From: Gallionellaceae bacterium
Lineage (GTDB): Bacteria; Pseudomonadota; Gammaproteobacteria; Burkholderiales; Thiobacillaceae
NCBI GenBank assembly: GCA_028714735.1
Contig: JAQTLU010000002.1
Coordinates: 443,840-483,839 of the forward strand
Direction: 5' to 3'
DNA length: 40,000 nt
Part shown: piece by piece, positions 1-40,000 of the stretch
Position numbering within the stretch: position 1 is the stretch's first letter
Layout of the letters: each line of letters begins with the position of its first letter
Made by a program: the position numbers and the translations under genes
The notes under the pieces: generated by a model
The model's database searches: none
The model's input: only the letters and a program-made list of their open reading frames with translations
What the model was told of the DNA's origin: nothing

Positions 1-1337
1 GCGATCACTACGCCCTGCGCTTCCACAGCCGCCCGGAGTTCATCGGCACCCTCTGGGAGGGGGCGTTGGCGCTGGACGAAGACGGGCGCATCCTGGCGGC
101 CAACCGCAGCGCCCTGTTTCAGCTCGGCTACAAGAAACCGGCCGACCTGCTGGGATTGCGGGTGGCGGACCTGTTCAACACCGGCATGGCCGAACTGTTG
201 GGCAAGAAGAACCAGGGCTGGCTCAACCCGGTTCCGCTCTACGAGGCGCGCCAGGGCAACCGCTTCTTCGGCCTGATCCGCCCGCCGGAAACCCAGACTT
301 CCGCCGCACCGGCTGCCGCTGCCCCGGCCTCCGCCCGTCGCGCCCAGCCCTCGCAGGCGGCCCCGGGCGGGCACAAGGTCATCGGTCTGGACGAATTGCA
401 GTTTGGCGACCAGGCCATGGAGTACAACGTGCGTTGCGCCAGGCGCGTGCTGGGCAAGGATATCCCCATGCTGTTGTCGGGCGAGACGGGTACCGGCAAG
501 GAGGTGTTCGCGCTGGCTGTCCATGCCGAGCAGGCCGGCGAGGGGCGTCCCTTCGTCGCGGTGAACTGCGCCTCCATACCGGAGTCGCTGATCGAGAGCG
601 AATTGTTCGGCTACAAATCCGGCGCCTTCACCGGGGCGACCCGCGAGGGGCGGCGCGGCAAGATTCTCCAGGCCAACGGCGGCACCCTGTTCCTGGACGA
701 GATCGGCGATATGCCGATCATGTTGCAGGCCCGTTTGCTGCGGGTGCTGGAAGAGCGGGAAGTGGTTCCGCTGGGCAGTGAAATCCCGGTCAAGGTCGAT
801 ATCAAACTGATCAGCGCCACCCATCGAAACCTGAAGGAACTGGTGGCGGAAGGCCGCTTCCGCGAGGATTTGTACTACCGCCTGCAAGGCATCACCCTGA
901 ACCTGCCGGCCCTGCGCGAGCGACAGGACAAATGCGCCCTGATCCATCACATCCTCAGCCTGGAATGCGAGGGCGGGGAAGAGGTCGAGTTGAGCGAGGG
1001 CGCCCTGCGCAAGCTGGAGGAGTACGCCTGGCCCGGTAACATCCGCCAGTTGCGCAACGTGTTGCGCACCACCCTGGCCTTGCGGGAAGGCCGCGAGATC
1101 ACCATCTGCGATTTGCCCGGGGAGGTCAGCAATCAGGTGCATTCCAGCCATGTGCGCGCCCATGCCGTCGAGGCATCCCTGGGCGCCCTGGAAAGCGCCG
1201 AGCGGGATGCCATCCTGCAGAGCCTGGAAAAATGCCGCTGGAACGTCACCATAGCGGCCAAGCAACTCAAGGTCAGCCGAAACACCCTCTATCGCAAGAT
1301 GAAAAACCTCAATATACGCAGCACCGAGGAGGAATGA
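1..1337 (+). CDS. Sigma-54-dependent transcriptional activator (bEBP, AcoR/NtrC-like), 5' end outside window
   Basis: The reading frame is open from the window edge, upstream of the TTG at 66. It has Walker A GETGTGKE, the sigma-54 contact motif GAFTGA, and a C-terminal Fis-type HTH (AAKQLKVSRNTLYRKMK). An Ala/Pro-rich linker precedes the AAA+ core. Confidence 0.9.
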   Translation, partial: DHYALRFHSRPEFIGTLWEGALALDEDGRILAANRSALFQLGYKKPADLLGLRVADLFNTGMAELLGKKNQGWLNPVPLYEARQGNRFFGLIRPPETQTSAAPAAAAPASARRAQPSQAAPGGHKVIGLDELQFGDQAMEYNVRCARRVLGKDIPMLLSGETGTGKEVFALAVHAEQAGEGRPFVAVNCASIPESLIESELFGYKSGAFTGATREGRRGKILQANGGTLFLDEIGDMPIMLQARLLRVLEEREVVPLGSEIPVKVDIKLISATHRNLKELVAEGRFREDLYYRLQGITLNLPALRERQDKCALIHHILSLECEGGEEVELSEGALRKLEEYAWPGNIRQLRNVLRTTLALREGREITICDLPGEVSNQVHSSHVRAHAVEASLGALESAERDAILQSLEKCRWNVTIAAKQLKVSRNTLYRKMKNLNIRSTEEE

Positions 1338-1338
1338 T

Positions 1339-1833
1339 TTGTTGTCTTCACCTTTCGTCACCTGGGTCGAACCCGTCGACCTGGGCTTCAATTCCGCGCA
1401 TTTCATCACCTACGGCAATGTCTGCGAGAACCTGCATGGCCACAATTTCCACGCCCGGGTGGCGGCCCACGGCGACGACATGGGGGAAGGTTACGTGCTC
1501 GATTTCGTCGCCCTGACCCGCCTCGCCCGGGATATCTGCGAGGAACTCTCCGACCGGGTGATCCTGCCTGGCAACAGTCCGGTGGTGCGCCTCGAAGAAG
1601 AGGATGGCCTGGTCAAGGTGAGCAGTTTCGGCAAGCGTTACTGGCTGGAGCGGGACGGCTGCGCCATCCTGCCGATCGGCAACGCCACCGCGGAACTTGT
1701 CGCCCGCTACATCGGCAGCCGACTTGTCGATGTCCTTGGCCGGGAAGGGCTGGACGGCAACCTGCGCCTGCTGGAGGTGGGCGTGGAAGAGGCCGACCGC
1801 CAGTGGGGCATCTCCCGCCACGCGCTGTCATGA
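1339..1833 (+). CDS. 6-pyruvoyl-tetrahydropterin synthase (PTPS/QueD) family protein, pterin cofactor biosynthesis
   Basis: 164 aa with a TTG start 1 nt after the upstream stop. It carries the family motif C-E-N-L-H-G-H (CxxxHGH) and an upstream AHF histidine. The size is typical of a single-domain PTPS. Confidence 0.8.
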   Translation: MLSSPFVTWVEPVDLGFNSAHFITYGNVCENLHGHNFHARVAAHGDDMGEGYVLDFVALTRLARDICEELSDRVILPGNSPVVRLEEEDGLVKVSSFGKRYWLERDGCAILPIGNATAELVARYIGSRLVDVLGREGLDGNLRLLEVGVEEADRQWGISRHALS

Positions 1834-2387
1834 CCCGGCGTCAAGCACCGCGCATCGCCTGGGGGCTTACCGGTTCCGGCCATTACCTGCGCGAAAGCCT
1901 GGAGTACATCGAGACCCTGCCCGAGGTGGACCTGTTCGTCACCAAGGCCGCCGTCGAGGTGCTCAGCATGTACGGCATCCCCCTCGATAGGCTGCGCGAA
2001 AGGCACCGGGTATTCCAGGACCACACCGCCAGCAGCGTGCCGGTGGGCTTCCTCTATTCCGGCCACTATCACACCCTGGTCATCGGCCCGGCCACGTCCA
2101 ACACGGTGGCCAAGTGCGTGGCCGGCATTTCCGACACCCTGGTGACCAACCTGTACGCCCAGGCCGGCAAGTGCCGGGTGCCCAGCATCGTTTTCGCTTG
2201 CGACTGCGAGTCCACCGTGATCACCGAGGCGCCGGGGCAAACCGTCACCCTGTATCCGCGCCCCATCGACCTGGCAAATACCGAGCGACTGAAAGACCAT
2301 CCCTACACCACGGTGGCGGAAGATCTCGCAGCGCTGAAGGCGGCCATCGACGAGCGGCTGGCATGCCTGAACGTATCCTTTTCCTGA
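1830..2387 (+). CDS. Flavoprotein of the archaeal AfpA / dihydromethanopterin reductase (DmrB)-like family
   Basis: The ATG at 1830 overlaps the upstream stop (ATGA). N-terminal RIAWGLTGSGHYL resembles the flavoprotein (PF02441-type) FMN-binding start. It sits in an H4MPT biosynthesis context. The ORF-track start at 1803 would overlap the previous gene more. Confidence 0.7.
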   Translation: MTRRQAPRIAWGLTGSGHYLRESLEYIETLPEVDLFVTKAAVEVLSMYGIPLDRLRERHRVFQDHTASSVPVGFLYSGHYHTLVIGPATSNTVAKCVAGISDTLVTNLYAQAGKCRVPSIVFACDCESTVITEAPGQTVTLYPRPIDLANTERLKDHPYTTVAEDLAALKAAIDERLACLNVSFS

Positions 2388-3766
2388 CCGGCCGTCTGGC
2401 CGAGCCGCAGCTCAGGCGCGTGCTCGCCGAGCTGGGCGAGGCCGGTTTCGCCTGGGAGGTGCAGGTGCTCGGGGTGCAGGTGGCCGCCCTGATGACGGCC
2501 GACATGATCCGGCGCCGGCTGACCGATACCCGCGGGGCGGACCGCATCCTGGTGCCGGGCCGCTGTCGCGGCGACCTGGCCGCCCTGTCTGCCCATTTCG
2601 GCATTCCGGTGGAACGGGGTCCGGACGAACTCATGGACCTGCCCGAGTTCTTCGGCCGCAAACGCCGCGCGCCGGACCTGTCCCGCCACGATGTGAGCGT
2701 GTTTGCCGAATTGGTGGAGGCGCCGCGCATGTCGGTGGAGGCCATCCTGGCCCAGGCGGCGGACTATGCCGCCGACGGCGCGGACGTGATCGACATCGGC
2801 GGTTTGCCGCAGACCCCCTTCCCTCACCTGGAGGAGGCGGTGCAGGCCCTGAAGGGCGCCGGCTACAAGGTCAGCGTCGATTCCATGGACCCGGACGAGC
2901 TCCTGCGCGGCGGCCGCGCCGGCGCCGACTACCTGCTCTCGCTGACCAGCCAGACCCTGCACCTGCTCGACCAGGTGGCCGCCACGCCGATCCTCATTCC
3001 CGCCCGGCACGGCGACCTGGACGACCTCGTCGCCGCCATGGAGCGGCTCGAGGCCCAGGGCCGGGCCTATCTCGCCGACCCCATCCTCGACCCGCTGCCT
3101 TTCGGCTTCGCCGCCTCGCTGGCCCGCTACCACGAACTGCGTCGACGCATGCCGCAGGCCGAGATGCTGATGGGCTGCGGCAATGTCTCGGAACTCACCG
3201 ACGCCGATACGCCGGGCATCCACGCCCTGCTCCTGGGGGTCATGGCGGAGTTGGGTATCCGCGCCCTGCTGACCACGCAGGTCAGTCCGCACTGCCGCAG
3301 CGCGGTGAGGGAAATCGACATGGCCCGGCGCATCATGTTCGCCGCCATGGAATCCCGGAGCCTGCCCCGGGACTGGAGCGACGCCCTGCTGGGATTGCGC
3401 CATCGCAAGCCCTTTCCCTACGGCCAGGATGAGATCGCCAGCATGGCCGAGGCGGTGAAGGACCCCAGTTTCCGGGTCCAGGTCAGCCGCAGCGGTGTAC
3501 ATGTTTTCAACCGGGACGGCCTGCATACCGCCACCGACCCCTTCGCATTGTGGCCCCACCTCAAGCTGGAACAGGATGGCGGCCACGCCTTCTACCTGGG
3601 GGTCGAGCTGGCCCGGGCCCAGATCGCCTGGCAGCTGGGCAAACGCTACAACCAGGATGAGGAGCTGGCCTGGGGCTGCATGGTGCGGCGTCCGGACGCC
3701 GGCACGAACCCGGCCTGCGGCCCGGTCAGCAGCCACAGCAGTCCCAACAGCGAACCGCCGCCATGA
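2363..3766 (+). CDS. Dihydropteroate synthase-like pterin-binding protein (H4MPT biosynthesis type)
   Basis: Start chosen at ATG 2363 (MPERILFLTGRL...). The upstream part of the 550-aa ORF is Arg/Pro-rich and overlaps the flavoprotein gene. The central region resembles a DHPS TIM barrel (ADGADVIDIGG...SVDS). It is distinct from the canonical folP at 22859. Confidence 0.75.
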   Translation: MPERILFLTGRLAEPQLRRVLAELGEAGFAWEVQVLGVQVAALMTADMIRRRLTDTRGADRILVPGRCRGDLAALSAHFGIPVERGPDELMDLPEFFGRKRRAPDLSRHDVSVFAELVEAPRMSVEAILAQAADYAADGADVIDIGGLPQTPFPHLEEAVQALKGAGYKVSVDSMDPDELLRGGRAGADYLLSLTSQTLHLLDQVAATPILIPARHGDLDDLVAAMERLEAQGRAYLADPILDPLPFGFAASLARYHELRRRMPQAEMLMGCGNVSELTDADTPGIHALLLGVMAELGIRALLTTQVSPHCRSAVREIDMARRIMFAAMESRSLPRDWSDALLGLRHRKPFPYGQDEIASMAEAVKDPSFRVQVSRSGVHVFNRDGLHTATDPFALWPHLKLEQDGGHAFYLGVELARAQIAWQLGKRYNQDEELAWGCMVRRPDAGTNPACGPVSSHSSPNSEPPP

Positions 3767-4335
3767 GCCTGATCCACGAAGCCATACTCACCACCCGCGC
3801 CCCCGACGGCGGCACTCACATTGCACCCCTGGGCTTCCGGCGCGAGGGCGAATTCATCGTCCTGGCGCCTTTCCATCCCTCCCGAAGCCTGGATAACCTG
3901 CGCGCCAGAGGCGTTGCCGCCCTCAACCACACGGACGACGTGCGGGTCTACGCCGGCAGCCTCACGGGCCGCCGCGACTGGCCCATGACGGCCTGCGGGC
4001 GCATCGCCTGCGGCCGCCTGGCCGAGGCGCTGAGCCATGTCGAACTGGTCGTGGCCAGGGTCGAGGAAGATCCGGTGCGCCCCCGCTTCCTGTGCCGGGA
4101 GGTGGCCGGCGCCAGCCACGCGGCCTACCCCGGCTACAACCGCGCCCAGGCCGCCGTCATCGAGGCGTGCATCCTGGTCAGCCGCCTGGACCGGCTGTCG
4201 GCGGACAAGGTGGCGCAGGAAATGGATTACCTGGGCATCGCCATCGAGAAGACCGCCGGTCCCAGGGAGTGGGAGGCGTGGGGGTGGCTGCAGGACAGGG
4301 TCGCCGGCCATCTGGCCCGGGAGCGGGCGGCATGA
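3763..4335 (+). CDS. DUF447-family protein associated with H4MPT biosynthesis clusters
   Basis: 190 aa with an ATGA overlap with the upstream gene. The N-terminus EAILTTRAPDGGTHIAPLGF is typical of DUF447 as I recall it. The assignment rests on family memory and context. Confidence 0.6.
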   Translation: MSLIHEAILTTRAPDGGTHIAPLGFRREGEFIVLAPFHPSRSLDNLRARGVAALNHTDDVRVYAGSLTGRRDWPMTACGRIACGRLAEALSHVELVVARVEEDPVRPRFLCREVAGASHAAYPGYNRAQAAVIEACILVSRLDRLSADKVAQEMDYLGIAIEKTAGPREWEAWGWLQDRVAGHLARERAA

Positions 4336-5030
4336 CCGGCTGGCTCGCCAGCATCGTCGATGTCGACGAGGCGAGGCAGGTCCTGGCCGCCGGCGCCGAC
4401 ATCGTCGATGCCAAGAATCCCCATGCCGGCGCCCTGGGCGCCCTCGACCTGGAGGTCGTGGCGGCCATCGTCGCGGCGGTTGCGCAACGGCGGCCGGTCA
4501 GCGCCACCATCGGCGACTTCCCCGACATGCCGGCCGAGGCCGTCACCCGGGCGGTGACAGCCATGGCAGGCACCGGCGTGGATTTCGTGAAGATCGGCCT
4601 GTTCCCGGGCCCGGGCCTGGATCCCTGCCTGCAGGCACTGGCGCCCCTGGCCCGCCGCCAGCGCCTGGTGGCCGTGCTGTTTGCCGACCGGGTGCCTGAT
4701 TTTCGCCTGCCGGCCAGGCTGGCCGGGCTCGGCTTCGCCGGCGTGATGCTGGATACGGCCGACAAGTCCGCAGGCGGCCTGCTGGCGCACCAGTCCCCGG
4801 CCAGGCTGGCGGAATTCGTGGCCTTGGCCCGTCGCTCGGGCCTGCTGTGCGGACTGGCGGGCTCCCTCAAGGTCGCCGATATTCCCCACCTGCTGCCGTT
4901 CGTGCCGGAGTACCTTGGCTTTCGCGGCGCCCTTTGCCATCAGCATGCCCGTACCCGCTCGTTGGATCCGGCTGCCCTGGCCTCGCTTGGCCGGGCCATG
5001 GCGAGCGCGGCGTCGCCGACGGGCGCCTAG
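4332..5030 (+). CDS. mfnB: (5-formylfuran-3-yl)methyl phosphate synthase, MfnB/DUF556 family (methanofuran biosynthesis)
   Basis: The ATG at 4332 overlaps the upstream stop. MTGWLASIVDVDEARQVLAAGADIVDAKNPHAGALGAL matches the MfnB N-terminal signature (..S V .. EA ... GADIID.KNP..GALGA). The earlier part of the 312-aa track ORF is low-complexity overlap. Confidence 0.75.
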   Translation: MTGWLASIVDVDEARQVLAAGADIVDAKNPHAGALGALDLEVVAAIVAAVAQRRPVSATIGDFPDMPAEAVTRAVTAMAGTGVDFVKIGLFPGPGLDPCLQALAPLARRQRLVAVLFADRVPDFRLPARLAGLGFAGVMLDTADKSAGGLLAHQSPARLAEFVALARRSGLLCGLAGSLKVADIPHLLPFVPEYLGFRGALCHQHARTRSLDPAALASLGRAMASAASPTGA

Positions 5031-5620
5031 TCGGCCTTCGCCTTCGCCTTCGCCAGCCAGGCACCCAGCGCAGCCGGGTCGTCATGGCCGAGGATGCCGA
5101 CGGGCCGGCCGAAGGCGGCGGCGAAGCCGGCGAAGGCCGTATCCACCCGGTGCCGATCGGCCGCAGGATCGAAGGCGTGTACGCCGTCGGGGCCGTGCTT
5201 GATCAGGGCCAGGGCGTCGGCGTCGAGGACGCCGGCCAGCCAGGCCGCCAGGCTGTCCGAGGTGACCGACCAGGCCTCCGGTATGTCCGGGGCCTGCAGA
5301 CACATGGCCGCGGGTTGCCAGACCGGCGTCCGTCCCCGCTCCAGGATGGCCGCGATGGTTTGGCTGGAGGCGGCGGGCAGCAGGCCTGGATGCAGGTCGC
5401 ACAAGGCCAGGCCGTATTGCTCCATGGCCAGCAGGGCCATCCTGTGGGCCGTGGCGTCGGAAAAGCCCAGGCGCGCCTGGGTGATCCGCACCGCGTCGGC
5501 ATAGGGGCCGCCGCCGGGGACCACCACCACCTGCCCTCCCGCCCCGGACAGCGCCTCCAGCCAATCGGGCAGGCGCGGGGCGTCGAGCAGGCTGCCGCCC
5601 AGCTTCACGACCCTGAGCAT
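5027..5620 (-). CDS. Amino-acid-kinase-fold protein (aspartate/glutamate/uridylate kinase family), MfnE-like candidate
   Basis: Start at MLRVVKLGGSLL (5620), which is the kinase-fold N-terminal motif. There is a C-terminal AKAKAKAD tail. Its stop shares the tetranucleotide CTAG with the convergent mfnB stop. Confidence 0.7.
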   Translation of the reverse strand: MLRVVKLGGSLLDAPRLPDWLEALSGAGGQVVVVPGGGPYADAVRITQARLGFSDATAHRMALLAMEQYGLALCDLHPGLLPAASSQTIAAILERGRTPVWQPAAMCLQAPDIPEAWSVTSDSLAAWLAGVLDADALALIKHGPDGVHAFDPAADRHRVDTAFAGFAAAFGRPVGILGHDDPAALGAWLAKAKAKAD

Positions 5621-7023
5621 TGCGCGTCGTCCATGCCGCTGCCGCACTCTTGCGCCAGTCGCAACAGGGCGGCCGCCTTGTCCAGGCATTCCTGATATTC
5701 CTCATCCGCCTGGGAGTCGGCGACGATGCCGCCGCCGGCCCAGAAGCGCAGTTGCGCGCCGGAGCTGACCAGGGTGCGGATGGCGATGTTGGTGTCCATG
5801 TCGCCGTTGAAGCCCAGCCAGCCGATGGCGCCGCAATACACGCCACGCCGGTCGGGCTCCAGTTCCTCGATGATCTCCATGGCACGCAGCTTGGGCGCCC
5901 CGGTGATGGAGCCGCCGGGGAAGCAGGCACGCAGCAGGGCGACCGCGTCGACGTCCTTGCTCAGGCGTCCGATCACGGTGCTGACCAGATGATGAACGGT
6001 GGCGAAGCTCTCGATCTCAAACAGCCGGGGCACGGCCACGGAGCCGGGGACACAGGACTTGCCCAGGTCGTTGCGCAACAGGTCCACGATCATCAGGTTC
6101 TCGGCCCGGTCCTTGATGCTGCCCTGCAACTCGCGTGCAAGAGCGGAGTCCGCTTCCGGCGCCGCGGCGCGGGGCCGCGTGCCCTTGATGGGTTTGGTTT
6201 CCACGCGGCCCTGTCGAACCACCAGGAAACGTTCCGGCGAGGAGGAGAGCACGCGGACGGCCGGGTGGTTGAGATAGGCGGAATAAGGGGCCGGATTGAG
6301 CCGGCGCAAGGCCTGGTAGCCGAGCCAGTGGTCTCCCGCCACCGGGGCGGAAAAACGCTGGGCCAGATTCACCTGGTAGCAGTCGCCGGCGGCGATGTAG
6401 CGCTGTATGCGGGCAAAGGCCTGGCGATAGGCAGCCGGGTCGAAGTTGCTGCGCATCGGGCCGACCCGGAAAGGCGGCCGCGCCGGGATGCGGTCAGCGG
6501 CGATCGGGGGCGCACTGAACAGGGCCACCAGCTTGTCCCAGTCGCGCTCGGTGCGCGGGTCCCGGAGTGCACCCGCCAGACAGGCCGTACGTTGTTCATG
6601 GTCGACCACCACCGCCCAGTCGTAGATGCCCACGGCCATTTCAGGGATCGCTTCGGCGTCCCGGGCCTGGCAGGGCAGGCGTTCCACCCGGCGGGCCAGG
6701 TCGTAGCCGAAATAGCCGATGGCGCCGCCGGCGAAGGGCAGTTCGTGGCCGATCCCGTCCGCCGCCAGGTGTTGGCGCAGCAATGCGAAGGGGTCGCCGG
6801 GAGACAGGCTGACGGCGGCCTGCCGGTCGGGGCCGTATCGGCGGATCTCGGTCATGCCGCCCCGCGTGACCAGGGTGGTGCTGGGCCGGGCGGCCAGGAT
6901 ATCGAGGCGTCCGGCGCTGGTGCGGGGGCGGCCGCTGTCCAGGAACACGGACCAGGGTTCGTCGGCGATCGCCTCGAACAACAAGGCGCTGTCGGGGCGA
7001 TAGGGGATGGCCGTCATGCGCAT
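5605..7023 (-). CDS. pabB: Aminodeoxychorismate synthase component I (para-aminobenzoate synthase)
   Basis: About 470 aa of the chorismate-binding enzyme family (…SSSPERFL…, GGSITGAPK, GVYCGAIGW). The start MRMTAIPY at 7023 is chosen over the upstream M at 7071. pABA is a precursor of both folate and methanopterin. Confidence 0.85.
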   Translation of the reverse strand: MRMTAIPYRPDSALLFEAIADEPWSVFLDSGRPRTSAGRLDILAARPSTTLVTRGGMTEIRRYGPDRQAAVSLSPGDPFALLRQHLAADGIGHELPFAGGAIGYFGYDLARRVERLPCQARDAEAIPEMAVGIYDWAVVVDHEQRTACLAGALRDPRTERDWDKLVALFSAPPIAADRIPARPPFRVGPMRSNFDPAAYRQAFARIQRYIAAGDCYQVNLAQRFSAPVAGDHWLGYQALRRLNPAPYSAYLNHPAVRVLSSSPERFLVVRQGRVETKPIKGTRPRAAAPEADSALARELQGSIKDRAENLMIVDLLRNDLGKSCVPGSVAVPRLFEIESFATVHHLVSTVIGRLSKDVDAVALLRACFPGGSITGAPKLRAMEIIEELEPDRRGVYCGAIGWLGFNGDMDTNIAIRTLVSSGAQLRFWAGGGIVADSQADEEYQECLDKAAALLRLAQECGSGMDDAQCSGS

Positions 7024-8042
7024 GGTTTGTCCTTCATCAACAGGCGTCCTACCGCCAGGGCCGGGGCGCACCAGTCGGCGTGTTCGGCGGCGCTGTCGGG
7101 CAGGAGGCGATGGAAACCCAGCACCGGCCGTCTCAGGCGGGCGCCCAGGTGCGGCCCCAGGAAGGCGCCGGCGCCGGCCATCACCAGGGGGGCGTCGGCG
7201 CTGGGCAGCGCCTGGGACAGCACCTGGCGCAGCGACCGTTCGATGCGGTTCAACTGGGCCTGGGCGAACCAGGCCGCCAATTCGCTCCAGGCCGCCTCCG
7301 GCAGTTCCCCGACATCCCTGCCTACCATCCGGGCCAGGCGCCGGCGGCTGGCCGCCCGGGTCTTCGGGCCGCCGTCGGCGCTGTCATGCTGGTCAGCCGC
7401 CTCGGGCAGCCAGCCGAGGACCCGGTAGACGTCGGCGCTGGTGGCGAAATGCTCCGCCATGACCGGCAGCCAGCGGCCGGCGACCGGGGCCTGGTCCGCG
7501 AGGGCCATGGCCGGGGTGCGCACCACGCCGGTGTAGAGCAATTCGCCGGCGGCCAGGCGGTCGCTGTCGCCCTGGCTGTCGGTGGCGACGCCGCCGTTGC
7601 GCACCGGGATGATGTCCGTGGTGGTGCTGCCGATGTCCACCAGCAGCGCGTCCTCGATATGGCTGGCCAGCAGGCGCGCTGTCGCGTACCAGTTGGCGGA
7701 CGCCACCCGGTCGGCGGCGCGGCCCAGATCGTTGCCGCCCAGCCAGCCGGCGGCGCCGGCGAAAAACCAGACCGGAGCGGGTTGCAGGCGTTGCCGCATG
7801 GCCTCGGCCAGGGCGTTCACGCCCGCTTCCCGGGAACTGAACAGGTCGGTCATTTCCCCGGTCATGGTGATGCCATGGCAGGCCGCGGCAGTGCCCGCCA
7901 GCTCCAGCAGGCGATCCAGGGCGGTCGCGAGCCGGTCCATGCCGCGCCAGAGCGGGCAGGGCACCTGCCAGACGCCCGATACGACGCCGTCCGCTTCCAC
8001 CCGGGCCGCCTTCAGATGGGCGCCGCCCACATCCCAGCCCAT
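7014..8042 (-). CDS. Hydantoinase-A/ASKHA-fold protein of the H4MPT-linked C1 transfer pathway family (MfnF-like candidate)
   Basis: Start at MGWDVGGAHLK (8042), an ASKHA phosphate-1-like motif, with a later LVDIGSTTTD motif. The upstream portion of the 431-aa track ORF is Arg/Gly/Pro-rich. Confidence 0.7.
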   Translation of the reverse strand: MGWDVGGAHLKAARVEADGVVSGVWQVPCPLWRGMDRLATALDRLLELAGTAAACHGITMTGEMTDLFSSREAGVNALAEAMRQRLQPAPVWFFAGAAGWLGGNDLGRAADRVASANWYATARLLASHIEDALLVDIGSTTTDIIPVRNGGVATDSQGDSDRLAAGELLYTGVVRTPAMALADQAPVAGRWLPVMAEHFATSADVYRVLGWLPEAADQHDSADGGPKTRAASRRRLARMVGRDVGELPEAAWSELAAWFAQAQLNRIERSLRQVLSQALPSADAPLVMAGAGAFLGPHLGARLRRPVLGFHRLLPDSAAEHADWCAPALAVGRLLMKDKPCA

Positions 8043-8059
8043 GACCCCGCCGGCGCGGT

Positions 8060-9055
8060 TCACGCGGCGATCCTTTCCGGGCTGGGCGCACAGGTTTCGG
8101 CCAGGGTCACCGGGACGAGGGCATGGCAGGGCGTGAATTCGGGCAGGGCCAGCACGCGTTGCGCCGGATTGCTGGCCATGGCCGCATGCAGGCCGGCGTA
8201 GGACAGGGTAAGGCGCGGATTGATCTCCAGTACGCGGGGCCCGTCCGCCGCCGCGACCAGATCGATGCCCACGTATCCCCACAGATCCGGCAGGGCCTCG
8301 GCGATGCACCGGGCGACCGCTTCATAGCGTCCGTCCGGATCGGCCATGGCGTTGACGGTGACGCCGCGGAAGCGGAAGCGGCCATCCTCAAGGCTGACCT
8401 GCTGGCGGTTCACGCTCAGCAGTTGTGCCTGGCCGTCGCAGCACAGGATGGACAGGGAGATCGACTCCCCGGCCAGGTAATACTGGAAGGCGAAATTTTT
8501 GCCGCCGTTGGCCAGCACCCAGGCCTCGGCTGCGTGCAAGCACTCGAAATGGAACGTGTCCTGGCAGCCGGCGCCGTCGTCGGGTTTTGCCACCAGCGGC
8601 CGGTCTGCGCTCATCAGGAAAGGCGAGCTGTAGGTTCTTGCCACCCGCACACCGGAGGCGGCGAGGTGCTGCAGGGTGGCGTGCTTGCTGGCCGCCACGC
8701 GCACCGCATCGGGGTGGCAGCCGAGCAGGCGCTTGCCCGCGGCCAGGATGTCCCGGCTCAGGCGCTCCAGGATGCCGTCGCATTCCGGCGCTATCGGCCA
8801 GACGGCGTCCGCCGCCGCCAGGCATTGGCGGAAATCCTCGGCAAAGCGCTCCGCACTGGTGGCGACGACCTCCAGGCGCGGTCGCTGCGGCATCGCCAGG
8901 CGGCTGTCCCGCATGCTGATGACTTCCACTTCGTCCAGGGCGATGAGATCATCCACCAAGGCCTGCCACATGGCCTCGCCGTCGCCGAGCAGGCCGGACA
9001 GCGGCTGGTCGGCATAGCCCCCGCCGGTAACATATTCGAAGACAAAGATTCTCAT
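8060..9055 (-). CDS. ATP-grasp ligase (COG1821/MfnD-like, tyramine-glutamate ligase candidate)
   Basis: 331 aa. It has the N-terminus MRIFVFEYVTGGG, and the C-terminal LEINPRLT is typical of the ATP-grasp fold. Confidence 0.7.
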   Translation of the reverse strand: MRIFVFEYVTGGGYADQPLSGLLGDGEAMWQALVDDLIALDEVEVISMRDSRLAMPQRPRLEVVATSAERFAEDFRQCLAAADAVWPIAPECDGILERLSRDILAAGKRLLGCHPDAVRVAASKHATLQHLAASGVRVARTYSSPFLMSADRPLVAKPDDGAGCQDTFHFECLHAAEAWVLANGGKNFAFQYYLAGESISLSILCCDGQAQLLSVNRQQVSLEDGRFRFRGVTVNAMADPDGRYEAVARCIAEALPDLWGYVGIDLVAAADGPRVLEINPRLTLSYAGLHAAMASNPAQRVLALPEFTPCHALVPVTLAETCAPSPERIAA

Positions 9056-9761
9056 GGTCGATTCCTTGCAACTGATTCCCGTGCTGGACCTGATGGACGG
9101 ACACGTGGTGCGCGCCCGCGCGGGCCGGCGCGATCAATACCGTCCGCTACAGTCGGCATTGTGCCGCTCCAGCCAGCCTGCCGAGGTGGTTTCCGGCTTG
9201 CTGGACCTGCATCCGTTTCGACGGCTTTACGTCGCCGATCTCGATGCCATCCTGGGCCGGGGCGATCACCGCGCCACCCTGGAGGCGTTGCGCAGGGCGT
9301 ATCCGGAGCTGGAACTCTGGGTCGACGCCGGCTTCGCCAGCCCCGCCGCCGCCCGTGACTGGCAGGCCGGCGGCTTGGGCCGTGCCGTGCTGGGCAGCGA
9401 GAGCCTGGCCGGGCTGCCGGAAGGTGTCGCGTGTCCGCCCGGCGGGCTGCTCTCCCTGGATTTCCGCGGCGAGGAGTTCCTGGGCCCGGCCGGACTCGAG
9501 CAGGATGCCCGGCATTGGCCCGACGAGGTCATCGTCATGACCCTGGCGCGGGTGGGCATGGGCCAGGGGCCGGATATCGCGCGCCTGAAGCATCTGCGCG
9601 GCCTGGCGCCGGGCCGCCGGTTCTACGCCGCGGGGGGCGTGCGCGATGGCGCCGACCTGGCTGCGCTGGCGCAGGCCGGGGCGGCGGGCGTCATGCTGGC
9701 TTCGGCCCTGCATGACGGGATATTCAGTCGAGTCGAGCTTGCCGCTTTTCATTCCGGCTGA
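9054..9761 (+). CDS. HisA/HisF-family (beta/alpha)8 barrel protein, H4MPT-cluster type
   Basis: 235 aa. LIPVLDLMDGHVV at the N-terminus and GGVRDGADL near the C-terminus are HisA/HisF-like phosphate-binding motifs. Confidence 0.7.
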   Translation: MVDSLQLIPVLDLMDGHVVRARAGRRDQYRPLQSALCRSSQPAEVVSGLLDLHPFRRLYVADLDAILGRGDHRATLEALRRAYPELELWVDAGFASPAAARDWQAGGLGRAVLGSESLAGLPEGVACPPGGLLSLDFRGEEFLGPAGLEQDARHWPDEVIVMTLARVGMGQGPDIARLKHLRGLAPGRRFYAAGGVRDGADLAALAQAGAAGVMLASALHDGIFSRVELAAFHSG

Positions 9762-10944
9762 CCTCCGAGCGCAGCCATTGCCGCCAGACCGAGCTGCCCC
9801 GCGCCGGGTCGGTGAATTGTCCCAGCAGGGGCTGGCTGCCCTGGCGCTGCCAGGTTTCCAGGTCGGGCCCGGTGTACTGGCGCCAGGACTGGGGCGTTTC
9901 GTACAAGGTGAGCGTGTCCAGTTCGGGCAGGTAGTCGATCAACTGCTCCCAGATGTACACGCTGAGTAGCTCGGTCGTGGAGCGCCAGGCCAGTTCGGCT
10001 CCGGCATAGTTGAGGGTGTGGTGGTCGAAGCGTTCCACGACCCGTGCGTTCACCACCCGCTTCAGATAGCCGTAATCCAGCACGCAGCCGGTGGCGGGAT
10101 CGATTTGGCCGCGTACCTTGACCTGGAGGACATAGCGGCCGCCATGCAGGTTGCTGCATTTGGCCGGATGGTCGGTGAGGAAGTGGGCGGCATCGAAGAC
10201 CACCTCCTTGCTCACGCTGACTTCAGGGGTGTCCGGATGGAAGCGCGCCCAGACCCCAGGCATGGCCTCCAGTTCGGACTTCAGCCCCGCCAGCAGACGC
10301 TCCGCGTCGGATTTGGCATAGGTCCGCAGCAGGGGGGCGCCCGCGTCCAGGCGGCGGGTGCGCACGGCCAGTTCGCGGGACAGGAATTCGGCTGCCTCCT
10401 CGGCCTCATGTTCCGAGGCGAAGGGCAGGAACAGGTATCCGGCATGCCGTTCTGCGGCATGGGCCAGATAGCTGGCATATTTCAGTCGCTGTTCCGGTGG
10501 CGGCACCCTGGCGGGTAGCCAGGGGCCGACCAGATTGCGTTTGTGCGTCGTCAGGCAGTTCCTGGCCACGACCCGGTGGTTGCCGGGGGCATACAGGTAT
10601 TCCTGTCGATACCGGAAGCCGTAGGGGGCGAGTCGGGCCAGGACCCAGAACAGCAGGTCCAGCCTGGCCACTTCCCCTTCGATCCGGCACTGACTGCCCT
10701 GGTCGACGACCTTCCCGGCCAGGCGCAGGCCGGCCAGGACCGCTCTGGCGGTCTCGTCCGGCACGGCGGCGGGCAGGAGGGGAAGGTCCTCATCCCGCGC
10801 CGTGTCGATCCTGTCCGGGCTGACCAGAAGATCGAGCGGCAGGGCGTGACGCAGGGCGTATTCCTGCAGGGTGAGACCGCTGCAGGCGAACAGATGCCCG
10901 TTGTCGAGTTCCTCCACCGTGGCTTGGCACTCCAGGCAACGCAC
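9724..10944 (-). CDS. Fusion protein with an N-terminal Ros/MucR-like zinc-finger motif, an unknown middle domain and a C-terminal PTPS/QueD-like domain
   Basis: 406 aa. The C-terminal ~150 aa carry PTPS motifs (FDAAHF, CSNLHGG, ERFDHHTLN, LYETP). The N-terminus MRCLECQATVEELDNGHLFACSGLTLQEYALRHALPLDLLVSP resembles the Ros/MucR block CLECG..(9)HL..HH..TPEEYR.KW.LP.DYPMVAP. It lies 13 nt downstream of fae. Confidence 0.75.
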   Translation of the reverse strand: MRCLECQATVEELDNGHLFACSGLTLQEYALRHALPLDLLVSPDRIDTARDEDLPLLPAAVPDETARAVLAGLRLAGKVVDQGSQCRIEGEVARLDLLFWVLARLAPYGFRYRQEYLYAPGNHRVVARNCLTTHKRNLVGPWLPARVPPPEQRLKYASYLAHAAERHAGYLFLPFASEHEAEEAAEFLSRELAVRTRRLDAGAPLLRTYAKSDAERLLAGLKSELEAMPGVWARFHPDTPEVSVSKEVVFDAAHFLTDHPAKCSNLHGGRYVLQVKVRGQIDPATGCVLDYGYLKRVVNARVVERFDHHTLNYAGAELAWRSTTELLSVYIWEQLIDYLPELDTLTLYETPQSWRQYTGPDLETWQRQGSQPLLGQFTDPARGSSVWRQWLRSEVSRNEKRQARLD

Positions 10945-10957
10945 AGCGCACTTCCGC

Positions 10958-11470
10958 TTAGATGTGGGCGGCGAAGGGGTGTCCCGCGCTGCCCTTCTGG
11001 GCCACGACCTCGACGGCGGTGGGCGTGCCGGCCACGGCGCGCTTGATCGACTGCTTGGTGGCCTCGTAGTTGTAGTCCTGGATCTTGGTGTCGTCGTTGG
11101 CTTCCCAGTGGATGAACACGCCGACGCAGATGAACAGGTTGTCGGCTTCGTCGGCCGGAATGGTGCCGTCCTCGACGCAATCCGCCACCGCCATGGCCAC
11201 GCCGCGCTGGGCCGGCCCGAACATTTGCACCGCCTGCTTGGCGCCCTTGATGGTCACCTTGTTGAACATCATGGTGTTGGGCTTGCAGGGCAGGTTGGGG
11301 GCCACCACGGCGAGCAGGGAGGTGAAGCCGTCCTTGTTGTTGACCAGGCCGTTGCAGAACGCCGATTCGACGGCACTGCCGCGGGGGCCCATGATCAGGT
11401 CGATATGAGCCACCTCGTTGCCGTCGCCCACCAGGGACTCGCCTACCATCACGCGATCGATCTTAGCCAT
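10958..11470 (-). CDS. fae: Formaldehyde-activating enzyme
   Basis: 170 aa. [32 protein letters not shown]...[13 protein letters not shown] is a near-textbook Fae sequence. An AAGGAG SD lies 7 nt upstream of the ATG. Confidence 0.95.
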
Positions 11471-11581
11471 CTTTATTCTCCTTGGAATTGCACAGACTCG
11501 GTTGGATTGAAATGGTGGGCCAGCGCCGAGTCGTTCGCGGGCAAACCAGTGGTTTCAACACCTGAAAGGCGTTTCAAAACA

Positions 11582-12499
11582 TCAAACATCCCGTTTTTCA
11601 TTCCGGGCCTGATTTGAATTCATGTCCCTGCCGGCATGGCCAAGCCGGTCCGCCAGCCAGGTGGCCACGGTGAGGTCGGCGCTGGTGCCGGGGTTGATCG
11701 CCGCCGACTTGAAGGCCTGGTCGAGGGCCTCGATGCGGGTCCGCACGCTGCGCCAGTCTGGGCATCGGGATAGCTCATCCAGGCAGGACCGGGCCATGCC
11801 TTGCACCCGTTCCGCGGTGGCCAGGCCGTGCTTGCGCGCCACGTGGCTGTCCGGAAATTCGGCCAGGTAGCCGAGATAGACCAGCACCCCGGCCCGCTCG
11901 TCGCTGCCCAGGCGGATGCGTTCCCGGCGCAGGGCAGGCAGGCCGGAGGCGAAGATGTCGGCGTAGCCGTTGGCGTACTGGCAGGCGATGCGGTCGCGCT
12001 GCGCCGCTTCGGCCATGGCGGTCAGCAGGCTGACCGCGGGGCGCGTACGTACGTCGTGGCGCGGACTTGTGCCCAGACCGGCCGGGGCGGCGAGACAGAT
12101 GGCCCGGTAGGCCCACTCGGCATCCTCCCGGTCGAGCCCGGCCAGGGTGTGGTGCAGACGCCCGGCCAGGGTCTCGCCGGGCCGGCGGTTCTGGGCGGCA
12201 TGGATCAGGGGCGCGGCGAGCAGGACGATGCCCAGGTTGGTGTTGCATGCCACGGCCCGGTGCGTGGCCTCGATGGCCCGGTAGATGCGTTCGCCGACGC
12301 CCAGCGCCGGGTCGGCGAGCGGCGGGGCGGCGGCGGCGGCACTGAGCAGGAAATCATCGGCCGTCATGCCGTGCCCGGGGGAGTCGTGGCTCACGTTGCC
12401 GGGCTTGAAGGCCGACACATCGAGGGCGCAGGCCTCGATGAAGGCCGCTGCCGGAGCCATCGGGCAAGCCGGGATGGGGGGCGCCAGGCGGGCGTTCAT
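11582..12499 (-). CDS. Triphosphoribosyl-dephospho-CoA synthase (CitG/MdcB) family protein, H4MPT-cluster type
   Basis: Start at MNARLAPP (12499) forms an ATGA overlap with the upstream stop. It is CitG-like (KPGNVS...NTNLGIVLL...INPGTSADL). The 623-aa track ORF is an artefactual upstream extension. Confidence 0.75.
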   Translation of the reverse strand: MNARLAPPIPACPMAPAAAFIEACALDVSAFKPGNVSHDSPGHGMTADDFLLSAAAAAPPLADPALGVGERIYRAIEATHRAVACNTNLGIVLLAAPLIHAAQNRRPGETLAGRLHHTLAGLDREDAEWAYRAICLAAPAGLGTSPRHDVRTRPAVSLLTAMAEAAQRDRIACQYANGYADIFASGLPALRRERIRLGSDERAGVLVYLGYLAEFPDSHVARKHGLATAERVQGMARSCLDELSRCPDWRSVRTRIEALDQAFKSAAINPGTSADLTVATWLADRLGHAGRDMNSNQARNEKRDV

Positions 12500-13410
12500 G
12501 CCCGCCGCTCCAGCTGCCCGGGCGCCACATGGCGGTCGATGAAGTCGTGCGCCAGCAGGCTGGCGATGTCGGGCTGCGTGACCCCCTGCAGGCCGCGCCA
12601 GGCCGGGATGCTGTTCACTTCGATGACCACGAGGCGGCCATCCCGGTCGCGCATCAGGTCGACTCCGGCGTAATCCATGTCGAGGGCGCGGGTGGCCGCC
12701 TCGGCCAGTTGGAAAAGCCCGGGCTCCTCCGGCGCCGGCAGGCAGGCGCCGCCCTGGGCCACGTTGTTGATCCAGCCGATGCCGCGCCGGGTCATGGCGG
12801 CCCGGCTGCGGCCGCCGATCACCAGCACGCGATAATCCTCCCAACCCTCCGCCACGGCGCCTATGTAGCGCTGCAGGTAGTAGACGCAGCGGTAGTCCTG
12901 CGCCGGCGGCAGGTCGGCGGGCCGGGCCAGGCGGCGCAGACCGGTGCCCTGGGAGCCGAACAGGGGCTTGAGCACCAATTCGCCGCCTCGGGCCACTTCG
13001 CGCATGAGCACGGTCCGGGCCTGGTGTTCCGATTCGCACACCCAGGTCGCCGGCGTGGGGATGCCGGCCTGGTGCAGGAGCAGGCTGGTCATGGCCTTGT
13101 CGACGCTTTTTTCGATGGCCCGCGCCGAGTTGTAGACCGGCACGCCCAAAGCCGGCAGCAGGTGCAGGAAGTCCAGGCGCAGGACGACCTGCTCCAGGGT
13201 GCCGCCGGGAACGCCGCGCACGAAGACGCCGTCCGGCAGGCGATCCTCGTAGCCGGGCAGCACCAGGCCGCCCACGCCGCCTTCCAGGTCCATCCGGCAC
13301 TCCGTCAGCGACAGGAAGGTCGAGCCATATCCTTGCGCGGCGAAGGCGCGCCTGAGCCGCTTGCCGTGCCAGCCGGGATCGTCGGTGATGATGGCGATGC
13401 GGCCGTTCAT
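12496..13410 (-). CDS. RimK-family ATP-grasp ligase (H4MPT:alpha-L-glutamate ligase MptN-like)
   Basis: 304 aa with a RimK-like pattern ([31 protein letters not shown]). It is translationally coupled to mch by an ATGA overlap at 13407-13410. Confidence 0.8.
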
Positions 13411-14381
13411 GCGAAAGAGCGCTCCAGCAAGGACGGGTCCAGTTGCCCGGCATGGAAGCTGCGGCCGCTGGTCAGGCAGGTCACCGTGACCCGGGCAGGG
13501 GCGAACAGCAACGGGTCGATCTTGTAGAAGTCGTAGCCGGCGGCCTTGAATGTCTGTGCGAACGGCTGGCCGTAATCGGCCGAGGCCGAGCTGGGCATGC
13601 GCCGGGCCAGATCCTCCGCGGCGGCATCCTCGCCCGCGACGAACAGATGCACGCGGCCGCCGAACAGGATGGCGTCGTTGGTGCGGCCCATGGCGGTGAG
13701 GAAGTCCGGCGCCGGCGGGCAGATCGGTGCCGTGCCCAGGCCATCGACGATATGTGCCAGGGGAAAGCCCAGGAAATGGGCCTTGTGCAGGGCCACTTCG
13801 AGCACCCGCGCGACCACCTGTACCGAGCCGGCCAGGCTGCTGGTCGGGGTGAGGATCAGGGTCAGGTCCTCCGGCGCGACGCCGCAGTCACGGGCGATCT
13901 TGTCCAGCAGGGGCAGGGGCGGGATCTTGTCGGTTTCCAGCACCAGGCAGGCCGGCGCGTCCTCGGCATGGTCCCGGTAGGGGATTTCCCGGAACAGTTC
14001 CTCCTTGCCGGCGCGGGCGCGGGCGGGGCCCGAACCCAGGGCGAAGAAGGCTTCCTTGCCCTCGCCGTGGGCCAGGCTCCAGCCGGCATACTGGCTGCCC
14101 AGGCAGGCCAGCACCGGCTGGGCCGTGGCGACGGAGAGTTCCCAGGGCCAGACGGGGGAGGTCTGGGCCGGATTGATTTCGACCCGGCCCAGACCGCCCA
14201 GGCAGATCTCGGCGATCAGGCGGCCGGCCTCGATGCCGCCGGCGACCTGGCGGCCGGCATCGACGAGGCGGACGCCGTTCTCCGCGCGGGTTACCGCCAG
14301 GCGCAGTTCAGGCGCGCGCCGGACCAGGTCTTCCACCAGGGGGGCGGCCAGTCGGTTGAGGCTGGGAATCATGGCGGTCAT
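13407..14381 (-). CDS. mch: Methenyl-tetrahydromethanopterin cyclohydrolase
   Basis: 324 aa. Length and sequence are typical of Mch (…GSQYAGW…[10 protein letters not shown]…), in the conserved mtdB-…-mch-…-fae context. Confidence 0.9.
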
Positions 14382-14391
14382 GGGTTCAGGT

Positions 14392-15573
14392 TCACAGGGT
14401 GGTCAGCAGGCCGGGGTGTGCCGCGACGGCGGCGATGCCGCCGCGGGACCGGGGTTGGCATTGCTCGAGCAGATGCAGGATTTCTTCGCGCCGGGCCAGC
14501 ACGGCCCGCTCGGCGGCGGCGGCGGTGCCGTGTTCGGCATGGACGCTGCAGACGGGGTCGCCTGGCGTCATCGCCTGTCCCGCTTCGGGCAGGTCGGCGC
14601 ACCAGCGCGGCCAGGCGAAGTCGGCCGGCACCTGGAGCGGACGATCGGCATAAACCAGCGCCGTCGCCGCCGAATCCGCGGCTTCCGGAAGGTGCGTCGG
14701 AAGGCGGCCCTGGCAGGCCTGGACATGCAGGTCGAAGAGCGGCGGCAGGGGCGCGCGGTCCCATAGTTCGACCGTGGCGGTGGGGCGCGGATTCAGCTCC
14801 AGCAAGCTCCAGCCCTGATCGCCGACCATGAAGTCGAGGCCGTTGAGCCCCTTGAGGCCCAGCCGTTGCGTGAGCGCTGCGGCCGCCTTCAACACGGCCT
14901 CCGCCTGCCTTTCCGGTCCGTGCGGCTGGCGCACGGCTCCGGCATAGCGCCAGGGGTGGCGCGCGCCGGGCGATGGCGCCAGGGGGCGGTTGAAGCCGAT
15001 CGGCATGGCCTCCTCGCCGTTGGCGAGAAACAGCAGGGACCATTCGTCGCCCGCCACCCGGCGCTGAAAGTAGCTCCTCGCGTCGGTATCCCGGGCCTCG
15101 GCCAGCGGCCGGACATGGACGCCGCCGCAGGCGCCGGCCTGCTTGCATAGCCAGCCCTCCGGATCGGCGGGCCGGGTCGGCACGGTAACGGGATGCGGGA
15201 TGCCCAGCTCGTCCAGCATGGCGGCGAACCGGATCGGGTTGGCCAGGACATCCAGGACTTCGGGACGGTTGCCCAGCAGCGGGCGCGTGGCAGCCAGGGC
15301 GCGCAGCAGGTCCGGCCGGGCCTCGAAGCCGGAGCCATAGACCAGGCCGTGACAATGCCGGCCTGGACACAGGCGTTCGGCCGCCGCCAGCATGGCGTCG
15401 GCGTCCATGTTCCAGTCCGAATCCAGCGGCGCCTGGGCCCAGGCCCGGGCCAATTCGCAGGTATCCCGGTCGGCGAAGGCATCCACGCCCACGGCAGGAC
15501 GGCCCGCGCGGGCCGCCGCCCGGGCCAGGATGCGCCCCGACAGCGCGACGATAAGGAAGCCGCTAGGCGACAT
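14392..15573 (-). CDS. ATP-grasp superfamily protein (COG2232-type) of the H4MPT-linked pathway
   Basis: 393 aa. It has ATP-grasp C-terminal elements (GLNGLDFMV…LLELNPRP) and lies between mtdB and mch. Confidence 0.7.
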
Positions 15574-16465
15574 GCCTTCGGGCCTCCTGCAGGCAGTCTT
15601 GCAGGCCCAGGTAGAGGGGCGATTCGGTGTTGCGCATGGCCTGCAACAGGGTCTGCTGGACCTTGTATTTCAGGTTGCCGATGGCCAGTGGCCCGATGCC
15701 CAGGGCCCGTCCCGAGGCGGCGATCAGATGGGCGCCGTCAGCCATGACGTCGATGCCTGCCACGCCGGCGGGCGGCACCGCGTTGATGTCTGCCGCCACC
15801 AGCAGCGTCCGGGCCATGGCCAGGTGGGTCGGGCCGATCACCTGGACGCCGGCCCTGGCCGTGGCCAACACCATATCCGCGTCGGCCAGGAGTGCCCCCT
15901 TGGCGCTTTCGCCGCTGCCGTCGGCCGCGCCCACCGCCACGCCGAAGCGGGCGTTGATGGCGTCCGCGGCCGCACGTGCGCGGCTGAGACCGTCATGACC
16001 GGGAATGGTGACCTCAGCCCCGGCCTGGGCGGCCAGCACCGCCGCCGCCATGCCCACCGGGCCGGTGCCGCCGAATACCACCACCCGGCACCCGGACAGC
16101 GTGCGGCCATGGTGTTCGGTCAGCGTCCGCTCGGCCTTCGCCACCATGGCGGCAGCCGTGGTAAAGGCGCCGCTGGGGTCGGCGAAGACCGAGACCTGGA
16201 AGGGCGGAACCATGGCCGCACGGGCTGCGTCCAGCATGTCCGCGGCTTCGACCGCATCGCGCCCGCCGATGAAAATGCCGGTGCGCCTGGCCCCTTTGGG
16301 ACCGCGCGAGAAGATCGCGTCCTGGGTAAAGCCGGCAATCTCCGCCAGGGCTACGCCGGCGTAGGGGATGACGGCATCCCAGCCTGCGTCGTAGGCCATG
16401 TTGACGTCGAACGGACTGACCCGTGGGCCGGGAGTGGCGAAATGCAGTAGAAAGGGTTTGTCCAT
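15563..16465 (-). CDS. mtdB: NAD(P)-dependent methylene-tetrahydromethanopterin dehydrogenase
   Basis: Start at MDKPFLLHFATPG (16465), giving 300 aa. There is a Rossmann VVFGGTGPVG motif. It belongs to the MtdA/MtdB family, and MtdB is favoured by its position inside the H4MPT cluster. Confidence 0.85.
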   Translation of the reverse strand: MDKPFLLHFATPGPRVSPFDVNMAYDAGWDAVIPYAGVALAEIAGFTQDAIFSRGPKGARRTGIFIGGRDAVEAADMLDAARAAMVPPFQVSVFADPSGAFTTAAAMVAKAERTLTEHHGRTLSGCRVVVFGGTGPVGMAAAVLAAQAGAEVTIPGHDGLSRARAAADAINARFGVAVGAADGSGESAKGALLADADMVLATARAGVQVIGPTHLAMARTLLVAADINAVPPAGVAGIDVMADGAHLIAASGRALGIGPLAIGNLKYKVQQTLLQAMRNTESPLYLGLQDCLQEARRHVA

Positions 16466-16488
16466 GTAAGGCTCATCCAGAGGGTTGG

Positions 16489-17475
16489 TCAGGCCGTGGC
16501 GCGGCTCGTGCAGGGTTCGAAATCGATTTCCGCGCCCCGGTTGCGGCCCGTGCAGACCATGAATTCCAGGCCGCCGCCGGCGAACGCGTGGCGCGCCGCG
16601 CGGGCCAGGGAGTGGGCCTGGGTTTCGGAGCCGGTCAGGGCGAAACCGGTGGGCCCCCAGGAACTCTGCCCGACGCCGGCCGCGCCGTTGCCGGCGCAAA
16701 AGGCCAGTGCCCGGGTGACCCGGGCGCTGGCATAGCGGCCACCCTGGACCGGGGCGAAGTGGTCGCCTACCACGGCCTGAATGCCGCTGATGGCGGCGCC
16801 GAACGAGGCGATATCCTTCTCGGCCAGGGCCGGCATGGCCTGCATCAGGGCCAGGCGGCAGAGTTGGCCGGCCTGGCTCTCGGAAAACCTGGGCAGGGCC
16901 GCAAAGGCCTGCTTCTCCGCATCGCCGTGCAGGCCCCGGTGGGCGGGGTCCAGGATCAGCAGCAGGCGCCAGTTGGGCGGAAACTCAAGGTTGGCGGTCA
17001 CCGTGGGGGGCACGTCCTGGTCGCCTCGGCCGCCGTCCACCACGAAGCCGCCACGCTCGAACAGGCCAAGGCCGATGCCTGACCGGTGGCCCCGGTGCAG
17101 GGAACTGGCCAGGGCTCGCGGCGACCGCTCGACGCCGTAAAGCCGGGCCAGGGCGGTGCCCACCGCCAGCGCAAGCTGGGTGCCCGAGCCCAGGCCGGCG
17201 TGTTCCGGAATGGCCTGCCGGACCAGCAGGCGGGCGCCGGATTTGATGCCCATGCCTTCCAGGGTCGCTCTGGCGAAGGCCTCGACGCGCTGCGACTGGG
17301 GGCCATCGGCGCGGATGCGCTCATCGCCCCAGGCGGTGACCTCGGTGGCCAGCTCTTCCAAAGCCAGGCCCAGGCTGCCGAAACAGCGCCCCAGGCTGCC
17401 GTTGAGGTCGAGAAACCCCATGTGCAGCCTGGCTGGGGCGCGTACCGTGGTGCTGAAACAGGCAGTCGGAGTCAT
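16489..17475 (-). CDS. mptG: Beta-ribofuranosylaminobenzene 5'-phosphate synthase (GHMP-kinase fold)
   Basis: Start at MTPTACF (17475). RLHMGFLDLNGSLGR and PEHAGLGSGTQLALA are MptG/GHMP-type motifs. In-frame starts further upstream fall inside or before the predicted promoter. Confidence 0.85.
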   Translation of the reverse strand: MTPTACFSTTVRAPARLHMGFLDLNGSLGRCFGSLGLALEELATEVTAWGDERIRADGPQSQRVEAFARATLEGMGIKSGARLLVRQAIPEHAGLGSGTQLALAVGTALARLYGVERSPRALASSLHRGHRSGIGLGLFERGGFVVDGGRGDQDVPPTVTANLEFPPNWRLLLILDPAHRGLHGDAEKQAFAALPRFSESQAGQLCRLALMQAMPALAEKDIASFGAAISGIQAVVGDHFAPVQGGRYASARVTRALAFCAGNGAAGVGQSSWGPTGFALTGSETQAHSLARAARHAFAGGGLEFMVCTGRNRGAEIDFEPCTSRATA

Positions 17476-17509
17476 GTCGTCGTCATGGCAATATCGGGTA
17501 TCAGCGGGC

Positions 17510-17525
17510 AGCAATATCCATGCCA
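17510..17525 (-). promoter_or_regulatory. Sigma-54 (-24/-12) promoter for the mptG-mtdB-…-mch… operon
   Basis: The minus strand reads TGGCAT-GGATA-TTGCT with exact GG-N10-GC spacing. The element ends about 35 nt upstream of the mptG ATG. Confidence 0.75.
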
Positions 17526-17575
17526 TGGAAAAACTCCATATCAATCAGTCGGCTAGCGTTACTCCGCATGGATTC

Positions 17576-17594
17576 GCGTGACACTGTGTCACGC
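17576..17594. promoter_or_regulatory. 19-bp perfect palindrome GCGTGACA-CTG-TGTCACGC, a candidate enhancer-binding-protein site (UAS)
   Basis: Perfect 9+1+9 inverted repeat. It is centred about 60 bp upstream of the mptG -24 element and about 110 bp upstream of the fhcB -24 element. The same GTGACA-N3-TGTCAC core recurs at 30804-30818. Confidence 0.65.
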
Positions 17595-17693
17595 CGGGCG
17601 CGCCGGTCTCGGTACAGCGTTCAGCCGGTCCTGGACGGTCGCGGCGGGATGAACTGTTTGATTCGCCGGACAAAAGCGCGGCGCTGGTTTCCG

Positions 17694-17709
17694 TGGCATG
17701 GATCGTGCT
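17694..17709 (+). promoter_or_regulatory. Sigma-54 (-24/-12) promoter for fhcBADC
   Basis: The plus strand reads TGGCAT-GGATC-GTGCT with GG-N10-GC spacing. It shares TGGCATGGAT with the divergent mptG promoter. Confidence 0.7.
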
Positions 17710-17735
17710 CTGAGGCTCCCACCGTATTCACCCGT

Positions 17736-18971
17736 GTGCCTGCCGTGCCCGACTCCTTTTTCAGTTGTCCATTCTGCGGTCTGCTGTGCGATGACCTGCC
17801 CGCCGATGTCGAGCGTATCGGTTGCGCCCGTGCCACCCGGCTCTTTTCCGTACCGGCGCAGGGGCAGTGCCGGGTGTCCGGTCGGCCGGCGGACCCGGCC
17901 GAGGCCCGCCGGGTTGCCGCGGGCATCCTGTCGGGCGCCCGGCGGCCCCTGGTGGCCGGCCTGGCCTGCGACGTGACCGGGCATCGCGCCGCCCTCGACC
18001 TGGCCGAGCGGACCGGCGCCAGGGTGGACCACATGAATGGCCCGGCCCAATTCCGCAACTGGCTGGCGTTCCAGGACGGCGGCTGGATGACCACCACCCT
18101 TTCGGAGGTGCGCAACCGCGCCGATGTCGTCATCCTGGCCGGCACGGTGGCCTCGGCTTTTCCCCGCTTCTTCGAGCGCTGCCTGGCGCCCGAGTCCCAG
18201 TTTGGCGATCTGGCCCGGCGCGTGATCGTCCTGGGCGGGCCGATCTCGCGTCTTCCCGAGCCGTTCGCCGGATCGGCCCTCACCATTCCCGTCCCGGCAA
18301 CCCGCCTGGGCGAACTGTGCGCCGTCCTGCGCGCCCGCCTGACCGGCCGTCCGCTCCCGGTCAGGGAGGTGGCCGGGGTGCCTGCAGCGCAGATCGATGC
18401 CGTGCTGGAAATCCTGCGCAGCGCCCGTTATGGCGTCCTGGCATGGAATGCCGCCGAGCTCGATTTCCCCGGTGCCGAGTTGACCATCCAGGCCATGGTC
18501 GATCTGGTGAAGGACCTCAATCGCGACACGCGCTGGTCCGGGCTGCCGCTGGGCGGCAACGACGGCGATACCACGGCCGCCCAGGTCTGCACCTGGCGCA
18601 CCGGTTATCCGCTGCGCGTGGCCTTCGAGTCCGCCGGCCCGCGCTACGAGCCCCTGCTGTTCGATGCCGCGCGCCTGCTGGCGGCCGGCGAGGCGGACGC
18701 CCTGCTCTGGATCTCCGCGCTCGATCCGGCGCGCGTGCCGCCTGACGCGGCCTGTCCGCGCATCGTCCTGGGGCGTCCGGACATGGTCTTCGAGCACCCG
18801 CCCGAGGTATTCATCCCGGTGGCCGTGCCCGGCGTACACCAGGCCGGCTTCATGCATCGCATGGACGGCGTGGTGGCCCTGCCCCTGAGCGTCCGGGTGG
18901 CCAGCGAACTGCCCAGCGTGGCCCAGGCCATCGCTGCCATTCAGGAGGAGATGAAGCGTGTTGCGGCTTAA
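17736..18971 (+). CDS. fhcB: Formyltransferase/hydrolase complex subunit B (formylmethanofuran dehydrogenase subunit B homolog)
   Basis: FwdB-like, with an N-terminal SCPFCGLLCDD Cys cluster. The GTG start at 17736 (alternative 17745) is chosen because the predicted sigma-54 promoter at 17694-17709 lies downstream of the ATG at 17649 and the track start at 17520. No convincing SD was found, so the start is uncertain. Confidence 0.8.
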   Translation: MPAVPDSFFSCPFCGLLCDDLPADVERIGCARATRLFSVPAQGQCRVSGRPADPAEARRVAAGILSGARRPLVAGLACDVTGHRAALDLAERTGARVDHMNGPAQFRNWLAFQDGGWMTTTLSEVRNRADVVILAGTVASAFPRFFERCLAPESQFGDLARRVIVLGGPISRLPEPFAGSALTIPVPATRLGELCAVLRARLTGRPLPVREVAGVPAAQIDAVLEILRSARYGVLAWNAAELDFPGAELTIQAMVDLVKDLNRDTRWSGLPLGGNDGDTTAAQVCTWRTGYPLRVAFESAGPRYEPLLFDAARLLAAGEADALLWISALDPARVPPDAACPRIVLGRPDMVFEHPPEVFIPVAVPGVHQAGFMHRMDGVVALPLSVRVASELPSVAQAIAAIQEEMKRVAA

Positions 18972-20622
18972 GAACGGAAGGGTCTACGACCCCGTCCACG
19001 GCATCGACGGCCAGGTGCGGGACATCCATGTCCGGGACGGCCGCGTGGTCGCCGCCCCCCTGCCAGGCGATCCCGTCGATACGGAGATAGACCTGGCCGG
19101 GCGGGCGGTGATGGCTGGCGCCATCGACCTGCATACCCATATCGGCGGCGGCAAGATGAACATCGCCCGAGCCTTGCTGCCGGAAGACCACCGGCGCGAC
19201 CTGGTGCCCGCCATGGCCGGGCTGCACGCCGGCTGCGGTCACGCCGCGCCCTCGACCTGGACCACCGGTTACCGCTATGCCGAGATGGGCTACACCGCCT
19301 GCTTCGAACCGGCCATGCTGCCCGCCAATGCACGCCATGCCCATCTCGAGATGGGCGACATCCCGATGGTGGACAAGGGCGCCTACGCCATGCTGGGCAG
19401 CGACGACTTCTTCCTCCGTCTGCTGACTTCGGGCGCCGAGCAGCGCCTGATCAACGACTATGTCGGCTGGACCCTGGATGCCAGCCAGGCCATGGCGATC
19501 AAGGTGGTGAATCCGGGCGGCATTTCCGCGTTCAAGTTCAATGCCCGCAACCTGGATCTGGACGAGGCCCATCCCCATTACGGCGTCACGCCCCGGCGCG
19601 TGATCCAGGTGCTGGCCCGGGCCGTGCACGAACTCGGCCTGGCCCATCCGCTGCATGTGCATGCCAGCAACCTGGGCATACCCGGCAACGCCGACACCAC
19701 GCTCGCCACCATGGCCGCCGCGGAAGGGCTGCCCATCCACCTGACCCACATCCAGTTCCACAGCTACGGCAAGGAGGGCGAGCGCGCCTTTTCCTCGGAG
19801 GCGGAACGCATCGCCGATGCCATCAACCGCATGGCCAACGTGTCGGCGGACGTCGGCCAGATCCTGTTCGGCCAGACCGTGACCGCCTCGGGCGACACCA
19901 TGGCCCAGCACCGCAACCATCGCCACGCCAGTCCGGACAAGTGGGTGGTGATGGACATCGAGTGCGATGCCGGCTGCGGCGTGGTGCCGTTCAGGTACAA
20001 GGACAAGAATTTCGTCAACGCGCTGCAATGGGCGATAGGCCTGGAACTGTTCCTGCGCGTCACCGATCCATGGCGCATCTTCCTCACCACCGACCACCCC
20101 AACGGCGCCCCCTTCACCAGCTATCCGCACCTGATCCGCTTGCTCATGGACCGGAGTTTCCGCAACTCGAAACTGGACGAAATCAATGCCGAAGCCGCCG
20201 CCCACAGCCAGTTGCGCGGTCTTGACCGCGAGTACAGCCTGTACGAGATCGCCATCATGACCCGCGCCGCGCCGGCCCGCTCCCTGGGGCTGAGCGATCG
20301 CGGCCACCTCGGCGAGGGCGCCGCCGCCGACATCGTGGTGTATCGCGATCTCGCCGACCGCGAGGCGATGTTCGAAAAACCCGAGTACGTGTTCAAGGAC
20401 GGCCGCCTGATCGTGCGCGACGGCAAGGTGGTGAACGTGGTCAATGGCGCCCTGCACACCGCGAAGCCCGAGTACGACAAGGGCATCGAGAAGCCCCTTA
20501 AGGAGTATTTCGACCGCTACATGACGGTGAAGATGGAGCACATCAAGGTGAGCGACGAGGAGATCTGCGCCTGCGGCGCCAGCAAGCTCATTCCCCATCA
20601 GTGCAAGAGGCGGGCGGCATGA
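18958..20622 (+). CDS. fhcA: Formyltransferase/hydrolase complex subunit A (formylmethanofuran dehydrogenase subunit A homolog, amidohydrolase fold)
   Basis: 554 aa. A GTG start is preceded by AGGAGGAG. It has the amidohydrolase motif GAIDLHTHIGGG and an FwdA-like length. Confidence 0.9.
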   Translation: MLRLKNGRVYDPVHGIDGQVRDIHVRDGRVVAAPLPGDPVDTEIDLAGRAVMAGAIDLHTHIGGGKMNIARALLPEDHRRDLVPAMAGLHAGCGHAAPSTWTTGYRYAEMGYTACFEPAMLPANARHAHLEMGDIPMVDKGAYAMLGSDDFFLRLLTSGAEQRLINDYVGWTLDASQAMAIKVVNPGGISAFKFNARNLDLDEAHPHYGVTPRRVIQVLARAVHELGLAHPLHVHASNLGIPGNADTTLATMAAAEGLPIHLTHIQFHSYGKEGERAFSSEAERIADAINRMANVSADVGQILFGQTVTASGDTMAQHRNHRHASPDKWVVMDIECDAGCGVVPFRYKDKNFVNALQWAIGLELFLRVTDPWRIFLTTDHPNGAPFTSYPHLIRLLMDRSFRNSKLDEINAEAAAHSQLRGLDREYSLYEIAIMTRAAPARSLGLSDRGHLGEGAAADIVVYRDLADREAMFEKPEYVFKDGRLIVRDGKVVNVVNGALHTAKPEYDKGIEKPLKEYFDRYMTVKMEHIKVSDEEICACGASKLIPHQCKRRAA

Positions 20623-21515
20623 TCGTCAACGGCATCCTGGTCGACGATACCTACGCCGAGGCCTTCGCCATGAAGGCCACCCGCATCATCATCACCGCGG
20701 ATTCCCTGACCTGGGCGAAACACGCCGCCAACGCGGCCTTCGGCTTCGCCACTTCGGTCATCGCCTGCGGCTGCGAGGCCGGCATCGAACAGGAACTGGC
20801 CCCGGAGGCTACGCCGGACGGCCGCCCCGGCGTGGCCGGCCTGCTGTTCGCCGTCTCCACCAAGGAGCTGGCCAAGCAGCTGGAGCGGCGGGTCGGCCAG
20901 TGCATCCTGACCTGCCCGTCCACGGCCGTGTTCGCCGGCTGCCAGGGGGAGGAGTCCCTGCCCCTGGGCAAAAACCTGCGCTATTTCGGCGACGGCTGGC
21001 AGGTCTCCAAGCTCGTGGCGGGCCGGCGTTACTGGCGCATCCCGGTGATGGACGGCGAGTTCCTGGCCGAGGAAAGCACCGGCCTGATGCGTTCGGTGGG
21101 CGGCGGCAACTTCCTGGTCCTGGCGCGCTCCCGCGGCCAGGCCCTGGCGGCCTGCGCGGCGGCAGCGGCGGCGATCGCCCGGGTGCCCGGCGCCATCGCC
21201 CCCTTTCCCGGCGGCGTGGTGCGCTCCGGCTCCAAGGTCGGCTCCAAATACAAAGCCCTGCCGGCGTCCACCAACGATGCCTATTGCCCCACCCTGCGCG
21301 GGGTTGCCAGGACCGCACTGTCGCCGGAGGTGGAGGCGGTGCTTGAGATCGTCATCGACGCGGTCACCGACGCCGACATGCGCGTGGCCATGAGGGCCGG
21401 CATGGACGCGGTCCTTGCCGTGGGCGCGGCCGGCGGCATCGTGCGCCTGTCGGCAGGGAATTACGGCGGCAAACTGGGCCAGTTCCATTACCCCCTGCGG
21501 GAGATACTGGCATGA
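20619..21515 (+). CDS. fhcD: Formylmethanofuran:tetrahydromethanopterin N-formyltransferase
   Basis: The ATG at 20619 overlaps the fhcA stop (ATGA). MIVNGILVDDTYAEAF…RIIITA is typical of the Ftr N-terminus. Confidence 0.9.
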   Translation: MIVNGILVDDTYAEAFAMKATRIIITADSLTWAKHAANAAFGFATSVIACGCEAGIEQELAPEATPDGRPGVAGLLFAVSTKELAKQLERRVGQCILTCPSTAVFAGCQGEESLPLGKNLRYFGDGWQVSKLVAGRRYWRIPVMDGEFLAEESTGLMRSVGGGNFLVLARSRGQALAACAAAAAAIARVPGAIAPFPGGVVRSGSKVGSKYKALPASTNDAYCPTLRGVARTALSPEVEAVLEIVIDAVTDADMRVAMRAGMDAVLAVGAAGGIVRLSAGNYGGKLGQFHYPLREILA

Positions 21516-22318
21516 GCGCCACGATCCTGACCTTGCGCGCGGGGTCCGCGGGCCGCATCGACATGAGCGGTGTGCTGCCCGAGACCACGGCCGGAAGATC
21601 GCCGGCGCAGATCGCCGCCATGACCGTCCGCCTGGATGGCCAAGCGGTGCCGCTGGGCGAGTTGTTCGAAGTGGGGCCGGACGTCGGCGAGGCGTTGCTG
21701 ATCCGCGCCGAAGCCGCGCGCCTGGATTGCCTGGGCCGGGACATGACCGGCGGCACCCTGCGGGTGCAGGGCCCGGCCGGCCATTATGCTGGCCAGGGCA
21801 TGCGCGGCGGTGAGCTGGTCATAACCGGCGATGCCGGGGATTTCGCCGCCAGCGGCATGCGCGGCGGTTTGCTGCGCGTCCACGGCAACGCCGGCGACTG
21901 GCTCGGCGCCGCCCTGATCGGCGAACGGACTGGCATGGCTGGAGGCGTGGTGGCGGTGGCCGGCGACGTCGGCGCGCGCTTGGGCGACCGCATGCGCCGC
22001 GGCCTGGTCCTGGTGCGCGGCCGGGCCGGCAACGCCTGCGGCGCGCGCATGCTGGCGGGCACCCTGGTGGTGGCGGGTGGTTGCGGCGATCTGGCCGGCT
22101 TCGCCCTGCGCCGCGGCTCCCTCATCCTGGGCCGGGCGCCGGACCGGCTGCCAGCCACATTCAACGATGCCGGCGTCGCCGACCTGACCTGGCTCGGACT
22201 GCTGCAGCGTCATGCCCAGGGCATCCTGCCGGATGTCGTGCCCGGCAGCGGGCGCATGCGGCGCCACATGGGCGACCTGGCGTTCGGCGGCAAGGGCGAA
22301 GTACTGGTGCCGGAATGA
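21512..22318 (+). CDS. fhcC: Formyltransferase/hydrolase complex subunit C (formylmethanofuran dehydrogenase subunit C homolog)
   Basis: 268 aa. It has the repeated G-x-x-M-x-G-G beta-helix repeats characteristic of FwdC (GQGMRGGELVITGDAGDF, ASGMRGGLLRVHGNAGDW). There is an ATGA overlap with fhcD. Confidence 0.9.
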   Translation: MSATILTLRAGSAGRIDMSGVLPETTAGRSPAQIAAMTVRLDGQAVPLGELFEVGPDVGEALLIRAEAARLDCLGRDMTGGTLRVQGPAGHYAGQGMRGGELVITGDAGDFAASGMRGGLLRVHGNAGDWLGAALIGERTGMAGGVVAVAGDVGARLGDRMRRGLVLVRGRAGNACGARMLAGTLVVAGGCGDLAGFALRRGSLILGRAPDRLPATFNDAGVADLTWLGLLQRHAQGILPDVVPGSGRMRRHMGDLAFGGKGEVLVPE

Positions 22319-22854
22319 AGCTGATCCTGATGCGCCACGGCGAATCCGAATACAACCTGCGCGGCCTGTGCAATGCCGATCCTGCCGTACCGGTCGGCCT
22401 GACGGCCAGGGGGCGTCAGCAGGCGGAGGTGGCCGCCCGGCGCTGGCGCCACGCGCCGATACGTCGCGTCTACGTTTCCCGCCTGCAGCGCGCACAGGAA
22501 ACGGCCGCCATCATTTGTGGCGGCCATTGCGCCCACATCCACGTGGATGCCCGGCTGGACGACCGCAGGACCGGATTTGAGGGCGCACCGGTGGAATCGT
22601 ATCTATGCGCCATGGGCGCGGCGCCGGACCCCTTCTCCTGGAAGGTGGCTGGCGGCGAGTCCTACCGCGAAATGGCGGCACGGGTGGATGCCTTCATCGA
22701 CGAACTGGCGGGGGTGCGCGAGCCCGTTGCCATGGTGGTGACCCACCATGAAGTGATCCAGGCCGTGGCGGGCCGCTTCATGGGCCTGACCATGGACGCC
22801 ATGTGGCGGATCGGGGTGGATCATGGCACCAGCCTGGAATTCGACCTGGACTGA
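22315..22854 (+). CDS. Histidine phosphatase (phosphoglycerate-mutase-like) family protein
   Basis: The ATG at 22315 overlaps the fhcC stop. It has the catalytic RHGESEYN motif at the N-terminus and a downstream THHEV histidine. Confidence 0.8.
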   Translation: MKLILMRHGESEYNLRGLCNADPAVPVGLTARGRQQAEVAARRWRHAPIRRVYVSRLQRAQETAAIICGGHCAHIHVDARLDDRRTGFEGAPVESYLCAMGAAPDPFSWKVAGGESYREMAARVDAFIDELAGVREPVAMVVTHHEVIQAVAGRFMGLTMDAMWRIGVDHGTSLEFDLD

Positions 22855-22858
22855 AGCC

Positions 22859-23680
22859 ATGTTGCGCTGCGGCCGATTCCGCTTCGACCTGACCCGTCCC
22901 CTGGTGATGGGTATCGTCAATGCCACGCCGGATTCCTTTTCCGATGGCGGTCGCCATGCCACTGCCGAGCGCGCCATCGAGCACGGCCTGCGCTTGCGCC
23001 AGGAGGGGGCGGACATCCTCGACGTCGGCGGCGAATCCACCCGTCCCGGCGCCACGCCGGTCGGGGAGGATGAGGAACTGGCACGGGTGTTGCCGGTGCT
23101 GGCCGGCCTGCATGATTGCGGCGCCGCCCTGTCGATCGACACCATGAAGCCGCGCGTCATGGCGGCCGCCCTGGCGGCCGGAGCGGACATGATCAACGAC
23201 GTGAACGCCCTGCGTGCCGAGGCCGCCCTGGCGGCCGTGTCAGGCTCGGATTGCGGCATCTGCCTGATGCACATGCAGGGCACGTCGCAGACCATGCAGT
23301 TGGCGCCCGACTACGACGACGTGGTGGCCGAGGTTGCCGGCTTCCTGCACGAACGCATGAACGCCTTGCGCCAGGCCGGCATCGCCGGGGAGCGGATACT
23401 GATCGACCCCGGTTTCGGCTTCGGCAAGACGCCGGCGCACAACGTGGCGCTGTTCCGCGCGCTGCCCCATTTCGCCAAGCTGGCGCCGGTGCTGGTCGGC
23501 ATGTCGCGCAAGTCCCTGTTCGGCATACTCACCGGCAGGCCGGTGACGGAGCGGACCATCGCCAGCGTCGCCGCCGCCATGCTGGCGGCCATGCAGGGTG
23601 CCGCGATCCTGCGCGTGCACGACGTGGCCGCCACCATCGATGCTCTCAAGGTCCTGGAAACCCTGGGCCATGACCAATGA
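22859..23680 (+). CDS. folP: Dihydropteroate synthase
   Basis: GIVNATPDSFSDGG, DVGGESTRPGA, INDV and GFGFGKT are canonical DHPS motifs. The start at 22859 comes just after the upstream stop. Confidence 0.92.
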   Translation: MLRCGRFRFDLTRPLVMGIVNATPDSFSDGGRHATAERAIEHGLRLRQEGADILDVGGESTRPGATPVGEDEELARVLPVLAGLHDCGAALSIDTMKPRVMAAALAAGADMINDVNALRAEAALAAVSGSDCGICLMHMQGTSQTMQLAPDYDDVVAEVAGFLHERMNALRQAGIAGERILIDPGFGFGKTPAHNVALFRALPHFAKLAPVLVGMSRKSLFGILTGRPVTERTIASVAAAMLAAMQGAAILRVHDVAATIDALKVLETLGHDQ

Positions 23681-23703
23681 TTTTTTCCGAGAGGAGGATC
23701 GAC

Positions 23704-24138
23704 ATGCAGATTGCAAGGTTCCTGTTCGCCGCCGGCCTAGTGGTCTCCAACCTGGCGCCGGCCGCCGGCATCAAGGTTGAAAACGCCTGGTTGATGGCCA
23801 CCCTGCCGGGCCAGAAGGTGGCGGGCGGGTTCATGGATATCACCGCCGAGCAGGACATGGCGCTGGTGGGCGCCAGCAGCCCGGTGGCCCAGGCCGTGGA
23901 ACTGCATCGCATGCGCATGGCCGACGGCGGCATGGAAGTGCGCGCGTTCAAGTCCCTCCGCCTGCCCAAGGGCAAGACCGTCAACCTGGCGCCCAGCGGC
24001 CTGCATGCCATGCTGATCGGACTCAAGGCGCCGATCAAGGCCGGCGATCTGGTGCCCATGTCCCTGGCATTCGACGACGGTCACGGCGGGACCGCCAGCC
24101 TGGACGTGACCCTCAAGGCGGCAACGCGGCTCTATTGA
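23704..24138 (+). CDS. Periplasmic copper chaperone PCu(A)C (DUF461)
   Basis: The ATG at 23704 is preceded by GAGAGGAGGA. There is a signal-peptide-like N-terminus, and the Cu(I) motif pattern H-x-M…M…GGLHAML is present. Confidence 0.8.
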   Translation: MQIARFLFAAGLVVSNLAPAAGIKVENAWLMATLPGQKVAGGFMDITAEQDMALVGASSPVAQAVELHRMRMADGGMEVRAFKSLRLPKGKTVNLAPSGLHAMLIGLKAPIKAGDLVPMSLAFDDGHGGTASLDVTLKAATRLY

Positions 24139-24158
24139 TATCCGCTGGCGCCGCTGTC

Positions 24159-24743
24159 TCAGGACGCCGCCGGCATGGGCAGCGGCCAGGCGCCGCGCTC
24201 CCGGGGGACCATGCCGCGGCCCAGGTTGCAGAGTGCGAGAAATCCCGTATCCAGCGCGGGAGGGCGCAGGTAGTGAACCTCGGCCTGGTCGTCGAGTCCG
24301 GCCAGGAGCAGGTCGGCACGGCCGCGCCCGGGGATGACGCAGTCGGGGTCCACCTCCAGCAATGGCGCCAGGACGAATCGGCGCAAGTGCATACGGGGGT
24401 GCGGGAGGGTGAGGTGGTCGGCCTGCATTTCCCGGTGGTCGTACAGCAGCAGGTCCAGGTCCAGGGTGCGCGGACCGTTGACCAGGCTGCGCACGCGGCC
24501 GTGCCGGCTCTCCAGCTCCAGCAGTTCGTGCATCAGCGCGTAGGGGGAGAGGCTGGTTTCCAGAAGGGCCACCGCGTTGACGAAATCGGGCTGGTCGGCA
24601 TGGCCGACCGGCGCGCTGCGGTACAGGGAGGAGGCTTGTACGAGATGGCTGTGGGGCAGTCGGTCCAATTCGGCAAAGACCCGGTTTAGGCGTTCGGCCG
24701 GATTGCCCAGGTTGCCCCCGAGGGCGACGTGGGCGCGGCTCAC
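24159..24743 (-). CDS. folK: 2-amino-4-hydroxy-6-hydroxymethyldihydropteridine diphosphokinase (HPPK)
   Basis: VALGGNLGNP, FVNAV, RPLDLDLL-like (RTLDLDLLLY), LPHPRMHLRRFVLAPL. The GTG start overlaps the fdsD stop (GTGA). Confidence 0.88.
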   Translation of the reverse strand: MSRAHVALGGNLGNPAERLNRVFAELDRLPHSHLVQASSLYRSAPVGHADQPDFVNAVALLETSLSPYALMHELLELESRHGRVRSLVNGPRTLDLDLLLYDHREMQADHLTLPHPRMHLRRFVLAPLLEVDPDCVIPGRGRADLLLAGLDDQAEVHYLRPPALDTGFLALCNLGRGMVPRERGAWPLPMPAAS

Positions 24744-24982
24744 GGATGACCCCGCCGGCCCGCCAGGCGTTCCCGGTGATCGCGCAGGGCCTTGCCGACG
24801 ATGGGCACGAGTCCCTCGCCATTGCGGTCGTCCAGGTGATCCAGCAGGGCCTGGCGCATGCTGGGCGCCCAGCAGCTGGCCAGGTGCTGGGCGATGCCGA
24901 TGCTGGCGGCATCGGCGTCGGGGTCGGTCGCGAAAAAGGTGCCAATCTGGTTGGCCATGCTGACCAGTCGCTCGATGTTCAT
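24740..24982 (-). CDS. fdsD: Formate dehydrogenase delta subunit (FdsD)
   Basis: 80 aa. MNIERLVSMANQIGTFF is the typical FdsD start. It is embedded in a longer spurious 196-aa track ORF. Confidence 0.8.
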   Translation of the reverse strand: MNIERLVSMANQIGTFFATDPDADAASIGIAQHLASCWAPSMRQALLDHLDDRNGEGLVPIVGKALRDHRERLAGRRGHP

Positions 24983-24986
24983 GGCT

Positions 24987-25811
24987 TTAATCCGAAACGT
25001 GTTCAGGGTGGCTGTACAGGGTGTAGCGTCCGGGCCGGACGAATCCGGCCAGACACAGGCCGGTCTCACTGGCCAGACGGATGGCGAAGCCGGTCGGGGC
25101 CGAGACTGCCGCCAGCAGGGCGATGCCGCATCCCGCCGCCTTTTGCACCATCTCGAAGCTGGCGCGGCTGGTGACCAGGGCGAAGCCGTCGTCCGGTCGG
25201 ATGCCCTGGCGGGCCATGGCGCCGAGAAGCTTGTCCAGGGCGTTGTGCCGGCCGACATCCTCGCGCACCGCCAGCAGCTTGCCGGCGCGGTCGGCCCAGG
25301 CCGCGGCATGGACGCCGCCAGTGCTGGCATGCAGGGGTTGCATGCCGTCGAGCTGGCTCAGGGCCCGCTGCAGCGCCGTAGCCGGGATCGCGCTGCCGGG
25401 GGGCGCGAGCCGTGGCAAGGAGCGGGCGACCTGATCCAGGCTTTCGACCCCGCACAGGCCGCAACCGGTACGTCCGGCCAGGGCACGGCGGCGGGTCTTG
25501 AGGGCAGCGAAACGGCGCTGGGCGATGCGCATCTGCACCACCACGCCTTGCGGCCCGGCCTGCAACGCCAACTCGTAGAGTTCCCCGGCCTGCTCCAGGA
25601 TGCCTTCGCTGAGGCTGAAACCCAGGCCGAAGTCCTCCAGGTCGGCCGGGCTGGCCAGCATCACCGCATGGGCGATGCCGTTGTAGGCCAGGGCCACGGG
25701 CACCTCCTCCGGCACCGTGTCCATGTGCGCACCCCCGCTCCCGTGCACGGGGGTCGTCACCAGGGGCGCGGGGAAAATCAAGGCCGACTCGGGCAGGTCA
25801 AACTGGCGCAT
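24987..25811 (-). CDS. fdhD: Formate dehydrogenase accessory sulfurtransferase FdhD
   Basis: 274 aa of the FdhD family (…VALAYNG…, GRTGCGLCG, TSRASFEMVQKA). Confidence 0.9.
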   Translation of the reverse strand: MRQFDLPESALIFPAPLVTTPVHGSGGAHMDTVPEEVPVALAYNGIAHAVMLASPADLEDFGLGFSLSEGILEQAGELYELALQAGPQGVVVQMRIAQRRFAALKTRRRALAGRTGCGLCGVESLDQVARSLPRLAPPGSAIPATALQRALSQLDGMQPLHASTGGVHAAAWADRAGKLLAVREDVGRHNALDKLLGAMARQGIRPDDGFALVTSRASFEMVQKAAGCGIALLAAVSAPTGFAIRLASETGLCLAGFVRPGRYTLYSHPEHVSD

Positions 25812-28659
25812 CGGCTGCCTTCGTCCCGCTCCGGTCCTTCAGCAGGGCGGCTTGCTCCGCGCTGAAGCGGGCGTACTGCTGCTGCCATGCCGAGACCTGC
25901 TCCACCCTGGAGACCTGCACTGCGGTTACCTTGTATTCGGGGCAGTTGGTTGCCCAGTCCGAGTTTTCCGTGGTCACCACGTTGGCGCCCGAGCCGGGCC
26001 AATGGAAGGTGGTATAGACCACGCCTGGCTGCATGCGCTCGCTGATCTTCGCCCGCAGCACGGTTTCGCCGGCGCGGCTTGCCACGCCGACCCGGTCGCC
26101 GTCCCGTATGCCGCGGTCCTCGGCGTCCACCGGGTGCAGTTCGAGCAGGTCCTCGGGGTGCCATACGGTGTTGGCCGTGCGCCGGGTCTGGGCGCCCACG
26201 TTGTACTGGGACAGGATGCGGCCGGTGGTGAGCAGCAGGGGGAAGCGGCGGTTGACGCGCTCGTCGGTGGCGACGAACTCGGTCAGCATGAAGCGACCCT
26301 TGCCGCGCACGAACTCCGTCTCGTGCAGGGTGGGGGTGCCGGACGGATGTGCCTCGTTGCAGGGCCACTGGATGCTGCCCAGTTCTTCCAGCCGAGCATA
26401 GCTGACGCCATGGAAGCTGGGCGTGAGCCGGGCGATCTCGGCCATGATCTCGGCCGGGTCGGCATAGTGCATGGGGTAGCCGAGGGCGTTGGCCAGCATC
26501 TGGGTCACCTCCCAATCGGCATGGCCGGCCAGGGGGGGCATCACCTTGCGGACGCGGGAAATTCGCCGCTCCGCGTTGGTGAAGGTGCCGTCCTTTTCGA
26601 GGAAACTGGCCCCGGGCAGAAATACATGGGCGAACTTGGCGGTTTCGTTCAGGAACAGGTCCTGCACGACCAGGCATTCCAGCGCCTCCATGGCGGCGGT
26701 GACGTGCCGGGTGTTGGGGTCCGATTGCGCGATGTCCTCGCCCTGTACATAGAGGCCCTTGAAACTGCCGCCGATGGCGGCGTCGAACATGTTGGGGATG
26801 CGGAGCCCGGGTTCGCCGGACAGGGGCACGCCCCAGGCGGCCTCGAACTGCTTGCGGGTGGCTTCGTCGGAGACATGGCGGTAACCGGGCAGTTCGTGCG
26901 GGAAGGAGCCCATGTCGCAGGAGCCCTGGACGTTGTTCTGGCCGCGCAACGGGTTCACGCCGACGCCGGGACGGCCGATGTTGCCGGTGGCCATGGCCAG
27001 GTTGGCGATGCCCATGACCATGGTGGAGCCCTGGCTGTGCTCGGTTACGCCCAGGCCGTAGTAGATGGCGCCGTTGCCGGCCGTGGCGTAGAGCCTGGCG
27101 GCGGCGCGCAGCTCGGTCGCCGCCACGCCGGTCACGGCGGCGGTGGCCTCCGGGCTGTGGCGCGGATCGGCGATGAACGCCCGCCACTTGGCGAAGGGCT
27201 CGGCCTCGCAGCGTGCGGCCACGAAGGCCTCGTCCAGCAGGTTCTCGTCGACGATGACATGGGCCAGGGCGTTCACCAGGGCCACGTTGGTGCCCGGCCT
27301 GAGTTTCAGGTGCTGGCTGGCGCGGACGTGGGGCGTGTCTACCAGGTCGATGGCGCGGGGATCGACGACGATCAGCTTGGCCCCCTGGCGCAGACGTTGT
27401 TTCAGGCGGGAGCCGAATACCGGATGGCCGTCGGTAGGATTGGCGCCGATGACCAGGACCACGTCGGCCTGCATGACCGAATCGAAATCCTGGGTGCCGG
27501 CGGATTCCCCCAGGGTCTGTTTCAGGCCGTAGCCGGTGGGGGAGTGGCAGACCCGCGCGCAGGTATCGACATTGTTCACCCCGAAGGCCGCGCGGGTCAG
27601 TTTCTGCACCAGGTAGGTTTCCTCGTTGGTGCAGCGGGATGAGGTGATGGAACCGACGGATTCGGCGCCATATTTTTCCTGCAGGCGGCGGAATTCGGCG
27701 GCGGCATGGTTGATGGCGGCCTCCCAGCTGACGGCCTGCCATGGCTCGTGGATGGAACTGCGGATCATGGGGGTGGTGATGCGATCGGCATGGGTGGCAT
27801 AGCCCCAGGCGAAACGTCCCTTGACGCAGGCATGGCCGCGGTTGGCGCCACCGGCCGGATTCGGCACCATGCGGATCACCCTGTCGCCCTGCAATTCGGC
27901 GTCCAGGGCGCAGCCGACACCGCAGTAGGCGCAGGTGGTGGTGACGCTGCGCCGGGGTTGGCCCAGTTCGATGACCGATTTCTCCATCAGGGCGGCGGTC
28001 GGGCAGACGGCCACGCAGGCGCCGCAGGAGACGCATTCGGAGGCCAGGAAGTCGTCGCCACCGGCGGCGGCGATGCGGGTGTCGAAGCCCCGCTCGGTGG
28101 TGGTCAGGGCGAAGCTGCCCTGGATGTCGCTGCAGGCGCGCACGCAGCGGGAGCAGACGATGCACTTGGCCGGGTCGTAGGCGAAATAGGGGTTGGAGGT
28201 GTCCGCGGCTTCAGTCAGATGGTTGGCGCCGTCGGCAAAACGCACCTCGCGCAGACCGACCCGGCCGGCCATATCCTGCAACTCGCAGTTGCCGTTGGCG
28301 GCACAGGTGAGGCAGTCCAGCGGGTGGTCGGAGATGTACAGTTCCATGACGCCCCGGCGCAGACGGAACAGGGCATCGCTTTGGGTCGCCACCTGCATGC
28401 CCTCCTCCACCAGGGTGGTGCACGAGGCCGGGTAGCCGCGCCGGCCCTTCACCTCGACCACGCACAGGCGGCAGGAGCCGAAGGCTTCCAGTTGCTCGGT
28501 GGCGCACAGCCTGGGGATGTCGACGCCAGCCTCGGCCGCGGCATGCATGACGGAGGTGCCGGCCGGCACGGTGACGGTCATGCCGTCGATGCTCAGGGTG
28601 ACTTGCCGGCTGGAAACCCGTGCCGGGGTGCCGCGGTCGTGATGGCTATGCATGCTCAT
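25798..28659 (-). CDS. fdsA: NAD-dependent formate dehydrogenase alpha subunit (molybdopterin, Fe-S)
   Basis: Start at MSMHSHH (28659) overlaps the fdsB stop (ATGA). It has an N-terminal 2Fe-2S/4Fe-4S cysteine region followed by a molybdopterin oxidoreductase body. Upstream of that start, the 1030-aa track ORF overlaps the 3' end of fdsB in a different frame. Confidence 0.92.
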   Translation of the reverse strand: MSMHSHHDRGTPARVSSRQVTLSIDGMTVTVPAGTSVMHAAAEAGVDIPRLCATEQLEAFGSCRLCVVEVKGRRGYPASCTTLVEEGMQVATQSDALFRLRRGVMELYISDHPLDCLTCAANGNCELQDMAGRVGLREVRFADGANHLTEAADTSNPYFAYDPAKCIVCSRCVRACSDIQGSFALTTTERGFDTRIAAAGGDDFLASECVSCGACVAVCPTAALMEKSVIELGQPRRSVTTTCAYCGVGCALDAELQGDRVIRMVPNPAGGANRGHACVKGRFAWGYATHADRITTPMIRSSIHEPWQAVSWEAAINHAAAEFRRLQEKYGAESVGSITSSRCTNEETYLVQKLTRAAFGVNNVDTCARVCHSPTGYGLKQTLGESAGTQDFDSVMQADVVLVIGANPTDGHPVFGSRLKQRLRQGAKLIVVDPRAIDLVDTPHVRASQHLKLRPGTNVALVNALAHVIVDENLLDEAFVAARCEAEPFAKWRAFIADPRHSPEATAAVTGVAATELRAAARLYATAGNGAIYYGLGVTEHSQGSTMVMGIANLAMATGNIGRPGVGVNPLRGQNNVQGSCDMGSFPHELPGYRHVSDEATRKQFEAAWGVPLSGEPGLRIPNMFDAAIGGSFKGLYVQGEDIAQSDPNTRHVTAAMEALECLVVQDLFLNETAKFAHVFLPGASFLEKDGTFTNAERRISRVRKVMPPLAGHADWEVTQMLANALGYPMHYADPAEIMAEIARLTPSFHGVSYARLEELGSIQWPCNEAHPSGTPTLHETEFVRGKGRFMLTEFVATDERVNRRFPLLLTTGRILSQYNVGAQTRRTANTVWHPEDLLELHPVDAEDRGIRDGDRVGVASRAGETVLRAKISERMQPGVVYTTFHWPGSGANVVTTENSDWATNCPEYKVTAVQVSRVEQVSAWQQQYARFSAEQAALLKDRSGTKAADAPV

Positions 28660-30218
28660 GCCGTTTTCTCCACGGGCCTGGGCGCCAGGCCGAAGTCTTC
28701 CGGATAGTTGTCGAGGGCAGACAGGACCGGGTAGGGGGTCATGCCGCCCATGGCGCACAGCGAGCCCTCCAGCATGGTCTGGCAGAGGTCGCGCAACAGG
28801 GTGTCGTCGTTGCTCCGCTGCGGGCGCCGGGCCAGCATGGCGTCCAGCAATTCCACGCCGCGCACCGAGCCGATGCGGCAGGGCGTGCATTTGCCGCAGG
28901 ATTCCTGGGCACAGAAGGCCATGGCGTAGCGGGCCATCCCGGCCATGTCCACCGTATCGTCGAAGGCGACGATGCCGCCATGGCCGACCGTGGCCCCGAC
29001 GGCGGCAAAGGCTTCGTAATCCAGAGGCAGGTCGAAGCGGGACTCGGGCAGGTAGGCGCCCAGTGGTCCGCCCACCTGTACTGCGCGGATGGGCCGGCCG
29101 CTGGCCGAGCCGCCGCCGTAGTCATGCAGGAGTTCCCTCAGGCTGACGCCGAACGGGGCCTCCACCAAGCCAGGCCGCTTCAGGTTGCCGGCCAGTTGGA
29201 ACGGCAGGGTGCCCCTGGAGCGACCGCAGCCGTAGGCCGCGTAGGCCGCACCGCCATGGGCCAGAATCCAGGGCACGCTGGCCAGGGTGATGACATTGTT
29301 CACCACCGTGGGTTGCCCGAACAGGCCCTGCAACGCCGGCAGGGGCGGTTTGGCGCGCACCAGACCGCGCTTGCCCTCGATGCTTTCCAGCAGGGCGGTT
29401 TCCTCGCCGCATACGTAGGCGCCGGCGCCCTTGAACAGATGCAGATCGAAGCGGCGACCGCTGCCCAGCACGTTATCGCCCAGCAGCCCCTCCCGGGTGG
29501 CCCCGGCAATGGCCGCCTGCAAGATTTTCCAGGCATCCGGGTATTCGGAACGCAGATAGATGTAGCCGGTGTCGGCGCCCACGGCCAGGCCGCAGATGAG
29601 CATGCCTTCGATCAGGCTGTAGGGGTCGCCTTCCATCAGCATGCGGTCGGAGAAGGTGCCGGAGTCGCCTTCATCCGCGTTGCAGACGACGTATTTTCGG
29701 TCGCTGCCGGCATTCAGCACGGTGCGCCACTTGATCCCGGTGGGAAACCCCGCACCGCCGCGGCCGCGCAGGCCGGCGCTGTCGATGGTGTCGATGATGG
29801 CCTCCGGGGCCATGGCCAGGGCCTTGTGCAGGCCCGTCAGGCCGCCGTTGCTGCGGTAGGCCTCCAGTGATACCGGGTCGTCAAGCCCGAGGCGGGCAAA
29901 GACCAGGCGCGTCTGCCGCGCCAGTTGCGGGATGCTGTCGGTGGGGCCCAGGCACAGCGGATGCGTTCCGCCAGTCAGCCAGCCGGCTGCAAACAGGTCG
30001 GGCACATCCTCCGGTGCGACCGGCCCGTAGGCGATGCGGGTGCCGTTCGCTGCCACTTCGATCATGGGTTCGAGCCAGAAGAGACCGCGCGAGCCGTTCC
30101 GCACGATGGCCACTTCCTGGCCCAGGCGGCGGGCTTCCGCCGCCACGGCTTCAGCGGTCAGGTCGGCGCCGACGGAAACGGCGGCCGCATCGCCGGGGAT
30201 ATATAGGCGGGCGGTCAT
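28656..30218 (-). CDS. fdsB: NAD-dependent formate dehydrogenase beta subunit (NuoF-like, FMN/NAD binding)
   Basis: Start at MTARLYIPGD (30218) overlaps the fdsG stop. It has the NuoF motifs GLRGRGGAGFPTG and ESCGKCTPCR. Confidence 0.92.
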   Translation of the reverse strand: MTARLYIPGDAAAVSVGADLTAEAVAAEARRLGQEVAIVRNGSRGLFWLEPMIEVAANGTRIAYGPVAPEDVPDLFAAGWLTGGTHPLCLGPTDSIPQLARQTRLVFARLGLDDPVSLEAYRSNGGLTGLHKALAMAPEAIIDTIDSAGLRGRGGAGFPTGIKWRTVLNAGSDRKYVVCNADEGDSGTFSDRMLMEGDPYSLIEGMLICGLAVGADTGYIYLRSEYPDAWKILQAAIAGATREGLLGDNVLGSGRRFDLHLFKGAGAYVCGEETALLESIEGKRGLVRAKPPLPALQGLFGQPTVVNNVITLASVPWILAHGGAAYAAYGCGRSRGTLPFQLAGNLKRPGLVEAPFGVSLRELLHDYGGGSASGRPIRAVQVGGPLGAYLPESRFDLPLDYEAFAAVGATVGHGGIVAFDDTVDMAGMARYAMAFCAQESCGKCTPCRIGSVRGVELLDAMLARRPQRSNDDTLLRDLCQTMLEGSLCAMGGMTPYPVLSALDNYPEDFGLAPRPVEKTA

Positions 30219-30655
30219 GATTGATCGATCTCGTCCAGCAGGGTATCGAGCCGTTCCGCGCTGACCCGGCCTAGCAGCTTGCCATTCACCATCATGGCCG
30301 GAGAGCAGGCGCAGTTGCCCAGGCAATAGGCGGCTTCCAGGGTGTAGGCGCCGTCCCGGGTGGTTTCTCCGAAGGCGATGCCAAGTCGCTGGCTGGCATG
30401 TCCGGCCAGCGCGTCCGCGCCCATCGCCTGGCACGATTCGGCGCGGCAGATCAGGAGCTGGCTGCGTCCCGGTGGGGTGCGCCGGAAGTCGTGATAGAAG
30501 CCGATCACGCCGATGATGTCCGCCTGCGACAGGTTGTGGATCTTGGCCAGTTGGGCGATGGCATGGTCCGGGATGTAGCCATGCTCCTCTTGCAGCCGGT
30601 GCAGGGCCGGCAGCAACCCGGATGGGTCGGCGCCAGGATGTGTCTGTTCGGGCAT
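30215..30655 (-). CDS. fdsG: NAD-dependent formate dehydrogenase gamma subunit (NuoE-like 2Fe-2S)
   Basis: Start at MPEQTHP (30655). It has the NuoE-type pattern LLPALHRLQEEHGYIP…CRAESC…CLGNCACSP. The upstream in-frame extension would run through the predicted promoter. Confidence 0.88.
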   Translation of the reverse strand: MPEQTHPGADPSGLLPALHRLQEEHGYIPDHAIAQLAKIHNLSQADIIGVIGFYHDFRRTPPGRSQLLICRAESCQAMGADALAGHASQRLGIAFGETTRDGAYTLEAAYCLGNCACSPAMMVNGKLLGRVSAERLDTLLDEIDQS

Positions 30656-30689
30656 GAAAATAATGTTTTGATAAGGAGATGCCAGTTGC

Positions 30690-30705
30690 AGCAAGTCGCA
30701 TGCCA
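30690..30705 (-). promoter_or_regulatory. Sigma-54 (-24/-12) promoter for fdsGBA-fdhD-fdsD-folK
   Basis: The minus strand reads TGGCAT-GCGAC-TTGCT with exact GG-N10-GC spacing. The element ends about 35 nt upstream of the fdsG ATG. Confidence 0.75.
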
Positions 30706-30745
30706 GCGTGATTCCGGCCCGGGCGTAAGCGTATTTGTACTTATA

Positions 30746-30758
30746 AATCAATGCTTTG
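30746..30758 (+). promoter_or_regulatory. IHF-like site (AATCAATGCTTTG matches WATCAANNNNTTR)
   Basis: It lies between the fds sigma-54 promoter (30690-30705) and the palindrome at 30804-30818, inside an AT-rich tract. It overlaps a TTGATCAA palindrome, which also gives an ATCAA-N4-TTG match on the other strand. Confidence 0.45.
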
Positions 30759-30803
30759 ATCAAGCCTTGTCGGCGACTGTCCGGCTTTCGACAGGCTGCC
30801 GGC

Positions 30804-30818
30804 GTGACAGTCTGTCAC
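30804..30818. promoter_or_regulatory. Perfect palindrome GTGACA-GTC-TGTCAC, a candidate enhancer-binding-protein site shared by the fds and mtoX promoters
   Basis: It has the same half-sites and spacing as the 17576-17594 palindrome, and is also preceded by GC. It is centred about 107 bp from the fds -24 element and about 143 bp from the mtoX -24 element. Confidence 0.65.
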
Positions 30819-30850
30819 CCTGTTCGGGTGGACGATCGGGACCAAGGACT

Positions 30851-30865
30851 GCGACAAAATGTCAC
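30851..30865. promoter_or_regulatory. Near-palindromic third copy GCGACA-AAA-TGTCAC, plus a downstream half-site CAGTCTGTCAC at 30877-30887
   Basis: There is one mismatch to GTGACA-N3-TGTCAC, and it is followed by GC as in the 17.5-kb copy. The 11-mer CAGTCTGTCAC at 30877-30887 is identical to 30808-30818. Both lie 70-100 bp upstream of the mtoX -24 element. Confidence 0.5.
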
Positions 30866-30952
30866 GCCTGAAAAATCAGTCTGTCACGAGAAGGGGGAGT
30901 GCGTTTTTTGGTGAAATACCGTATGTCATTGATATGTAACTATTAATTGTGT

Positions 30953-30968
30953 TGGCACGGTTGCTGCT
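30953..30968 (+). promoter_or_regulatory. Sigma-54 (-24/-12) promoter for the mtoX operon
   Basis: The plus strand reads TGGCAC-GGTTG-CTGCT with GG-N10-GC spacing, about 100 nt upstream of the mtoX ATG. It is preceded by an AT-rich tract (ATATGTAACTATTAATTGTG). Confidence 0.7.
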
Positions 30969-31065
30969 GTAGTCCCCGGGTAGCTTTGCGCTGCCGGCGT
31001 CGTTTAGGAGCCCCGCTTGCGTGGCTGCTGTGCGCTTGATTCTGTGGATGACTCAGGAGACTAAT

Positions 31066-32454
31066 ATGACTAAATGCAATAAACGCAATTCCATCAAGAC
31101 CCTGGCGGCGGCAATTTCCGCCGCGGTGGCTTTGGCCGTGACGGCCCTTCCTGCCACCAGTATTGCCGACGAAACCAGTTGTTCCCCCTTCACCCCCCTC
31201 ATCAAGGGACAGGAAGACTTCGTCTATGTCTGGACCCTGGGCGTGGAAGGGCTTGGCGACGGTTCCGACAAGTTGGTGACCGTGGATGTGAACCCCAAGT
31301 CGAAGAATTACGGCAAGGTCATCAACAGCCTGTCGGTAGGCGGCCGCAACGAAGCACACCACATCGGCCTGTCCGATGATCGTCGCTACGTCTGGGGTGG
31401 CGGTCTGGACAGCAGTCATATCTTCATCTTTGATGTCGCCACCGACCCGGCCAAGCCGAAACTGGTCAAGGTCATCAAGGACTTCGTAGAGAAATCCGGC
31501 GGTATCGTCGGTCCCCATACCTTTTACGCCGCCCCCGGCCGCATGATCATCACCGGCCTGTCCAACAACCAGGACCACGGCGGTGTGACGGCCCATGTCA
31601 TCTACAACAACAAGGGCGACTACATCAAGACCGTGCAAGTCCCCACCGGCGAGGTCGGCGGGGCGATGGGCGATGGCTACAACTATGACGTCGCCATCAA
31701 CCCGCGCAAGAACGCGATGCTGTCCACGTCGTTCACCGGCTGGAACAATTACATGATGGACCTGGGCAAGATGGTGAAGGATCCGGAGGCGATGAAGCAC
31801 TTCGGCAACACCTCCGTCATGTGGGACTTCAAGACCATGAAGCCCATCAAGGTGTTCAGTACCCCGGGCGCGCCCCTGGAGGCGCGCTGGAACTGGGGCA
31901 AGGGGGACGACTTCGCTGTGACCACCACGGCGCTGACCTCCAACATCTGGGTGTTCAAGCAGGATGACAAGAAGGAATGGCAGGCCCATAACGTGGGGAC
32001 CATCGGCAATCCGGCCGATATCCCGCTGCCGGTCGATATCTCCATGGCCGCGGACGGCAAGGCCATGTGGATCAATACCTTCATGGATGGAACCACGCGC
32101 TTCTGGGACTTTTCCAACCCGATGAAGCCGAAGGAAGTCTATACGAAGAAGATCGGCTCCCAGGTCAATATGGTGTCCCAAAGCTATGACGGCAAGCGCG
32201 TCTACTACACCTCTTCGCTGCTCGGCAACTGGGACAAGAAGGGCAAGGACGACGAGCAGTTCCTGAAGATGTACAACTGGGACGGCAAGGACCTGAAGCT
32301 CGGCTTCGAGATCGATTTCTACAAGGAAAAGCTCGGTCGCGCCCACCATATGAAGTTCCAGGCTCGCAACATGAATACGCTGCGGCCGCTACATGCTGAA
32401 GCGGACAGGCTGGACAGCGTGCGTCTGGCTAGCACCGAAACGCCTGCCAAGTAA
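31066..32454 (+). CDS. mtoX: Selenium-binding-protein (SBP56) family protein, methanethiol oxidase type
   Basis: 462 aa. The ATG is preceded by CAGGAG. A Sec-type signal peptide is present (MTKCNKRNSIKTLAAAISAAVALAVTALPATSIA/DE). SBP56-like beta-propeller sequence runs throughout. It is followed by SCO1/SenC and MauG-like genes, the context reported for mtoX in Hyphomicrobium sp. VS. Confidence 0.85.
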   Translation: MTKCNKRNSIKTLAAAISAAVALAVTALPATSIADETSCSPFTPLIKGQEDFVYVWTLGVEGLGDGSDKLVTVDVNPKSKNYGKVINSLSVGGRNEAHHIGLSDDRRYVWGGGLDSSHIFIFDVATDPAKPKLVKVIKDFVEKSGGIVGPHTFYAAPGRMIITGLSNNQDHGGVTAHVIYNNKGDYIKTVQVPTGEVGGAMGDGYNYDVAINPRKNAMLSTSFTGWNNYMMDLGKMVKDPEAMKHFGNTSVMWDFKTMKPIKVFSTPGAPLEARWNWGKGDDFAVTTTALTSNIWVFKQDDKKEWQAHNVGTIGNPADIPLPVDISMAADGKAMWINTFMDGTTRFWDFSNPMKPKEVYTKKIGSQVNMVSQSYDGKRVYYTSSLLGNWDKKGKDDEQFLKMYNWDGKDLKLGFEIDFYKEKLGRAHHMKFQARNMNTLRPLHAEADRLDSVRLASTETPAK

Positions 32455-32458
32455 TCTG

Positions 32459-33208
32459 ATGGTCCTTCCTCGCAACGGCCTCTTGAAGGCTTTACACCTC
32501 CCCTTCTGGGGGGGTGTTTTTTTTCTCCTGCTGCAGTCTTTCGGGATTCACTGGGCCCATGCCGCGTCACCCGACAACAGCCTGAAAGCAATCGAAACCG
32601 CCGATACGGTCGTGCCGGATTATGTGCCGCCCAGACCGGGCAGCTATGAGCTCATGCGGATCATGACGGCTGCCGATGGCGAGGTGCTGGATGTGGATGG
32701 CAAGCCGAGGCACCTGTCCGAATTCACGGGCGGCAAGGTGACACTGCTGTCATTCATCTATTCCACCTGTGCCGATCCCAACGGCTGCCCCTATGCCTAC
32801 CAGGTTTTCCATAACCTGAAAAACCGCCTGGCAAAAGAGCCCAGACTGCATGGCAAGGTGCGCCTGGTAAGCCTCTCTTTCGATCCGAAACGGGATACCC
32901 CCGAGATGCTGAGGCTGTATGCCGGCGACAACGCGCTGCCCAATCAGCCCGTACAATGGGATTTTCTGACCACGGCCTCCTACAAGGAATTGATGCCCAT
33001 CCTGGACAGTTTTGGCCAGGATGTTTTTATCGAACTGGACCCGGTCACGCAACAGCCTTTGGGTACCCTGAACCATGTGCTCAAGGTCTTCCTCATCGAT
33101 CGTGAGCGCGTGGTGCGCGAGATCTATACAACCGTCTATCTCCAGCCCGATGTGACCTACAACGACATTCTCACCCTCCTGATCGAACAGGGAATCGAAC
33201 TGCCATGA
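32459..33208 (+). CDS. SCO1/SenC-family copper chaperone (thioredoxin fold) with atypical Cys spacing
   Basis: Start at MVLPRNG, 4 nt after the mtoX stop, with an N-terminal hydrophobic anchor. The motif is FIYSTCADPNGCPY (C-x5-C where SCO1 normally has CxxxC), and a downstream NHVLKVFLID histidine block is present. Confidence 0.8.
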   Translation: MVLPRNGLLKALHLPFWGGVFFLLLQSFGIHWAHAASPDNSLKAIETADTVVPDYVPPRPGSYELMRIMTAADGEVLDVDGKPRHLSEFTGGKVTLLSFIYSTCADPNGCPYAYQVFHNLKNRLAKEPRLHGKVRLVSLSFDPKRDTPEMLRLYAGDNALPNQPVQWDFLTTASYKELMPILDSFGQDVFIELDPVTQQPLGTLNHVLKVFLIDRERVVREIYTTVYLQPDVTYNDILTLLIEQGIELP

Positions 33209-34401
33209 TCTTTTCCCGGGCCTTGTTCTGGCTGCCCATCGGCGTTTTCTATGCCTCATGGGCTTTTGCCCTGGGTACGCCGGTCAACCTCGAGGTGCCC
33301 CTGGGATTGCCGCCTCTGACGGTGCCTGCGGTCAACCCCCTGACCAAGGAGAAGATCGACCTGGGCCGCCGTTTGTTCATGGACCGGCGTCTGTCCCACA
33401 ACAACACCATGTCCTGCGCGATGTGCCATGTGCCCGAGCAGGGCTTCACCTCCCATGAACTGGGTACGGCCATCGGACTGGAAGGTCGCAGCCTGCGGCG
33501 CAACTCCCCGACGATTTACAACGTGGGCTACCAACGCTCCCTGTTCCACGAAGGGCGCGAGCCGCATCTGGAAGACCAGGTCTGGGGACCCTTGCTGACC
33601 AAGGTGGAAATGGACATGCCGTCGATCGGCTATGTGGTCGAGAAGGTACGGCAATTGAAGGAGTACGAAGGTCTGTTCGAAGCCGCTTTCGGCGGGCCGG
33701 TCAACGCCGAGCGCATCGGCCAGGCCCTGGCCAGTTGGGAGCGCACCATGATTTCCGGCAACTCCCGATTCGACCGCTGGTTCTACGGCGGCCAGAGGGA
33801 TGTGCTGAATGCGGAAGAGCAATTGGGTTTTCAGGTCTTCACTGGCAAGGGGCACTGTTCCACCTGCCACCTGATCGGGGAGAAATCCGCCTTGTTCACC
33901 GATCATAAATTCCACAACACCGGATTGGGCTGGGAACGCACCATGTTCCCCGAGCGCAACAACTACCGGGTACAACTCGCCCCCGGCATCTTCGTCCAGG
34001 TGATGGGCTCACTCCTGAAGTCATTCGAGCCGCCCCAGGCCGACGTCGGGCGCTATGAGGTCACCATCGATACCAAGGACCGCTGGGCCTACAAGACCCC
34101 CGTCCTGCGCAACGTGGCGGTCACCCAGCCTTATATGCACGACGGCTCCCTGTCGACGCTGGAGGATGTCGTCGAGTTCTACGACAAGGGCGGTATCGAC
34201 AACGACAACAAGTCGCCACTGCTGCAACCGCTCAAGCTGAGCAGCGCGGAAAAAGCCGCGCTGGTGGCCTTCATGAAGACCCTGACCGGGGATAACCTGG
34301 CGGCGTTGACGCACGACGCGCGGATGGCACCGGCTTCGCCGCCCAGTCTGGAGCAAGACCCCTCCGACGCCTATATGGATGCCATCGCCGTCTATCCCTG
34401 A
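33205..34401 (+). CDS. Di-haem cytochrome c peroxidase / MauG-family protein
   Basis: 398 aa with a signal-like N-terminus and two haem c motifs, CAMCH and CSTCH. The CCP/MauG-type sequence includes …PVLRNVAVTQPYMHDGS…. There is an ATGA overlap with the SCO1 gene. Confidence 0.88.
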   Translation: MIFSRALFWLPIGVFYASWAFALGTPVNLEVPLGLPPLTVPAVNPLTKEKIDLGRRLFMDRRLSHNNTMSCAMCHVPEQGFTSHELGTAIGLEGRSLRRNSPTIYNVGYQRSLFHEGREPHLEDQVWGPLLTKVEMDMPSIGYVVEKVRQLKEYEGLFEAAFGGPVNAERIGQALASWERTMISGNSRFDRWFYGGQRDVLNAEEQLGFQVFTGKGHCSTCHLIGEKSALFTDHKFHNTGLGWERTMFPERNNYRVQLAPGIFVQVMGSLLKSFEPPQADVGRYEVTIDTKDRWAYKTPVLRNVAVTQPYMHDGSLSTLEDVVEFYDKGGIDNDNKSPLLQPLKLSSAEKAALVAFMKTLTGDNLAALTHDARMAPASPPSLEQDPSDAYMDAIAVYP

Positions 34402-34449
34402 GCGATGCGAAAGATGCAGCAAGCTGCGCCGAAACCGAAAGGAGTTTCC

Positions 34450-34983
34450 TTGAGCGACATCGTTTTCAAAACCGGCGAGGCCACCGTGCTCGCCGCGGAA
34501 GGCCAGTACACCGACGCCATGCCGGAAATCCTGATCGGCCGGGTCGACGGCCCGGTCGGCCATGCCTTTGCCAGCATGATGGGCCAGAGCGCGGGCCATA
34601 CCCGGATGTTTGCGATCCGTGCCTGCAACCAGCAAGTGCGTCCCGCGACCCTGATGGTGCCCAAGGTCACCATGAAGAGCATGGCCTACGTGGAACTGTT
34701 CGGCGGCACGGTGCAAGCCGCGACAGCAGACGCCGTGCTGGACAGCGTCATCGAAGGCGTCCTGCCCCGGGATCAGGTCAACGAACTGTGCATCGTCAGC
34801 CTGGTGTGGATCGATCCACGCTGCGCTACGGATGGCAACCTTGATCACCAGGACCTCTATCGCACCAATTACGAGGCGACCAAGCTGGCGATCCGGCGCG
34901 CCCTCAACGATGAACCCTCCATCGACGAACTGATCGCCAACCGGCATGTCATCAGGCACGACCTGTTCGTGCCTGATACCTGA
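34450..34983 (+). CDS. Divergent formaldehyde-activating-enzyme (Fae) paralog
   Basis: It aligns by eye along its whole length to the fae product at 10958-11470 (GE..V…, NYEATK conserved). The TTG start at 34450 has an AAAGGAG SD 5 nt upstream and gives an N-terminus co-linear with Fae. The alternative ATG at 34405 lacks an SD. Confidence 0.75.
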   Translation: MSDIVFKTGEATVLAAEGQYTDAMPEILIGRVDGPVGHAFASMMGQSAGHTRMFAIRACNQQVRPATLMVPKVTMKSMAYVELFGGTVQAATADAVLDSVIEGVLPRDQVNELCIVSLVWIDPRCATDGNLDHQDLYRTNYEATKLAIRRALNDEPSIDELIANRHVIRHDLFVPDT

Positions 34984-35039
34984 GCAGGCAGGGCTGCGCC
35001 GCCGGGCATAATGCATGCCCCTGTCCGAGATGTTTTCCG

Positions 35040-36503
35040 ATGAAGAATGAAGATGCCCCCCAGGAAAGCCTGGATCCGCAGGATTGGGAGGCCATGCTCG
35101 CCCTGGCCCATCGCATGGTGGACGATAGTTTTGCCCGGCTTCGCGGCGTGGCGGAGCAGCCGGTGTGGCGCGCGCCGCCCCCGGACCTGACGGACCGTTT
35201 CACGCTGTCCGCACCTCGCTTGCCCCAGGCGCCGGAAGCCGTGTACCGGGAGTTTTGCCAGTACATCCAGCCCTATCCCATGGGCAATACGCATCCCCGG
35301 TTCTGGGCCTGGTTCATGGGCAACGGCACGCCTTTCGCCGCGCTGGCGGATTTCCTTGCCTCGGTCATGAACACGAACCTGGGCGGCGGCAACCATGCTG
35401 CGCCCCTGGTGGAGCGGCAGGTCATCGATTGGGTGAAAGAGATGCTCGGTTTTCCTGCCGGGGCGAGCGGTTTGCTCGTAAGTGGCGCCTCCATGGCCAA
35501 TTTCATCGGTCTGGCTGTGGCCCGGCACGTCAAGGCGGGATTCGACGTGCGTGCTCAGGGCATGGCCGCGGCAAGCCGGCCGATGGTCGTCTATGCCTCC
35601 GCCGAGGCGCACGGCAGCAATCAGAAGGCGGCGGAAATGCTCGGCTTCGGCAGCCGGCATTTCCGCCGGATTGCGGTTCGCGAAGACTACGCGATCGATG
35701 TGGACGCCCTGGCCGCTGCCATCGCCGCCGACCGTGCGGCCGGGCGGCAACCGGTCTGCGTCATCGGCAGTGCCGGTACGATCAACACCGGCGCGATAGA
35801 CGACCTGGACGCCTTGGCCGATCTTTGTCGGGACGAGGCGATCTGGTTTCATGTCGACGGTGCCATCGGCGCCGTGGCCGTGCTGGCGGAGTCGGCGCGG
35901 GCCCGACTGGCCGGGTTGGAACGGGCCGACTCGATCGCCCTGGATTTGCATAAATGGATGCACATGCCGTTCGAGGTGGGCTGCATCCTGATCCGGGACC
36001 AGGCCAGCCATCGCCGGGCCTTCGAACTGGCTGTGGACTACCTGGAAACCCGGGAACGGGGCCTGGCCGCGGCGCAGCCATGGTTCATGGAGTACGGTCT
36101 GCAGACTTCGCGTCAGTTCCGTGCCCTGAAGGTATGGATGTCGTTCAAGGAGCATGGCCTGGACCGCTACGGCCGTCTCATCGAGCGCAACATTGCCCAG
36201 GCCCGCTATCTGTGCAGTCTGGTAGAGGCCTCGCCAGCACTTGAATTGATGGCGCCGGTGAGCCTGGATATCGTCTGCTTTCGCTATAACCCGGGCGGCA
36301 TGGACGGCGTCGAGCTGGATCAGGTCAATCTGGAGATCATGATGCGCCTGCAGGAGGAGGGTGTCGCCGCCCTCTCGGACACCTCCCTGAAGGGCATGCG
36401 CTGCCTTCGGGTGGCCATCGCCAACCACCGCAGCCGCCGGGAGGATTTCGACTTGCTGGTAGCGGCGATACTGCAATGGGGGCAGACCTTGCGCACGGAC
36501 TAG
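35040..36503 (+). CDS. Group II pyridoxal-phosphate-dependent decarboxylase (aromatic amino acid / tyrosine decarboxylase-like)
   Basis: 487 aa. It has SGASMANFIGLAVAR and the PLP-lysine block DLHKWMHMPFEVGCILIRD. The substrate cannot be read from the sequence. Confidence 0.85.
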   Translation: MKNEDAPQESLDPQDWEAMLALAHRMVDDSFARLRGVAEQPVWRAPPPDLTDRFTLSAPRLPQAPEAVYREFCQYIQPYPMGNTHPRFWAWFMGNGTPFAALADFLASVMNTNLGGGNHAAPLVERQVIDWVKEMLGFPAGASGLLVSGASMANFIGLAVARHVKAGFDVRAQGMAAASRPMVVYASAEAHGSNQKAAEMLGFGSRHFRRIAVREDYAIDVDALAAAIAADRAAGRQPVCVIGSAGTINTGAIDDLDALADLCRDEAIWFHVDGAIGAVAVLAESARARLAGLERADSIALDLHKWMHMPFEVGCILIRDQASHRRAFELAVDYLETRERGLAAAQPWFMEYGLQTSRQFRALKVWMSFKEHGLDRYGRLIERNIAQARYLCSLVEASPALELMAPVSLDIVCFRYNPGGMDGVELDQVNLEIMMRLQEEGVAALSDTSLKGMRCLRVAIANHRSRREDFDLLVAAILQWGQTLRTD

Positions 36504-36525
36504 CGGGCAAGGGGCCAGGGAAGGC

Positions 36526-36554
36526 TTGACAGTGGCATGGCCAGGCAATAAATT
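36526..36554 (+). promoter_or_regulatory. Sigma-70-type promoter of the TetR gene (TTGACA-17 nt-TAAATT)
   Basis: There is a perfect -35 hexamer at 36526-36531, a 17-nt spacer and the -10 hexamer TAAATT at 36549-36554. It lies 30 nt upstream of the TetR ATG. Confidence 0.6.
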
Positions 36555-36569
36555 AGAACGATCGTTCTA
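36554..36569. promoter_or_regulatory. 16-bp perfect palindrome TAGAACGATCGTTCTA, a probable TetR operator
   Basis: It lies directly between the -10 hexamer and the TetR start codon (36584). It is AT-rich relative to its surroundings. Confidence 0.65.
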
Positions 36570-36583
36570 GTCGGGCCTCTCGC

Positions 36584-37183
36584 ATGAGTCATGTGCTTTC
36601 ACCGCGTCCGGATACCCGTTTCCTGGTCCTGGACACGGCGCTGACATTGTTCACCGAACGTGGTTTTTTCAGCACGTCGGTGCACGATATCAGTCGCGAG
36701 GCAGGGGTGAGCATCGGTTCCATCTACCATCACTTCGGCGACAAGGAAGGCGTCGCAAGCGCGCTGTACGAGCAACTCGGAGCGCGCATGGAGGGGCTCA
36801 TCAGCGAGATCCGGCGTCGTCACACTACTGCCCATGACCAGGCGATGGAACTGGTCTCCCGATTGTTCCAGCTGACCGAGTCCGAGCCTCGTGCCATGGA
36901 ATTCATGCTCTACGCCAAGCATCGTGAGTTCCTCCCCCGCCAGGGGCCGGTCTGCTCCTCGCGTCCGTTCGTGTTGATGCGGGAAATCGTCAGCATGGGC
37001 ATGGAACGTGGCGAGATCCGTCCGATGGACACGCTGATCGCTTCCGCGAGCTTGTTCGGCGGCCCATTGCGTATGATCACCGGTCGTCTGGACGGCCTGG
37101 TGGACAAGCCTTTGCCGGAATGTCTCGACGCAGTCTGGGCATGTGCCTGGCGCGCCGTCGCAATGGCGGCGCCGGCGCCATGA
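36584..37183 (+). CDS. TetR/AcrR-family transcriptional regulator
   Basis: 199 aa with an N-terminal TetR HTH (LDTALTLFTERGFFSTSVHDISREAGVSIGSIYHHFGDKEG). Confidence 0.9.
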   Translation: MSHVLSPRPDTRFLVLDTALTLFTERGFFSTSVHDISREAGVSIGSIYHHFGDKEGVASALYEQLGARMEGLISEIRRRHTTAHDQAMELVSRLFQLTESEPRAMEFMLYAKHREFLPRQGPVCSSRPFVLMREIVSMGMERGEIRPMDTLIASASLFGGPLRMITGRLDGLVDKPLPECLDAVWACAWRAVAMAAPAP

Positions 37184-37209
37184 AGGTCACGGTCCGGGCG
37201 ATCCGTGAC

Positions 37210-37225
37210 TGGAACTTACGTTCTA
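37210..37225. promoter_or_regulatory. Second operator-like site TGGAACTTACGTTCTA
   Basis: It shares GAAC-N4-GTTCTA with the 36554-36569 palindrome (12 of 16 positions identical). It lies between the TetR stop and the small Cys-rich ORF. Confidence 0.4.
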
Positions 37226-37292
37226 ATCCCCTGGGTTTCAGGACATTTTTTACGAATCTGTTGTTCCGCATTCATTGATTAGGAGCCCCTTC

Positions 37293-37511
37293 GTGCGACA
37301 TGACGTCACGCCACTTGTCGAAAGGTATTGTTTCGGTTGTGTGCTCTACCCGCCCAACCTGCCTCCCTACGCCTATTCAGAGGAAGACTGGGCCTTGCTG
37401 CAAGGCATGGCTTGCTCTTTGGAACACAAGCCGGGCATGCCGGACTGCCTGGTGAGCCGCAAGACCAGTTGCAGTCTGGTGGAATTGGCGCCATCCCCCT
37501 GCACCTGCTAA
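37293..37511 (+). CDS. Hypothetical small Cys-rich protein (72 aa)
   Basis: The GTG start has an AGGAG SD 7 nt upstream. There are seven Cys residues, including CFGC and a C-terminal SCSLVELAPSPCTC. Third-position GC bias by eye is consistent with coding. I recognise no family. Confidence 0.35.
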   Translation: MRHDVTPLVERYCFGCVLYPPNLPPYAYSEEDWALLQGMACSLEHKPGMPDCLVSRKTSCSLVELAPSPCTC

Positions 37512-37691
37512 GCGTCGCCACGGTTGCAACCAGGGCCTCGCCCCGGCGGGACCCTGCCGCATTGCTTGGAGTGATTCGGCCGTGGCGAAGAAAGACGTAC
37601 CCAAGCGGATGCCTGACAGCCTGCCAGGCGATTGGCGGTTGGCCGTCACGCCAGGCAAACCCCGGCTAAAACGGTAGAGCATGTCCGGGTT

Positions 37692-38918
37692 TCAGGCCGC
37701 GACTGGCATGATGCTGTCGGCCACCTGATGGGCCAGCCAGGGTGCGGTCGAGTATTTTCCCGTGTCGATGGATAGGTAGGCGCCCAGCCGCGCGATGCCG
37801 TAGTCCGAGCGGCGGTGCAGGGTCGAATTCGGATCGGACAGGGCGCCTCGTCCGGCTGCGTATACCCAGCCGCCCGCCACGGTCATCTGTTCGATGCCTG
37901 CCCTGATACGGGCCGTTTCCGGCAGCAGGGCTTCCAGGCTGTCCAGGACCGAGTGGCTGATTTCCCGTGTCCGGTCTGGGCTCAATGCTGTGAGGGCGGG
38001 CGGGGAAATGGCGTTGCTGTCGGCGATCAAGCCCTTGGGATACCAGGAGAGGTAGAAATCCCGGCTGTTGTAATTCTTGATGTCGCCGAACGGGCCGGTG
38101 GTGATGATGGCGCTCGGCACTTCGAGCGGTCGGTCGGTGCGGATGAAGAGCGCCAGCCGGTAGCGATTGGACCAGTTTCCTTCCGGCTTCAGGCCGGCGG
38201 TGAGGTCGACGGCCAGGCGGCCTTCCCAGAGCGAATTGATGATGAAATCGTAAGGGCCGTGGCGACCGTCCTCGGTCTCGACAAACCAGCGGCCGTCGGT
38301 TTCCTGTGCGCTTTGCGGCCGGACCGACGTCACCCGTGTGGCCATCTGCTGCGCGATCCCCGTTTCCGCCGACAGGGCGGCAACGAAGCGGTCCGCAACC
38401 CACCCGGTGGCCACGGAACGCTCCGGAACGCGATAGCCGGCGACGATGTCGGGCGAGCCGGTGATGGCGCCGAGTTCGCGGGCCGTCATTCTTTCCGTTC
38501 GGCAGGCGGAGACGTCGACCAGATAGCGTCGGGCATCCGGATGCTGTCGTATCAGGTCGCTGGCCTGGCGAAAATAATCCTGCATGGCCTCCGGCGCCAC
38601 GACCGATTCGCGGTGGCACAGGTAGATGTCGTCGCCGGTCGTGGTGGCCGGGTCGAGCGAGCAGCCGATCAACTGTTCGGTCAGCCGCTTGAATGCCAGG
38701 CCGCCGGGCAGGATGTGCCGGATCGTTCCCAACGATCGATCGGCGTTGTACAGGAAACCGAGGTGGATCTTGCCTTCGTTCCACCGGCTGGCGGCCGAGA
38801 ACGGTTGCGCGGCCGCGTCGAACAGCGTCACCGAGGCGCCCCGGCGTGCCAGCAGCAGCGCACTCGAACTGCCCATGATTCCGGCGCCGAGGATGGCGAT
38901 GCGTGGCGCTCGGGTCAT
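37692..38918 (-). CDS. FAD-dependent oxidoreductase (DAO/GMC-like dinucleotide-binding N-terminus)
   Basis: 408 aa with an N-terminal RIAILGAGIMGSSSALLLARRG Rossmann GxGxxG motif. Specific function is not recognisable. Confidence 0.75.
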   Translation of the reverse strand: MTRAPRIAILGAGIMGSSSALLLARRGASVTLFDAAAQPFSAASRWNEGKIHLGFLYNADRSLGTIRHILPGGLAFKRLTEQLIGCSLDPATTTGDDIYLCHRESVVAPEAMQDYFRQASDLIRQHPDARRYLVDVSACRTERMTARELGAITGSPDIVAGYRVPERSVATGWVADRFVAALSAETGIAQQMATRVTSVRPQSAQETDGRWFVETEDGRHGPYDFIINSLWEGRLAVDLTAGLKPEGNWSNRYRLALFIRTDRPLEVPSAIITTGPFGDIKNYNSRDFYLSWYPKGLIADSNAISPPALTALSPDRTREISHSVLDSLEALLPETARIRAGIEQMTVAGGWVYAAGRGALSDPNSTLHRRSDYGIARLGAYLSIDTGKYSTAPWLAHQVADSIMPVAA

Positions 38919-38954
38919 CGCGGCGCGCTGCCCTGCCTGGTCGGCTGGCTGCTT

Positions 38955-39365
38955 TCAGGTCCAGTGGTCAAGGTACGAGTCCGGATCATAGGGCTCACTG
39001 GCGAAGACCAGCAGGCTGGTGCCTTCGGCCAGGTAGCGTTGCTGGCACCATACGCCCGCTTCGAGCACGAGCGCGAAGGAGGATGGCTCCAGGATGAACG
39101 CGGCCTCTTCCTGTCGGTAGCGCATCAGGATTTCGATACGCCCTTGCAGGCATACCAGCATCTGCATCCCGGATCGATGGGCGTGGCCGCCACGGCCAAC
39201 GCCAGCCGGCACGCTGCTGACGGTGAATGCGCGGCACGGCAGGAAGGGCATCTGATCGAACTGGAAAGGCAGCAGGACGCCACGATGATCGGCATGCGAT
39301 GGATACGCAATCAGCCTGGCGCGGCCGCCAAAATATTCGGTTTCGCTGTCCGGTCTGCTTACCAC
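38955..39365 (-). CDS. WxcM/FdtA-like cupin (sugar 3,4-ketoisomerase family)
   Basis: …HADHRGVLLPFQF…MPFLPCRAFTVSSVPAGVGRGGHAHR… matches the FdtA-type pattern (H.D.RG.L…RG.H.H). The GTG start at 39365 overlaps the stop of the upstream GT2 gene. The longer 210-aa track ORF would overlap that gene extensively. Confidence 0.7.
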   Translation of the reverse strand: MVSRPDSETEYFGGRARLIAYPSHADHRGVLLPFQFDQMPFLPCRAFTVSSVPAGVGRGGHAHRSGMQMLVCLQGRIEILMRYRQEEAAFILEPSSFALVLEAGVWCQQRYLAEGTSLLVFASEPYDPDSYLDHWT

Positions 39366-40000
39366 CGATGAAAGAGCCGATTCATTATCGAGGGCGCGCG
39401 TGGCTGCATCCTGGCTTTGGCCTTGACCATCCACCGGGTCAGCGGTGCCGCCAGCATGAGTTTCTCGTCGCTCGACAAGTCCGAATTCCACAATTCCCGC
39501 AGGCAGGCTGCGGAGGCCTCGTAATACTGTTTTTTTGAAAATGCCCAGCTTCTGGAAAGACTGCCCGGTTTCCAGAATTTGTCGCACAGTATCTCGGGGA
39601 CGCGGGCAAACTCGCCCAGCAGGCTCATGTGAAACAGCCAGGGCCAGTCCACCGAAAACTCGCCTGCATCATGCGTTTTGATGCCATGAATCCGGCGTGC
39701 TTCCTGCAACCGGAACAGGCCGCGATTCGGTACCCACCACATGTCGGGCCGTTCCAGCATCTTCAGGCCACGCTGTGCCCTGTCGGTCATGCCATCCAGC
39801 CCGGTGTAGATGCAATTCTGACGGGTACCGTCGACGGCCGTCAGCAAGAGGTCGGAGTAGCTCAGCACGACCTCGGGCCGGGTGTCCAGCACCGCGCACA
39901 ACTTCTCGATATAACTGGGCGCCAGGATGTCATCGTGAAATGCAAACAACACGTACTCGGCATCGGCCTGGTCGAGCAGAAAGTTGCAGTTGCCCGCATA
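39359..40000 (-). CDS. Family 2 glycosyltransferase, N-terminus outside window
   Basis: The frame stays open to the window edge (…YAGNCNFLLDQADAEYVLFAFHDDILAP…). This is the GT2 pattern of a nucleotide-sugar-binding region followed by a DD motif. Confidence 0.75.
   Translation of the reverse strand, partial: YAGNCNFLLDQADAEYVLFAFHDDILAPSYIEKLCAVLDTRPEVVLSYSDLLLTAVDGTRQNCIYTGLDGMTDRAQRGLKMLERPDMWWVPNRGLFRLQEARRIHGIKTHDAGEFSVDWPWLFHMSLLGEFARVPEILCDKFWKPGSLSRSWAFSKKQYYEASAACLRELWNSDLSSDEKLMLAAPLTRWMVKAKARMQPRAPSIMNRLFHRW

Follow-up and report, generated by a model that had tools for sequence, protein, structure and literature searches.

Directly behind fae in the genome of a Gallionellaceae bacterium lies a gene whose product resembles a DNA-binding protein at one end and a pterin enzyme at the other, and the question raised by this locus is whether such a fusion works as an enzyme, as a regulator, or as a mobile element. 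We analyzed a stretch of 40,000 nucleotides around the gene (positions 443,840 to 483,839 of contig JAQTLU010000002.1), referred to here as the window. The ORF (9724..10944, minus strand) has a GTG start and encodes 406 amino acids, and its place directly downstream of fae (10958..11470, same strand; Pfam Fae E 2.3e-69), pointed out in a preliminary description of this DNA, is borne out, with 13 nt between the fae stop codon and the fusion ORF and no terminator-like site in that spacer. A promoter and terminator scan of 9000-12000 detected neither. At its 3′ end, the fusion ORF overlaps by 38 nt with a convergent gene, orf17 (9054..9761, plus strand), which is the HisA/HisF-like gene required for methylofuran synthesis (PMC8141765). 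In Methylorubrum, fae is followed by an "orf17", and the fusion could have been that gene; we rejected this identification because orf17 is that convergent HisA/HisF-like gene (PMC8141765). Elsewhere in the window are a pabB-like island gene (5605..7071, minus strand) and a stand-alone PTPS paralogue of the orf19 type (1339..1833, plus strand).

When the full-length protein was searched against Pfam and NCBIfam, PTPS was the sole match. In sequence-profile searches of the PDB, all matches to the N-terminal and middle regions stayed below threshold (Ros 2JSP, E 0.81), and these two regions were placed by structure prediction and distant relatives. The AlphaFold2 model of the full-length fusion (pLDDT 90.1, pTM 0.86) contains a zinc finger, a LAGLIDADG domain, a QueD domain, and a C-terminal tail. 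The preliminary description had divided the protein into a Ros/MucR-like finger, a middle part that matched nothing, and a PTPS-like C terminus; the three-part layout stands, and the middle part does have a match, being by structure and profiles a nuclease-dead double LAGLIDADG domain.

The C-terminal domain is a QueD/PTPS T-fold (aa 240-360, 9865..10227, minus strand), as had been proposed. Pfam PTPS (PF01242) matches aa 244-359 with E 2.4e-29 and 102.2 bits, against a cut-off of 22.4, over 119 of the 121 profile positions, and Foldseek superimposes the T-fold on the QueD proteins of P. aeruginosa (2OBA) and E. coli (4NTK) at TM 0.9, rmsd 1.7 Å, and 31-33% identity. In the alignment with E. 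coli QueD, which is 35% identical to this domain, H254 corresponds to His16, C263 to Cys27, H267 to His31, G269 to His33, D307/H308 to Asp70/His71, and E349 to Glu110. The zinc site of E. coli QueD is made of three histidines (His16, His31, and His33), and the fusion keeps two of them as H254 and H267 and has G269 at the third position, so the CSNLHGG of the translation (10138..10158, minus strand) is the QueD C-x3-H-G-H motif with its third zinc-binding His changed to Gly, as the preliminary description had read it. Less favored is the further reading that the domain is catalytically compromised, since HGG is family-wide and the other catalytic residues are invariant. HGG is found in 77 of 78 species-level homologues and HGGR in 76 of 78, whereas HGH is found in none of the 78, and the substitution is thus not a sequence error. 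The catalytic Cys, the Asp-His pair, and the pterin-anchoring Glu (C263, D307, H308, and E349) show no variation among 32 diverse members. HGG is fixed across essentially the whole family, phage relatives included, and is no local decay. The site nevertheless has two canonical zinc ligands instead of three, which speaks against an enzyme, as do scores under both NCBIfam cut-offs, that of the QueD equivalog TIGR03367 (77.3 bits, cut-off 89.25) and that of the PTPS subfamily TIGR00039 (85.9 bits, cut-off 125.5).

Compared with QueD/PTPS-I (6-carboxy-5,6,7,8-tetrahydropterin synthase; 4NTK, 2OBA), the fusion shares the T-fold, 31-35% identity, and the catalytic residues and two zinc histidines in register, but has Gly for the third zinc His essentially family-wide and adds an AWRS insertion, 240 N-terminal residues, and a C-terminal extension of ~47 aa. 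This extension (aa 361-406 with the stop codon, 9724..9864, minus strand) is helical, and in its region G359, P360, L362, and F377 are conserved in the phage relatives as well. The orf19-type PTPS resembles the fusion in superfamily and island but is a protein of 164 aa without the DHH motif and without the N-terminal module, and its intact HGH, noted earlier, is confirmed (VCENLHGH); its identity to the QueD domain of the fusion is ~40% over 48 aa only. That the island already holds this stand-alone PTPS is a point against the fusion being an enzyme, and because the two coexist, neither replaces the other. No part of the fusion is conserved as well as the QueD domain: the bacterial sequences share 67% identity in it and are 49% identical to those of the phage clade, where the LAGLIDADG domain reaches 40% and 18%, respectively.

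The N-terminal finger (aa 1-45, 10810..10944, minus strand) is of the Ros/MucR type, begins at residue 3, and has C3, C6, H17, and C21 as predicted ligands. When residues 1-52 alone were searched against Pfam, ROS_MUCR (PF05443) was the only family matched, with E 0.006-0.01 and 16-17 bits against a cut-off of 25.4, over profile positions 67-103 of 123. Relatives of the fusion score 18-28 bits with ROS_MUCR, and one of them (P0180, 28.0 bits) is above the cut-off. A profile of the finger region retrieves true multi-finger ROS_MUCR proteins (P0168 and P0169) from 1.8 billion sequences, and hhalign of the finger against the fingers of those proteins and Ros aligned 43 columns at a probability of 97.5% (E 6.5e-12). 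From these comparisons, we conclude that the resemblance reflects true homology, and the Ros/MucR likeness seen in the preliminary description is upheld by both the sub-cut-off Pfam match and the hhalign result. The finger has in common with Ros/MucR (Ros87, 2JSP; PF05443) the CLEC...HL...(H/C)..T..EY...LP block in register and a strand-strand-helix-helix arrangement, but the fourth predicted ligand, C21, aligns with a His of Ros, which makes the set CCHC rather than Cys2His2. This CCHC set is present in 74 of 78 homologues, and the finger has a mean identity of 61% with all four predicted ligands retained. Also unlike Ros/MucR, the fusion is without the MucR N-terminal oligomerization domain and the basic C-terminal tail, its finger carries a net negative charge in the bacterial clade (−4 over aa 1-45 of the window protein; clade mean, −3.2), and the finger heads a module derived from a homing endonuclease, as it also does in P0170 and P0172.

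The middle domain (aa 62-235, 10240..10761, minus strand) has as its Foldseek matches in the PDB I-Tsp061I (1.2e-6), I-SceI (1.3e-5), and WhiA (3HYI, 2.3e-5), with I-DmoI and the bI3 maturase also among the matches (1e-6 to 1e-4). The window protein has no direct LAGLIDADG match in Pfam, and its middle domain aligns by hhalign (99.7%, E 8e-26) with LAGLIDADG_2-positive relatives whose own E values with PF03161 are 1e-22 to 1e-30. Both motifs are degenerate: motif 1 reads LAGLRLAG (aa 70-77, 10714..10737, minus strand) with Ala76 at the position of the catalytic Asp, and motif 2 reads LAHAAERHAG (aa 160-169, 10438..10467, minus strand) with His162-Ala163 aligned to the DD of the relatives' MDDG. 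We conclude that the middle ~175 aa are a double LAGLIDADG homing-endonuclease fold that has lost both catalytic acids. It has in common with the LAGLIDADG_2 monomeric homing endonucleases (I-SceI, I-DmoI, and I-Tsp061I; PF03161) the double alpha-beta-beta-alpha-beta-beta-alpha fold and remnants of the motifs, but it has lost the catalytic acids, is shorter by ~30 residues, and has a charge near neutral, and it stands in frame before an enzyme instead of being free-standing, intronic, or intein-borne. WhiA (DUF199) is a parallel in structure, being a top structural match and a cellular protein that has kept a nuclease-dead LAGLIDADG scaffold; WhiA, however, joins the scaffold to a C-terminal helix-turn-helix, whereas in the fusion a zinc finger precedes it and a T-fold follows, and no helix-turn-helix domain was found in the fusion by Pfam or in the structure.

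The same architecture occurs in low-GC phage-like contigs, where the LAGLIDADG motifs are intact (LLGDG and MDDG) and the QueD motif is again HGG. These relatives match ROS_MUCR, LAGLIDADG_2, and PTPS in Pfam, and their contigs carry DNA polymerase A, dUTPase, and primase and belong to genomes in which inteins and homing endonucleases abound. The QueD domain of the window protein is 54-57% identical to that of four of five phage-like loci and 41% identical to that of the fifth (L089). FolE2 is nearby in three of the phage-like loci (L005, L006, and L170), and QueC is 1 kb upstream on another contig (P0176); both are genes of 7-deazaguanine precursor synthesis. No QueD homologue other than the fusion was seen in these contigs, which are fragments and not complete genomes, so a second QueD elsewhere in the phage genomes is possible, and this counts against the enzyme reading. 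Phage-type fusions are known from metagenome assemblies only: tblastn of INPHARED, a scan of IMG/VR, and BFVD gave separate LAGLIDADG or QueD proteins and not the fusion, and no viral protein in BFVD spans all three domains. In their finger and LAGLIDADG domains, the bacterial proteins are less positively charged than the phage versions, with the LAGLIDADG domain at about neutral in bacteria and at +5.7 in the phages, where the finger is at +1.8. As for the order of events, from phage to bacterium or the reverse, we infer it from motif decay alone.

In bacteria, the three-domain architecture is present in at least 145 species of sulfur-oxidizing beta- and gammaproteobacteria, and the place of the gene in the tetrahydromethanopterin (H4MPT) islands is conserved: fae is the upstream neighbor in 66 of 79 species loci, orf17 is the convergent downstream neighbor in 65 of 78, and pabB is within 6 kb of the fusion in 64 of 80. 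In six loci, pabB comes directly after the fusion gene, and four of these six are without fae in the flanks that were fetched. No variable presence at the insertion site, of the kind that mobility would leave, was seen, the position between fae and orf17 being fixed in 65-66 of 78-79 loci. Purifying selection acts on the whole protein across the beta- and gammaproteobacteria. In Thiobacillus, the fusion gene is 13-23 nt behind fae, and in several low-GC gammaproteobacterial loci, a terminator-like hairpin follows fae and an AT-rich, TATAAT-like stretch (found by eye) precedes the fusion; in those loci, the fusion may therefore be expressed below fae. The island encodes its own sigma-54 activator. 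In 67 loci, exact k-mers were counted in the 250 nt that precede fae and in the spacer between fae and the fusion gene; this crude and weak test gave no shared operator, but only conservation at the end of the CitG coding region and GC-rich hairpins or terminators. Named methylotrophs were absent from the best 80 genome matches.

The bacterial clade has thus lost both catalytic acids of the nuclease and holds a fixed place in the H4MPT/methylofuran island, and the best reading of the gene is that it is related to a phage-type fusion of homing endonuclease and QueD and has been domesticated. As to what the protein does, we lean, with slightly better than even confidence, toward an active QueD-like pterin enzyme that carries a domesticated, nuclease-dead homing-endonuclease module and serves island-linked pterin-cofactor metabolism. 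The C-terminal domain would still be enzymatic, with Glu349 binding a neopterin-type pterin and Cys263, Asp307, and His308 acting on the pterin side chain, while the metal would be held by the two histidines, His254 and His267, together with substrate or water. QueD-like chemistry of this kind would yield 6-carboxytetrahydropterin or a related pterin with a shortened side chain. A QueD-type conversion of 7,8-dihydroneopterin triphosphate to 6-carboxytetrahydropterin would be supported by context only, namely, the position of the phage relatives beside FolE2 or QueC. In the bacteria, the protein would act in island-linked pterin-cofactor metabolism, expressed together with fae or shortly afterward and held beside pabB, and the finger and LAGLIDADG module would be retained as a structural, assembly, or partner-binding appendage and not as a nuclease. 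A point against this reading is that finger and LAGLIDADG domains are under purifying selection, so they must have some role that a pure enzyme model leaves unexplained.

The preliminary description had favored a different function, a DNA-binding regulator that senses a pterin or cofactor. Here, an operator in the island would be the target of the finger and the dead LAGLIDADG saddle, and the T-fold would be a ligand sensor only. Two domain types known for DNA recognition are indeed present, the fold and the finger are conserved even though the nuclease acids are lost, and one of the best structural matches is WhiA, in which a dead LAGLIDADG domain is the scaffold of a transcription factor; a QueD site minus one zinc ligand and the possibly lower expression relative to fae in the low-GC loci with a hairpin would also fit. 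Yet HGG is equally present in the phage relatives with intact LAGLIDADG motifs and hence is not specific to the nuclease-dead clade, the remaining catalytic residues are invariant in a QueD domain that is the most constrained of the three, and the finger and LAGLIDADG domain are acidic and about neutral where the phage versions are positive. A place 13-23 nt behind fae in Thiobacillus is an odd site for a regulator gene, in broken islands the gene stays together with the biosynthetic gene pabB, a sigma-54 activator is already encoded there, and the k-mer count, for what such a weak test is worth, gave no common operator. We therefore regard such a regulator as quite unlikely, although the protein may still bind DNA. 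The alternative offered alongside it, a multidomain biosynthetic enzyme of the H4MPT pathway, fits better as to the enzyme, while its assignment to that pathway is one that we infer. A smaller chance still is given to the idea that the N-terminal module may bring a T-fold that binds purines or pterins to nucleic acid, either as a WhiA-like, pterin-responsive regulator of the formaldehyde-oxidation/C1-cofactor island or, in phages as well as bacteria, as a site-directed enzyme acting on a guanine- or 7-deazaguanine-type base of DNA or RNA.

The enzyme could also have nothing to do with H4MPT or methylofuran, if a mobile cassette landed between fae and orf17, lost its nuclease, and replaced the host queD for preQ0/queuosine synthesis. 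The nearest solved structures and sequences are bacterial QueD proteins, the phage relatives adjoin FolE2 or QueC, the gene sits between fae and orf17, which are listed neighbors in the island of Methylosinus trichosporium OB3b, the best 80 genome matches include no named methylotroph, and the island has its orf19-type PTPS already. Against this, pabB stays the direct neighbor in rearranged islands, which points to synthesis of pterin/pABA cofactors, though this linkage could be a leftover of the island. On balance, we consider a housekeeping role unlikely. Far less credible is a selfish element that is mobile now in these bacteria, in which an active LAGLIDADG homing endonuclease is fused to a cargo or target gene. 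The phage relatives, with their LLGDG and MDDG motifs and their intein-rich genomes, speak for such an element, but other residues stand in for both catalytic acids in the clade of the window, 66 of 79 species have the gene at one and the same position, and the whole protein is held by purifying selection in beta- and gammaproteobacteria, so we deem current mobility very improbable.

The three domains belong to known families, and we found no description of their combination in the literature searched. The fusion is a case of a homing endonuclease joined in frame to a metabolic enzyme, and of its domestication in bacteria, where the nuclease is dead while fold and finger have been selected for long enough to span the beta- and gammaproteobacteria. 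The database name "6-carboxytetrahydropterin synthase" gives no hint of the additional domains or of the changed metal site in what is a widespread QueD clade minus one canonical zinc ligand; if this clade is active, the accepted rule that the PTPS/QueD site needs three histidines has exceptions. If the N-terminal module does target nucleic acid, it would be a new coupling of a homing-endonuclease scaffold to T-fold chemistry. For C1 metabolism, the fusion adds a tightly linked, uncharacterized gene to the H4MPT/methylofuran islands of sulfur oxidizers, among them Thiobacillus, Sedimenticola, and the Thiodiazotropha symbionts.

The fusion gene is a single 406-aa ORF with a GTG start on the minus strand (9724..10944); read on the plus strand, this interval contains stop codons. 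As the preliminary description had stated, it lies directly downstream of fae on the same strand (10958..11470; Pfam Fae E 2.3e-69), with 13 nt and a GGAAG box between the fae stop and the fusion-gene start, and we found no terminator-like site between these two genes in the window. On its other side, the gene converges with the HisA/HisF-like gene orf17 (9054..9761, plus strand) with a 38-nt overlap (9724-9761), and the divergently oriented orf17 and myfB share 2 nt (9054-9055), which leaves their promoters no intergenic room.

The window is an H4MPT/methylofuran island whose genes, named as in PMC8141765 and PMC3615186, comprise a sigma-54 activator, the stand-alone orf19-type PTPS, a DUF447 gene, MfnB, an amino-acid kinase, pabB, a hydantoinase-like gene, MyfB, orf17, the fusion gene, fae, a CitG-like gene, MyfA and mch. 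The synteny of the fusion gene is conserved: matching gene order is found in Thiosocius teredinicola and another gammaproteobacterium (homologues ~55% identical) and also around a low-GC member that is 38% identical. Among loci of species representatives, 66 of 79 have fae immediately upstream in the same orientation, 65 of 78 have orf17 converging on the gene from downstream, and 64 of 80 have pabB at most 6 kb away. Six loci carry pabB directly behind the fusion gene, and four of these six lack fae in the flanks fetched.

Local arrangements vary. The gene is split from fae and has a pabB-like gene directly after it in loci L126, L128, L139 and L163 (also L155 and L158), and in L163 a long MTHFR-domain protein is encoded upstream. 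In the Porisulfidus/Oxydemutatoraceae MAGs, a uracil-DNA-glycosylase-superfamily gene (L149 5434-5961) stands between fae and the fusion gene, with a transaldolase after it, and L161 corresponds by ORF size and order only. The spacer behind fae is 13-23 nt in Thiobacillus and 60-266 nt in gammaproteobacteria, where at most loci (L110-L169) fae is immediately followed by a GC-rich hairpin, in many cases ATTGCCCCGG...CCGGGGCAAT; the hairpin of low-GC loci L140, L151, L154, L166 and L167 is a full intrinsic terminator, with an AT-rich TATAAT-like stretch, recognized by eye, behind it. A sigma-54 enhancer-binding activator lies at the orf19-type PTPS end (window 66-1337, plus strand; L003 19831-21227, there with MimR_N and GAF domains) and is a candidate for a dedicated island regulator.

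The preliminary description had likened the N terminus to Ros/MucR zinc fingers. In the HMM searches it proposed, the whole protein gave no Pfam ROS_MUCR match, but residues 1-52 alone matched ROS_MUCR as the sole family, below the cut-off of 25.4 bits (E 0.006-0.01, 16-17 bits) and spanning precisely the profile's zinc-finger part. A PDB profile search placed Ros (2JSP) in register at E 0.81. Distant relatives score 18-28 bits, with P0180 above the cut-off, and a profile of residues 1-238, searched against 1.84 billion representatives, retrieves the tandem-ROS_MUCR proteins P0168 and P0169 (Pfam 136 and 309 bits). Aligned by hhalign to the fingers of these two proteins and Ros, the finger alignment gives 97.5% probability (E 6.5e-12, 43 columns). 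From the relatives' scores, the profile retrieval and hhalign, we conclude that the finger is homologous to Ros/MucR. Its predicted ligands C3, C6, H17 and C21, the last of which is His in Ros but Cys here, are kept in 74 of 78 species homologues, and the model shows two short strands and then helices bearing H17/C21 and TLQEYALR.

P0154 (382 aa) is a family variant without the CxxC half of the finger. Relatives of the finger also occur in other contexts: P0168 (560 aa) and P0169 (464 aa) carry 3 and 6 tandem fingers, an unusual layout for the prokaryotic Ros finger, which is generally described as occurring once per protein. The CCHC finger also precedes other homing-endonuclease-like or phage modules in P0170 (AntA and MUG113/T5orf172), P0171 and P0172 (a DUF559/Vsr-like domain), which suggests a reusable module that targets mobile nucleases to DNA.

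The middle region, in which the preliminary description recognized no match, can now be placed as a LAGLIDADG fold. AlphaFold2 predicts a compact full-length protein (pLDDT 90.1, pTM 0.86) and models residues 1-238 (pLDDT 90.9) with two copies of an alpha-beta-beta-alpha-beta-beta topology. The top Foldseek matches of the latter model in the PDB are exclusively LAGLIDADG proteins: I-Tsp061I (1.2e-6), I-SceI (1.3e-5), WhiA (2.3e-5), bI3 maturase, I-DmoI and intein endonuclease domains. Profile-profile alignment to relatives with Pfam LAGLIDADG_2 matches of their own (1e-22 to 1e-30) gives 99.7% (E 8e-26), and both signature helices are still legible, the first (aa 70-77) as LAGLRLAG and the second (aa 160-169) as LAHAAERHAG. 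The catalytic Asp positions of the relatives' LLGDG and MDDG align with Ala76 and His162-Ala163; the nuclease acids are lost, and the domain is thus a LAGLIDADG scaffold with a dead nuclease.

The C terminus is PTPS/QueD-like, as first described: Pfam PTPS matches residues 244-359 (E 2.4e-29), matches to the NCBIfam models for QueD and PTPS stay below the curated cut-offs, and the C-domain of the full-length model can be superposed on QueD from P. aeruginosa and from E. coli (TM 0.9, rmsd 1.7 A). The reported motifs were also confirmed, bases 10138-10158 (minus strand) translating to CSNLHGG and the stand-alone paralogue (1339-1833, plus strand) reading VCENLHGH. In the alignment to E. coli QueD, H254/C263/H267 correspond to His16/Cys27/His31, D307/H308 to Asp70/His71 and E349 to Glu110, but zinc ligand His33 is replaced by G269. 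HGG is common to the bacterial clade of island-borne fusions and the phage clade, and is fixed in the family, P0164 being the sole member seen with canonical HGH, while the other proteins of the intact-motif clade have HGG; P0132 reads HGGH, its His shifted one position later.

Close homologues are numerous (405-415 aa, 50-83% identity), and a scan of species-representative genomes detected them in 145 species. The best 80 of these 145 are Thiobacillus (76-80% identity, which makes a Thiobacillus-like betaproteobacterium the most likely source of the window), Parasulfuritortus, Sedimenticola, Thiodiazotropha, Thiorhodococcus, Thiogranum, Porisulfidus and further sulfur-oxidizing gammaproteobacteria, with no named methylotroph among them. 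The phage clade (440-490 aa) comes from low-GC metagenome contigs (27-45%) and shares the arrangement of finger, LAGLIDADG, QueD and conserved tail, but retains canonical LLGDG and MDDG where the bacterial fusion is degenerate. The three-domain layout, the homology of every domain and the phage-type relatives are established. The phage-like contigs carry an intein-containing DNA polymerase A, dUTPase, primase and topoisomerases, and within the available 13-21 kb fragments the fusion is the sole QueD homologue; FolE2 (GCHY-1) is nearby in L005, L006 and L170, and on the P0176 contig QueC lies 1 kb upstream. These contigs also abound in other selfish elements (L005/L006 1742-5410; L170 8794-10461; L171 8284-10938): their genes for DNA polymerase A and topoisomerase IV harbor inteins that contain LAGLIDADG or HNH domains, beside the FolE2-type GTP cyclohydrolase. 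IMG/VR phages commonly have free-standing LAGLIDADG_2 genes of ~30% identity, and the fusion was not found in cultured-phage records or BFVD.

On balance, we lean toward a QueD-like pterin enzyme that is active, carries a domesticated homing-endonuclease module and would serve island-tied pterin-cofactor metabolism; a biosynthetic enzyme had been only the second choice of the preliminary description. We favor it because conservation is strongest in the QueD domain (67% identity among the bacterial members and 49% between clades, versus 61% and 40% for the finger and 40% and 18% for the LAGLIDADG domain), because Cys263, Asp307, His308 and Glu349 are unchanged throughout both clades, because both clades share HGG, in phages beside 7-deazaguanine precursor genes, and because of the gene's linkage to biosynthetic genes, pabB above all. 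In this reading the metal site would still work with its two histidines.

In favor of the originally preferred pterin-sensing regulator, selection clearly acts on the N-terminal 240 residues, and other dead LAGLIDADG scaffolds, that of WhiA among them, are known DNA-binding platforms. However, we now consider this regulator unlikely, given the invariant catalytic residues and a finger that is acidic in the bacterial clade (mean net charge -3.2 versus +1.8 in phage versions) beside a LAGLIDADG domain that is about neutral (+0.4 versus +5.7), although this charge comparison and the k-mer test bearing on the same question are both crude. The position directly behind fae, in an island with its own sigma-54 activator, also speaks against a regulator. 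A housekeeping QueD for queuosine that merely resides in the island is conceivable but doubtful, and a still-mobile endonuclease is very improbable. The fusion protein, built from components of known kinds, is uncharacterized and widespread, and databases annotate it by a generic enzyme name alone.

Follow-up and report, generated by a model that had tools for sequence, protein, structure and literature searches.

The 260-bp spacer between mptG (ATG at 17475, minus strand) and fhcB (GTG at 17736, plus strand) very probably constitutes a classical bidirectional sigma-54-dependent control region, operated by a GAF-type activator that is encoded in the same gene cluster and that would govern a shared regulon. 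Two divergent sigma-54 promoters flank a perfect palindrome, an arrangement that recurs elsewhere in the 40-kb window, by which we mean the whole stretch of DNA analysed here. The initial annotation had proposed that H4MPT-dependent formaldehyde oxidation is controlled by RpoN and an enhancer-binding protein; the conservation of these elements and a clustered candidate activator bearing a GAFTGA loop lend that proposal support.

Predicted divergent sigma-54 promoters face the mptG and fhcB operons

P_mptG lies on the minus strand at 17510–17525 (reverse complement, TGGCATGGATATTGCT) and P_fhcB on the plus strand at 17694–17709 (TGGCATGGATCGTGCT). The TGGCAY-N6-TGCT motifs originally described can be read directly at both places, the GG-N10-GC spacing is exact, and the GC dinucleotides fall at 17511/12 and 17707/08, respectively. 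At its -12 element, P_fhcB reads GTGCT in the window and CTGCW in relatives, not TTGCW. Transcription is predicted to start near 17499 for mptG and near 17720 for fhcB, which would give short leaders (24 nt to the mptG ATG and about 16 nt for fhcB) without a clear Shine-Dalgarno sequence. Both start codons agree with the N-termini of the corresponding NCBIfam models.

These two promoters and two more at a second divergent region, discussed below, had been put forward as four correctly oriented copies of a motif far rarer by chance, and the counts bear this out. A search of the 40-kb window for TGGCAYN6TGCT returned four matches against 0.28 expected, a number reached by none of 100 shuffles. 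The four promoters also rank highest in 40 kb when both strands are scanned with a weighted consensus, scoring 22, 22, 22 and 21.5 out of 22. All lie within the intergenic 6.5% of the window, each directed at the adjacent operon, and all place GG and GC 10 nt apart within the TGGCAC-N5-TTGCW framework. The weighted scan gave no further high-scoring intergenic sigma-54 site in the window. Additional promoters before fae, the His_biosynth-like gene and the decarboxylase were considered and rejected, as no high-scoring intergenic site lies there; high-scoring sigma-54-like sites at 23079 and 14535 are intragenic. No sigma-70-like promoter was found in either divergent spacer or across 9000–25000.

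We infer the extents of the two operons. That of P_mptG (9727–17475, minus strand) would comprise mptG, mtdB, an ATP-grasp gene, mch, a RimK/CitG fusion, fae and a PTPS-like gene, assigned by Pfam and NCBIfam and syntenic in relatives. Its sole terminator-like match is a 5-bp stem at 15559–15571, and the scan gave fewer matches than in shuffles. That of P_fhcB (17736–24689, plus strand) would comprise fhcB, fhcA, fhcD, fhcC, a histidine phosphatase gene, a pterin-binding DHPS-like gene, PCuAC and orf184, and is likewise syntenic in relatives. An apparent 505-bp gap after fhcC, considered as a further control region, is the histidine phosphatase gene itself. FhcB and MptG score below their NCBIfam equivalog cut-offs, and their assignments are backed by the TIGR00144 subfamily model and by synteny. 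With fae, mtdB, mch, fhcBADC and mptG all present, the genes qualify as an H4MPT-linked formaldehyde oxidation module.

A conserved palindrome lies between the promoters

Between the two promoters is a putative upstream activating sequence at 17576–17594, GCGTGACA-CTG-TGTCACGC. Direct reading confirms that it is an exact 8-N3-8 inverted repeat, as first claimed; its conserved core is GTGACA-N3-TGTCAC. From its centre at 17585 it is 61 bp to the minus-strand GG and 110 bp to the plus-strand GG, in keeping with the enhancer-like distances of about 60 and 110 bp given in the initial annotation. Relative to the predicted starts, the centre lies at about -86 for P_mptG and -135 for P_fhcB. A second, single half-site is found at 17610–17617 (CGGTACAG in the window, CGTGACA in most relatives), so that the spacer contains one complete palindrome and one half-site; activators often have two or three full sites.

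Two IHF-like sites lie in the same spacer. The first, at 17529–17556 on the plus strand, combines an A-tract with the conserved core AATCAR-N4-CTAG, and in the window also reads TATCAA-N4-TCG, matching eight of the nine specified positions of WATCAANNNNTTR. The second, at 17651–17663, has the opposite orientation (minus strand AATCAA-ACAG-TTC). Both are provisionally assigned to IHF by position and by match to the WATCAANNNNTTR consensus, which is loose. Across this spacer and the second divergent region, the IHF-like sites are placed between enhancer and promoter and match eight or nine of the nine specified positions of that loose consensus.

Retention of the motifs in relatives with the same gene order had been set beforehand as a test of the proposal, and among 20 Thiobacillaceae loci that keep this order, both promoters and the palindrome are present in every one. 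P_fhcB reads TGGCAY in 19 of the 20; in the other (L016) it is GGGCAC with unchanged spacing. These loci also retain the second half-site and a pair of IHF-like AATCAA cores, the remaining spacer is scrambled, and FhcB of these relatives is 55–76% identical to that of the window. In an alignment of 15 of the Thiobacillaceae spacers (A1), the GCAA and T.CCA of P_mptG and the TGGCA and TGC of P_fhcB are invariant. TGGCA and TGC are also invariant in an alignment of nine sequences of the second divergent region (A2), and in both alignments the N5 between them varies. All 12 half-site bases of the palindrome are invariant in A1 and its 3-nt spacer is variable; also invariant are the G and ACA of the second half-site and the AATCA and TA of IHF-like site 1, and the TTGATT core and GAA of IHF-like site 2 are conserved. 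Column identity is 0.92 for the palindrome, 0.82 for the half-site and 0.74 and 0.71 for IHF-like sites 1 and 2, against a background of 0.52, and pairwise identity in A1 is 0.66–0.85 inside motifs versus 0.32–0.42 outside.

Spacing is conserved as well. The palindrome lies 61–64 bp from the minus-strand GG (73 bp in one locus) and 108–112 bp from the plus-strand GG (122–123 bp in three loci), such that shifts of 10–11 bp between loci amount to about one helical turn. The palindrome thus has the geometry of an enhancer, an inverted repeat some 80–150 bp upstream on a fixed face of the helix. TGACA-N3-TGTCA occurs once per roughly 21-kb Thiobacillaceae locus, in the mptG–fhcB spacer; copies elsewhere are limited to four loci, in each of which the site precedes a pair of kinase and regulator genes. 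Two other Burkholderiales MAGs (L031 and L058) retain both promoters and an ACA-N3-TGT core. At distant fhcB loci (Gemmatimonadales, Methylococcaceae, Ferrovum and alphaproteobacterial) the motifs are absent, which indicates that the system is lineage-restricted.

The layout recurs between fdsGB and mtoX

The region between fdsGB and mtoX-SCO1-mauG-fae repeats the mptG–fhcB layout. P_fds, at 30690–30705 on the minus strand (TGGCATGCGACTTGCT), faces a NAD-linked formate dehydrogenase operon (24743–30656, minus strand) consisting of an fdsGB fusion, fdsA, fdhD and fdsD. P_mtoX, at 30953–30968 on the plus strand (TGGCACGGTTGCTGCT), faces a methanethiol oxidase operon (31066–34983, plus strand) of mtoX, SCO1/SenC, mauG-like and fae-like genes, which may extend into a PLP decarboxylase gene ending at 36503. 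Genes of both operons were assigned by Pfam; MtoX, of the SBP56 family, reaches 735.9 bits with the NCBIfam equivalog NF052453, whose cut-off is 650, and the mtoX-SCO1-mauG order is that found by Eyice et al. 2017. Transcription from P_mtoX is predicted to start near 30979, 87 nt ahead of mtoX, in a leader with the ribosome-binding site AGGAGA.

Putative activating sequences are found at 30804–30818 (GTGACAgtcTGTCAC), conserved in L091, L098, L099 and L105, and at 30851–30865 (GCGACAaaaTGTCAC), where G.GACA...TGTCAC is invariant in all nine A2 sequences. This recurrence of the palindrome goes beyond what had initially been recorded. A third half-site lies at 30880–30887 (TCTGTCAC; TCAGTCTGTCAC in most of A2). 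Of the IHF-like sites, that at 30746–30758 (plus strand, AATCAATGCTTTG) matches all nine specified positions of WATCAANNNNTTR and is partly conserved in A2, and that at 30922–30934 (minus strand TATCAA-TGAC-ATA) matches eight, with TGA invariant in the nine A2 sequences and the T before it kept in 70% or more of them.

P_fds is conserved in the same four loci as the activating sequence at 30804, and a sigma-54 promoter and palindrome also accompany fdsG in L081 and L165. The fds/mtoX layout is present in ten related metagenome loci whose MtoX is 66–82% identical to that of the window; a P_mtoX counterpart lies 117–154 nt before the mtoX ATG in these loci, and within 117–124 nt in nine of them. 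More distant mtoX loci are without the motifs.

A clustered enhancer-binding protein is the candidate activator

The GAF-type protein encoded at 3–1337 (plus strand) is, on sequence context, most probably the activator of the four promoters. The window edge cuts its gene at the 5′ end, leaving the 3′ two-thirds, identified by Pfam; a full-length copy, P0001 in L080, is 99% identical, and the complete protein of about 655 aa has the domain order MimR_N-GAF-PAS-like-AAA+-HTH_8. Matches to PF00158 (Sigma54_activat, 1.9e-64) and PF02954 (HTH_8, 1.2e-12) are strong, and the translation contains Walker A GETGTGKE, GAFTGA, Walker B FLDEIGDM, REDLYYR and an HTH, that is, the Walker motifs, GAFTGA loop, arginine finger and C-terminal HTH_8 of an enhancer-binding protein. 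Such a GAFTGA-bearing activator implies that the genome also carries rpoN. PF26965 and PF01590 match full-length orthologues, which have no receiver domain, as is typical of AcoR/MimR-type regulators. The protein falls far below cut-off for every NCBIfam equivalog model (for DhaR, 296 against 551), and its sensor region is only 42% identical to a gene annotated eatR. By sequence, its clade is separate from the characterised AcoR/MimR-type members (AcoR, EatR, MimR, DhaR, PrpR and others).

In nine genomes (window/L080, L081, L165, L166, L167, L170, L171, L172 and Paraburkholderia L173), the H4MPT/methanofuran island begins with an orthologue of this gene, and the cluster encodes no other enhancer-binding protein. 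Just left of the window, as seen in L080, a third divergent sigma-54 pair is located upstream of the activator gene around GTGACAgaaTGTCC, and variants of this palindrome occur at the equivalent place in L081, L084 and L165. The Thiodictyon plasmid pTs485 carries a homologue whose sensor region is 53% identical, and after this gene come first GTGACAgtgTGTCGC, then TGGCATCAAAATTGCT. We connect the activator to the palindrome through this co-location, the site before the regulator's own gene and the co-transfer in Thiodictyon. Other homologues, 52–54% identical, adjoin the S-(hydroxymethyl)glutathione dehydrogenase gene adhC near the S-formylglutathione hydrolase gene fghA, both neighbours scoring above NCBIfam equivalog cut-offs. 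In L168 and L169, the DNA separating adhC from the regulator gene contains no canonical sigma-54 promoter. In the more distant genomes L166, L167, L171 and L172, the stretches covered, which lie outside the mptG–fhcB spacers, are poor in strong sigma-54 sites and lack any palindrome of the GTGACA type.

These data could be read differently, with the sigma-54 promoters being real, the palindrome serving as operator for another protein (a repressor or TetR/MarR-type factor), the activator being some other enhancer-binding protein from outside the cluster, such as a response regulator of the NtrC type, and the GAF-type regulator controlling something else. We regard this as improbable. It gains some ground from the reliance of the palindrome–activator link on sequence context, from a TetR-family gene at 36584–37183, from the PAS kinase/LuxR-type regulator pair with its own TGACA-N3-TGTCA site in some relatives, and from more distant regulator-bearing loci, in whose covered parts no palindrome stands out. 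However, a position of -86/-135 with helical phasing to both promoters suits an enhancer and not a promoter-overlapping operator, and the palindrome both precedes the regulator's own gene and travels with the homologue onto the Thiodictyon plasmid. The regulator, as the only enhancer-binding protein in the cluster, also keeps its position in nine genomes, and reading of the mptG–fhcB spacer revealed no NtrC-type TGCACC-N5-GGTGCA site.

It is very unlikely that the motifs are sigma-70 or CRP/FNR-type sites that mimic sigma-54 elements, with the palindrome being a CRP-like CGTGA-N7-TCACG. GTGA and TCAC are indeed common to both kinds of site, but the half-sites here are separated by N7 and those of CRP by N6, which leads us to reject the CRP-like reading; moreover, neither spacer has a -35/-10 pair, and the invariant positions are exactly the sigma-54-diagnostic GG, GC and flanking T/A. 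Chance or non-regulatory conservation (a repeat element or RNA structure), in favour of which we found nothing, is scarcely credible given that no shuffle yields four matches, that conserved positions cluster in separate islands within otherwise diverged sequence, that the palindrome arms are fixed and the spacer between them variable, and that the elements stand upstream of both predicted transcripts; an Rfam search of the whole window returned no match and hence no structured RNA.

Proposed mechanism and regulon

In the model we favour, a bidirectional sigma-54 region served by the clustered GAF-type activator, sigma-54 RNA polymerase would wait as a closed complex on the two divergent -24/-12 promoters. 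An enhancer-binding protein would occupy the palindrome at the centre (GTGACA-N3-TGTCAC) together with the half-site next to it. With the help of an IHF-like bend on each side, the activator ring would reach either promoter, which ATP hydrolysis would then open. RpoN dependence in vivo, the identity of the protein on the palindrome and IHF binding are what we infer. An equivalent module would drive the fdsGB and mtoX operons at 30690–30968, and another, just left of the window, an operon for an mptA-type GTP cyclohydrolase (GCHY-1) together with the activator gene. The regulon would cover the conversion of methanethiol to formaldehyde, H4MPT and methanofuran synthesis, and the oxidation of formaldehyde to formate and of formate to CO2, and would be silent unless a one-carbon signal is present.

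That signal is most likely formaldehyde, as suggested by the adhC and fghA genes near regulator homologues and by the resemblance of the sensor region to the eatR-annotated gene. More tentatively, and with the balance leaning against it, the MimR_N-GAF clade might sense formaldehyde directly, forming a new class of formaldehyde-responsive factor that acts via sigma-54. Cys39, Cys139, His149, His153 and His221 (P0028 numbering) are invariant in the sensor region and are candidate ligand-reactive residues. If this is true, branches of the clade across Betaproteobacteria would switch on their host's own formaldehyde-oxidation module. In Thiobacillaceae and Paraburkholderia this would combine H4MPT/methanofuran with formate dehydrogenase and methanethiol oxidase; other hosts would have adhC/fghA and perhaps xoxF as well.

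Bacterial regulation of H4MPT-linked formaldehyde oxidation is poorly understood, and in model methylotrophs the pathway is treated as highly, more or less constitutively expressed. To our knowledge, the sulfur-oxidising autotrophs considered here meet formaldehyde only during degradation of methanethiol or dimethylsulfide. Here, cofactor synthesis, one-carbon transfer, formate dehydrogenase and methanethiol oxidase all appear to stand behind tightly closed sigma-54 promoters, and one dedicated activator appears to govern the whole module. The layout, shared among sulfur-oxidising Thiobacillus relatives, points to an undescribed on/off switch for burning methanethiol-derived one-carbon units, probably worked by the clustered regulator gene. 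What emerges is a concrete regulon together with a defined DNA site and a candidate sensor protein, and orthologues occur in Thiobacillus, which can be cultured, and in Paraburkholderia, which is amenable to genetics. A further use is in forecasting, with nothing but sequence, when environmental Thiobacillus populations serve as methanethiol sinks; if the signal is formaldehyde, the activator could also be useful as a biosensor part.

Relation to known systems

Full-text literature searching turned up no account in which H4MPT, fhc or mtoX genes are under sigma-54 or an enhancer-binding protein, consistent with the original remark that such control departs from the textbook description. The mechanism itself is classical; its assignment to H4MPT formaldehyde oxidation was not found in the literature searched. 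In the one methanotroph transcription-start map that we found, from Methylosinus sporium, methane and central-carbon genes are attributed to RpoD promoters. A study of Paraburkholderia phymatum gives fhcA and fhcD as bacteroid-induced only, not RpoN-dependent, and a survey from 2025 includes predicted sigma-54 sites upstream of certain formate dehydrogenase genes.

The architecture described here resembles the FhlA system in having divergent sigma-54 promoters that share activating sequences and IHF or IHF-like sites, a GAF-type sensor and a one-carbon regulon. In that system, the E. coli formate regulon, the divergent hyc/hyp operons are activated by FhlA, which senses formate. However, FhlA controls a hydrogenlyase complex, its binding site differs and the regulated genes are unrelated; the window regulator scores 198 bits against the NCBIfam FhlA model, whose cut-off is 830. 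A single enhancer set between back-to-back sigma-54 promoters is also known from zraP-zraSR of E. coli, which shows autoregulation, and flaN-flbG of Caulobacter, which has IHF sites. The activators of both are phosphorylation-switched response regulators, whereas the window regulator lacks a receiver domain and carries a GAF sensor of the ligand type.

Precedent for sigma-54 and an enhancer-binding protein acting on a one-carbon oxidation enzyme comes from methanotrophs, in which MmoR and the mmoX sigma-54 promoter control soluble methane monooxygenase in response to copper. Unlike the system proposed here, MmoR is not known to control a formaldehyde-oxidation module. Known formaldehyde-responsive regulators (FrmR, HxlR, NmlR/AdhR, FlhRS and EfgA/TtmR) fill the same role of matching oxidising capacity to formaldehyde supply, but they control glutathione, RuMP or stress pathways and not the H4MPT pathway, and we know of none among them that is an enhancer-binding protein or uses sigma-54.

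Finally, the AcoR/EatR/MimR-type regulators (COG3284, Pfam MimR_N and GAF) have the same order of MimR_N, GAF, AAA+ with GAFTGA, and HTH_8. Characterised members respond to small carbonyls such as acetoin, acetaldehyde and acetone. Several homologues of the window activator have been named 'transcriptional regulator of acetoin/glycerol metabolism' by JGI, and the literature searched connects no member of this type with formaldehyde or H4MPT genes. What sets the window activator's clade apart from these relatives is its target operons and its GTGACA-N3-TGTCAC site, both of which are specific to it.

Predicted sigma-54 promoters and palindromes in the window

Four matches to TGGCAYN6TGCT occur in 40 kb where 0.28 would be expected, a count not reached in any shuffle, and a weighted consensus scan of the whole window ranks the same four sigma-54 sites first to fourth. 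All lie in intergenic DNA, which makes up 6.5% of the window, and each is oriented toward the adjacent operon. Direct reading of the sequence showed the coordinates in the initial annotation to be exact for the mptG promoter (17510-17525, minus strand), the fhcB promoter (17694-17709, plus strand) and the intervening palindrome (17576-17594), whose centre lies 61 bp from the GG of the minus-strand promoter and 110 bp from that of the plus-strand promoter. The spacer between fdsGB and mtoX, with promoters at 30690-30705 (minus) and 30953-30968 (plus), likewise contains GTGACAgtcTGTCAC and GCGACAaaaTGTCAC, so the two spacers are alike in type of promoter and in type of palindrome. Neither contains a sigma-70-like promoter. 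Weak points of the mptG/fhcB spacer are the non-canonical -12 flank of the fhcB promoter, the presence of only one full palindrome and the lack of a clear Shine-Dalgarno sequence in the fhcB and mptG leaders, both of which are short.

Two further sigma-54-like high scorers, TGGCACGGGTGTTGCC in the pterin-binding gene (23079-23094, plus) and CGGCATGGACGCTGCA in an ATP-grasp gene (14535-14550, plus), are probably non-functional and indicate the background match rate. Separately, GCGACATGACGTCAC (37295-37309), two mismatches away from the palindrome pattern, follows the TetR-family gene (36584-37183, plus) in the adjoining spacer and could be the operator of that repressor or a chance match.

Gene content

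Protein-family searches of the window (67% G+C) place the 3' part of a sigma-54 activator gene at 3-1337 (plus), followed by PTPS-like, flavoprotein, DUF6513/pterin and DUF447 genes (1339-4335, plus); orf239 and AA_kinase-family, pabB-like (chorismate-binding), hydantoinase_A-like and ATP-grasp genes (4230-9055, minus); and a His_biosynth-family gene (9054-9761, plus). The predicted mptG operon comprises mptG, mtdB, an ATP-grasp gene, mch, a RimK/CitG fusion, fae and a PTPS-like gene (9727-17475, minus). Opposite it lie fhcB, fhcA, fhcD and fhcC with genes for a histidine phosphatase, a pterin-binding protein, PCuAC and orf184 (17736-24689, plus). Beyond are the NAD-linked formate dehydrogenase genes fdsGB, fdsA, fdhD and fdsD (24743-30656, minus), then mtoX, SCO1/SenC, mauG-like and fae-like genes (31066-34983, plus), a PLP decarboxylase gene (35040-36503, plus) and the TetR-family gene. 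MtoX scores 735.9 bits against an NCBIfam equivalog cut-off of 650, and the order mtoX-SCO1-mauG agrees with that described for the enzyme converting methanethiol to formaldehyde, sulfide and peroxide (Eyice et al. 2017, PMC5739008).

FdsG and FdsB are apparently fused in a single 666-aa ORF (28659-30656, minus), in whose N-terminal 250 residues Pfam reports no 2Fe-2S thioredoxin-like domain; the genes are separate in two relatives, L081 and L165 (141 and 520 aa). A supposed 505-bp gap separating fhcC from the pterin-binding gene was rejected, the stretch being occupied by the histidine-phosphatase (phosphoglycerate-mutase-like) gene (22317-22854, plus), whose product may be an H4MPT-biosynthesis phosphatase. 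Because Thiobacillaceae loci have a similar-sized gap here, they probably carry this gene too.

Conservation of the control regions

An FhcB query, at one genome per species, returned 79 loci, the closest of which (55-76% identity) come from Thiobacillus, Parasulfuritortus and other Thiobacillaceae and keep the gene order around the spacer. Conservation in relatives had been set as a test of the proposed elements, and the minus-strand promoter, TGACA-N3-TGTCA palindrome and plus-strand promoter are present in all 20 Thiobacillaceae loci that cover the spacer. The plus-strand promoter of one relative, L016, reads GGGCAC with unchanged spacing. Two other Burkholderiales MAGs retain both promoters and an ACA-N3-TGT core; the elements are absent from the FhcB loci of Gemmatimonadales, Methylococcaceae, Ferrovum and Alphaproteobacteria.

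In an alignment of 15 sequences the invariant columns group into six islands: the minus-strand promoter (AGCAA-N5-yrTGCCA), an A-tract followed by AATCAR-N4-CTAG, the palindrome (GTGACA-N3-TGTCAC), an additional CGTGACA half-site, GAA-N4-TTGATT and the plus-strand promoter (TGGCAyG-N4-cTGCw). Column identity is 0.71-0.92 in the islands versus 0.52 outside, and pairwise comparison with the window gives identities of 0.66-0.85 versus 0.32-0.42. No such constraint is seen at the three bases in the middle of the palindrome or in the N5 of either promoter, as expected of DNA contacted by protein rather than of a repeat element. Palindrome-promoter spacings are 61-64 and 108-112 bp, and the exceptions, 73 bp in one locus and 122-123 bp in three, add one helical turn. 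Two AATCAA cores, mirror-symmetric about the palindrome and each between it and one promoter, agree with 8 of the 9 positions specified in the IHF consensus and are putative IHF-like binding sites. In L013, a Thiobacillus MAG, the palindrome and fhcB promoter (9672-9952) are 281 bp apart versus about 110; either inserted DNA or a second regulatory module may account for the roughly 170 extra bases.

For the second spacer, an MtoX query against metagenomes yielded ten loci (MtoX 66-82% identical) in which the mtoX ATG is preceded by a sigma-54 promoter at a distance of 117-154 nt (nine of them at 117-124 nt) and, at 218-291 nt, by one or two palindromes; four also have the divergent minus-strand promoter. 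The islands follow the same order as in the mptG/fhcB spacer, with G.GACA-N3-TGTCAC invariant in 9 of 9 aligned sequences. More distant mtoX loci show none of these elements. The fdsG genes of L081 and L165 are likewise preceded by the promoter and a palindrome, which in L165 are separated by about 107 bp.

A third back-to-back sigma-54 pair lies upstream of the regulator gene at four loci: L080 (pair at 4994-5351, some 570-930 bp to the left of the window's first base), L081 (9692-10001), L165 (9685-10001) and L084. Contig L080, which bears the full-length regulator gene, is 99.4% identical to window 1-3085, window position x being L080 x - 5921. The central palindrome is GTGACAgaaTGTCC in L080, with variants in the others; one promoter is oriented toward an AhpC/SCO1-like gene and a GTP cyclohydrolase (GCHY-1) gene, and a conserved TGGyKCGGATWTTGCT stands immediately 5' of the regulator gene. 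That such a pair and palindrome precede the regulator gene itself suggests positive autoregulation.

In T. denitrificans DSM 12475 and relatives, ATGACAgagTGTCAT and, about 100 bp on, the sigma-54-like TGGTTCGATTATTGCA (locus L004, 17502-17616; also L002, L003 and L015) precede genes for a PAS histidine kinase and a LuxR-type response regulator located downstream of the fhc operon, and this pair may also belong to the regulon. Another relative, L170, has a comparable kinase/regulator pair close to its copy of the enhancer-binding regulator gene.

A candidate enhancer-binding protein

The regulator fragment encodes GETGTGKE, GAFTGA, FLDEIGDM and REDLYYR motifs and a Fis-type HTH; in the full-length orthologues, which are about 650 aa long, MimR_N and GAF domains and a PAS-like linker are also present. 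No NCBIfam equivalog model is reached at or above its cut-off, so the protein belongs to an unnamed clade of AcoR/MimR-type architecture. In nine genomes (window/L080, L081, L165, Pelomicrobium L166, Sterolibacteriaceae L167, L170, L171, L172 and Paraburkholderia largidicola L173) orthologues 57-99% identical stand first before a flavoprotein-DUF6513-DUF447-MfnB block, in some with a PTPS-like gene first, and the block adjoins fae, mch and related genes.

Two homologues (52-54% identity; L168 4111-7551, L169 2834-6353) are instead divergent to an S-(hydroxymethyl)glutathione dehydrogenase gene, with S-formylglutathione hydrolase close by. Both enzyme genes exceed equivalog cut-offs, and together they make up the glutathione-dependent formaldehyde pathway. 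Weak points are that the adhC/regulator-gene spacers of these two loci contain no canonical sigma-54 promoter and that the stretches covered in more distant regulator-bearing loci lack clear sites. Short tandem repeats lie immediately 5' of both homologues (CACCATTT units, L168 5490-5535; AAAAAGCAACGCT units, L169 4255-4305). Also close to the L169 homologue are near-perfect sigma-54 promoters TGGCACGTTAAATGCT (11573, minus) and TGGCATGCAAGCTGCT (12243, minus), one 5' of a PQQ methanol/ethanol-family dehydrogenase gene and the other 5' of a small neighbouring gene. On the gammaproteobacterial Ca. Thiodictyon syntrophicum plasmid pTs485 (L174 8893-13342), a homologue whose sensor region is 53% identical precedes GTGACAgtgTGTCGC, the sigma-54 promoter TGGCATCAAAATTGCT and an IS66 element, whose transposase appears to stand in place of the expected target gene; formate dehydrogenase (fdh) genes lie about 5 kb off.

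Proposed mechanism and signal

Sigma-54 holoenzyme requires an upstream-bound AAA+ activator to open DNA, and from this requirement a one-activator model is the most economical. A single assembly on the palindrome and half-site would work both divergent promoters, IHF-type bends would connect it with each, and transcription would stay off until a signal releases the sensor domain. We are fairly confident that the promoters and enhancer function in this way, and the clustered regulator is probably the palindrome-binding protein. The initial annotation had predicted that RpoN and an enhancer-binding protein govern H4MPT-dependent formaldehyde oxidation, a reading that sequence comparison supports.

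A gene annotated eatR shares 42% identity with the sensor region here, and acetaldehyde or acetoin is the signal for EatR and AcoR. Cys39, Cys139, His149, His153 and His221 of the sensor region are the same in every sequence compared from the two types of gene neighbourhood. The likeliest signal is formaldehyde or one of its adducts, because the only metabolite stream common to the regulated genes runs from methanethiol through formaldehyde and formate to CO2, and because relatives of the regulator also adjoin a biochemically unrelated formaldehyde pathway. We name formaldehyde itself only tentatively, and its direct sensing by the regulator is rather doubtful. Thiobacillus species grow autotrophically and break down DMS and methanethiol (PMC4611497; PMC5739008); they would need this module only occasionally, which would be consistent with the model.

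Relation to known systems

Divergent sigma-54 pairs with shared enhancers are already known, and the mechanism is textbook. A transcription-start study of Methylosinus sporium assigned RpoD motifs to methane and central-carbon genes and RpoN motifs to nitrogen genes, a 2025 survey predicted sigma-54 sites before some formate dehydrogenases, and a Paraburkholderia phymatum study gave fhcA and fhcD solely as bacteroid-induced. A full-text literature search, in which subscription journals were thinly covered so that an earlier mention is possible, found no description of sigma-54 control of this module. Two things appear to be new: the assignment of such control to the module of H4MPT, formate dehydrogenase and methanethiol oxidase genes, and a regulator clade dedicated to it.

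Follow-up and report, generated by a model that had tools for sequence, protein, structure and literature searches.

A conserved, predicted bidirectional sigma-54 control region between fdsG and mtoX and a candidate activator encoded in the same gene island

The window, which is the whole 40,000-nucleotide stretch of DNA that was analysed (67% GC), contains a 410-bp spacer from which two operons diverge. The fdsGBA-fdhD-fdsD-folK operon is read from the minus strand and mtoX-SCO1-mauG-fae-like, a gene order conserved in related loci, from the plus strand. The start codon of fdsG is the ATG at 30655, where the CATG does not vary in alignment A2, and FdsG homologues are mostly 146 aa long. Transcription is predicted to start approximately 12 nt past the GC of the respective -24/-12 box, near 30678 for fdsG and near 30980 for mtoX, and the 23-nt leader predicted for fdsG contains no obvious Shine-Dalgarno sequence. 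The mtoX leader holds a weak terminator-like hairpin (31018-31035), which is poorly conserved in A2. A direct check of the window sequence located every element that the initial annotation had listed in this spacer, as well as the other divergent region to which it had referred; this lies 17.5 kb into the window, between the fhcB and mptG-like genes (region 1, Table 1).

Table 1. Coordinates of the candidate regulator gene and of the features of the two divergent regions in the window
Feature	Position	Strand	Remarks
Candidate bEBP gene, MimR_N-GAF-(PAS)-AAA+(GAFTGA)-HTH_8	3..1337	+	3' two-thirds, cut by the window start; Pfam
Region 1 sigma-54 box, TGGCAT-GGATA-TTGCT	17510..17525	-	For the mptG-like-mtdB-orf5-mch operon; predicted start near 17498
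Region 1 perfect dyad, GTGACA-CTG-TGTCAC	17578..17592	.	26.2 bits
Region 1 extra half-site	17611..17616	+	Alignment A1; begins 33 bp after the dyad start
Region 1 sigma-54 box, TGGCAT-GGATC-GTGCT	17694..17709	+	For fhcBADC; predicted start near 17721
fdsG	30215..30655	-	First gene of its operon; Pfam 2Fe-2S_thioredx
fdsG sigma-54 -24/-12 box, TGGCAT-GCGAC-TTGCT = TGGCATGCGACTTGCT	30690..30705	-	35 nt from the fdsG ATG
IHF-like box, AATCAATGCTTTG	30746..30758	+	Between the fds promoter and site 1
Site 1, perfect dyad GTGACA-GTC-TGTCAC = GTGACAGTCTGTCAC	30804..30818	.	Proposed bEBP upstream activating sequence
Site 2, GCGACA-AAA-TGTCAC = GCGACAAAATGTCAC	30851..30865	.	Centre 47 bp from site 1
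Site 3, half-site CAGTCTGTCAC	30877..30887	+	Weak third site
TTGAT box (reverse of ATCAA)	30929..30933	.	About 20 nt upstream of the mtoX -24 box
mtoX sigma-54 -24/-12 box, TGGCAC-GGTTG-CTGCT = TGGCACGGTTGCTGCT	30953..30968	+	98 nt from the mtoX ATG
mtoX (SBP56 methanethiol oxidase)	31066..32454	+	First gene of its operon; Pfam

Each -24/-12 box of the spacer lies upstream of its own gene and points towards it, differs from TGGCAC-N5-TTGCW by one mismatch and holds its GG and GC exactly 10 bp apart. Because sigma-54-like boxes with up to two mismatches are not enriched in the window (25 found, 21.8 expected), support for these two comes from their position and conservation rather than their number, and window-wide box counts were dropped as evidence. 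Across five contigs (the window and four other contigs that share the fdsGBA/mtoX arrangement), the GG and GC of both boxes are invariant, as are 12 of the 16 positions of the fdsG box and 11 of the 16 positions of the mtoX box. Equivalents of the fdsG box occur upstream of fdsG in L162, L164 and L166. Upstream of mtoX, a box that fits the strict pattern is found 113-154 nt from the gene in 12 related loci, and L088-L090 carry the variant CGGCAC-GCGTA-TTGC. A search of the spacer for a sigma-70-type promoter found none.

The perfect palindrome, its one-mismatch copy and the half-site are likewise conserved in the five contigs. Within the elements, 78 of 103 positions (76%) are invariant, compared with 41 of 307 (13%) in the background; the intergenic DNA around the elements in the four other contigs shares only 36-52% identity with the window, and for three of these contigs BLASTN returns no match across the spacer. 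Invariant positions number 14 of 15 in site 1 and 9 of 11 in site 3, and both halves of site 2 (GCGACA and TGTCAC), including the C that was counted as a mismatch, are the same in all five. The spacing of sites 1 and 2 is also kept, at 46-47 bp, and T. denitrificans shows it as well at a promoter that serves fds only. For sigma-54 promoters, activator sites are required in the zone 80-200 bp upstream. As calculated from the coordinates, the site centres lie at distances of approximately 133 and 180 bp from the start predicted for fds and of approximately 169, 122 and 100 bp from that predicted for mtoX, and no further conserved dyad is evident in this zone of the five-contig alignment.

The combination of site and sigma-54 box is retained when only one of the two operons is present. 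It is kept upstream of mtoX at loci without fds (L083-L086, L088-L090 and L102), one of which, L102, has a GC content of only 39% yet keeps both elements, and at fdsG without mtoX in L162, L164 and L166, the last with two sites 47 bp apart. The whole module is absent from L081 and L082, which encode the closest MtoX homologues, and the proposed control of mtoX by the present system is thus lineage-specific. In a sample of 80 genome loci anchored on FhcD, neither fds nor mtoX occurs within 10 kb, and the fdsG-mtoX region had to be sought separately with MtoX and with FdsG.

The occurrence of GTGACA-N3-TGTCAC in both divergent regions had been regarded as very unlikely by chance, and the calculation agrees: 0.0011-0.0012 copies are expected per window and two are observed, each between two outward-facing -24/-12 boxes. 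In a weight-matrix scan of the window, three sites reach 23-26 bits, all of them within the two divergent regions (24.8 bits for site 1, 23.1 for site 2 and 26.2 for the region 1 dyad), whereas the next-best match has 6.3 bits and the best of 200 Markov-1 random sequences has 21.6. Site 3, scored as a full dyad, gives only 4.0 bits. Additionally, the window has nine TGTCAC hexamers, of which six fall within the two regions. Upstream of fhcB, the region 1 dyad is exact and accompanied by a sigma-54 box in all nine Thiobacillaceae genomes sampled while its spacer varies freely; the extra half-site beside it reads GGTACA in the window and GTGACA in most relatives. Over 30 sites, which give the consensus yGTGACA-nWn-TGTCACr, the GACA/TGTC core is invariant and the 3-bp spacer is variable with A or T always at its centre. 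Fixed half-sites around a variable spacer are as expected for a dimeric HTH protein. Cooperating NtrC sites typically lie on the same face of the helix, whereas the 47 bp between sites 1 and 2 correspond to approximately 4.5 helical turns, which counts against the model proposed below.

The initial annotation had also reported an exact IHF-consensus match between the fds promoter and the palindrome. The box does match WATCAANNNNTTR exactly, but only 6 of its 13 positions are invariant; the conserved part is AA-CA----TT, and relatives read AAACAG...TTA with one or two mismatches. Two matches to the consensus are present in the window, compared with an expectation of 0.13, and both fall in the fdsG-mtoX region. 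The IHF-like box is located between the activator site and the fds promoter. On the other side, the TTGAT box, which was defined after inspection of the alignment, is invariant in A2 and present in A3 and may represent an IHF core for the mtoX promoter.

The prediction that one regulator governs these operons now has a named candidate, the GAF-AAA+-HTH_8 enhancer-binding protein (bEBP) whose gene is cut by the left end of the window. The copy in the window comprises Pfam PAS, AAA+ and HTH_8 domains, in which the GAFTGA loop is intact and the HTH is of the Fis type; full-length homologues (635-657 aa) begin with MimR_N and GAF domains, followed by AAA+ and HTH_8, and are annotated in their sources as "regulator of acetoin/glycerol metabolism". 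Assignment to a curated equivalog fails, since the protein scores 317 bits against a cut-off of 795 for PrdR, 296 against 551 for DhaR and 198 against 830 for FhlA, and the PrdR and DhaR models align only to the AAA+/HTH core. Orthologous genes always adjoin H4MPT/methanofuran cofactor genes, and in Thiobacillus genomes they also adjoin fds. In relatives, the region upstream of the bEBP gene itself carries a copy of the site together with sigma-54 boxes; this copy is degenerate, with a right half of TGTCCC, TGTGCC or TGTACC. Among the loci compared, the bEBP gene is the sole regulator that is consistently linked to these operons.

Taken together, the position and conservation of these elements identify the fdsG-mtoX spacer as a conserved bidirectional sigma-54 control region, with RpoN dependence and activator binding predicted from its sequence, and the activator encoded within the same gene island most likely docks at the repeated 15-bp palindrome. 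In the proposed mechanism, sigma-54 RNA polymerase would occupy the two outward-facing boxes and be unable to open the DNA unaided. Dimers of a single bEBP, the MimR_N-GAF-AAA+-HTH_8 protein from the left end of the island, would bind the dyads, with two strong sites and one weak half-site available in the spacer. Upon a signal, the bEBP would form an ATPase ring and reach the polymerase via DNA looping, possibly aided by IHF, which would bend the DNA at the AAWCAR-N4-TTR and TTGAT boxes, so that the fdsG and mtoX operons would be transcribed in opposite directions. The same pair of protein and site would drive the mptG-like-mtdB-mch and fhcBADC promoters of region 1 and, in relatives, an AhpC/SCO1-like-GTP cyclohydrolase operon that adjoins the regulator gene; there, the bEBP would probably also activate its own gene. 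A single bEBP regulon that covers cofactor synthesis, formaldehyde oxidation, formate dehydrogenase and methanethiol oxidase is, in our judgement, quite probably the best explanation of the data as a whole. Among the observations that speak against it are the 47-bp spacing of sites 1 and 2, the absence of the module from L081 and L082, the degenerate copy at the regulator gene, the missing site at a Pelomicrobium orthologue locus and the fdsG leader that lacks an obvious Shine-Dalgarno sequence.

As for the signal, we would guess at formaldehyde or a C1 compound close to it, since formaldehyde is the product of MtoX and is consumed by the remaining regulon. A bolder and rather doubtful possibility is that the MimR_N-GAF bEBP senses formaldehyde, methanethiol or formate directly and acts as the master activator of a formaldehyde-handling regulon, which would comprise cofactor biosynthesis, the H4MPT pathway, Fhc, the NAD-linked formate dehydrogenase and methanethiol oxidase with its copper chaperones. 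The TGTCAC half-site is common to beta- and gammaproteobacterial sulfur oxidisers and methylotrophs, which hints that the system is old; the gammaproteobacterial variant of the site is GTGAAC-N5-TGTCAC.

That the sigma-54 promoters are real and the palindrome is bound by some factor other than the island bEBP (another bEBP encoded elsewhere, or a repressor or anti-activator acting on the promoters) is unlikely, yet it is the alternative with most to recommend it. The link between the island bEBP and the site draws on adjacency and shared distribution, and Pelomicrobium (L168), whose orthologue is 59% identical, has no site within 10 kb in the 22 kb sampled; with neither sites nor informative sigma-54 boxes, this locus has no bearing on HTH/site co-variation. 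The GTGA...TCAC core loosely resembles CRP-family half-sites. However, its geometry is GTGA-N7-TCAC with the axis on a base, as opposed to the even symmetry of TGTGA-N6-TCACA, and a CRP/FNR-like operator was rejected on these grounds. A TetR-family gene (36584-37183) located 5.5 kb downstream, with a two-mismatch copy of the palindrome behind it at 37295, might likewise supply the binding protein, but the gene is missing from every other motif-bearing locus and the copy scores just 6.3 bits, below the random maximum, so that a TetR operator was rejected as well. Moreover, the sites are placed 87-180 bp upstream of the predicted starts, in the territory of an activator rather than over the promoters, and no regulator other than the bEBP, with a site copy of its own, is consistently linked to the loci.

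It is still less probable that, in each divergent pair, a single promoter is served by the sites, with the other -24/-12 match being non-functional or its gene being driven by an unrecognised promoter. The chance-level frequency of sigma-54-like boxes, the fdsG leader without a clear ribosome-binding site and the CTGCT in place of TTGCT in the mtoX box would fit such an arrangement, which is opposed by the conservation of both boxes in the five contigs, by the retention of each box with its site where the partner operon is missing and by the failure to find a sigma-70-type promoter. Short palindromes are a frequent feature of GC-rich intergenic DNA, and the dyads could on that account have arisen by chance or as structural repeats, either REP-like elements or hairpins, and play no part in regulation; this we consider very improbable indeed, given two copies where approximately 0.001 is expected and orthologous site positions that are held across genomes of 39-72% GC while the sequence between the half-sites varies. 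An RNA element or attenuator was also rejected: the spacer has no Rfam match, and since both predicted starts are downstream of the dyads, these would not be transcribed as hairpins.

Searches of the literature on mtoX, H4MPT, the motif, formaldehyde and AcoR found no description of the present system; the searchable literature likewise yielded neither a sigma-54-type formaldehyde-responsive activator nor an account of the regulation of the H4MPT formaldehyde-oxidation module in organisms other than alphaproteobacterial methylotrophs. The bEBP regulon proposed here would provide a testable wiring diagram for Thiobacillus-type degraders of DMS and methanethiol, in which one activator and a 15-bp operator would couple cofactor supply, formaldehyde oxidation, formate oxidation and methanethiol oxidation through at least four, and probably six, sigma-54 promoters. 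Few C1-responsive regulators are available for biosensors (PMC6540204), for which the bEBP, paired with one of its promoters, is a candidate; the direct-sensor reading, if true, would make the bEBP a C1 sensor of a new kind that comes with a ready promoter-operator pair.

In Ruegeria pomeroyi, transcription of mtoX-SCO1-mauG is enhanced by methanethiol, and Eyice et al. (2017) listed the regulation of methanethiol oxidase expression among the questions still to be addressed (PMC5739008). Roseobacters have an IclR-type regulator upstream of mtoX, tied to the same mtoX-SCO1-mauG unit, whereas Thiobacillaceae-type loci have no IclR gene at mtoX and carry a sigma-54/bEBP module instead, with a completely different class of regulator and type of promoter. 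With AcoR, MimR and DhaR, the candidate shares a domain family and the MimR_N and GAF domains, but its proposed targets are C1 and organosulfur oxidation genes instead of genes for acetoin, acetone or dihydroxyacetone. The PacoX promoter of P. putida depends on RpoN and IHF as well as on AcoR, whose gene diverges from the operon that it controls; the AcoR binding site was reported as unknown in this organism (PMC10107126), so the two site motifs cannot be compared, and the palindrome supplies a candidate operator for an AcoR-type bEBP. The dyad is similar in size to that of NtrC at glnAp2 (17 bp, TGCACC-N5-GGTGCA), and several sites per promoter, in a mixture of strong and weak ones approximately 100-150 bp upstream, are also seen with NtrC and NorR; at norR-norVW, NorR needs three enhancer sites within the divergent spacer (PMC2831303). 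NtrC differs in its half-site sequence, in a site spacing of roughly 3 turns compared with the 46-47 bp between the strong sites here and in being a response regulator, whereas the present bEBP is a one-component sensor.

The divergent hyc/hyp spacer of E. coli holds upstream activating sites for FhlA with an IHF site between. The FhlA regulon (fdhF, hyc/hyp) resembles the proposed one in combining a GAF bEBP, sigma-54 promoters, a formate dehydrogenase gene and a divergent operon pair with an IHF or IHF-like site in the spacer and, if our guess at the signal is right, in having a C1 compound as the inducer. FhlA itself is a formate-dependent sigma-54 activator (PMC6540204). However, the N-terminus of the present bEBP consists of MimR_N and one GAF domain in place of the sensory domain of FhlA, the formate dehydrogenase is of the NAD-linked Fds type, the site sequence differs, and the proposed regulon adds the H4MPT/methanofuran genes and methanethiol oxidase.

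A re-reading of positions 30500-31250 recovers all six elements that the initial annotation had proposed for region 2, the 410-bp fdsG/mtoX spacer, each at its assigned position, and the proposed identities of the flanking genes agree with the annotation: the minus strand encodes FdsG (2Fe-2S thioredoxin-like), then FdsB, FdsA and FdhD, and the plus strand encodes the SBP56 protein MtoX, then SCO1, MauG and a Fae-like gene. FdsG homologues are mostly 146 aa long, in agreement with the listed fdsG start. The predicted 23-nt fdsG leader is without a recognisable Shine-Dalgarno sequence and contains a second exact IHF-consensus match. Additionally, the ~86-nt leader of mtoX contains a weak terminator-like hairpin with a T-rich tail, 30 nt ahead of the start codon, which is poorly conserved in the region 2 alignment.

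Features of the two divergent regions, the candidate regulator and neighbouring elements (window positions)
Feature	Sequence	Position	Strand	Remark
Region 2 sigma-54 box	TGGCAT-GCGAC-TTGCT	30690-30705	minus	35 nt from fdsG ATG at 30655
Region 2 sigma-54 box	TGGCAC-GGTTG-CTGCT	30953-30968	plus	98 nt from mtoX ATG at 31066
Site 1	GTGACA-GTC-TGTCAC	30804-30818		exact palindrome
Site 2	GCGACA-AAA-TGTCAC	30851-30865
Half-site (site 3)	CAGTCTGTCAC	30877-30887
IHF-like box	AATCAATGCTTTG	30746-30758
Second IHF-consensus match	TATCAAAACATTA	30661-30673	minus
mtoX leader hairpin		31018-31035	plus
Region 1 sigma-54 box		17510-17525	minus
Region 1 exact palindrome		17578-17592
Region 1 sigma-54 box		17694-17709	plus
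Sigma-54 bEBP gene		3-1337	plus	left edge of window; C-terminal two-thirds of protein
TetR-family gene		36584-37183	plus
Two-mismatch dyad copy	GCGACATGACGTCAC	37295-37309

The exact 6-N3-6 palindrome occurs twice in the window (67 % GC) compared with 0.0011-0.0012 expected, which bears out the earlier view that its presence in both regions is very unlikely to be due to chance. Both copies lie in divergent intergenic regions, the other being region 1 (the mptG-like-mtdB-mch/fhcBADC spacer), and are flanked by outward-facing sigma-54-like boxes; six of the nine TGTCAC hexamers of the window fall within these regions. A weight-matrix scan returns three sites at 23-26 bits, all in regions 1 and 2, compared with 6.3 bits for the next-best match in the window and 21.6 bits for the top-scoring sequence among 200 random Markov-1 sequences; this matrix is partly circular, as it was built from orthologous sites with the window's own included, whereas the exact-match count is free of that circularity. 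Sigma-54-like boxes (at most two mismatches) show no window-wide excess (25 vs 21.8 by chance), and their credibility must therefore rest on position and conservation.

Neither fds nor mtoX is found near FhcD in any of 80 FhcD-anchored loci, and metagenome contigs were therefore searched with MtoX. Four contigs (L087, L094, L095 and L101) share the layout of fdsGBA against mtoX-SCO1-mauG-fae-like. The initial annotation had called for a motif comparison across such contigs, and in their alignment with the window the sites and boxes are conserved: 12/16 positions are invariant in the minus box, 14/15 in site 1, 12/15 in site 2 (the "mismatch" C of GCGACA among them), 9/11 in the half-site and 11/16 in the plus box, and the mtoX ribosome-binding site is also conserved. 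Background positions are 36-47 % identical to the window in pairwise comparison, and BLASTN aligns the flanking genes of L094, L095 and L101 at 70-86 % with no match in the spacer. Invariant positions number 78/103 in the named elements and 41/307 elsewhere (Fisher p ~1e-31), where six elements were set beforehand, with a TTGAT box and the ribosome-binding site added once the alignment had been seen. Sites 1 and 2 are 46-47 bp apart, centre to centre, in all five contigs. The IHF-like box is present as proposed, but its conservation is partial (AA-CA----TT, 6/13 positions).

All nine Thiobacillaceae loci carry a single exact palindrome within ~20 kb, at a constant position upstream of fhcB, with the spacers GAC, CAG, GAG, CTG, ATC and CTC. 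In the region 1 alignment, AGCAA-N5-ATGCCA (the minus-strand box) is invariant, and an AATCA box, the dyad, a TTGATTCGCC box, an additional GTGACA half-site starting 33 bp past the dyad start (GGTACA in the window) and the plus-strand box TGGCAY-N5-(C/G)TGC are conserved. The conserved fhcB start is the GTG at 17745 (window 17734-17747) rather than an in-frame GTG further upstream (17736) or the longest-ORF start at 17520, and leaves a leader of ~25 nt from the predicted transcript start. The 30 pooled sites give the consensus yGTGACA-n-W-n-TGTCACr, in which the GACA/TGTC core is invariant and the centre base is always A or T.

Judged from sequence, the predicted dyad/sigma-54 module survives gene rearrangement. 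In loci with mtoX but no fds (L083-L086, L088-L090 and, at 39 % GC, L102), a single NGACA-N3-TGTCAC site, the TTGAT box and a GGCAC-N5-TTGC box are kept upstream of mtoX. Where mtoX is missing, fdsG keeps site and box in three loci: L162, from a complete genome of 3.3 Mb; L164, from another Thiobacillus genome; and L166, from T. denitrificans DSM 12475. L166 has two sites, also 47 bp apart, and its -24/-12 box lies 63 nt ahead of the fdsG start codon. The closest MtoX homologues (L081 and L082, 77-79 % identical) have neither dyad nor sigma-54 box upstream of mtoX, which indicates that the mtoX module is lineage-specific and that it was exchanged independently of the enzyme.

Strict -24/-12 boxes upstream of fhcB are also present in Ca. 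Thiodiazotropha (L017, L023, L026), Sedimenticolaceae (L013), Paraburkholderia (L030, L035) and two MAGs of other gammaproteobacterial lineages (L032, L066), and none is found among loci labelled alphaproteobacterial. In the gammaproteobacterial loci (L013, L017, L023, L026, L032 and L066), a TGTGTCAC half-site is conserved ~200-330 bp ahead of fhcB, usually within GTGAAC-caatg-TGTCAC, a variant with a half-site identical to that of Thiobacillaceae and a 5-bp spacer; both Paraburkholderia loci have GTGACA-CTG-TGTGAC (GTGACActgTGTGAC) at about -150. These variants hint that regulator and half-site may have been paired for longer.

Full-length homologues of the candidate regulator, a sigma-54 enhancer-binding protein (bEBP), have 635-661 aa with MimR_N, GAF, AAA+ and HTH_8 domains and are annotated at source as "sigma-54-dependent Fis family" regulators or "regulator of acetoin/glycerol metabolism". 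The GAFTGA loop of the window protein is intact, and the HTH is highly conserved across Thiobacillaceae orthologues. Its scores stay below the cutoffs of all NCBIfam equivalog models (PrdR 317/795, DhaR 296/551, FhlA 198/830), with alignments restricted to the AAA+/HTH core, and coverage by solved structures is limited to that core as well. The gene always precedes PTPS/flavoprotein/DUF6513/DUF447/MfnB, including in Pelomicrobium at 59 % identity, and lies directly downstream of fdsGBACD-folK in Thiobacillus genomes. Upstream of it are a conserved minus-strand -24/-12 box pointing at an AhpC/SCO1-like-GTP cyclohydrolase operon, a weaker dyad copy and, immediately ahead of the ATG, a conserved TGG(C/T)(T/G)C-GGAT(A/T)-TTGCT box. 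This arrangement suggests that the bEBP gene may be autoregulated and that the AhpC/SCO1-like and GTP cyclohydrolase (GCHY-1) genes may be a further target operon, which would give three divergent control regions with up to six promoters. The corresponding stretch of conspecific contig L161 (4994-5351) has a sigma-54 box on the minus strand, a dyad with one mismatch (GTGACAGAATGTCCC) and, 18 nt ahead of the probable bEBP ATG, a sigma-54-like box (TGGCTCGGATATTGCT).

The sigma-54 holoenzyme requires an upstream-bound bEBP, the zone 87-180 bp ahead of the four predicted starts shows no further conserved dyad, and no regulator other than the bEBP has a consistent linkage to these operons, which argues that bEBP dimers would bind the dyads. 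On receiving the signal, the dimers would oligomerise and, through looping that is possibly aided by IHF, activate the two promoters of every divergent pair. A different, unlinked factor could conceivably bind the dyad. A TetR operator is rejected, as no tetR gene accompanies the motif in related loci; in the window, tetR is the last gene of the mtoX-side string, and the 500-bp gap behind it contains a dyad copy of 6.3 bits that is not conserved elsewhere. The spacing does not match a CRP-type site, and no support was found for an RNA element or a sigma-70 promoter. For bEBP control, the preferred guess for the inducing signal is formaldehyde, which is a product of MtoX (PMC5739008) and would be removed by the other members of the regulon.

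The window as a whole forms one large island devoted to C1 oxidation linked to H4MPT and methanofuran. Cofactor genes (PTPS, DUF6513, DUF447, MfnB, pabB-like, ATP-grasp) are accompanied by fae, mch, mtdB, an mptG-like kinase gene, fhcBADC, folP-like/PCuAC, folK, the fds operon, mtoX-SCO1-mauG-fae-like, an mfnA-like gene and tetR. FhcD is 84-89 % identical to that of Thiobacillus, Parasulfuritortus and other Thiobacillaceae genomes, and the first 3,085 bases of the window are matched at 99.4 % by a contig from a conspecific MAG that carries the label Gallionellaceae bacterium. The copper-handling genes PCuAC and SCO1, together with mauG (23677-24138, 32393-33208 and 33205-34401), lie inside operons predicted to be under dyad control, in keeping with MtoX as a copper enzyme (PMC5739008).

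A full-text literature search found no description of the regulon, site or regulator, and the value of the finding is that a regulon is defined and a candidate C1 sensor is indicated. The gene directly upstream of mtoX in Roseobacters encodes a regulator of the IclR family (PMC5739008). At P. putida PacoX, an AcoR-type activator, whose binding site is still unknown, acts with dependence on RpoN and IHF, and the regulator gene is divergent (PMC10107126). The architecture described here is that of a textbook bEBP/sigma-54 module: with two strong sites and one weak, region 2 resembles NtrC at glnAp2 and the three sites of NorR (PMC2831303).

Follow-up and report, generated by a model that had tools for sequence, protein, structure and literature searches.

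A putative sigma-54-dependent methanethiol oxidation operon beside H4MPT/methylofuran formaldehyde oxidation genes in a sulfur-oxidising betaproteobacterium

Why would genes for a formaldehyde-activating-enzyme homologue and a decarboxylase follow those of a methanethiol oxidase? The question is raised by a 40,000-nucleotide stretch of DNA from a sulfur-oxidising betaproteobacterium (the window), in which positions 31066-36503 of the plus strand encode, in this order, MtoX, a SCO1/SenC protein, a MauG-like protein, a Fae2-class homologue and a group II PLP decarboxylase. All five genes lie where a preliminary description had placed them. Of the intergenic gaps of 3 to 56 nt given there, the upper figure stands, but revised starts yield 4, -4 (an overlap), 48 and 56 nt. 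The unit is divergent to an NAD-linked formate dehydrogenase operon on the minus strand that was recognised by Pfam matches (fdsG-fdsB-fdsA-fdhD, 24987-30655; fdsG 30215-30655, fdsB 28656-30218, fdsA 25798-28659, fdhD 24987-25811; start codons set by homologue lengths). It also adjoins H4MPT, methylofuran and fhc genes, which occupy 1.3-22.3 kb of the window, and MfnD-like, MfnE-like and MfnF-like genes are encoded in the window. The described placement beside formate dehydrogenase, H4MPT and fhc genes is thus correct, and the adjacency to fds is conserved in relatives. Downstream, a gene for a TetR-family regulator (36584-37183, plus strand) is served by a sigma-70-like promoter of its own (36526-36554) and is also preceded by a perfect palindrome of 16 bp (36554-36569). 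This gene is confined to two near-identical contigs (L001 and L002), is missing from other relatives and is outside the conserved module.

The first three genes are the least ambiguous. mtoX (31066-32454, plus strand) starts at an ATG with GGAGA just 5' of it and encodes a 462-aa protein of the SBP56 family (PF05694), the family of the periplasmic Cu-dependent methanethiol oxidase, which scores 735.7 bits against the NCBI equivalog model NF052453 (MthilOxMtoX; cut-off 650). The His/Trp motifs of Fig. S12 of Eyice et al. (2018) are kept (EAHH, GPHT, RAHHMKF, TGWNNY and LLGNWD) and, by inspection, the N-terminus carries a signal-like segment ending in SIA/DE. Judged from its sequence, the protein would oxidise methanethiol. 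The adjacent SCO1/SenC-type copper chaperone (32459-33208, plus strand; 249 aa, PF02630) contains a C-x5-C motif (CADPNGC) common to mtoX-linked SCO proteins of Ruegeria and Thiobacillaceae. The MauG-like di-haem cytochrome c peroxidase (33205-34401, plus strand; 398 aa, PF03150, 180 bits) has two CxxCH motifs and scores under the cut-offs of both the MbnH and the MauG model. This trio had been likened to the published arrangement, and it does consist of the same genes in the same order.

Is the extension beyond the trio a peculiarity of this genome? A survey of mtoX neighbourhoods, proposed in the preliminary description, shows that the genes for the Fae homologue and for the decarboxylase each recur beside mtoX in Thiobacillaceae. 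The recurring order is mtoX-SCO1-mauG-(flavoprotein)-fae-(YjdI ferredoxin)-(decarboxylase), in many cases with fds encoded divergently to it, and mtoX-SCO1-mauG-(flavoprotein)-fae2-yjdI-(decarboxylase or FCSD) is kept in metagenomic and MAG contigs. Among GTDB species representatives, the conserved mtoX-fae2 order is found in eight of ten Thiobacillus/Thiobacillaceae-type loci, including those of T. thioparus DSM 505 and T. denitrificans DSM 12475. Because independent genomes repeat the same layout, the mtoX-fae2-decarboxylase arrangement is not due to chance. The yjdI and flavoprotein genes are missing from the mtoX unit of the window. A gene for Mch is present on the mtoX-cluster scaffolds of T. 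thioparus and P. cantonensis, and the H4MPT pathway thereby shares scaffolds with mtoX. The extension had been taken to be unpublished, which holds for the decarboxylase but not for the Fae homologue: for two Thiobacillus genomes, Supplementary Table S7 of Eyice et al. lists a 'formaldehyde activating enzyme' and an 'FeS cluster protein YjdI' as neighbours of mtoX, and for Ruegeria a glutathione-dependent formaldehyde dehydrogenase. Only the decarboxylase, the link to fds and the regulon are undescribed so far.

The regulon is suggested by the promoter regions. A sigma-54 (-24/-12) promoter, TGGCACGgttgCTGCT (30953-30968, plus strand), lies 98 nt 5' of the mtoX start codon, and 12 of 14 related loci have such a promoter 95-105 nt 5' of mtoX. 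Facing fdsG, a second sigma-54 promoter (TGGCATGCGACTTGCT, 30690-30705, minus strand) is kept in L014, L015, L017, L019, L024, L031 and L099. The palindromic site between the two promoters is conserved, in agreement with the earlier proposal of an enhancer shared with the formate dehydrogenase operon. This site, GTGACAGTCTGTCAC (30804-30818), may be the target of an enhancer-binding protein; an identical copy occurs in L023 between divergent fhc/mtdB sigma-54 promoters, and related palindromes are found in L014, L019 and L024. A further upstream site, GCGACAAAATGTCAC (30851-30865), follows the consensus GACAAWWTGTCAC. Ten of 14 loci, some of them without fds, keep a site of this type 5' of mtoX, and the whole window contains six matches to the motif versus 0.86 expected. 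Two further sigma-54 promoters diverge from either side of a palindrome between the mtdB-mch-fae operon and fhcBADC (17510-17709; minus-strand promoter 17525-17510, plus-strand promoter 17694-17709, palindrome GTGACACTGTGTCAC at 17578-17592), an architecture shared by L023. The layout common to the mtoX-fds region and the 17.5-kb region suggests a single regulon. Joint control of four operons (mtoX, fds, fhc and mtdB...fae) by an enhancer-binding protein is probable. The candidate activator is a sigma-54-dependent enhancer-binding protein with AAA+ and HTH_8 domains encoded at 66-1337 (plus strand), whose N-terminus may leave the window; Thauera-type loci encode homologues with 39-42% identity 4 kb beyond their fhc-fae2 operons.

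Whether the whole unit is driven by the mtoX promoter, as had been proposed, is a separate matter. While that promoter is conserved, a terminator-like hairpin with a 10-bp G+C stem, a tetraloop and T8 (32494-32517, plus strand) is positioned 40 nt past the mtoX stop codon, within the 5' coding part of SCO1. It is conserved with compensatory stem changes in L004, L011, L015 and L017 and is likely a partial terminator or attenuator. Hence, the genes beyond it are probably transcribed by read-through and more weakly. Moreover, an opposite-strand gene parts fae-yjdI-decarboxylase from mtoX in the relative L099. Together, the hairpin and this split weaken the case for strict co-transcription, and a common transcript from mtoX to the decarboxylase gene is best regarded as a prediction.

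The fourth gene had been described as a divergent Fae paralog dedicated to methanethiol. It is divergent: the protein shares 32% identity with canonical Fae of the window (10958-11470, minus strand; 170 aa, PF08714 with 232.9 bits, E = 1.8e-82 to M. extorquens Fae, 1Y5Y). Its start at 34405 was probably set too early, since a TTG at 34450 preceded by AAAGGAG gives 177 aa (34450-34983, plus strand) and homologues have 177-180 aa. A dedicated role does not hold, as the protein is a member of the known and widespread Fae2 class, which is not methanethiol-specific. Plasmid pMaq22A_1p of M. aquaticum, on which fae2 resides, has a single Fae-like gene, and the product of that gene shares 69% identity with the Fae2-class protein. 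Of 80 genomes sampled, about 20, from Rhodocyclales/Burkholderiales, have fae2 as the terminal gene directly after fhcB-A-D-C with no mtoX nearby. The gene also directly follows fhcB-A-D-C on the annotated Azoarcus KH32C plasmid, and it stands alone in Caballeronia, Paraburkholderia and Methylococcaceae. These contexts, the split in L099, the hairpin and the single upstream-site type common to the H4MPT, fhc, fds and mtoX promoters would also fit a general H4MPT/methylofuran/fds island in which C1 genes gather, so that fae2 and the decarboxylase gene would serve any formaldehyde source without specific coupling to methanethiol. We consider this somewhat unlikely: fae2 still comes after mtoX-SCO1-mauG in those T. 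thioparus-type genomes that lack adjacent fds/fhc, none of 15 loci examined has a sigma-54 promoter 5' of fae2, and the gaps before fae2 and the decarboxylase gene in the window are just 48 and 56 nt.

A second issue is what the Fae2-class protein does. In the alignment, the entire class has an invariant Met at the position of His22, which Acharya and colleagues reportedly proposed in 2005 to be the acid catalyst of Fae, so Fae2 may not catalyse the same reaction as Fae. Identity to Fae within the class is 30-35%, fae2 is constantly paired with yjdI in Thiobacillaceae, and M. universalis fae2 and fae3 mutants have no phenotype. Accordingly, the protein might be a regulator, a carrier or an enzyme of different chemistry that binds H4MPT or a related pterin, with a redox role indicated by YjdI. 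This is unlikely given that the protein passes the NCBI equivalog-domain model for Fae (TIGR03126, 137.5 versus a cut-off of 118; PF08714, 198.7 bits), that both classes share an unchanged NYEATK motif and many invariant core positions, that fae2 occurs within fhc operons and that the window lacks yjdI. Furthermore, deletion of fae2 slows the growth of M. aquaticum on methanol (PMC7356819). In the literature searched we found no demonstration of a biochemical activity for the class; condensation of formaldehyde with H4MPT is the function we favour.

The decarboxylase (35040-36503, plus strand; 487 aa, PF00282, 207.7 bits) was given no function in the preliminary description. It contains the DLHKW lysine motif and, among proteins of solved structure, is most similar to decarboxylases of DOPA and tryptophan (7xin and 4obu). 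Homologues with 66-78% identity accompany mtoX in all six contexts examined that include upstream sequence, but the gene is missing from T. thioparus-type mtoX clusters. The family as a whole is mostly stand-alone in varied contexts, including organisms, Anaerolineales for example, that are not expected to have H4MPT. All Betaproteobacteria tested contain tyramine-type methylofuran, and no gene for their tyrosine decarboxylase has been recognised in half of these strains (Hemmann et al., 2021; PMC8141765). The product is most likely an arylethylamine, and tyramine for methylofuran is our tentative best guess. It is quite improbable that the enzyme instead acts on a sulfur amino acid formed from methanethiol or sulfide and O-acetylserine (S-methylcysteine, cysteine or cysteine sulfinate), clearing a by-product or making a protective amine without any role in methylofuran synthesis: a CysK-like cysteine synthase gene precedes a 52% homologue in a two-gene unit of Ensifer adhaerens and neighbours a 55% homologue in L148, the P. 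cantonensis gene directly follows the flavoprotein gene of an mtoX cluster without fae2, and matches extend to cysteine sulfinate decarboxylases (E about 1e-39), yet aromatic-amino-acid types score 1e-66 to 1e-62, PF00291 (PALP, the family including CysK) accounts for only 1 of 86 surveyed neighbour proteins, and strictosidine-synthase-like proteins (3 of 86) point to arylethylamine products.

From the gene identities and the conservation of synteny, promoters and sites, we consider it reasonably likely that the locus is a sigma-54-dependent methanethiol oxidation operon wired into H4MPT/methylofuran formaldehyde oxidation. MtoX would be exported to the periplasm, mature with the help of the copper chaperone of the SCO1 type and the MauG-like protein, and convert CH3SH to formaldehyde, sulfide and H2O2. 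Formaldehyde would enter the cytoplasm and be condensed with H4MPT by canonical Fae and, presumably, by the co-expressed Fae2-class protein. The C1 unit would then pass via MtdB, Mch and the methylofuran-using Fhc complex to formate, which the divergently encoded FdsGBA would oxidise to CO2. The decarboxylase may supply tyramine from tyrosine for the methylofuran core of the tyramine type. One sigma-54 promoter for each of the four operons, forming two divergent pairs with TGTCAC-type palindromes in between, would respond to the putative activator, and the hairpin probably holds accessory-gene expression below the mtoX level. The earlier interpretation is therefore partly supported: comparative genomics backs its core, with several points corrected.

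How does the locus compare with known systems? The mtoX-SCO1/senC-mauG order is that of Hyphomicrobium sp. VS and other bacteria, and the proposed Cu-ligand His and Trp motifs are kept in the MtoX of the window, which adds the Fae2-class gene, the PLP decarboxylase gene, divergent fdsGBA and the sigma-54 promoter; these features are not discussed in the main text of Eyice et al. (2018; PMC5739008). In Ruegeria pomeroyi DSS-3, the methanethiol-induced operon SPOA0268-0272 likewise combines mtoX-SCO-mauG with a formaldehyde-handling gene. Its last gene encodes a glutathione-dependent formaldehyde dehydrogenase, a functional precedent for formaldehyde handling beside mtoX, but there the regulator is of the IclR type, whereas the window has an H4MPT-linked pathway and sigma-54 control. 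In T. thioparus DSM 505 and T. denitrificans DSM 12475, a 'formaldehyde activating enzyme' 88% identical to the Fae2-class protein follows mtoX, SCO1 and mauG. YjdI ferredoxin, FCSD or other genes come after fae and a LysR gene lies upstream; unlike the window, these loci have no decarboxylase gene and no adjacent fds. The Fae2-class protein shares Pfam family and similar length with Fae of M. extorquens (PDB 1Y5Y) and Fae2 of M. aquaticum 22A, differing from canonical Fae in its low identity and the His22 to Met exchange. Finally, the decarboxylase belongs to PF00282 as do MfnA and the candidate bacterial mfnA genes (PMC8141765). It is detectable by the MfnA model (E = 1e-27) but far below the cut-off (96.8 versus 299.4) and closer to DOPA and tryptophan decarboxylases. 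Its betaproteobacterial host with MfnD-, MfnE- and MfnF-like genes fits an MfnA role, and its neighbours encode an oxidase that would release formaldehyde in the periplasm, a setting comparable to that of Mfla_2033 beside mxa.

The extension of the mtoX-SCO1-mauG trio by a Fae homologue and a group II PLP decarboxylase (dec), which a preliminary description had read from this sequence alone, recurs in diverged relatives according to a survey of the neighbourhoods of mtoX. In the window, this five-gene module (31066-36503, plus strand) begins after a 410-nt intergenic region, on the other side of which lie the divergent genes fdsG-fdsB-fdsA-fdhD (30655-24987, minus strand). The gene order of the module is repeated in a near-identical MAG contig. 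A Fae homologue of 85-90% identity is placed after mtoX-SCO1-mauG in several Thiobacillus-type contexts, and fae occupies this position in eight of ten species representatives of the Thiobacillus/Thiobacillaceae type, including T. thioparus DSM 505 and T. denitrificans DSM 12475. The closest homologues of dec (66-78% identity) are found in Parasulfuritortus cantonensis and several metagenomic or MAG contigs, where fdsG-fdsB-fdsA diverges from mtoX-SCO1-mauG-flavoprotein-(fae)-(yjdI ferredoxin)-decarboxylase. Because the loci of dec homologues keep the divergent fds genes, the adjacency of fds to mtoX is likewise conserved, and the window carries a reduced version of the arrangement without flavoprotein and ferredoxin. 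Fae and dec join mtoX independently of one another. The mtoX cluster of P. cantonensis contains dec and lacks fae, the cluster of T. thioparus contains fae and lacks dec, and in the related locus L099 an opposite-strand gene separates fae-yjdI-dec from mtoX. Neither of two inspected mtoX contexts on plasmids includes a Fae or a decarboxylase gene.

In nine related loci, the flavoprotein between mauG and fae2 has 437-440 aa, belongs to the pyridine-nucleotide-disulfide-oxidoreductase family and shows weak similarity to SQR and to TIGR03169. Convergent genes for a rhodanese, a GcvH-like protein, a dihydrolipoyl dehydrogenase and an OsmC protein are located downstream in the clusters bearing it; neither these genes nor the flavoprotein gene occur within the window. 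Furthermore, the G+C content of the mtoX cluster lies ~6-7% below that of the neighbouring fds genes (0.61 vs 0.68) in the window and three relatives, suggesting a separate evolutionary origin that predates the divergence of these species. The G+C content of the window is ~69%, with 58-64% from 30 kb onward.

The coordinates and gene calls of the preliminary description proved correct. MtoX (31066-32454) reaches 735.7 bits with the NCBI methanethiol-oxidase equivalog NF052453 (cut-off 650) and 130 bits with PF05694. Residues H89/90, H140, H412, W211 and W374 of MtoX are proposed Cu ligands and cofactor precursors (Eyice et al., PMC5739008), and the corresponding motifs NEAHHIG, GPHTFYA, RAHHMKF, TGWNNY and SLLGNWD in the window protein agree with Fig. 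S12 of that study. The N-terminus MTKCNKRNSIKTLAAAISAAVALAVTALPATSIA/DE resembles a Sec export signal on inspection by eye, and the predicted reaction is the conversion of methanethiol to formaldehyde, sulfide and H2O2. SCO1 (32459-33208) follows mtoX after a 4-nt gap and overlaps by 4 nt with the gene of the MauG-like di-haem protein (33205-34401), which has two CxxCH motifs. Only the start of the Fae gene and the gap sizes required a small revision, TTG at 34450 after AAAGGAG being the likelier start, which yields 177 aa as in the homologues.

In the SCO proteins linked to mtoX in Thiobacillaceae and Ruegeria (window 32459-33208; locus L101, 8313-9023), C-x5-C (CADPNGC / CGDVNGC) replaces the usual CxxxC, which the Skermanella SCO protein retains. 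A gene for a PCuAC-type periplasmic copper chaperone (23677-24138) is located 7 kb from mtoX between folP and folK. PCuAC proteins usually partner SCO1 proteins for copper delivery, and hence this chaperone may help to load MtoX.

At 40 nt past the mtoX stop, the signal-peptide-coding segment of SCO1 contains a hairpin that resembles a terminator and has a T8 run (32494-32517). Four related loci share it, at a spacing of 40-47 nt. Hairpin and T-run are conserved with compensatory stem changes, which suggests that read-through into the accessory genes is attenuated, and the hairpin is probably a partial terminator that would set how strongly mtoX is expressed relative to the accessory genes.

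The Fae homologue (34450-34983, plus strand) scores 198.7 bits with PF08714 (cut-off 27) and 137.5 bits with TIGR03126 (cut-off 118.05). With the canonical Fae of the window (10958-11470, minus strand), which matches M. extorquens Fae (1Y5Y) with E = 1.8e-82, it shares just 32% identity. Its family is tight (74-90% identity), comprises at least 570 loci among GTDB species representatives and includes stand-alone members outside fhc and mtoX contexts. Hosts in which it directly follows fhcB-A-D-C include Thauera, Aromatoleum, Azoarcus, Cupriavidus necator EM36, Derxia, Methylibium and Roseateles, and the Azoarcus KH32C plasmid shows this order in its own annotation. Moreover, the M. aquaticum plasmid pMaq22A_1p has a single Fae-like gene, to which the homologue is 69% identical; the fae2 gene of this plasmid is Maq22A_1p31155, and a delta-fae2 strain grows more slowly on methanol (PMC7356819). 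Position in fhc operons and the match to the plasmid gene thus assign the protein, as judged from sequence, to the known Fae2 class and point to a putative accessory of the H4MPT pathway rather than a methanethiol-specific invention. A Fae-like protein "dedicated" to methanethiol, as proposed previously, is at odds with the 20 of the best 80 family loci in which the Fae2 class directly follows fhcB-A-D-C. The M. universalis paper contains no sequences in its text by which to call the paralogue Fae2 or Fae3, and the contig labelled M. universalis (L028), with its Methylocaldum-like synteny, was of no help; the M. aquaticum plasmid settled the question.

The association of the Fae2 class with H4MPT genes is seen in its fhcBADC-linked loci and in the window, where profile searches place H4MPT and methylofuran biosynthesis genes, with canonical fae, mch and mtdB, at 1.3-17.5 kb and fhcB-A-D-C at ~17745-22318 (plus strand), with folP, the PCuAC gene and folK downstream. 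Mch homologues share a scaffold with the mtoX cluster in P. cantonensis and T. thioparus (the latter judged from matching scaffold lengths), and therefore the cofactor pathway is present where the cluster is. His22 was reportedly proposed by Acharya and colleagues in 2005 as the acid catalyst of M. extorquens Fae. The equivalent Fae2-class position is Met24, invariant in 13 family members, and the first 37 residues are free of His. For the Fae2-class protein, H4MPT-dependent formaldehyde condensation is a predicted activity only.

In many Rhodocyclales and Burkholderiales (21 loci), fae2 comes fifth in an fhcB-A-D-C-fae2 operon, which is often preceded by a sigma-54 promoter and followed, ~4 kb downstream, by the gene of an enhancer-binding protein. 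The neighbours of fae2 in L028, a locus labelled as a Methyloversatilis universalis MAG, encode a YdbH-like protein, a lipoprotein and a DUF1318 protein and are ordered as in the Methylocaldum locus L007, so that L028 may be mis-binned.

The sigma-54 promoter postulated for mtoX is supported by conservation. The element TGGCAC-N5-CTGC (30953-30968), with the -24 GG and -12 GC, recurs 95-105 nt ahead of mtoX in 12 of 14 loci, ten of the 14 have a GACAAWWTGTCAC site upstream of mtoX, and a second sigma-54 promoter facing fdsG is kept in eight of nine fds-adjacent loci. A separate sigma-54 promoter ahead of fae2 was found in none of 15 loci. At 17510-17709, divergent sigma-54 promoters serve the mtdB...mch...fae operon (17525-17510, minus strand) and fhcBADC (17694-17709, plus strand), and between them lies the palindrome GTGACACTGTGTCAC (17578-17592), a site of the type found at fds/mtoX. 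The related locus L023 has the same promoter arrangement, with a palindrome identical to the fds/mtoX one at 30804-30818. Conserved palindromes are accompanied by a candidate enhancer-binding protein gene (66-1337, plus strand; profile searches), for which GTGACAGTCTGTCAC is a candidate upstream site. In Rhodocyclales, sigma-54 promoters precede fhc-fae2 operons, several of which have a homologue of the enhancer-binding protein nearby. Since sigma-54 promoters and palindrome type are common to the mtoX/fds and mtdB/fhc pairs, the data suggest one sigma-54 regulon for the whole route and for H4MPT-linked formaldehyde oxidation, and we found no description of sigma-54 control of H4MPT genes in the literature searched.

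The region after dec (36526-37183) holds a TetR-family gene with a sigma-70-like promoter (TTGACA-17-TAAATT) that overlaps a perfect 16-bp palindrome, TAGAACGATCGTTCTA. Control of mtoX by TetR is unsupported because this palindrome occurs once in the window, in front of tetR, and not near the mtoX promoter. Related mtoX clusters lack tetR, which hence looks like a lineage-specific, autoregulated addition.

The product of dec (35040-36503) has a group II PLP decarboxylase fold (PF00282, 207.7 bits), and its DLHKW motif with the PLP-binding lysine aligns with HKW of 7xin and 4obu. DOPA and tryptophan decarboxylases are its best solved relatives (E = 1e-66 and 1e-62), while it matches cysteine sulfinate and glutamate decarboxylases far more weakly. 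The alignment to 7xin and 4obu is ambiguous at the catalytic-loop Tyr/Phe that distinguishes decarboxylases from aldehyde synthases. None of the NCBI equivalog models is passed, including the MfnA model TIGR03812 (96.8 bits vs cut-off 299.4). Tyramine-core methylofuran occurs in every betaproteobacterium tested and needs a tyrosine decarboxylase, and PF00282 candidates were found in only half of the tyramine-type strains examined, one adjoining a methanol dehydrogenase cluster (Hemmann et al., PMC8141765). In the window, to which this comparison was confined, dec co-occurs with MfnE-like (5027-5689), Orf9/MfnF-like (7014-8309) and MfnD-like (8060-9055) genes identified by profile searches, and for this reason we prefer, tentatively and as a possibility short of an even chance, that Dec would supply tyramine for methylofuran. 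The main alternative is that Dec acts on a sulfur amino acid, in favor of which homologues in Ensifer and on one metagenomic contig have a CysK-like partner. Most family members outside Thiobacillaceae (48-66% identity) stand alone and have mixed neighbours; strictosidine-synthase-like proteins account for 3 of 86 surveyed neighbour proteins, and 80 metagenomic homologues revealed no dominant partner, so that context there leaves the substrate unfixed.

In the Ensifer adhaerens plasmid locus L106 (4844-7452) and in locus L148, dec homologues (52-55% identity) are paired with the CysK-like cysteine synthase paralogue (346 bits vs the cysK cut-off of 351), and the pair may form a two-step route to a beta-substituted ethylamine.

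Combining the tyramine reading with the regulatory data, we propose, as a speculation that is rather unlikely to hold in full, that Dec is the missing non-orthologous tyrosine decarboxylase for methylofuran and that dec, Fae2, mtoX, fds, fhc and H4MPT genes form one sigma-54 regulon under an undescribed enhancer-binding protein that senses C1/sulfur compounds and is predicted to recognise GTGACA-N3-TGTCAC. If true, methanethiol would be oxidised all the way to CO2 in sulfur-oxidising autotrophs by one complete, co-regulated route with on-demand cofactor supply.

In the sulfur cycle, the turnover of methanethiol and DMS forms a major link, and Thiobacillus-type bacteria are recognised degraders, which have to get rid of the toxic formaldehyde that they produce. 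The locus and ~15 related ones provide a concrete gene set of an oxidase with maturation factors, a Fae2-class enzyme and a candidate for the tyramine-forming step of methylofuran biosynthesis, which the conserved sigma-54 architecture ties to H4MPT, Fhc and formate dehydrogenase genes. Fae2 function has been a question in methylotrophy for two decades, and the locus is valuable mainly because Fae2 and the missing methylofuran decarboxylase can be tested there, with P. cantonensis and T. thioparus as cultured hosts and a natural context for Fae2 and dec.

The literature searched contains no description of the dec link, the conserved fds divergence, the shared sigma-54/palindrome architecture or the post-mtoX hairpin. 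Hence, the view that the extension is unpublished stands for dec but not for Fae, which Supplementary Table S7 of Eyice et al. (PMC5739008) lists with YjdI beside mtoX in two Thiobacillus genomes, the main text being silent on it. The published mtoX cluster has the same mtoX-SCO1-mauG trio as the window (Eyice et al., PMC5739008), and the Ruegeria operon provides a precedent for mtoX coupled to a formaldehyde-handling gene.
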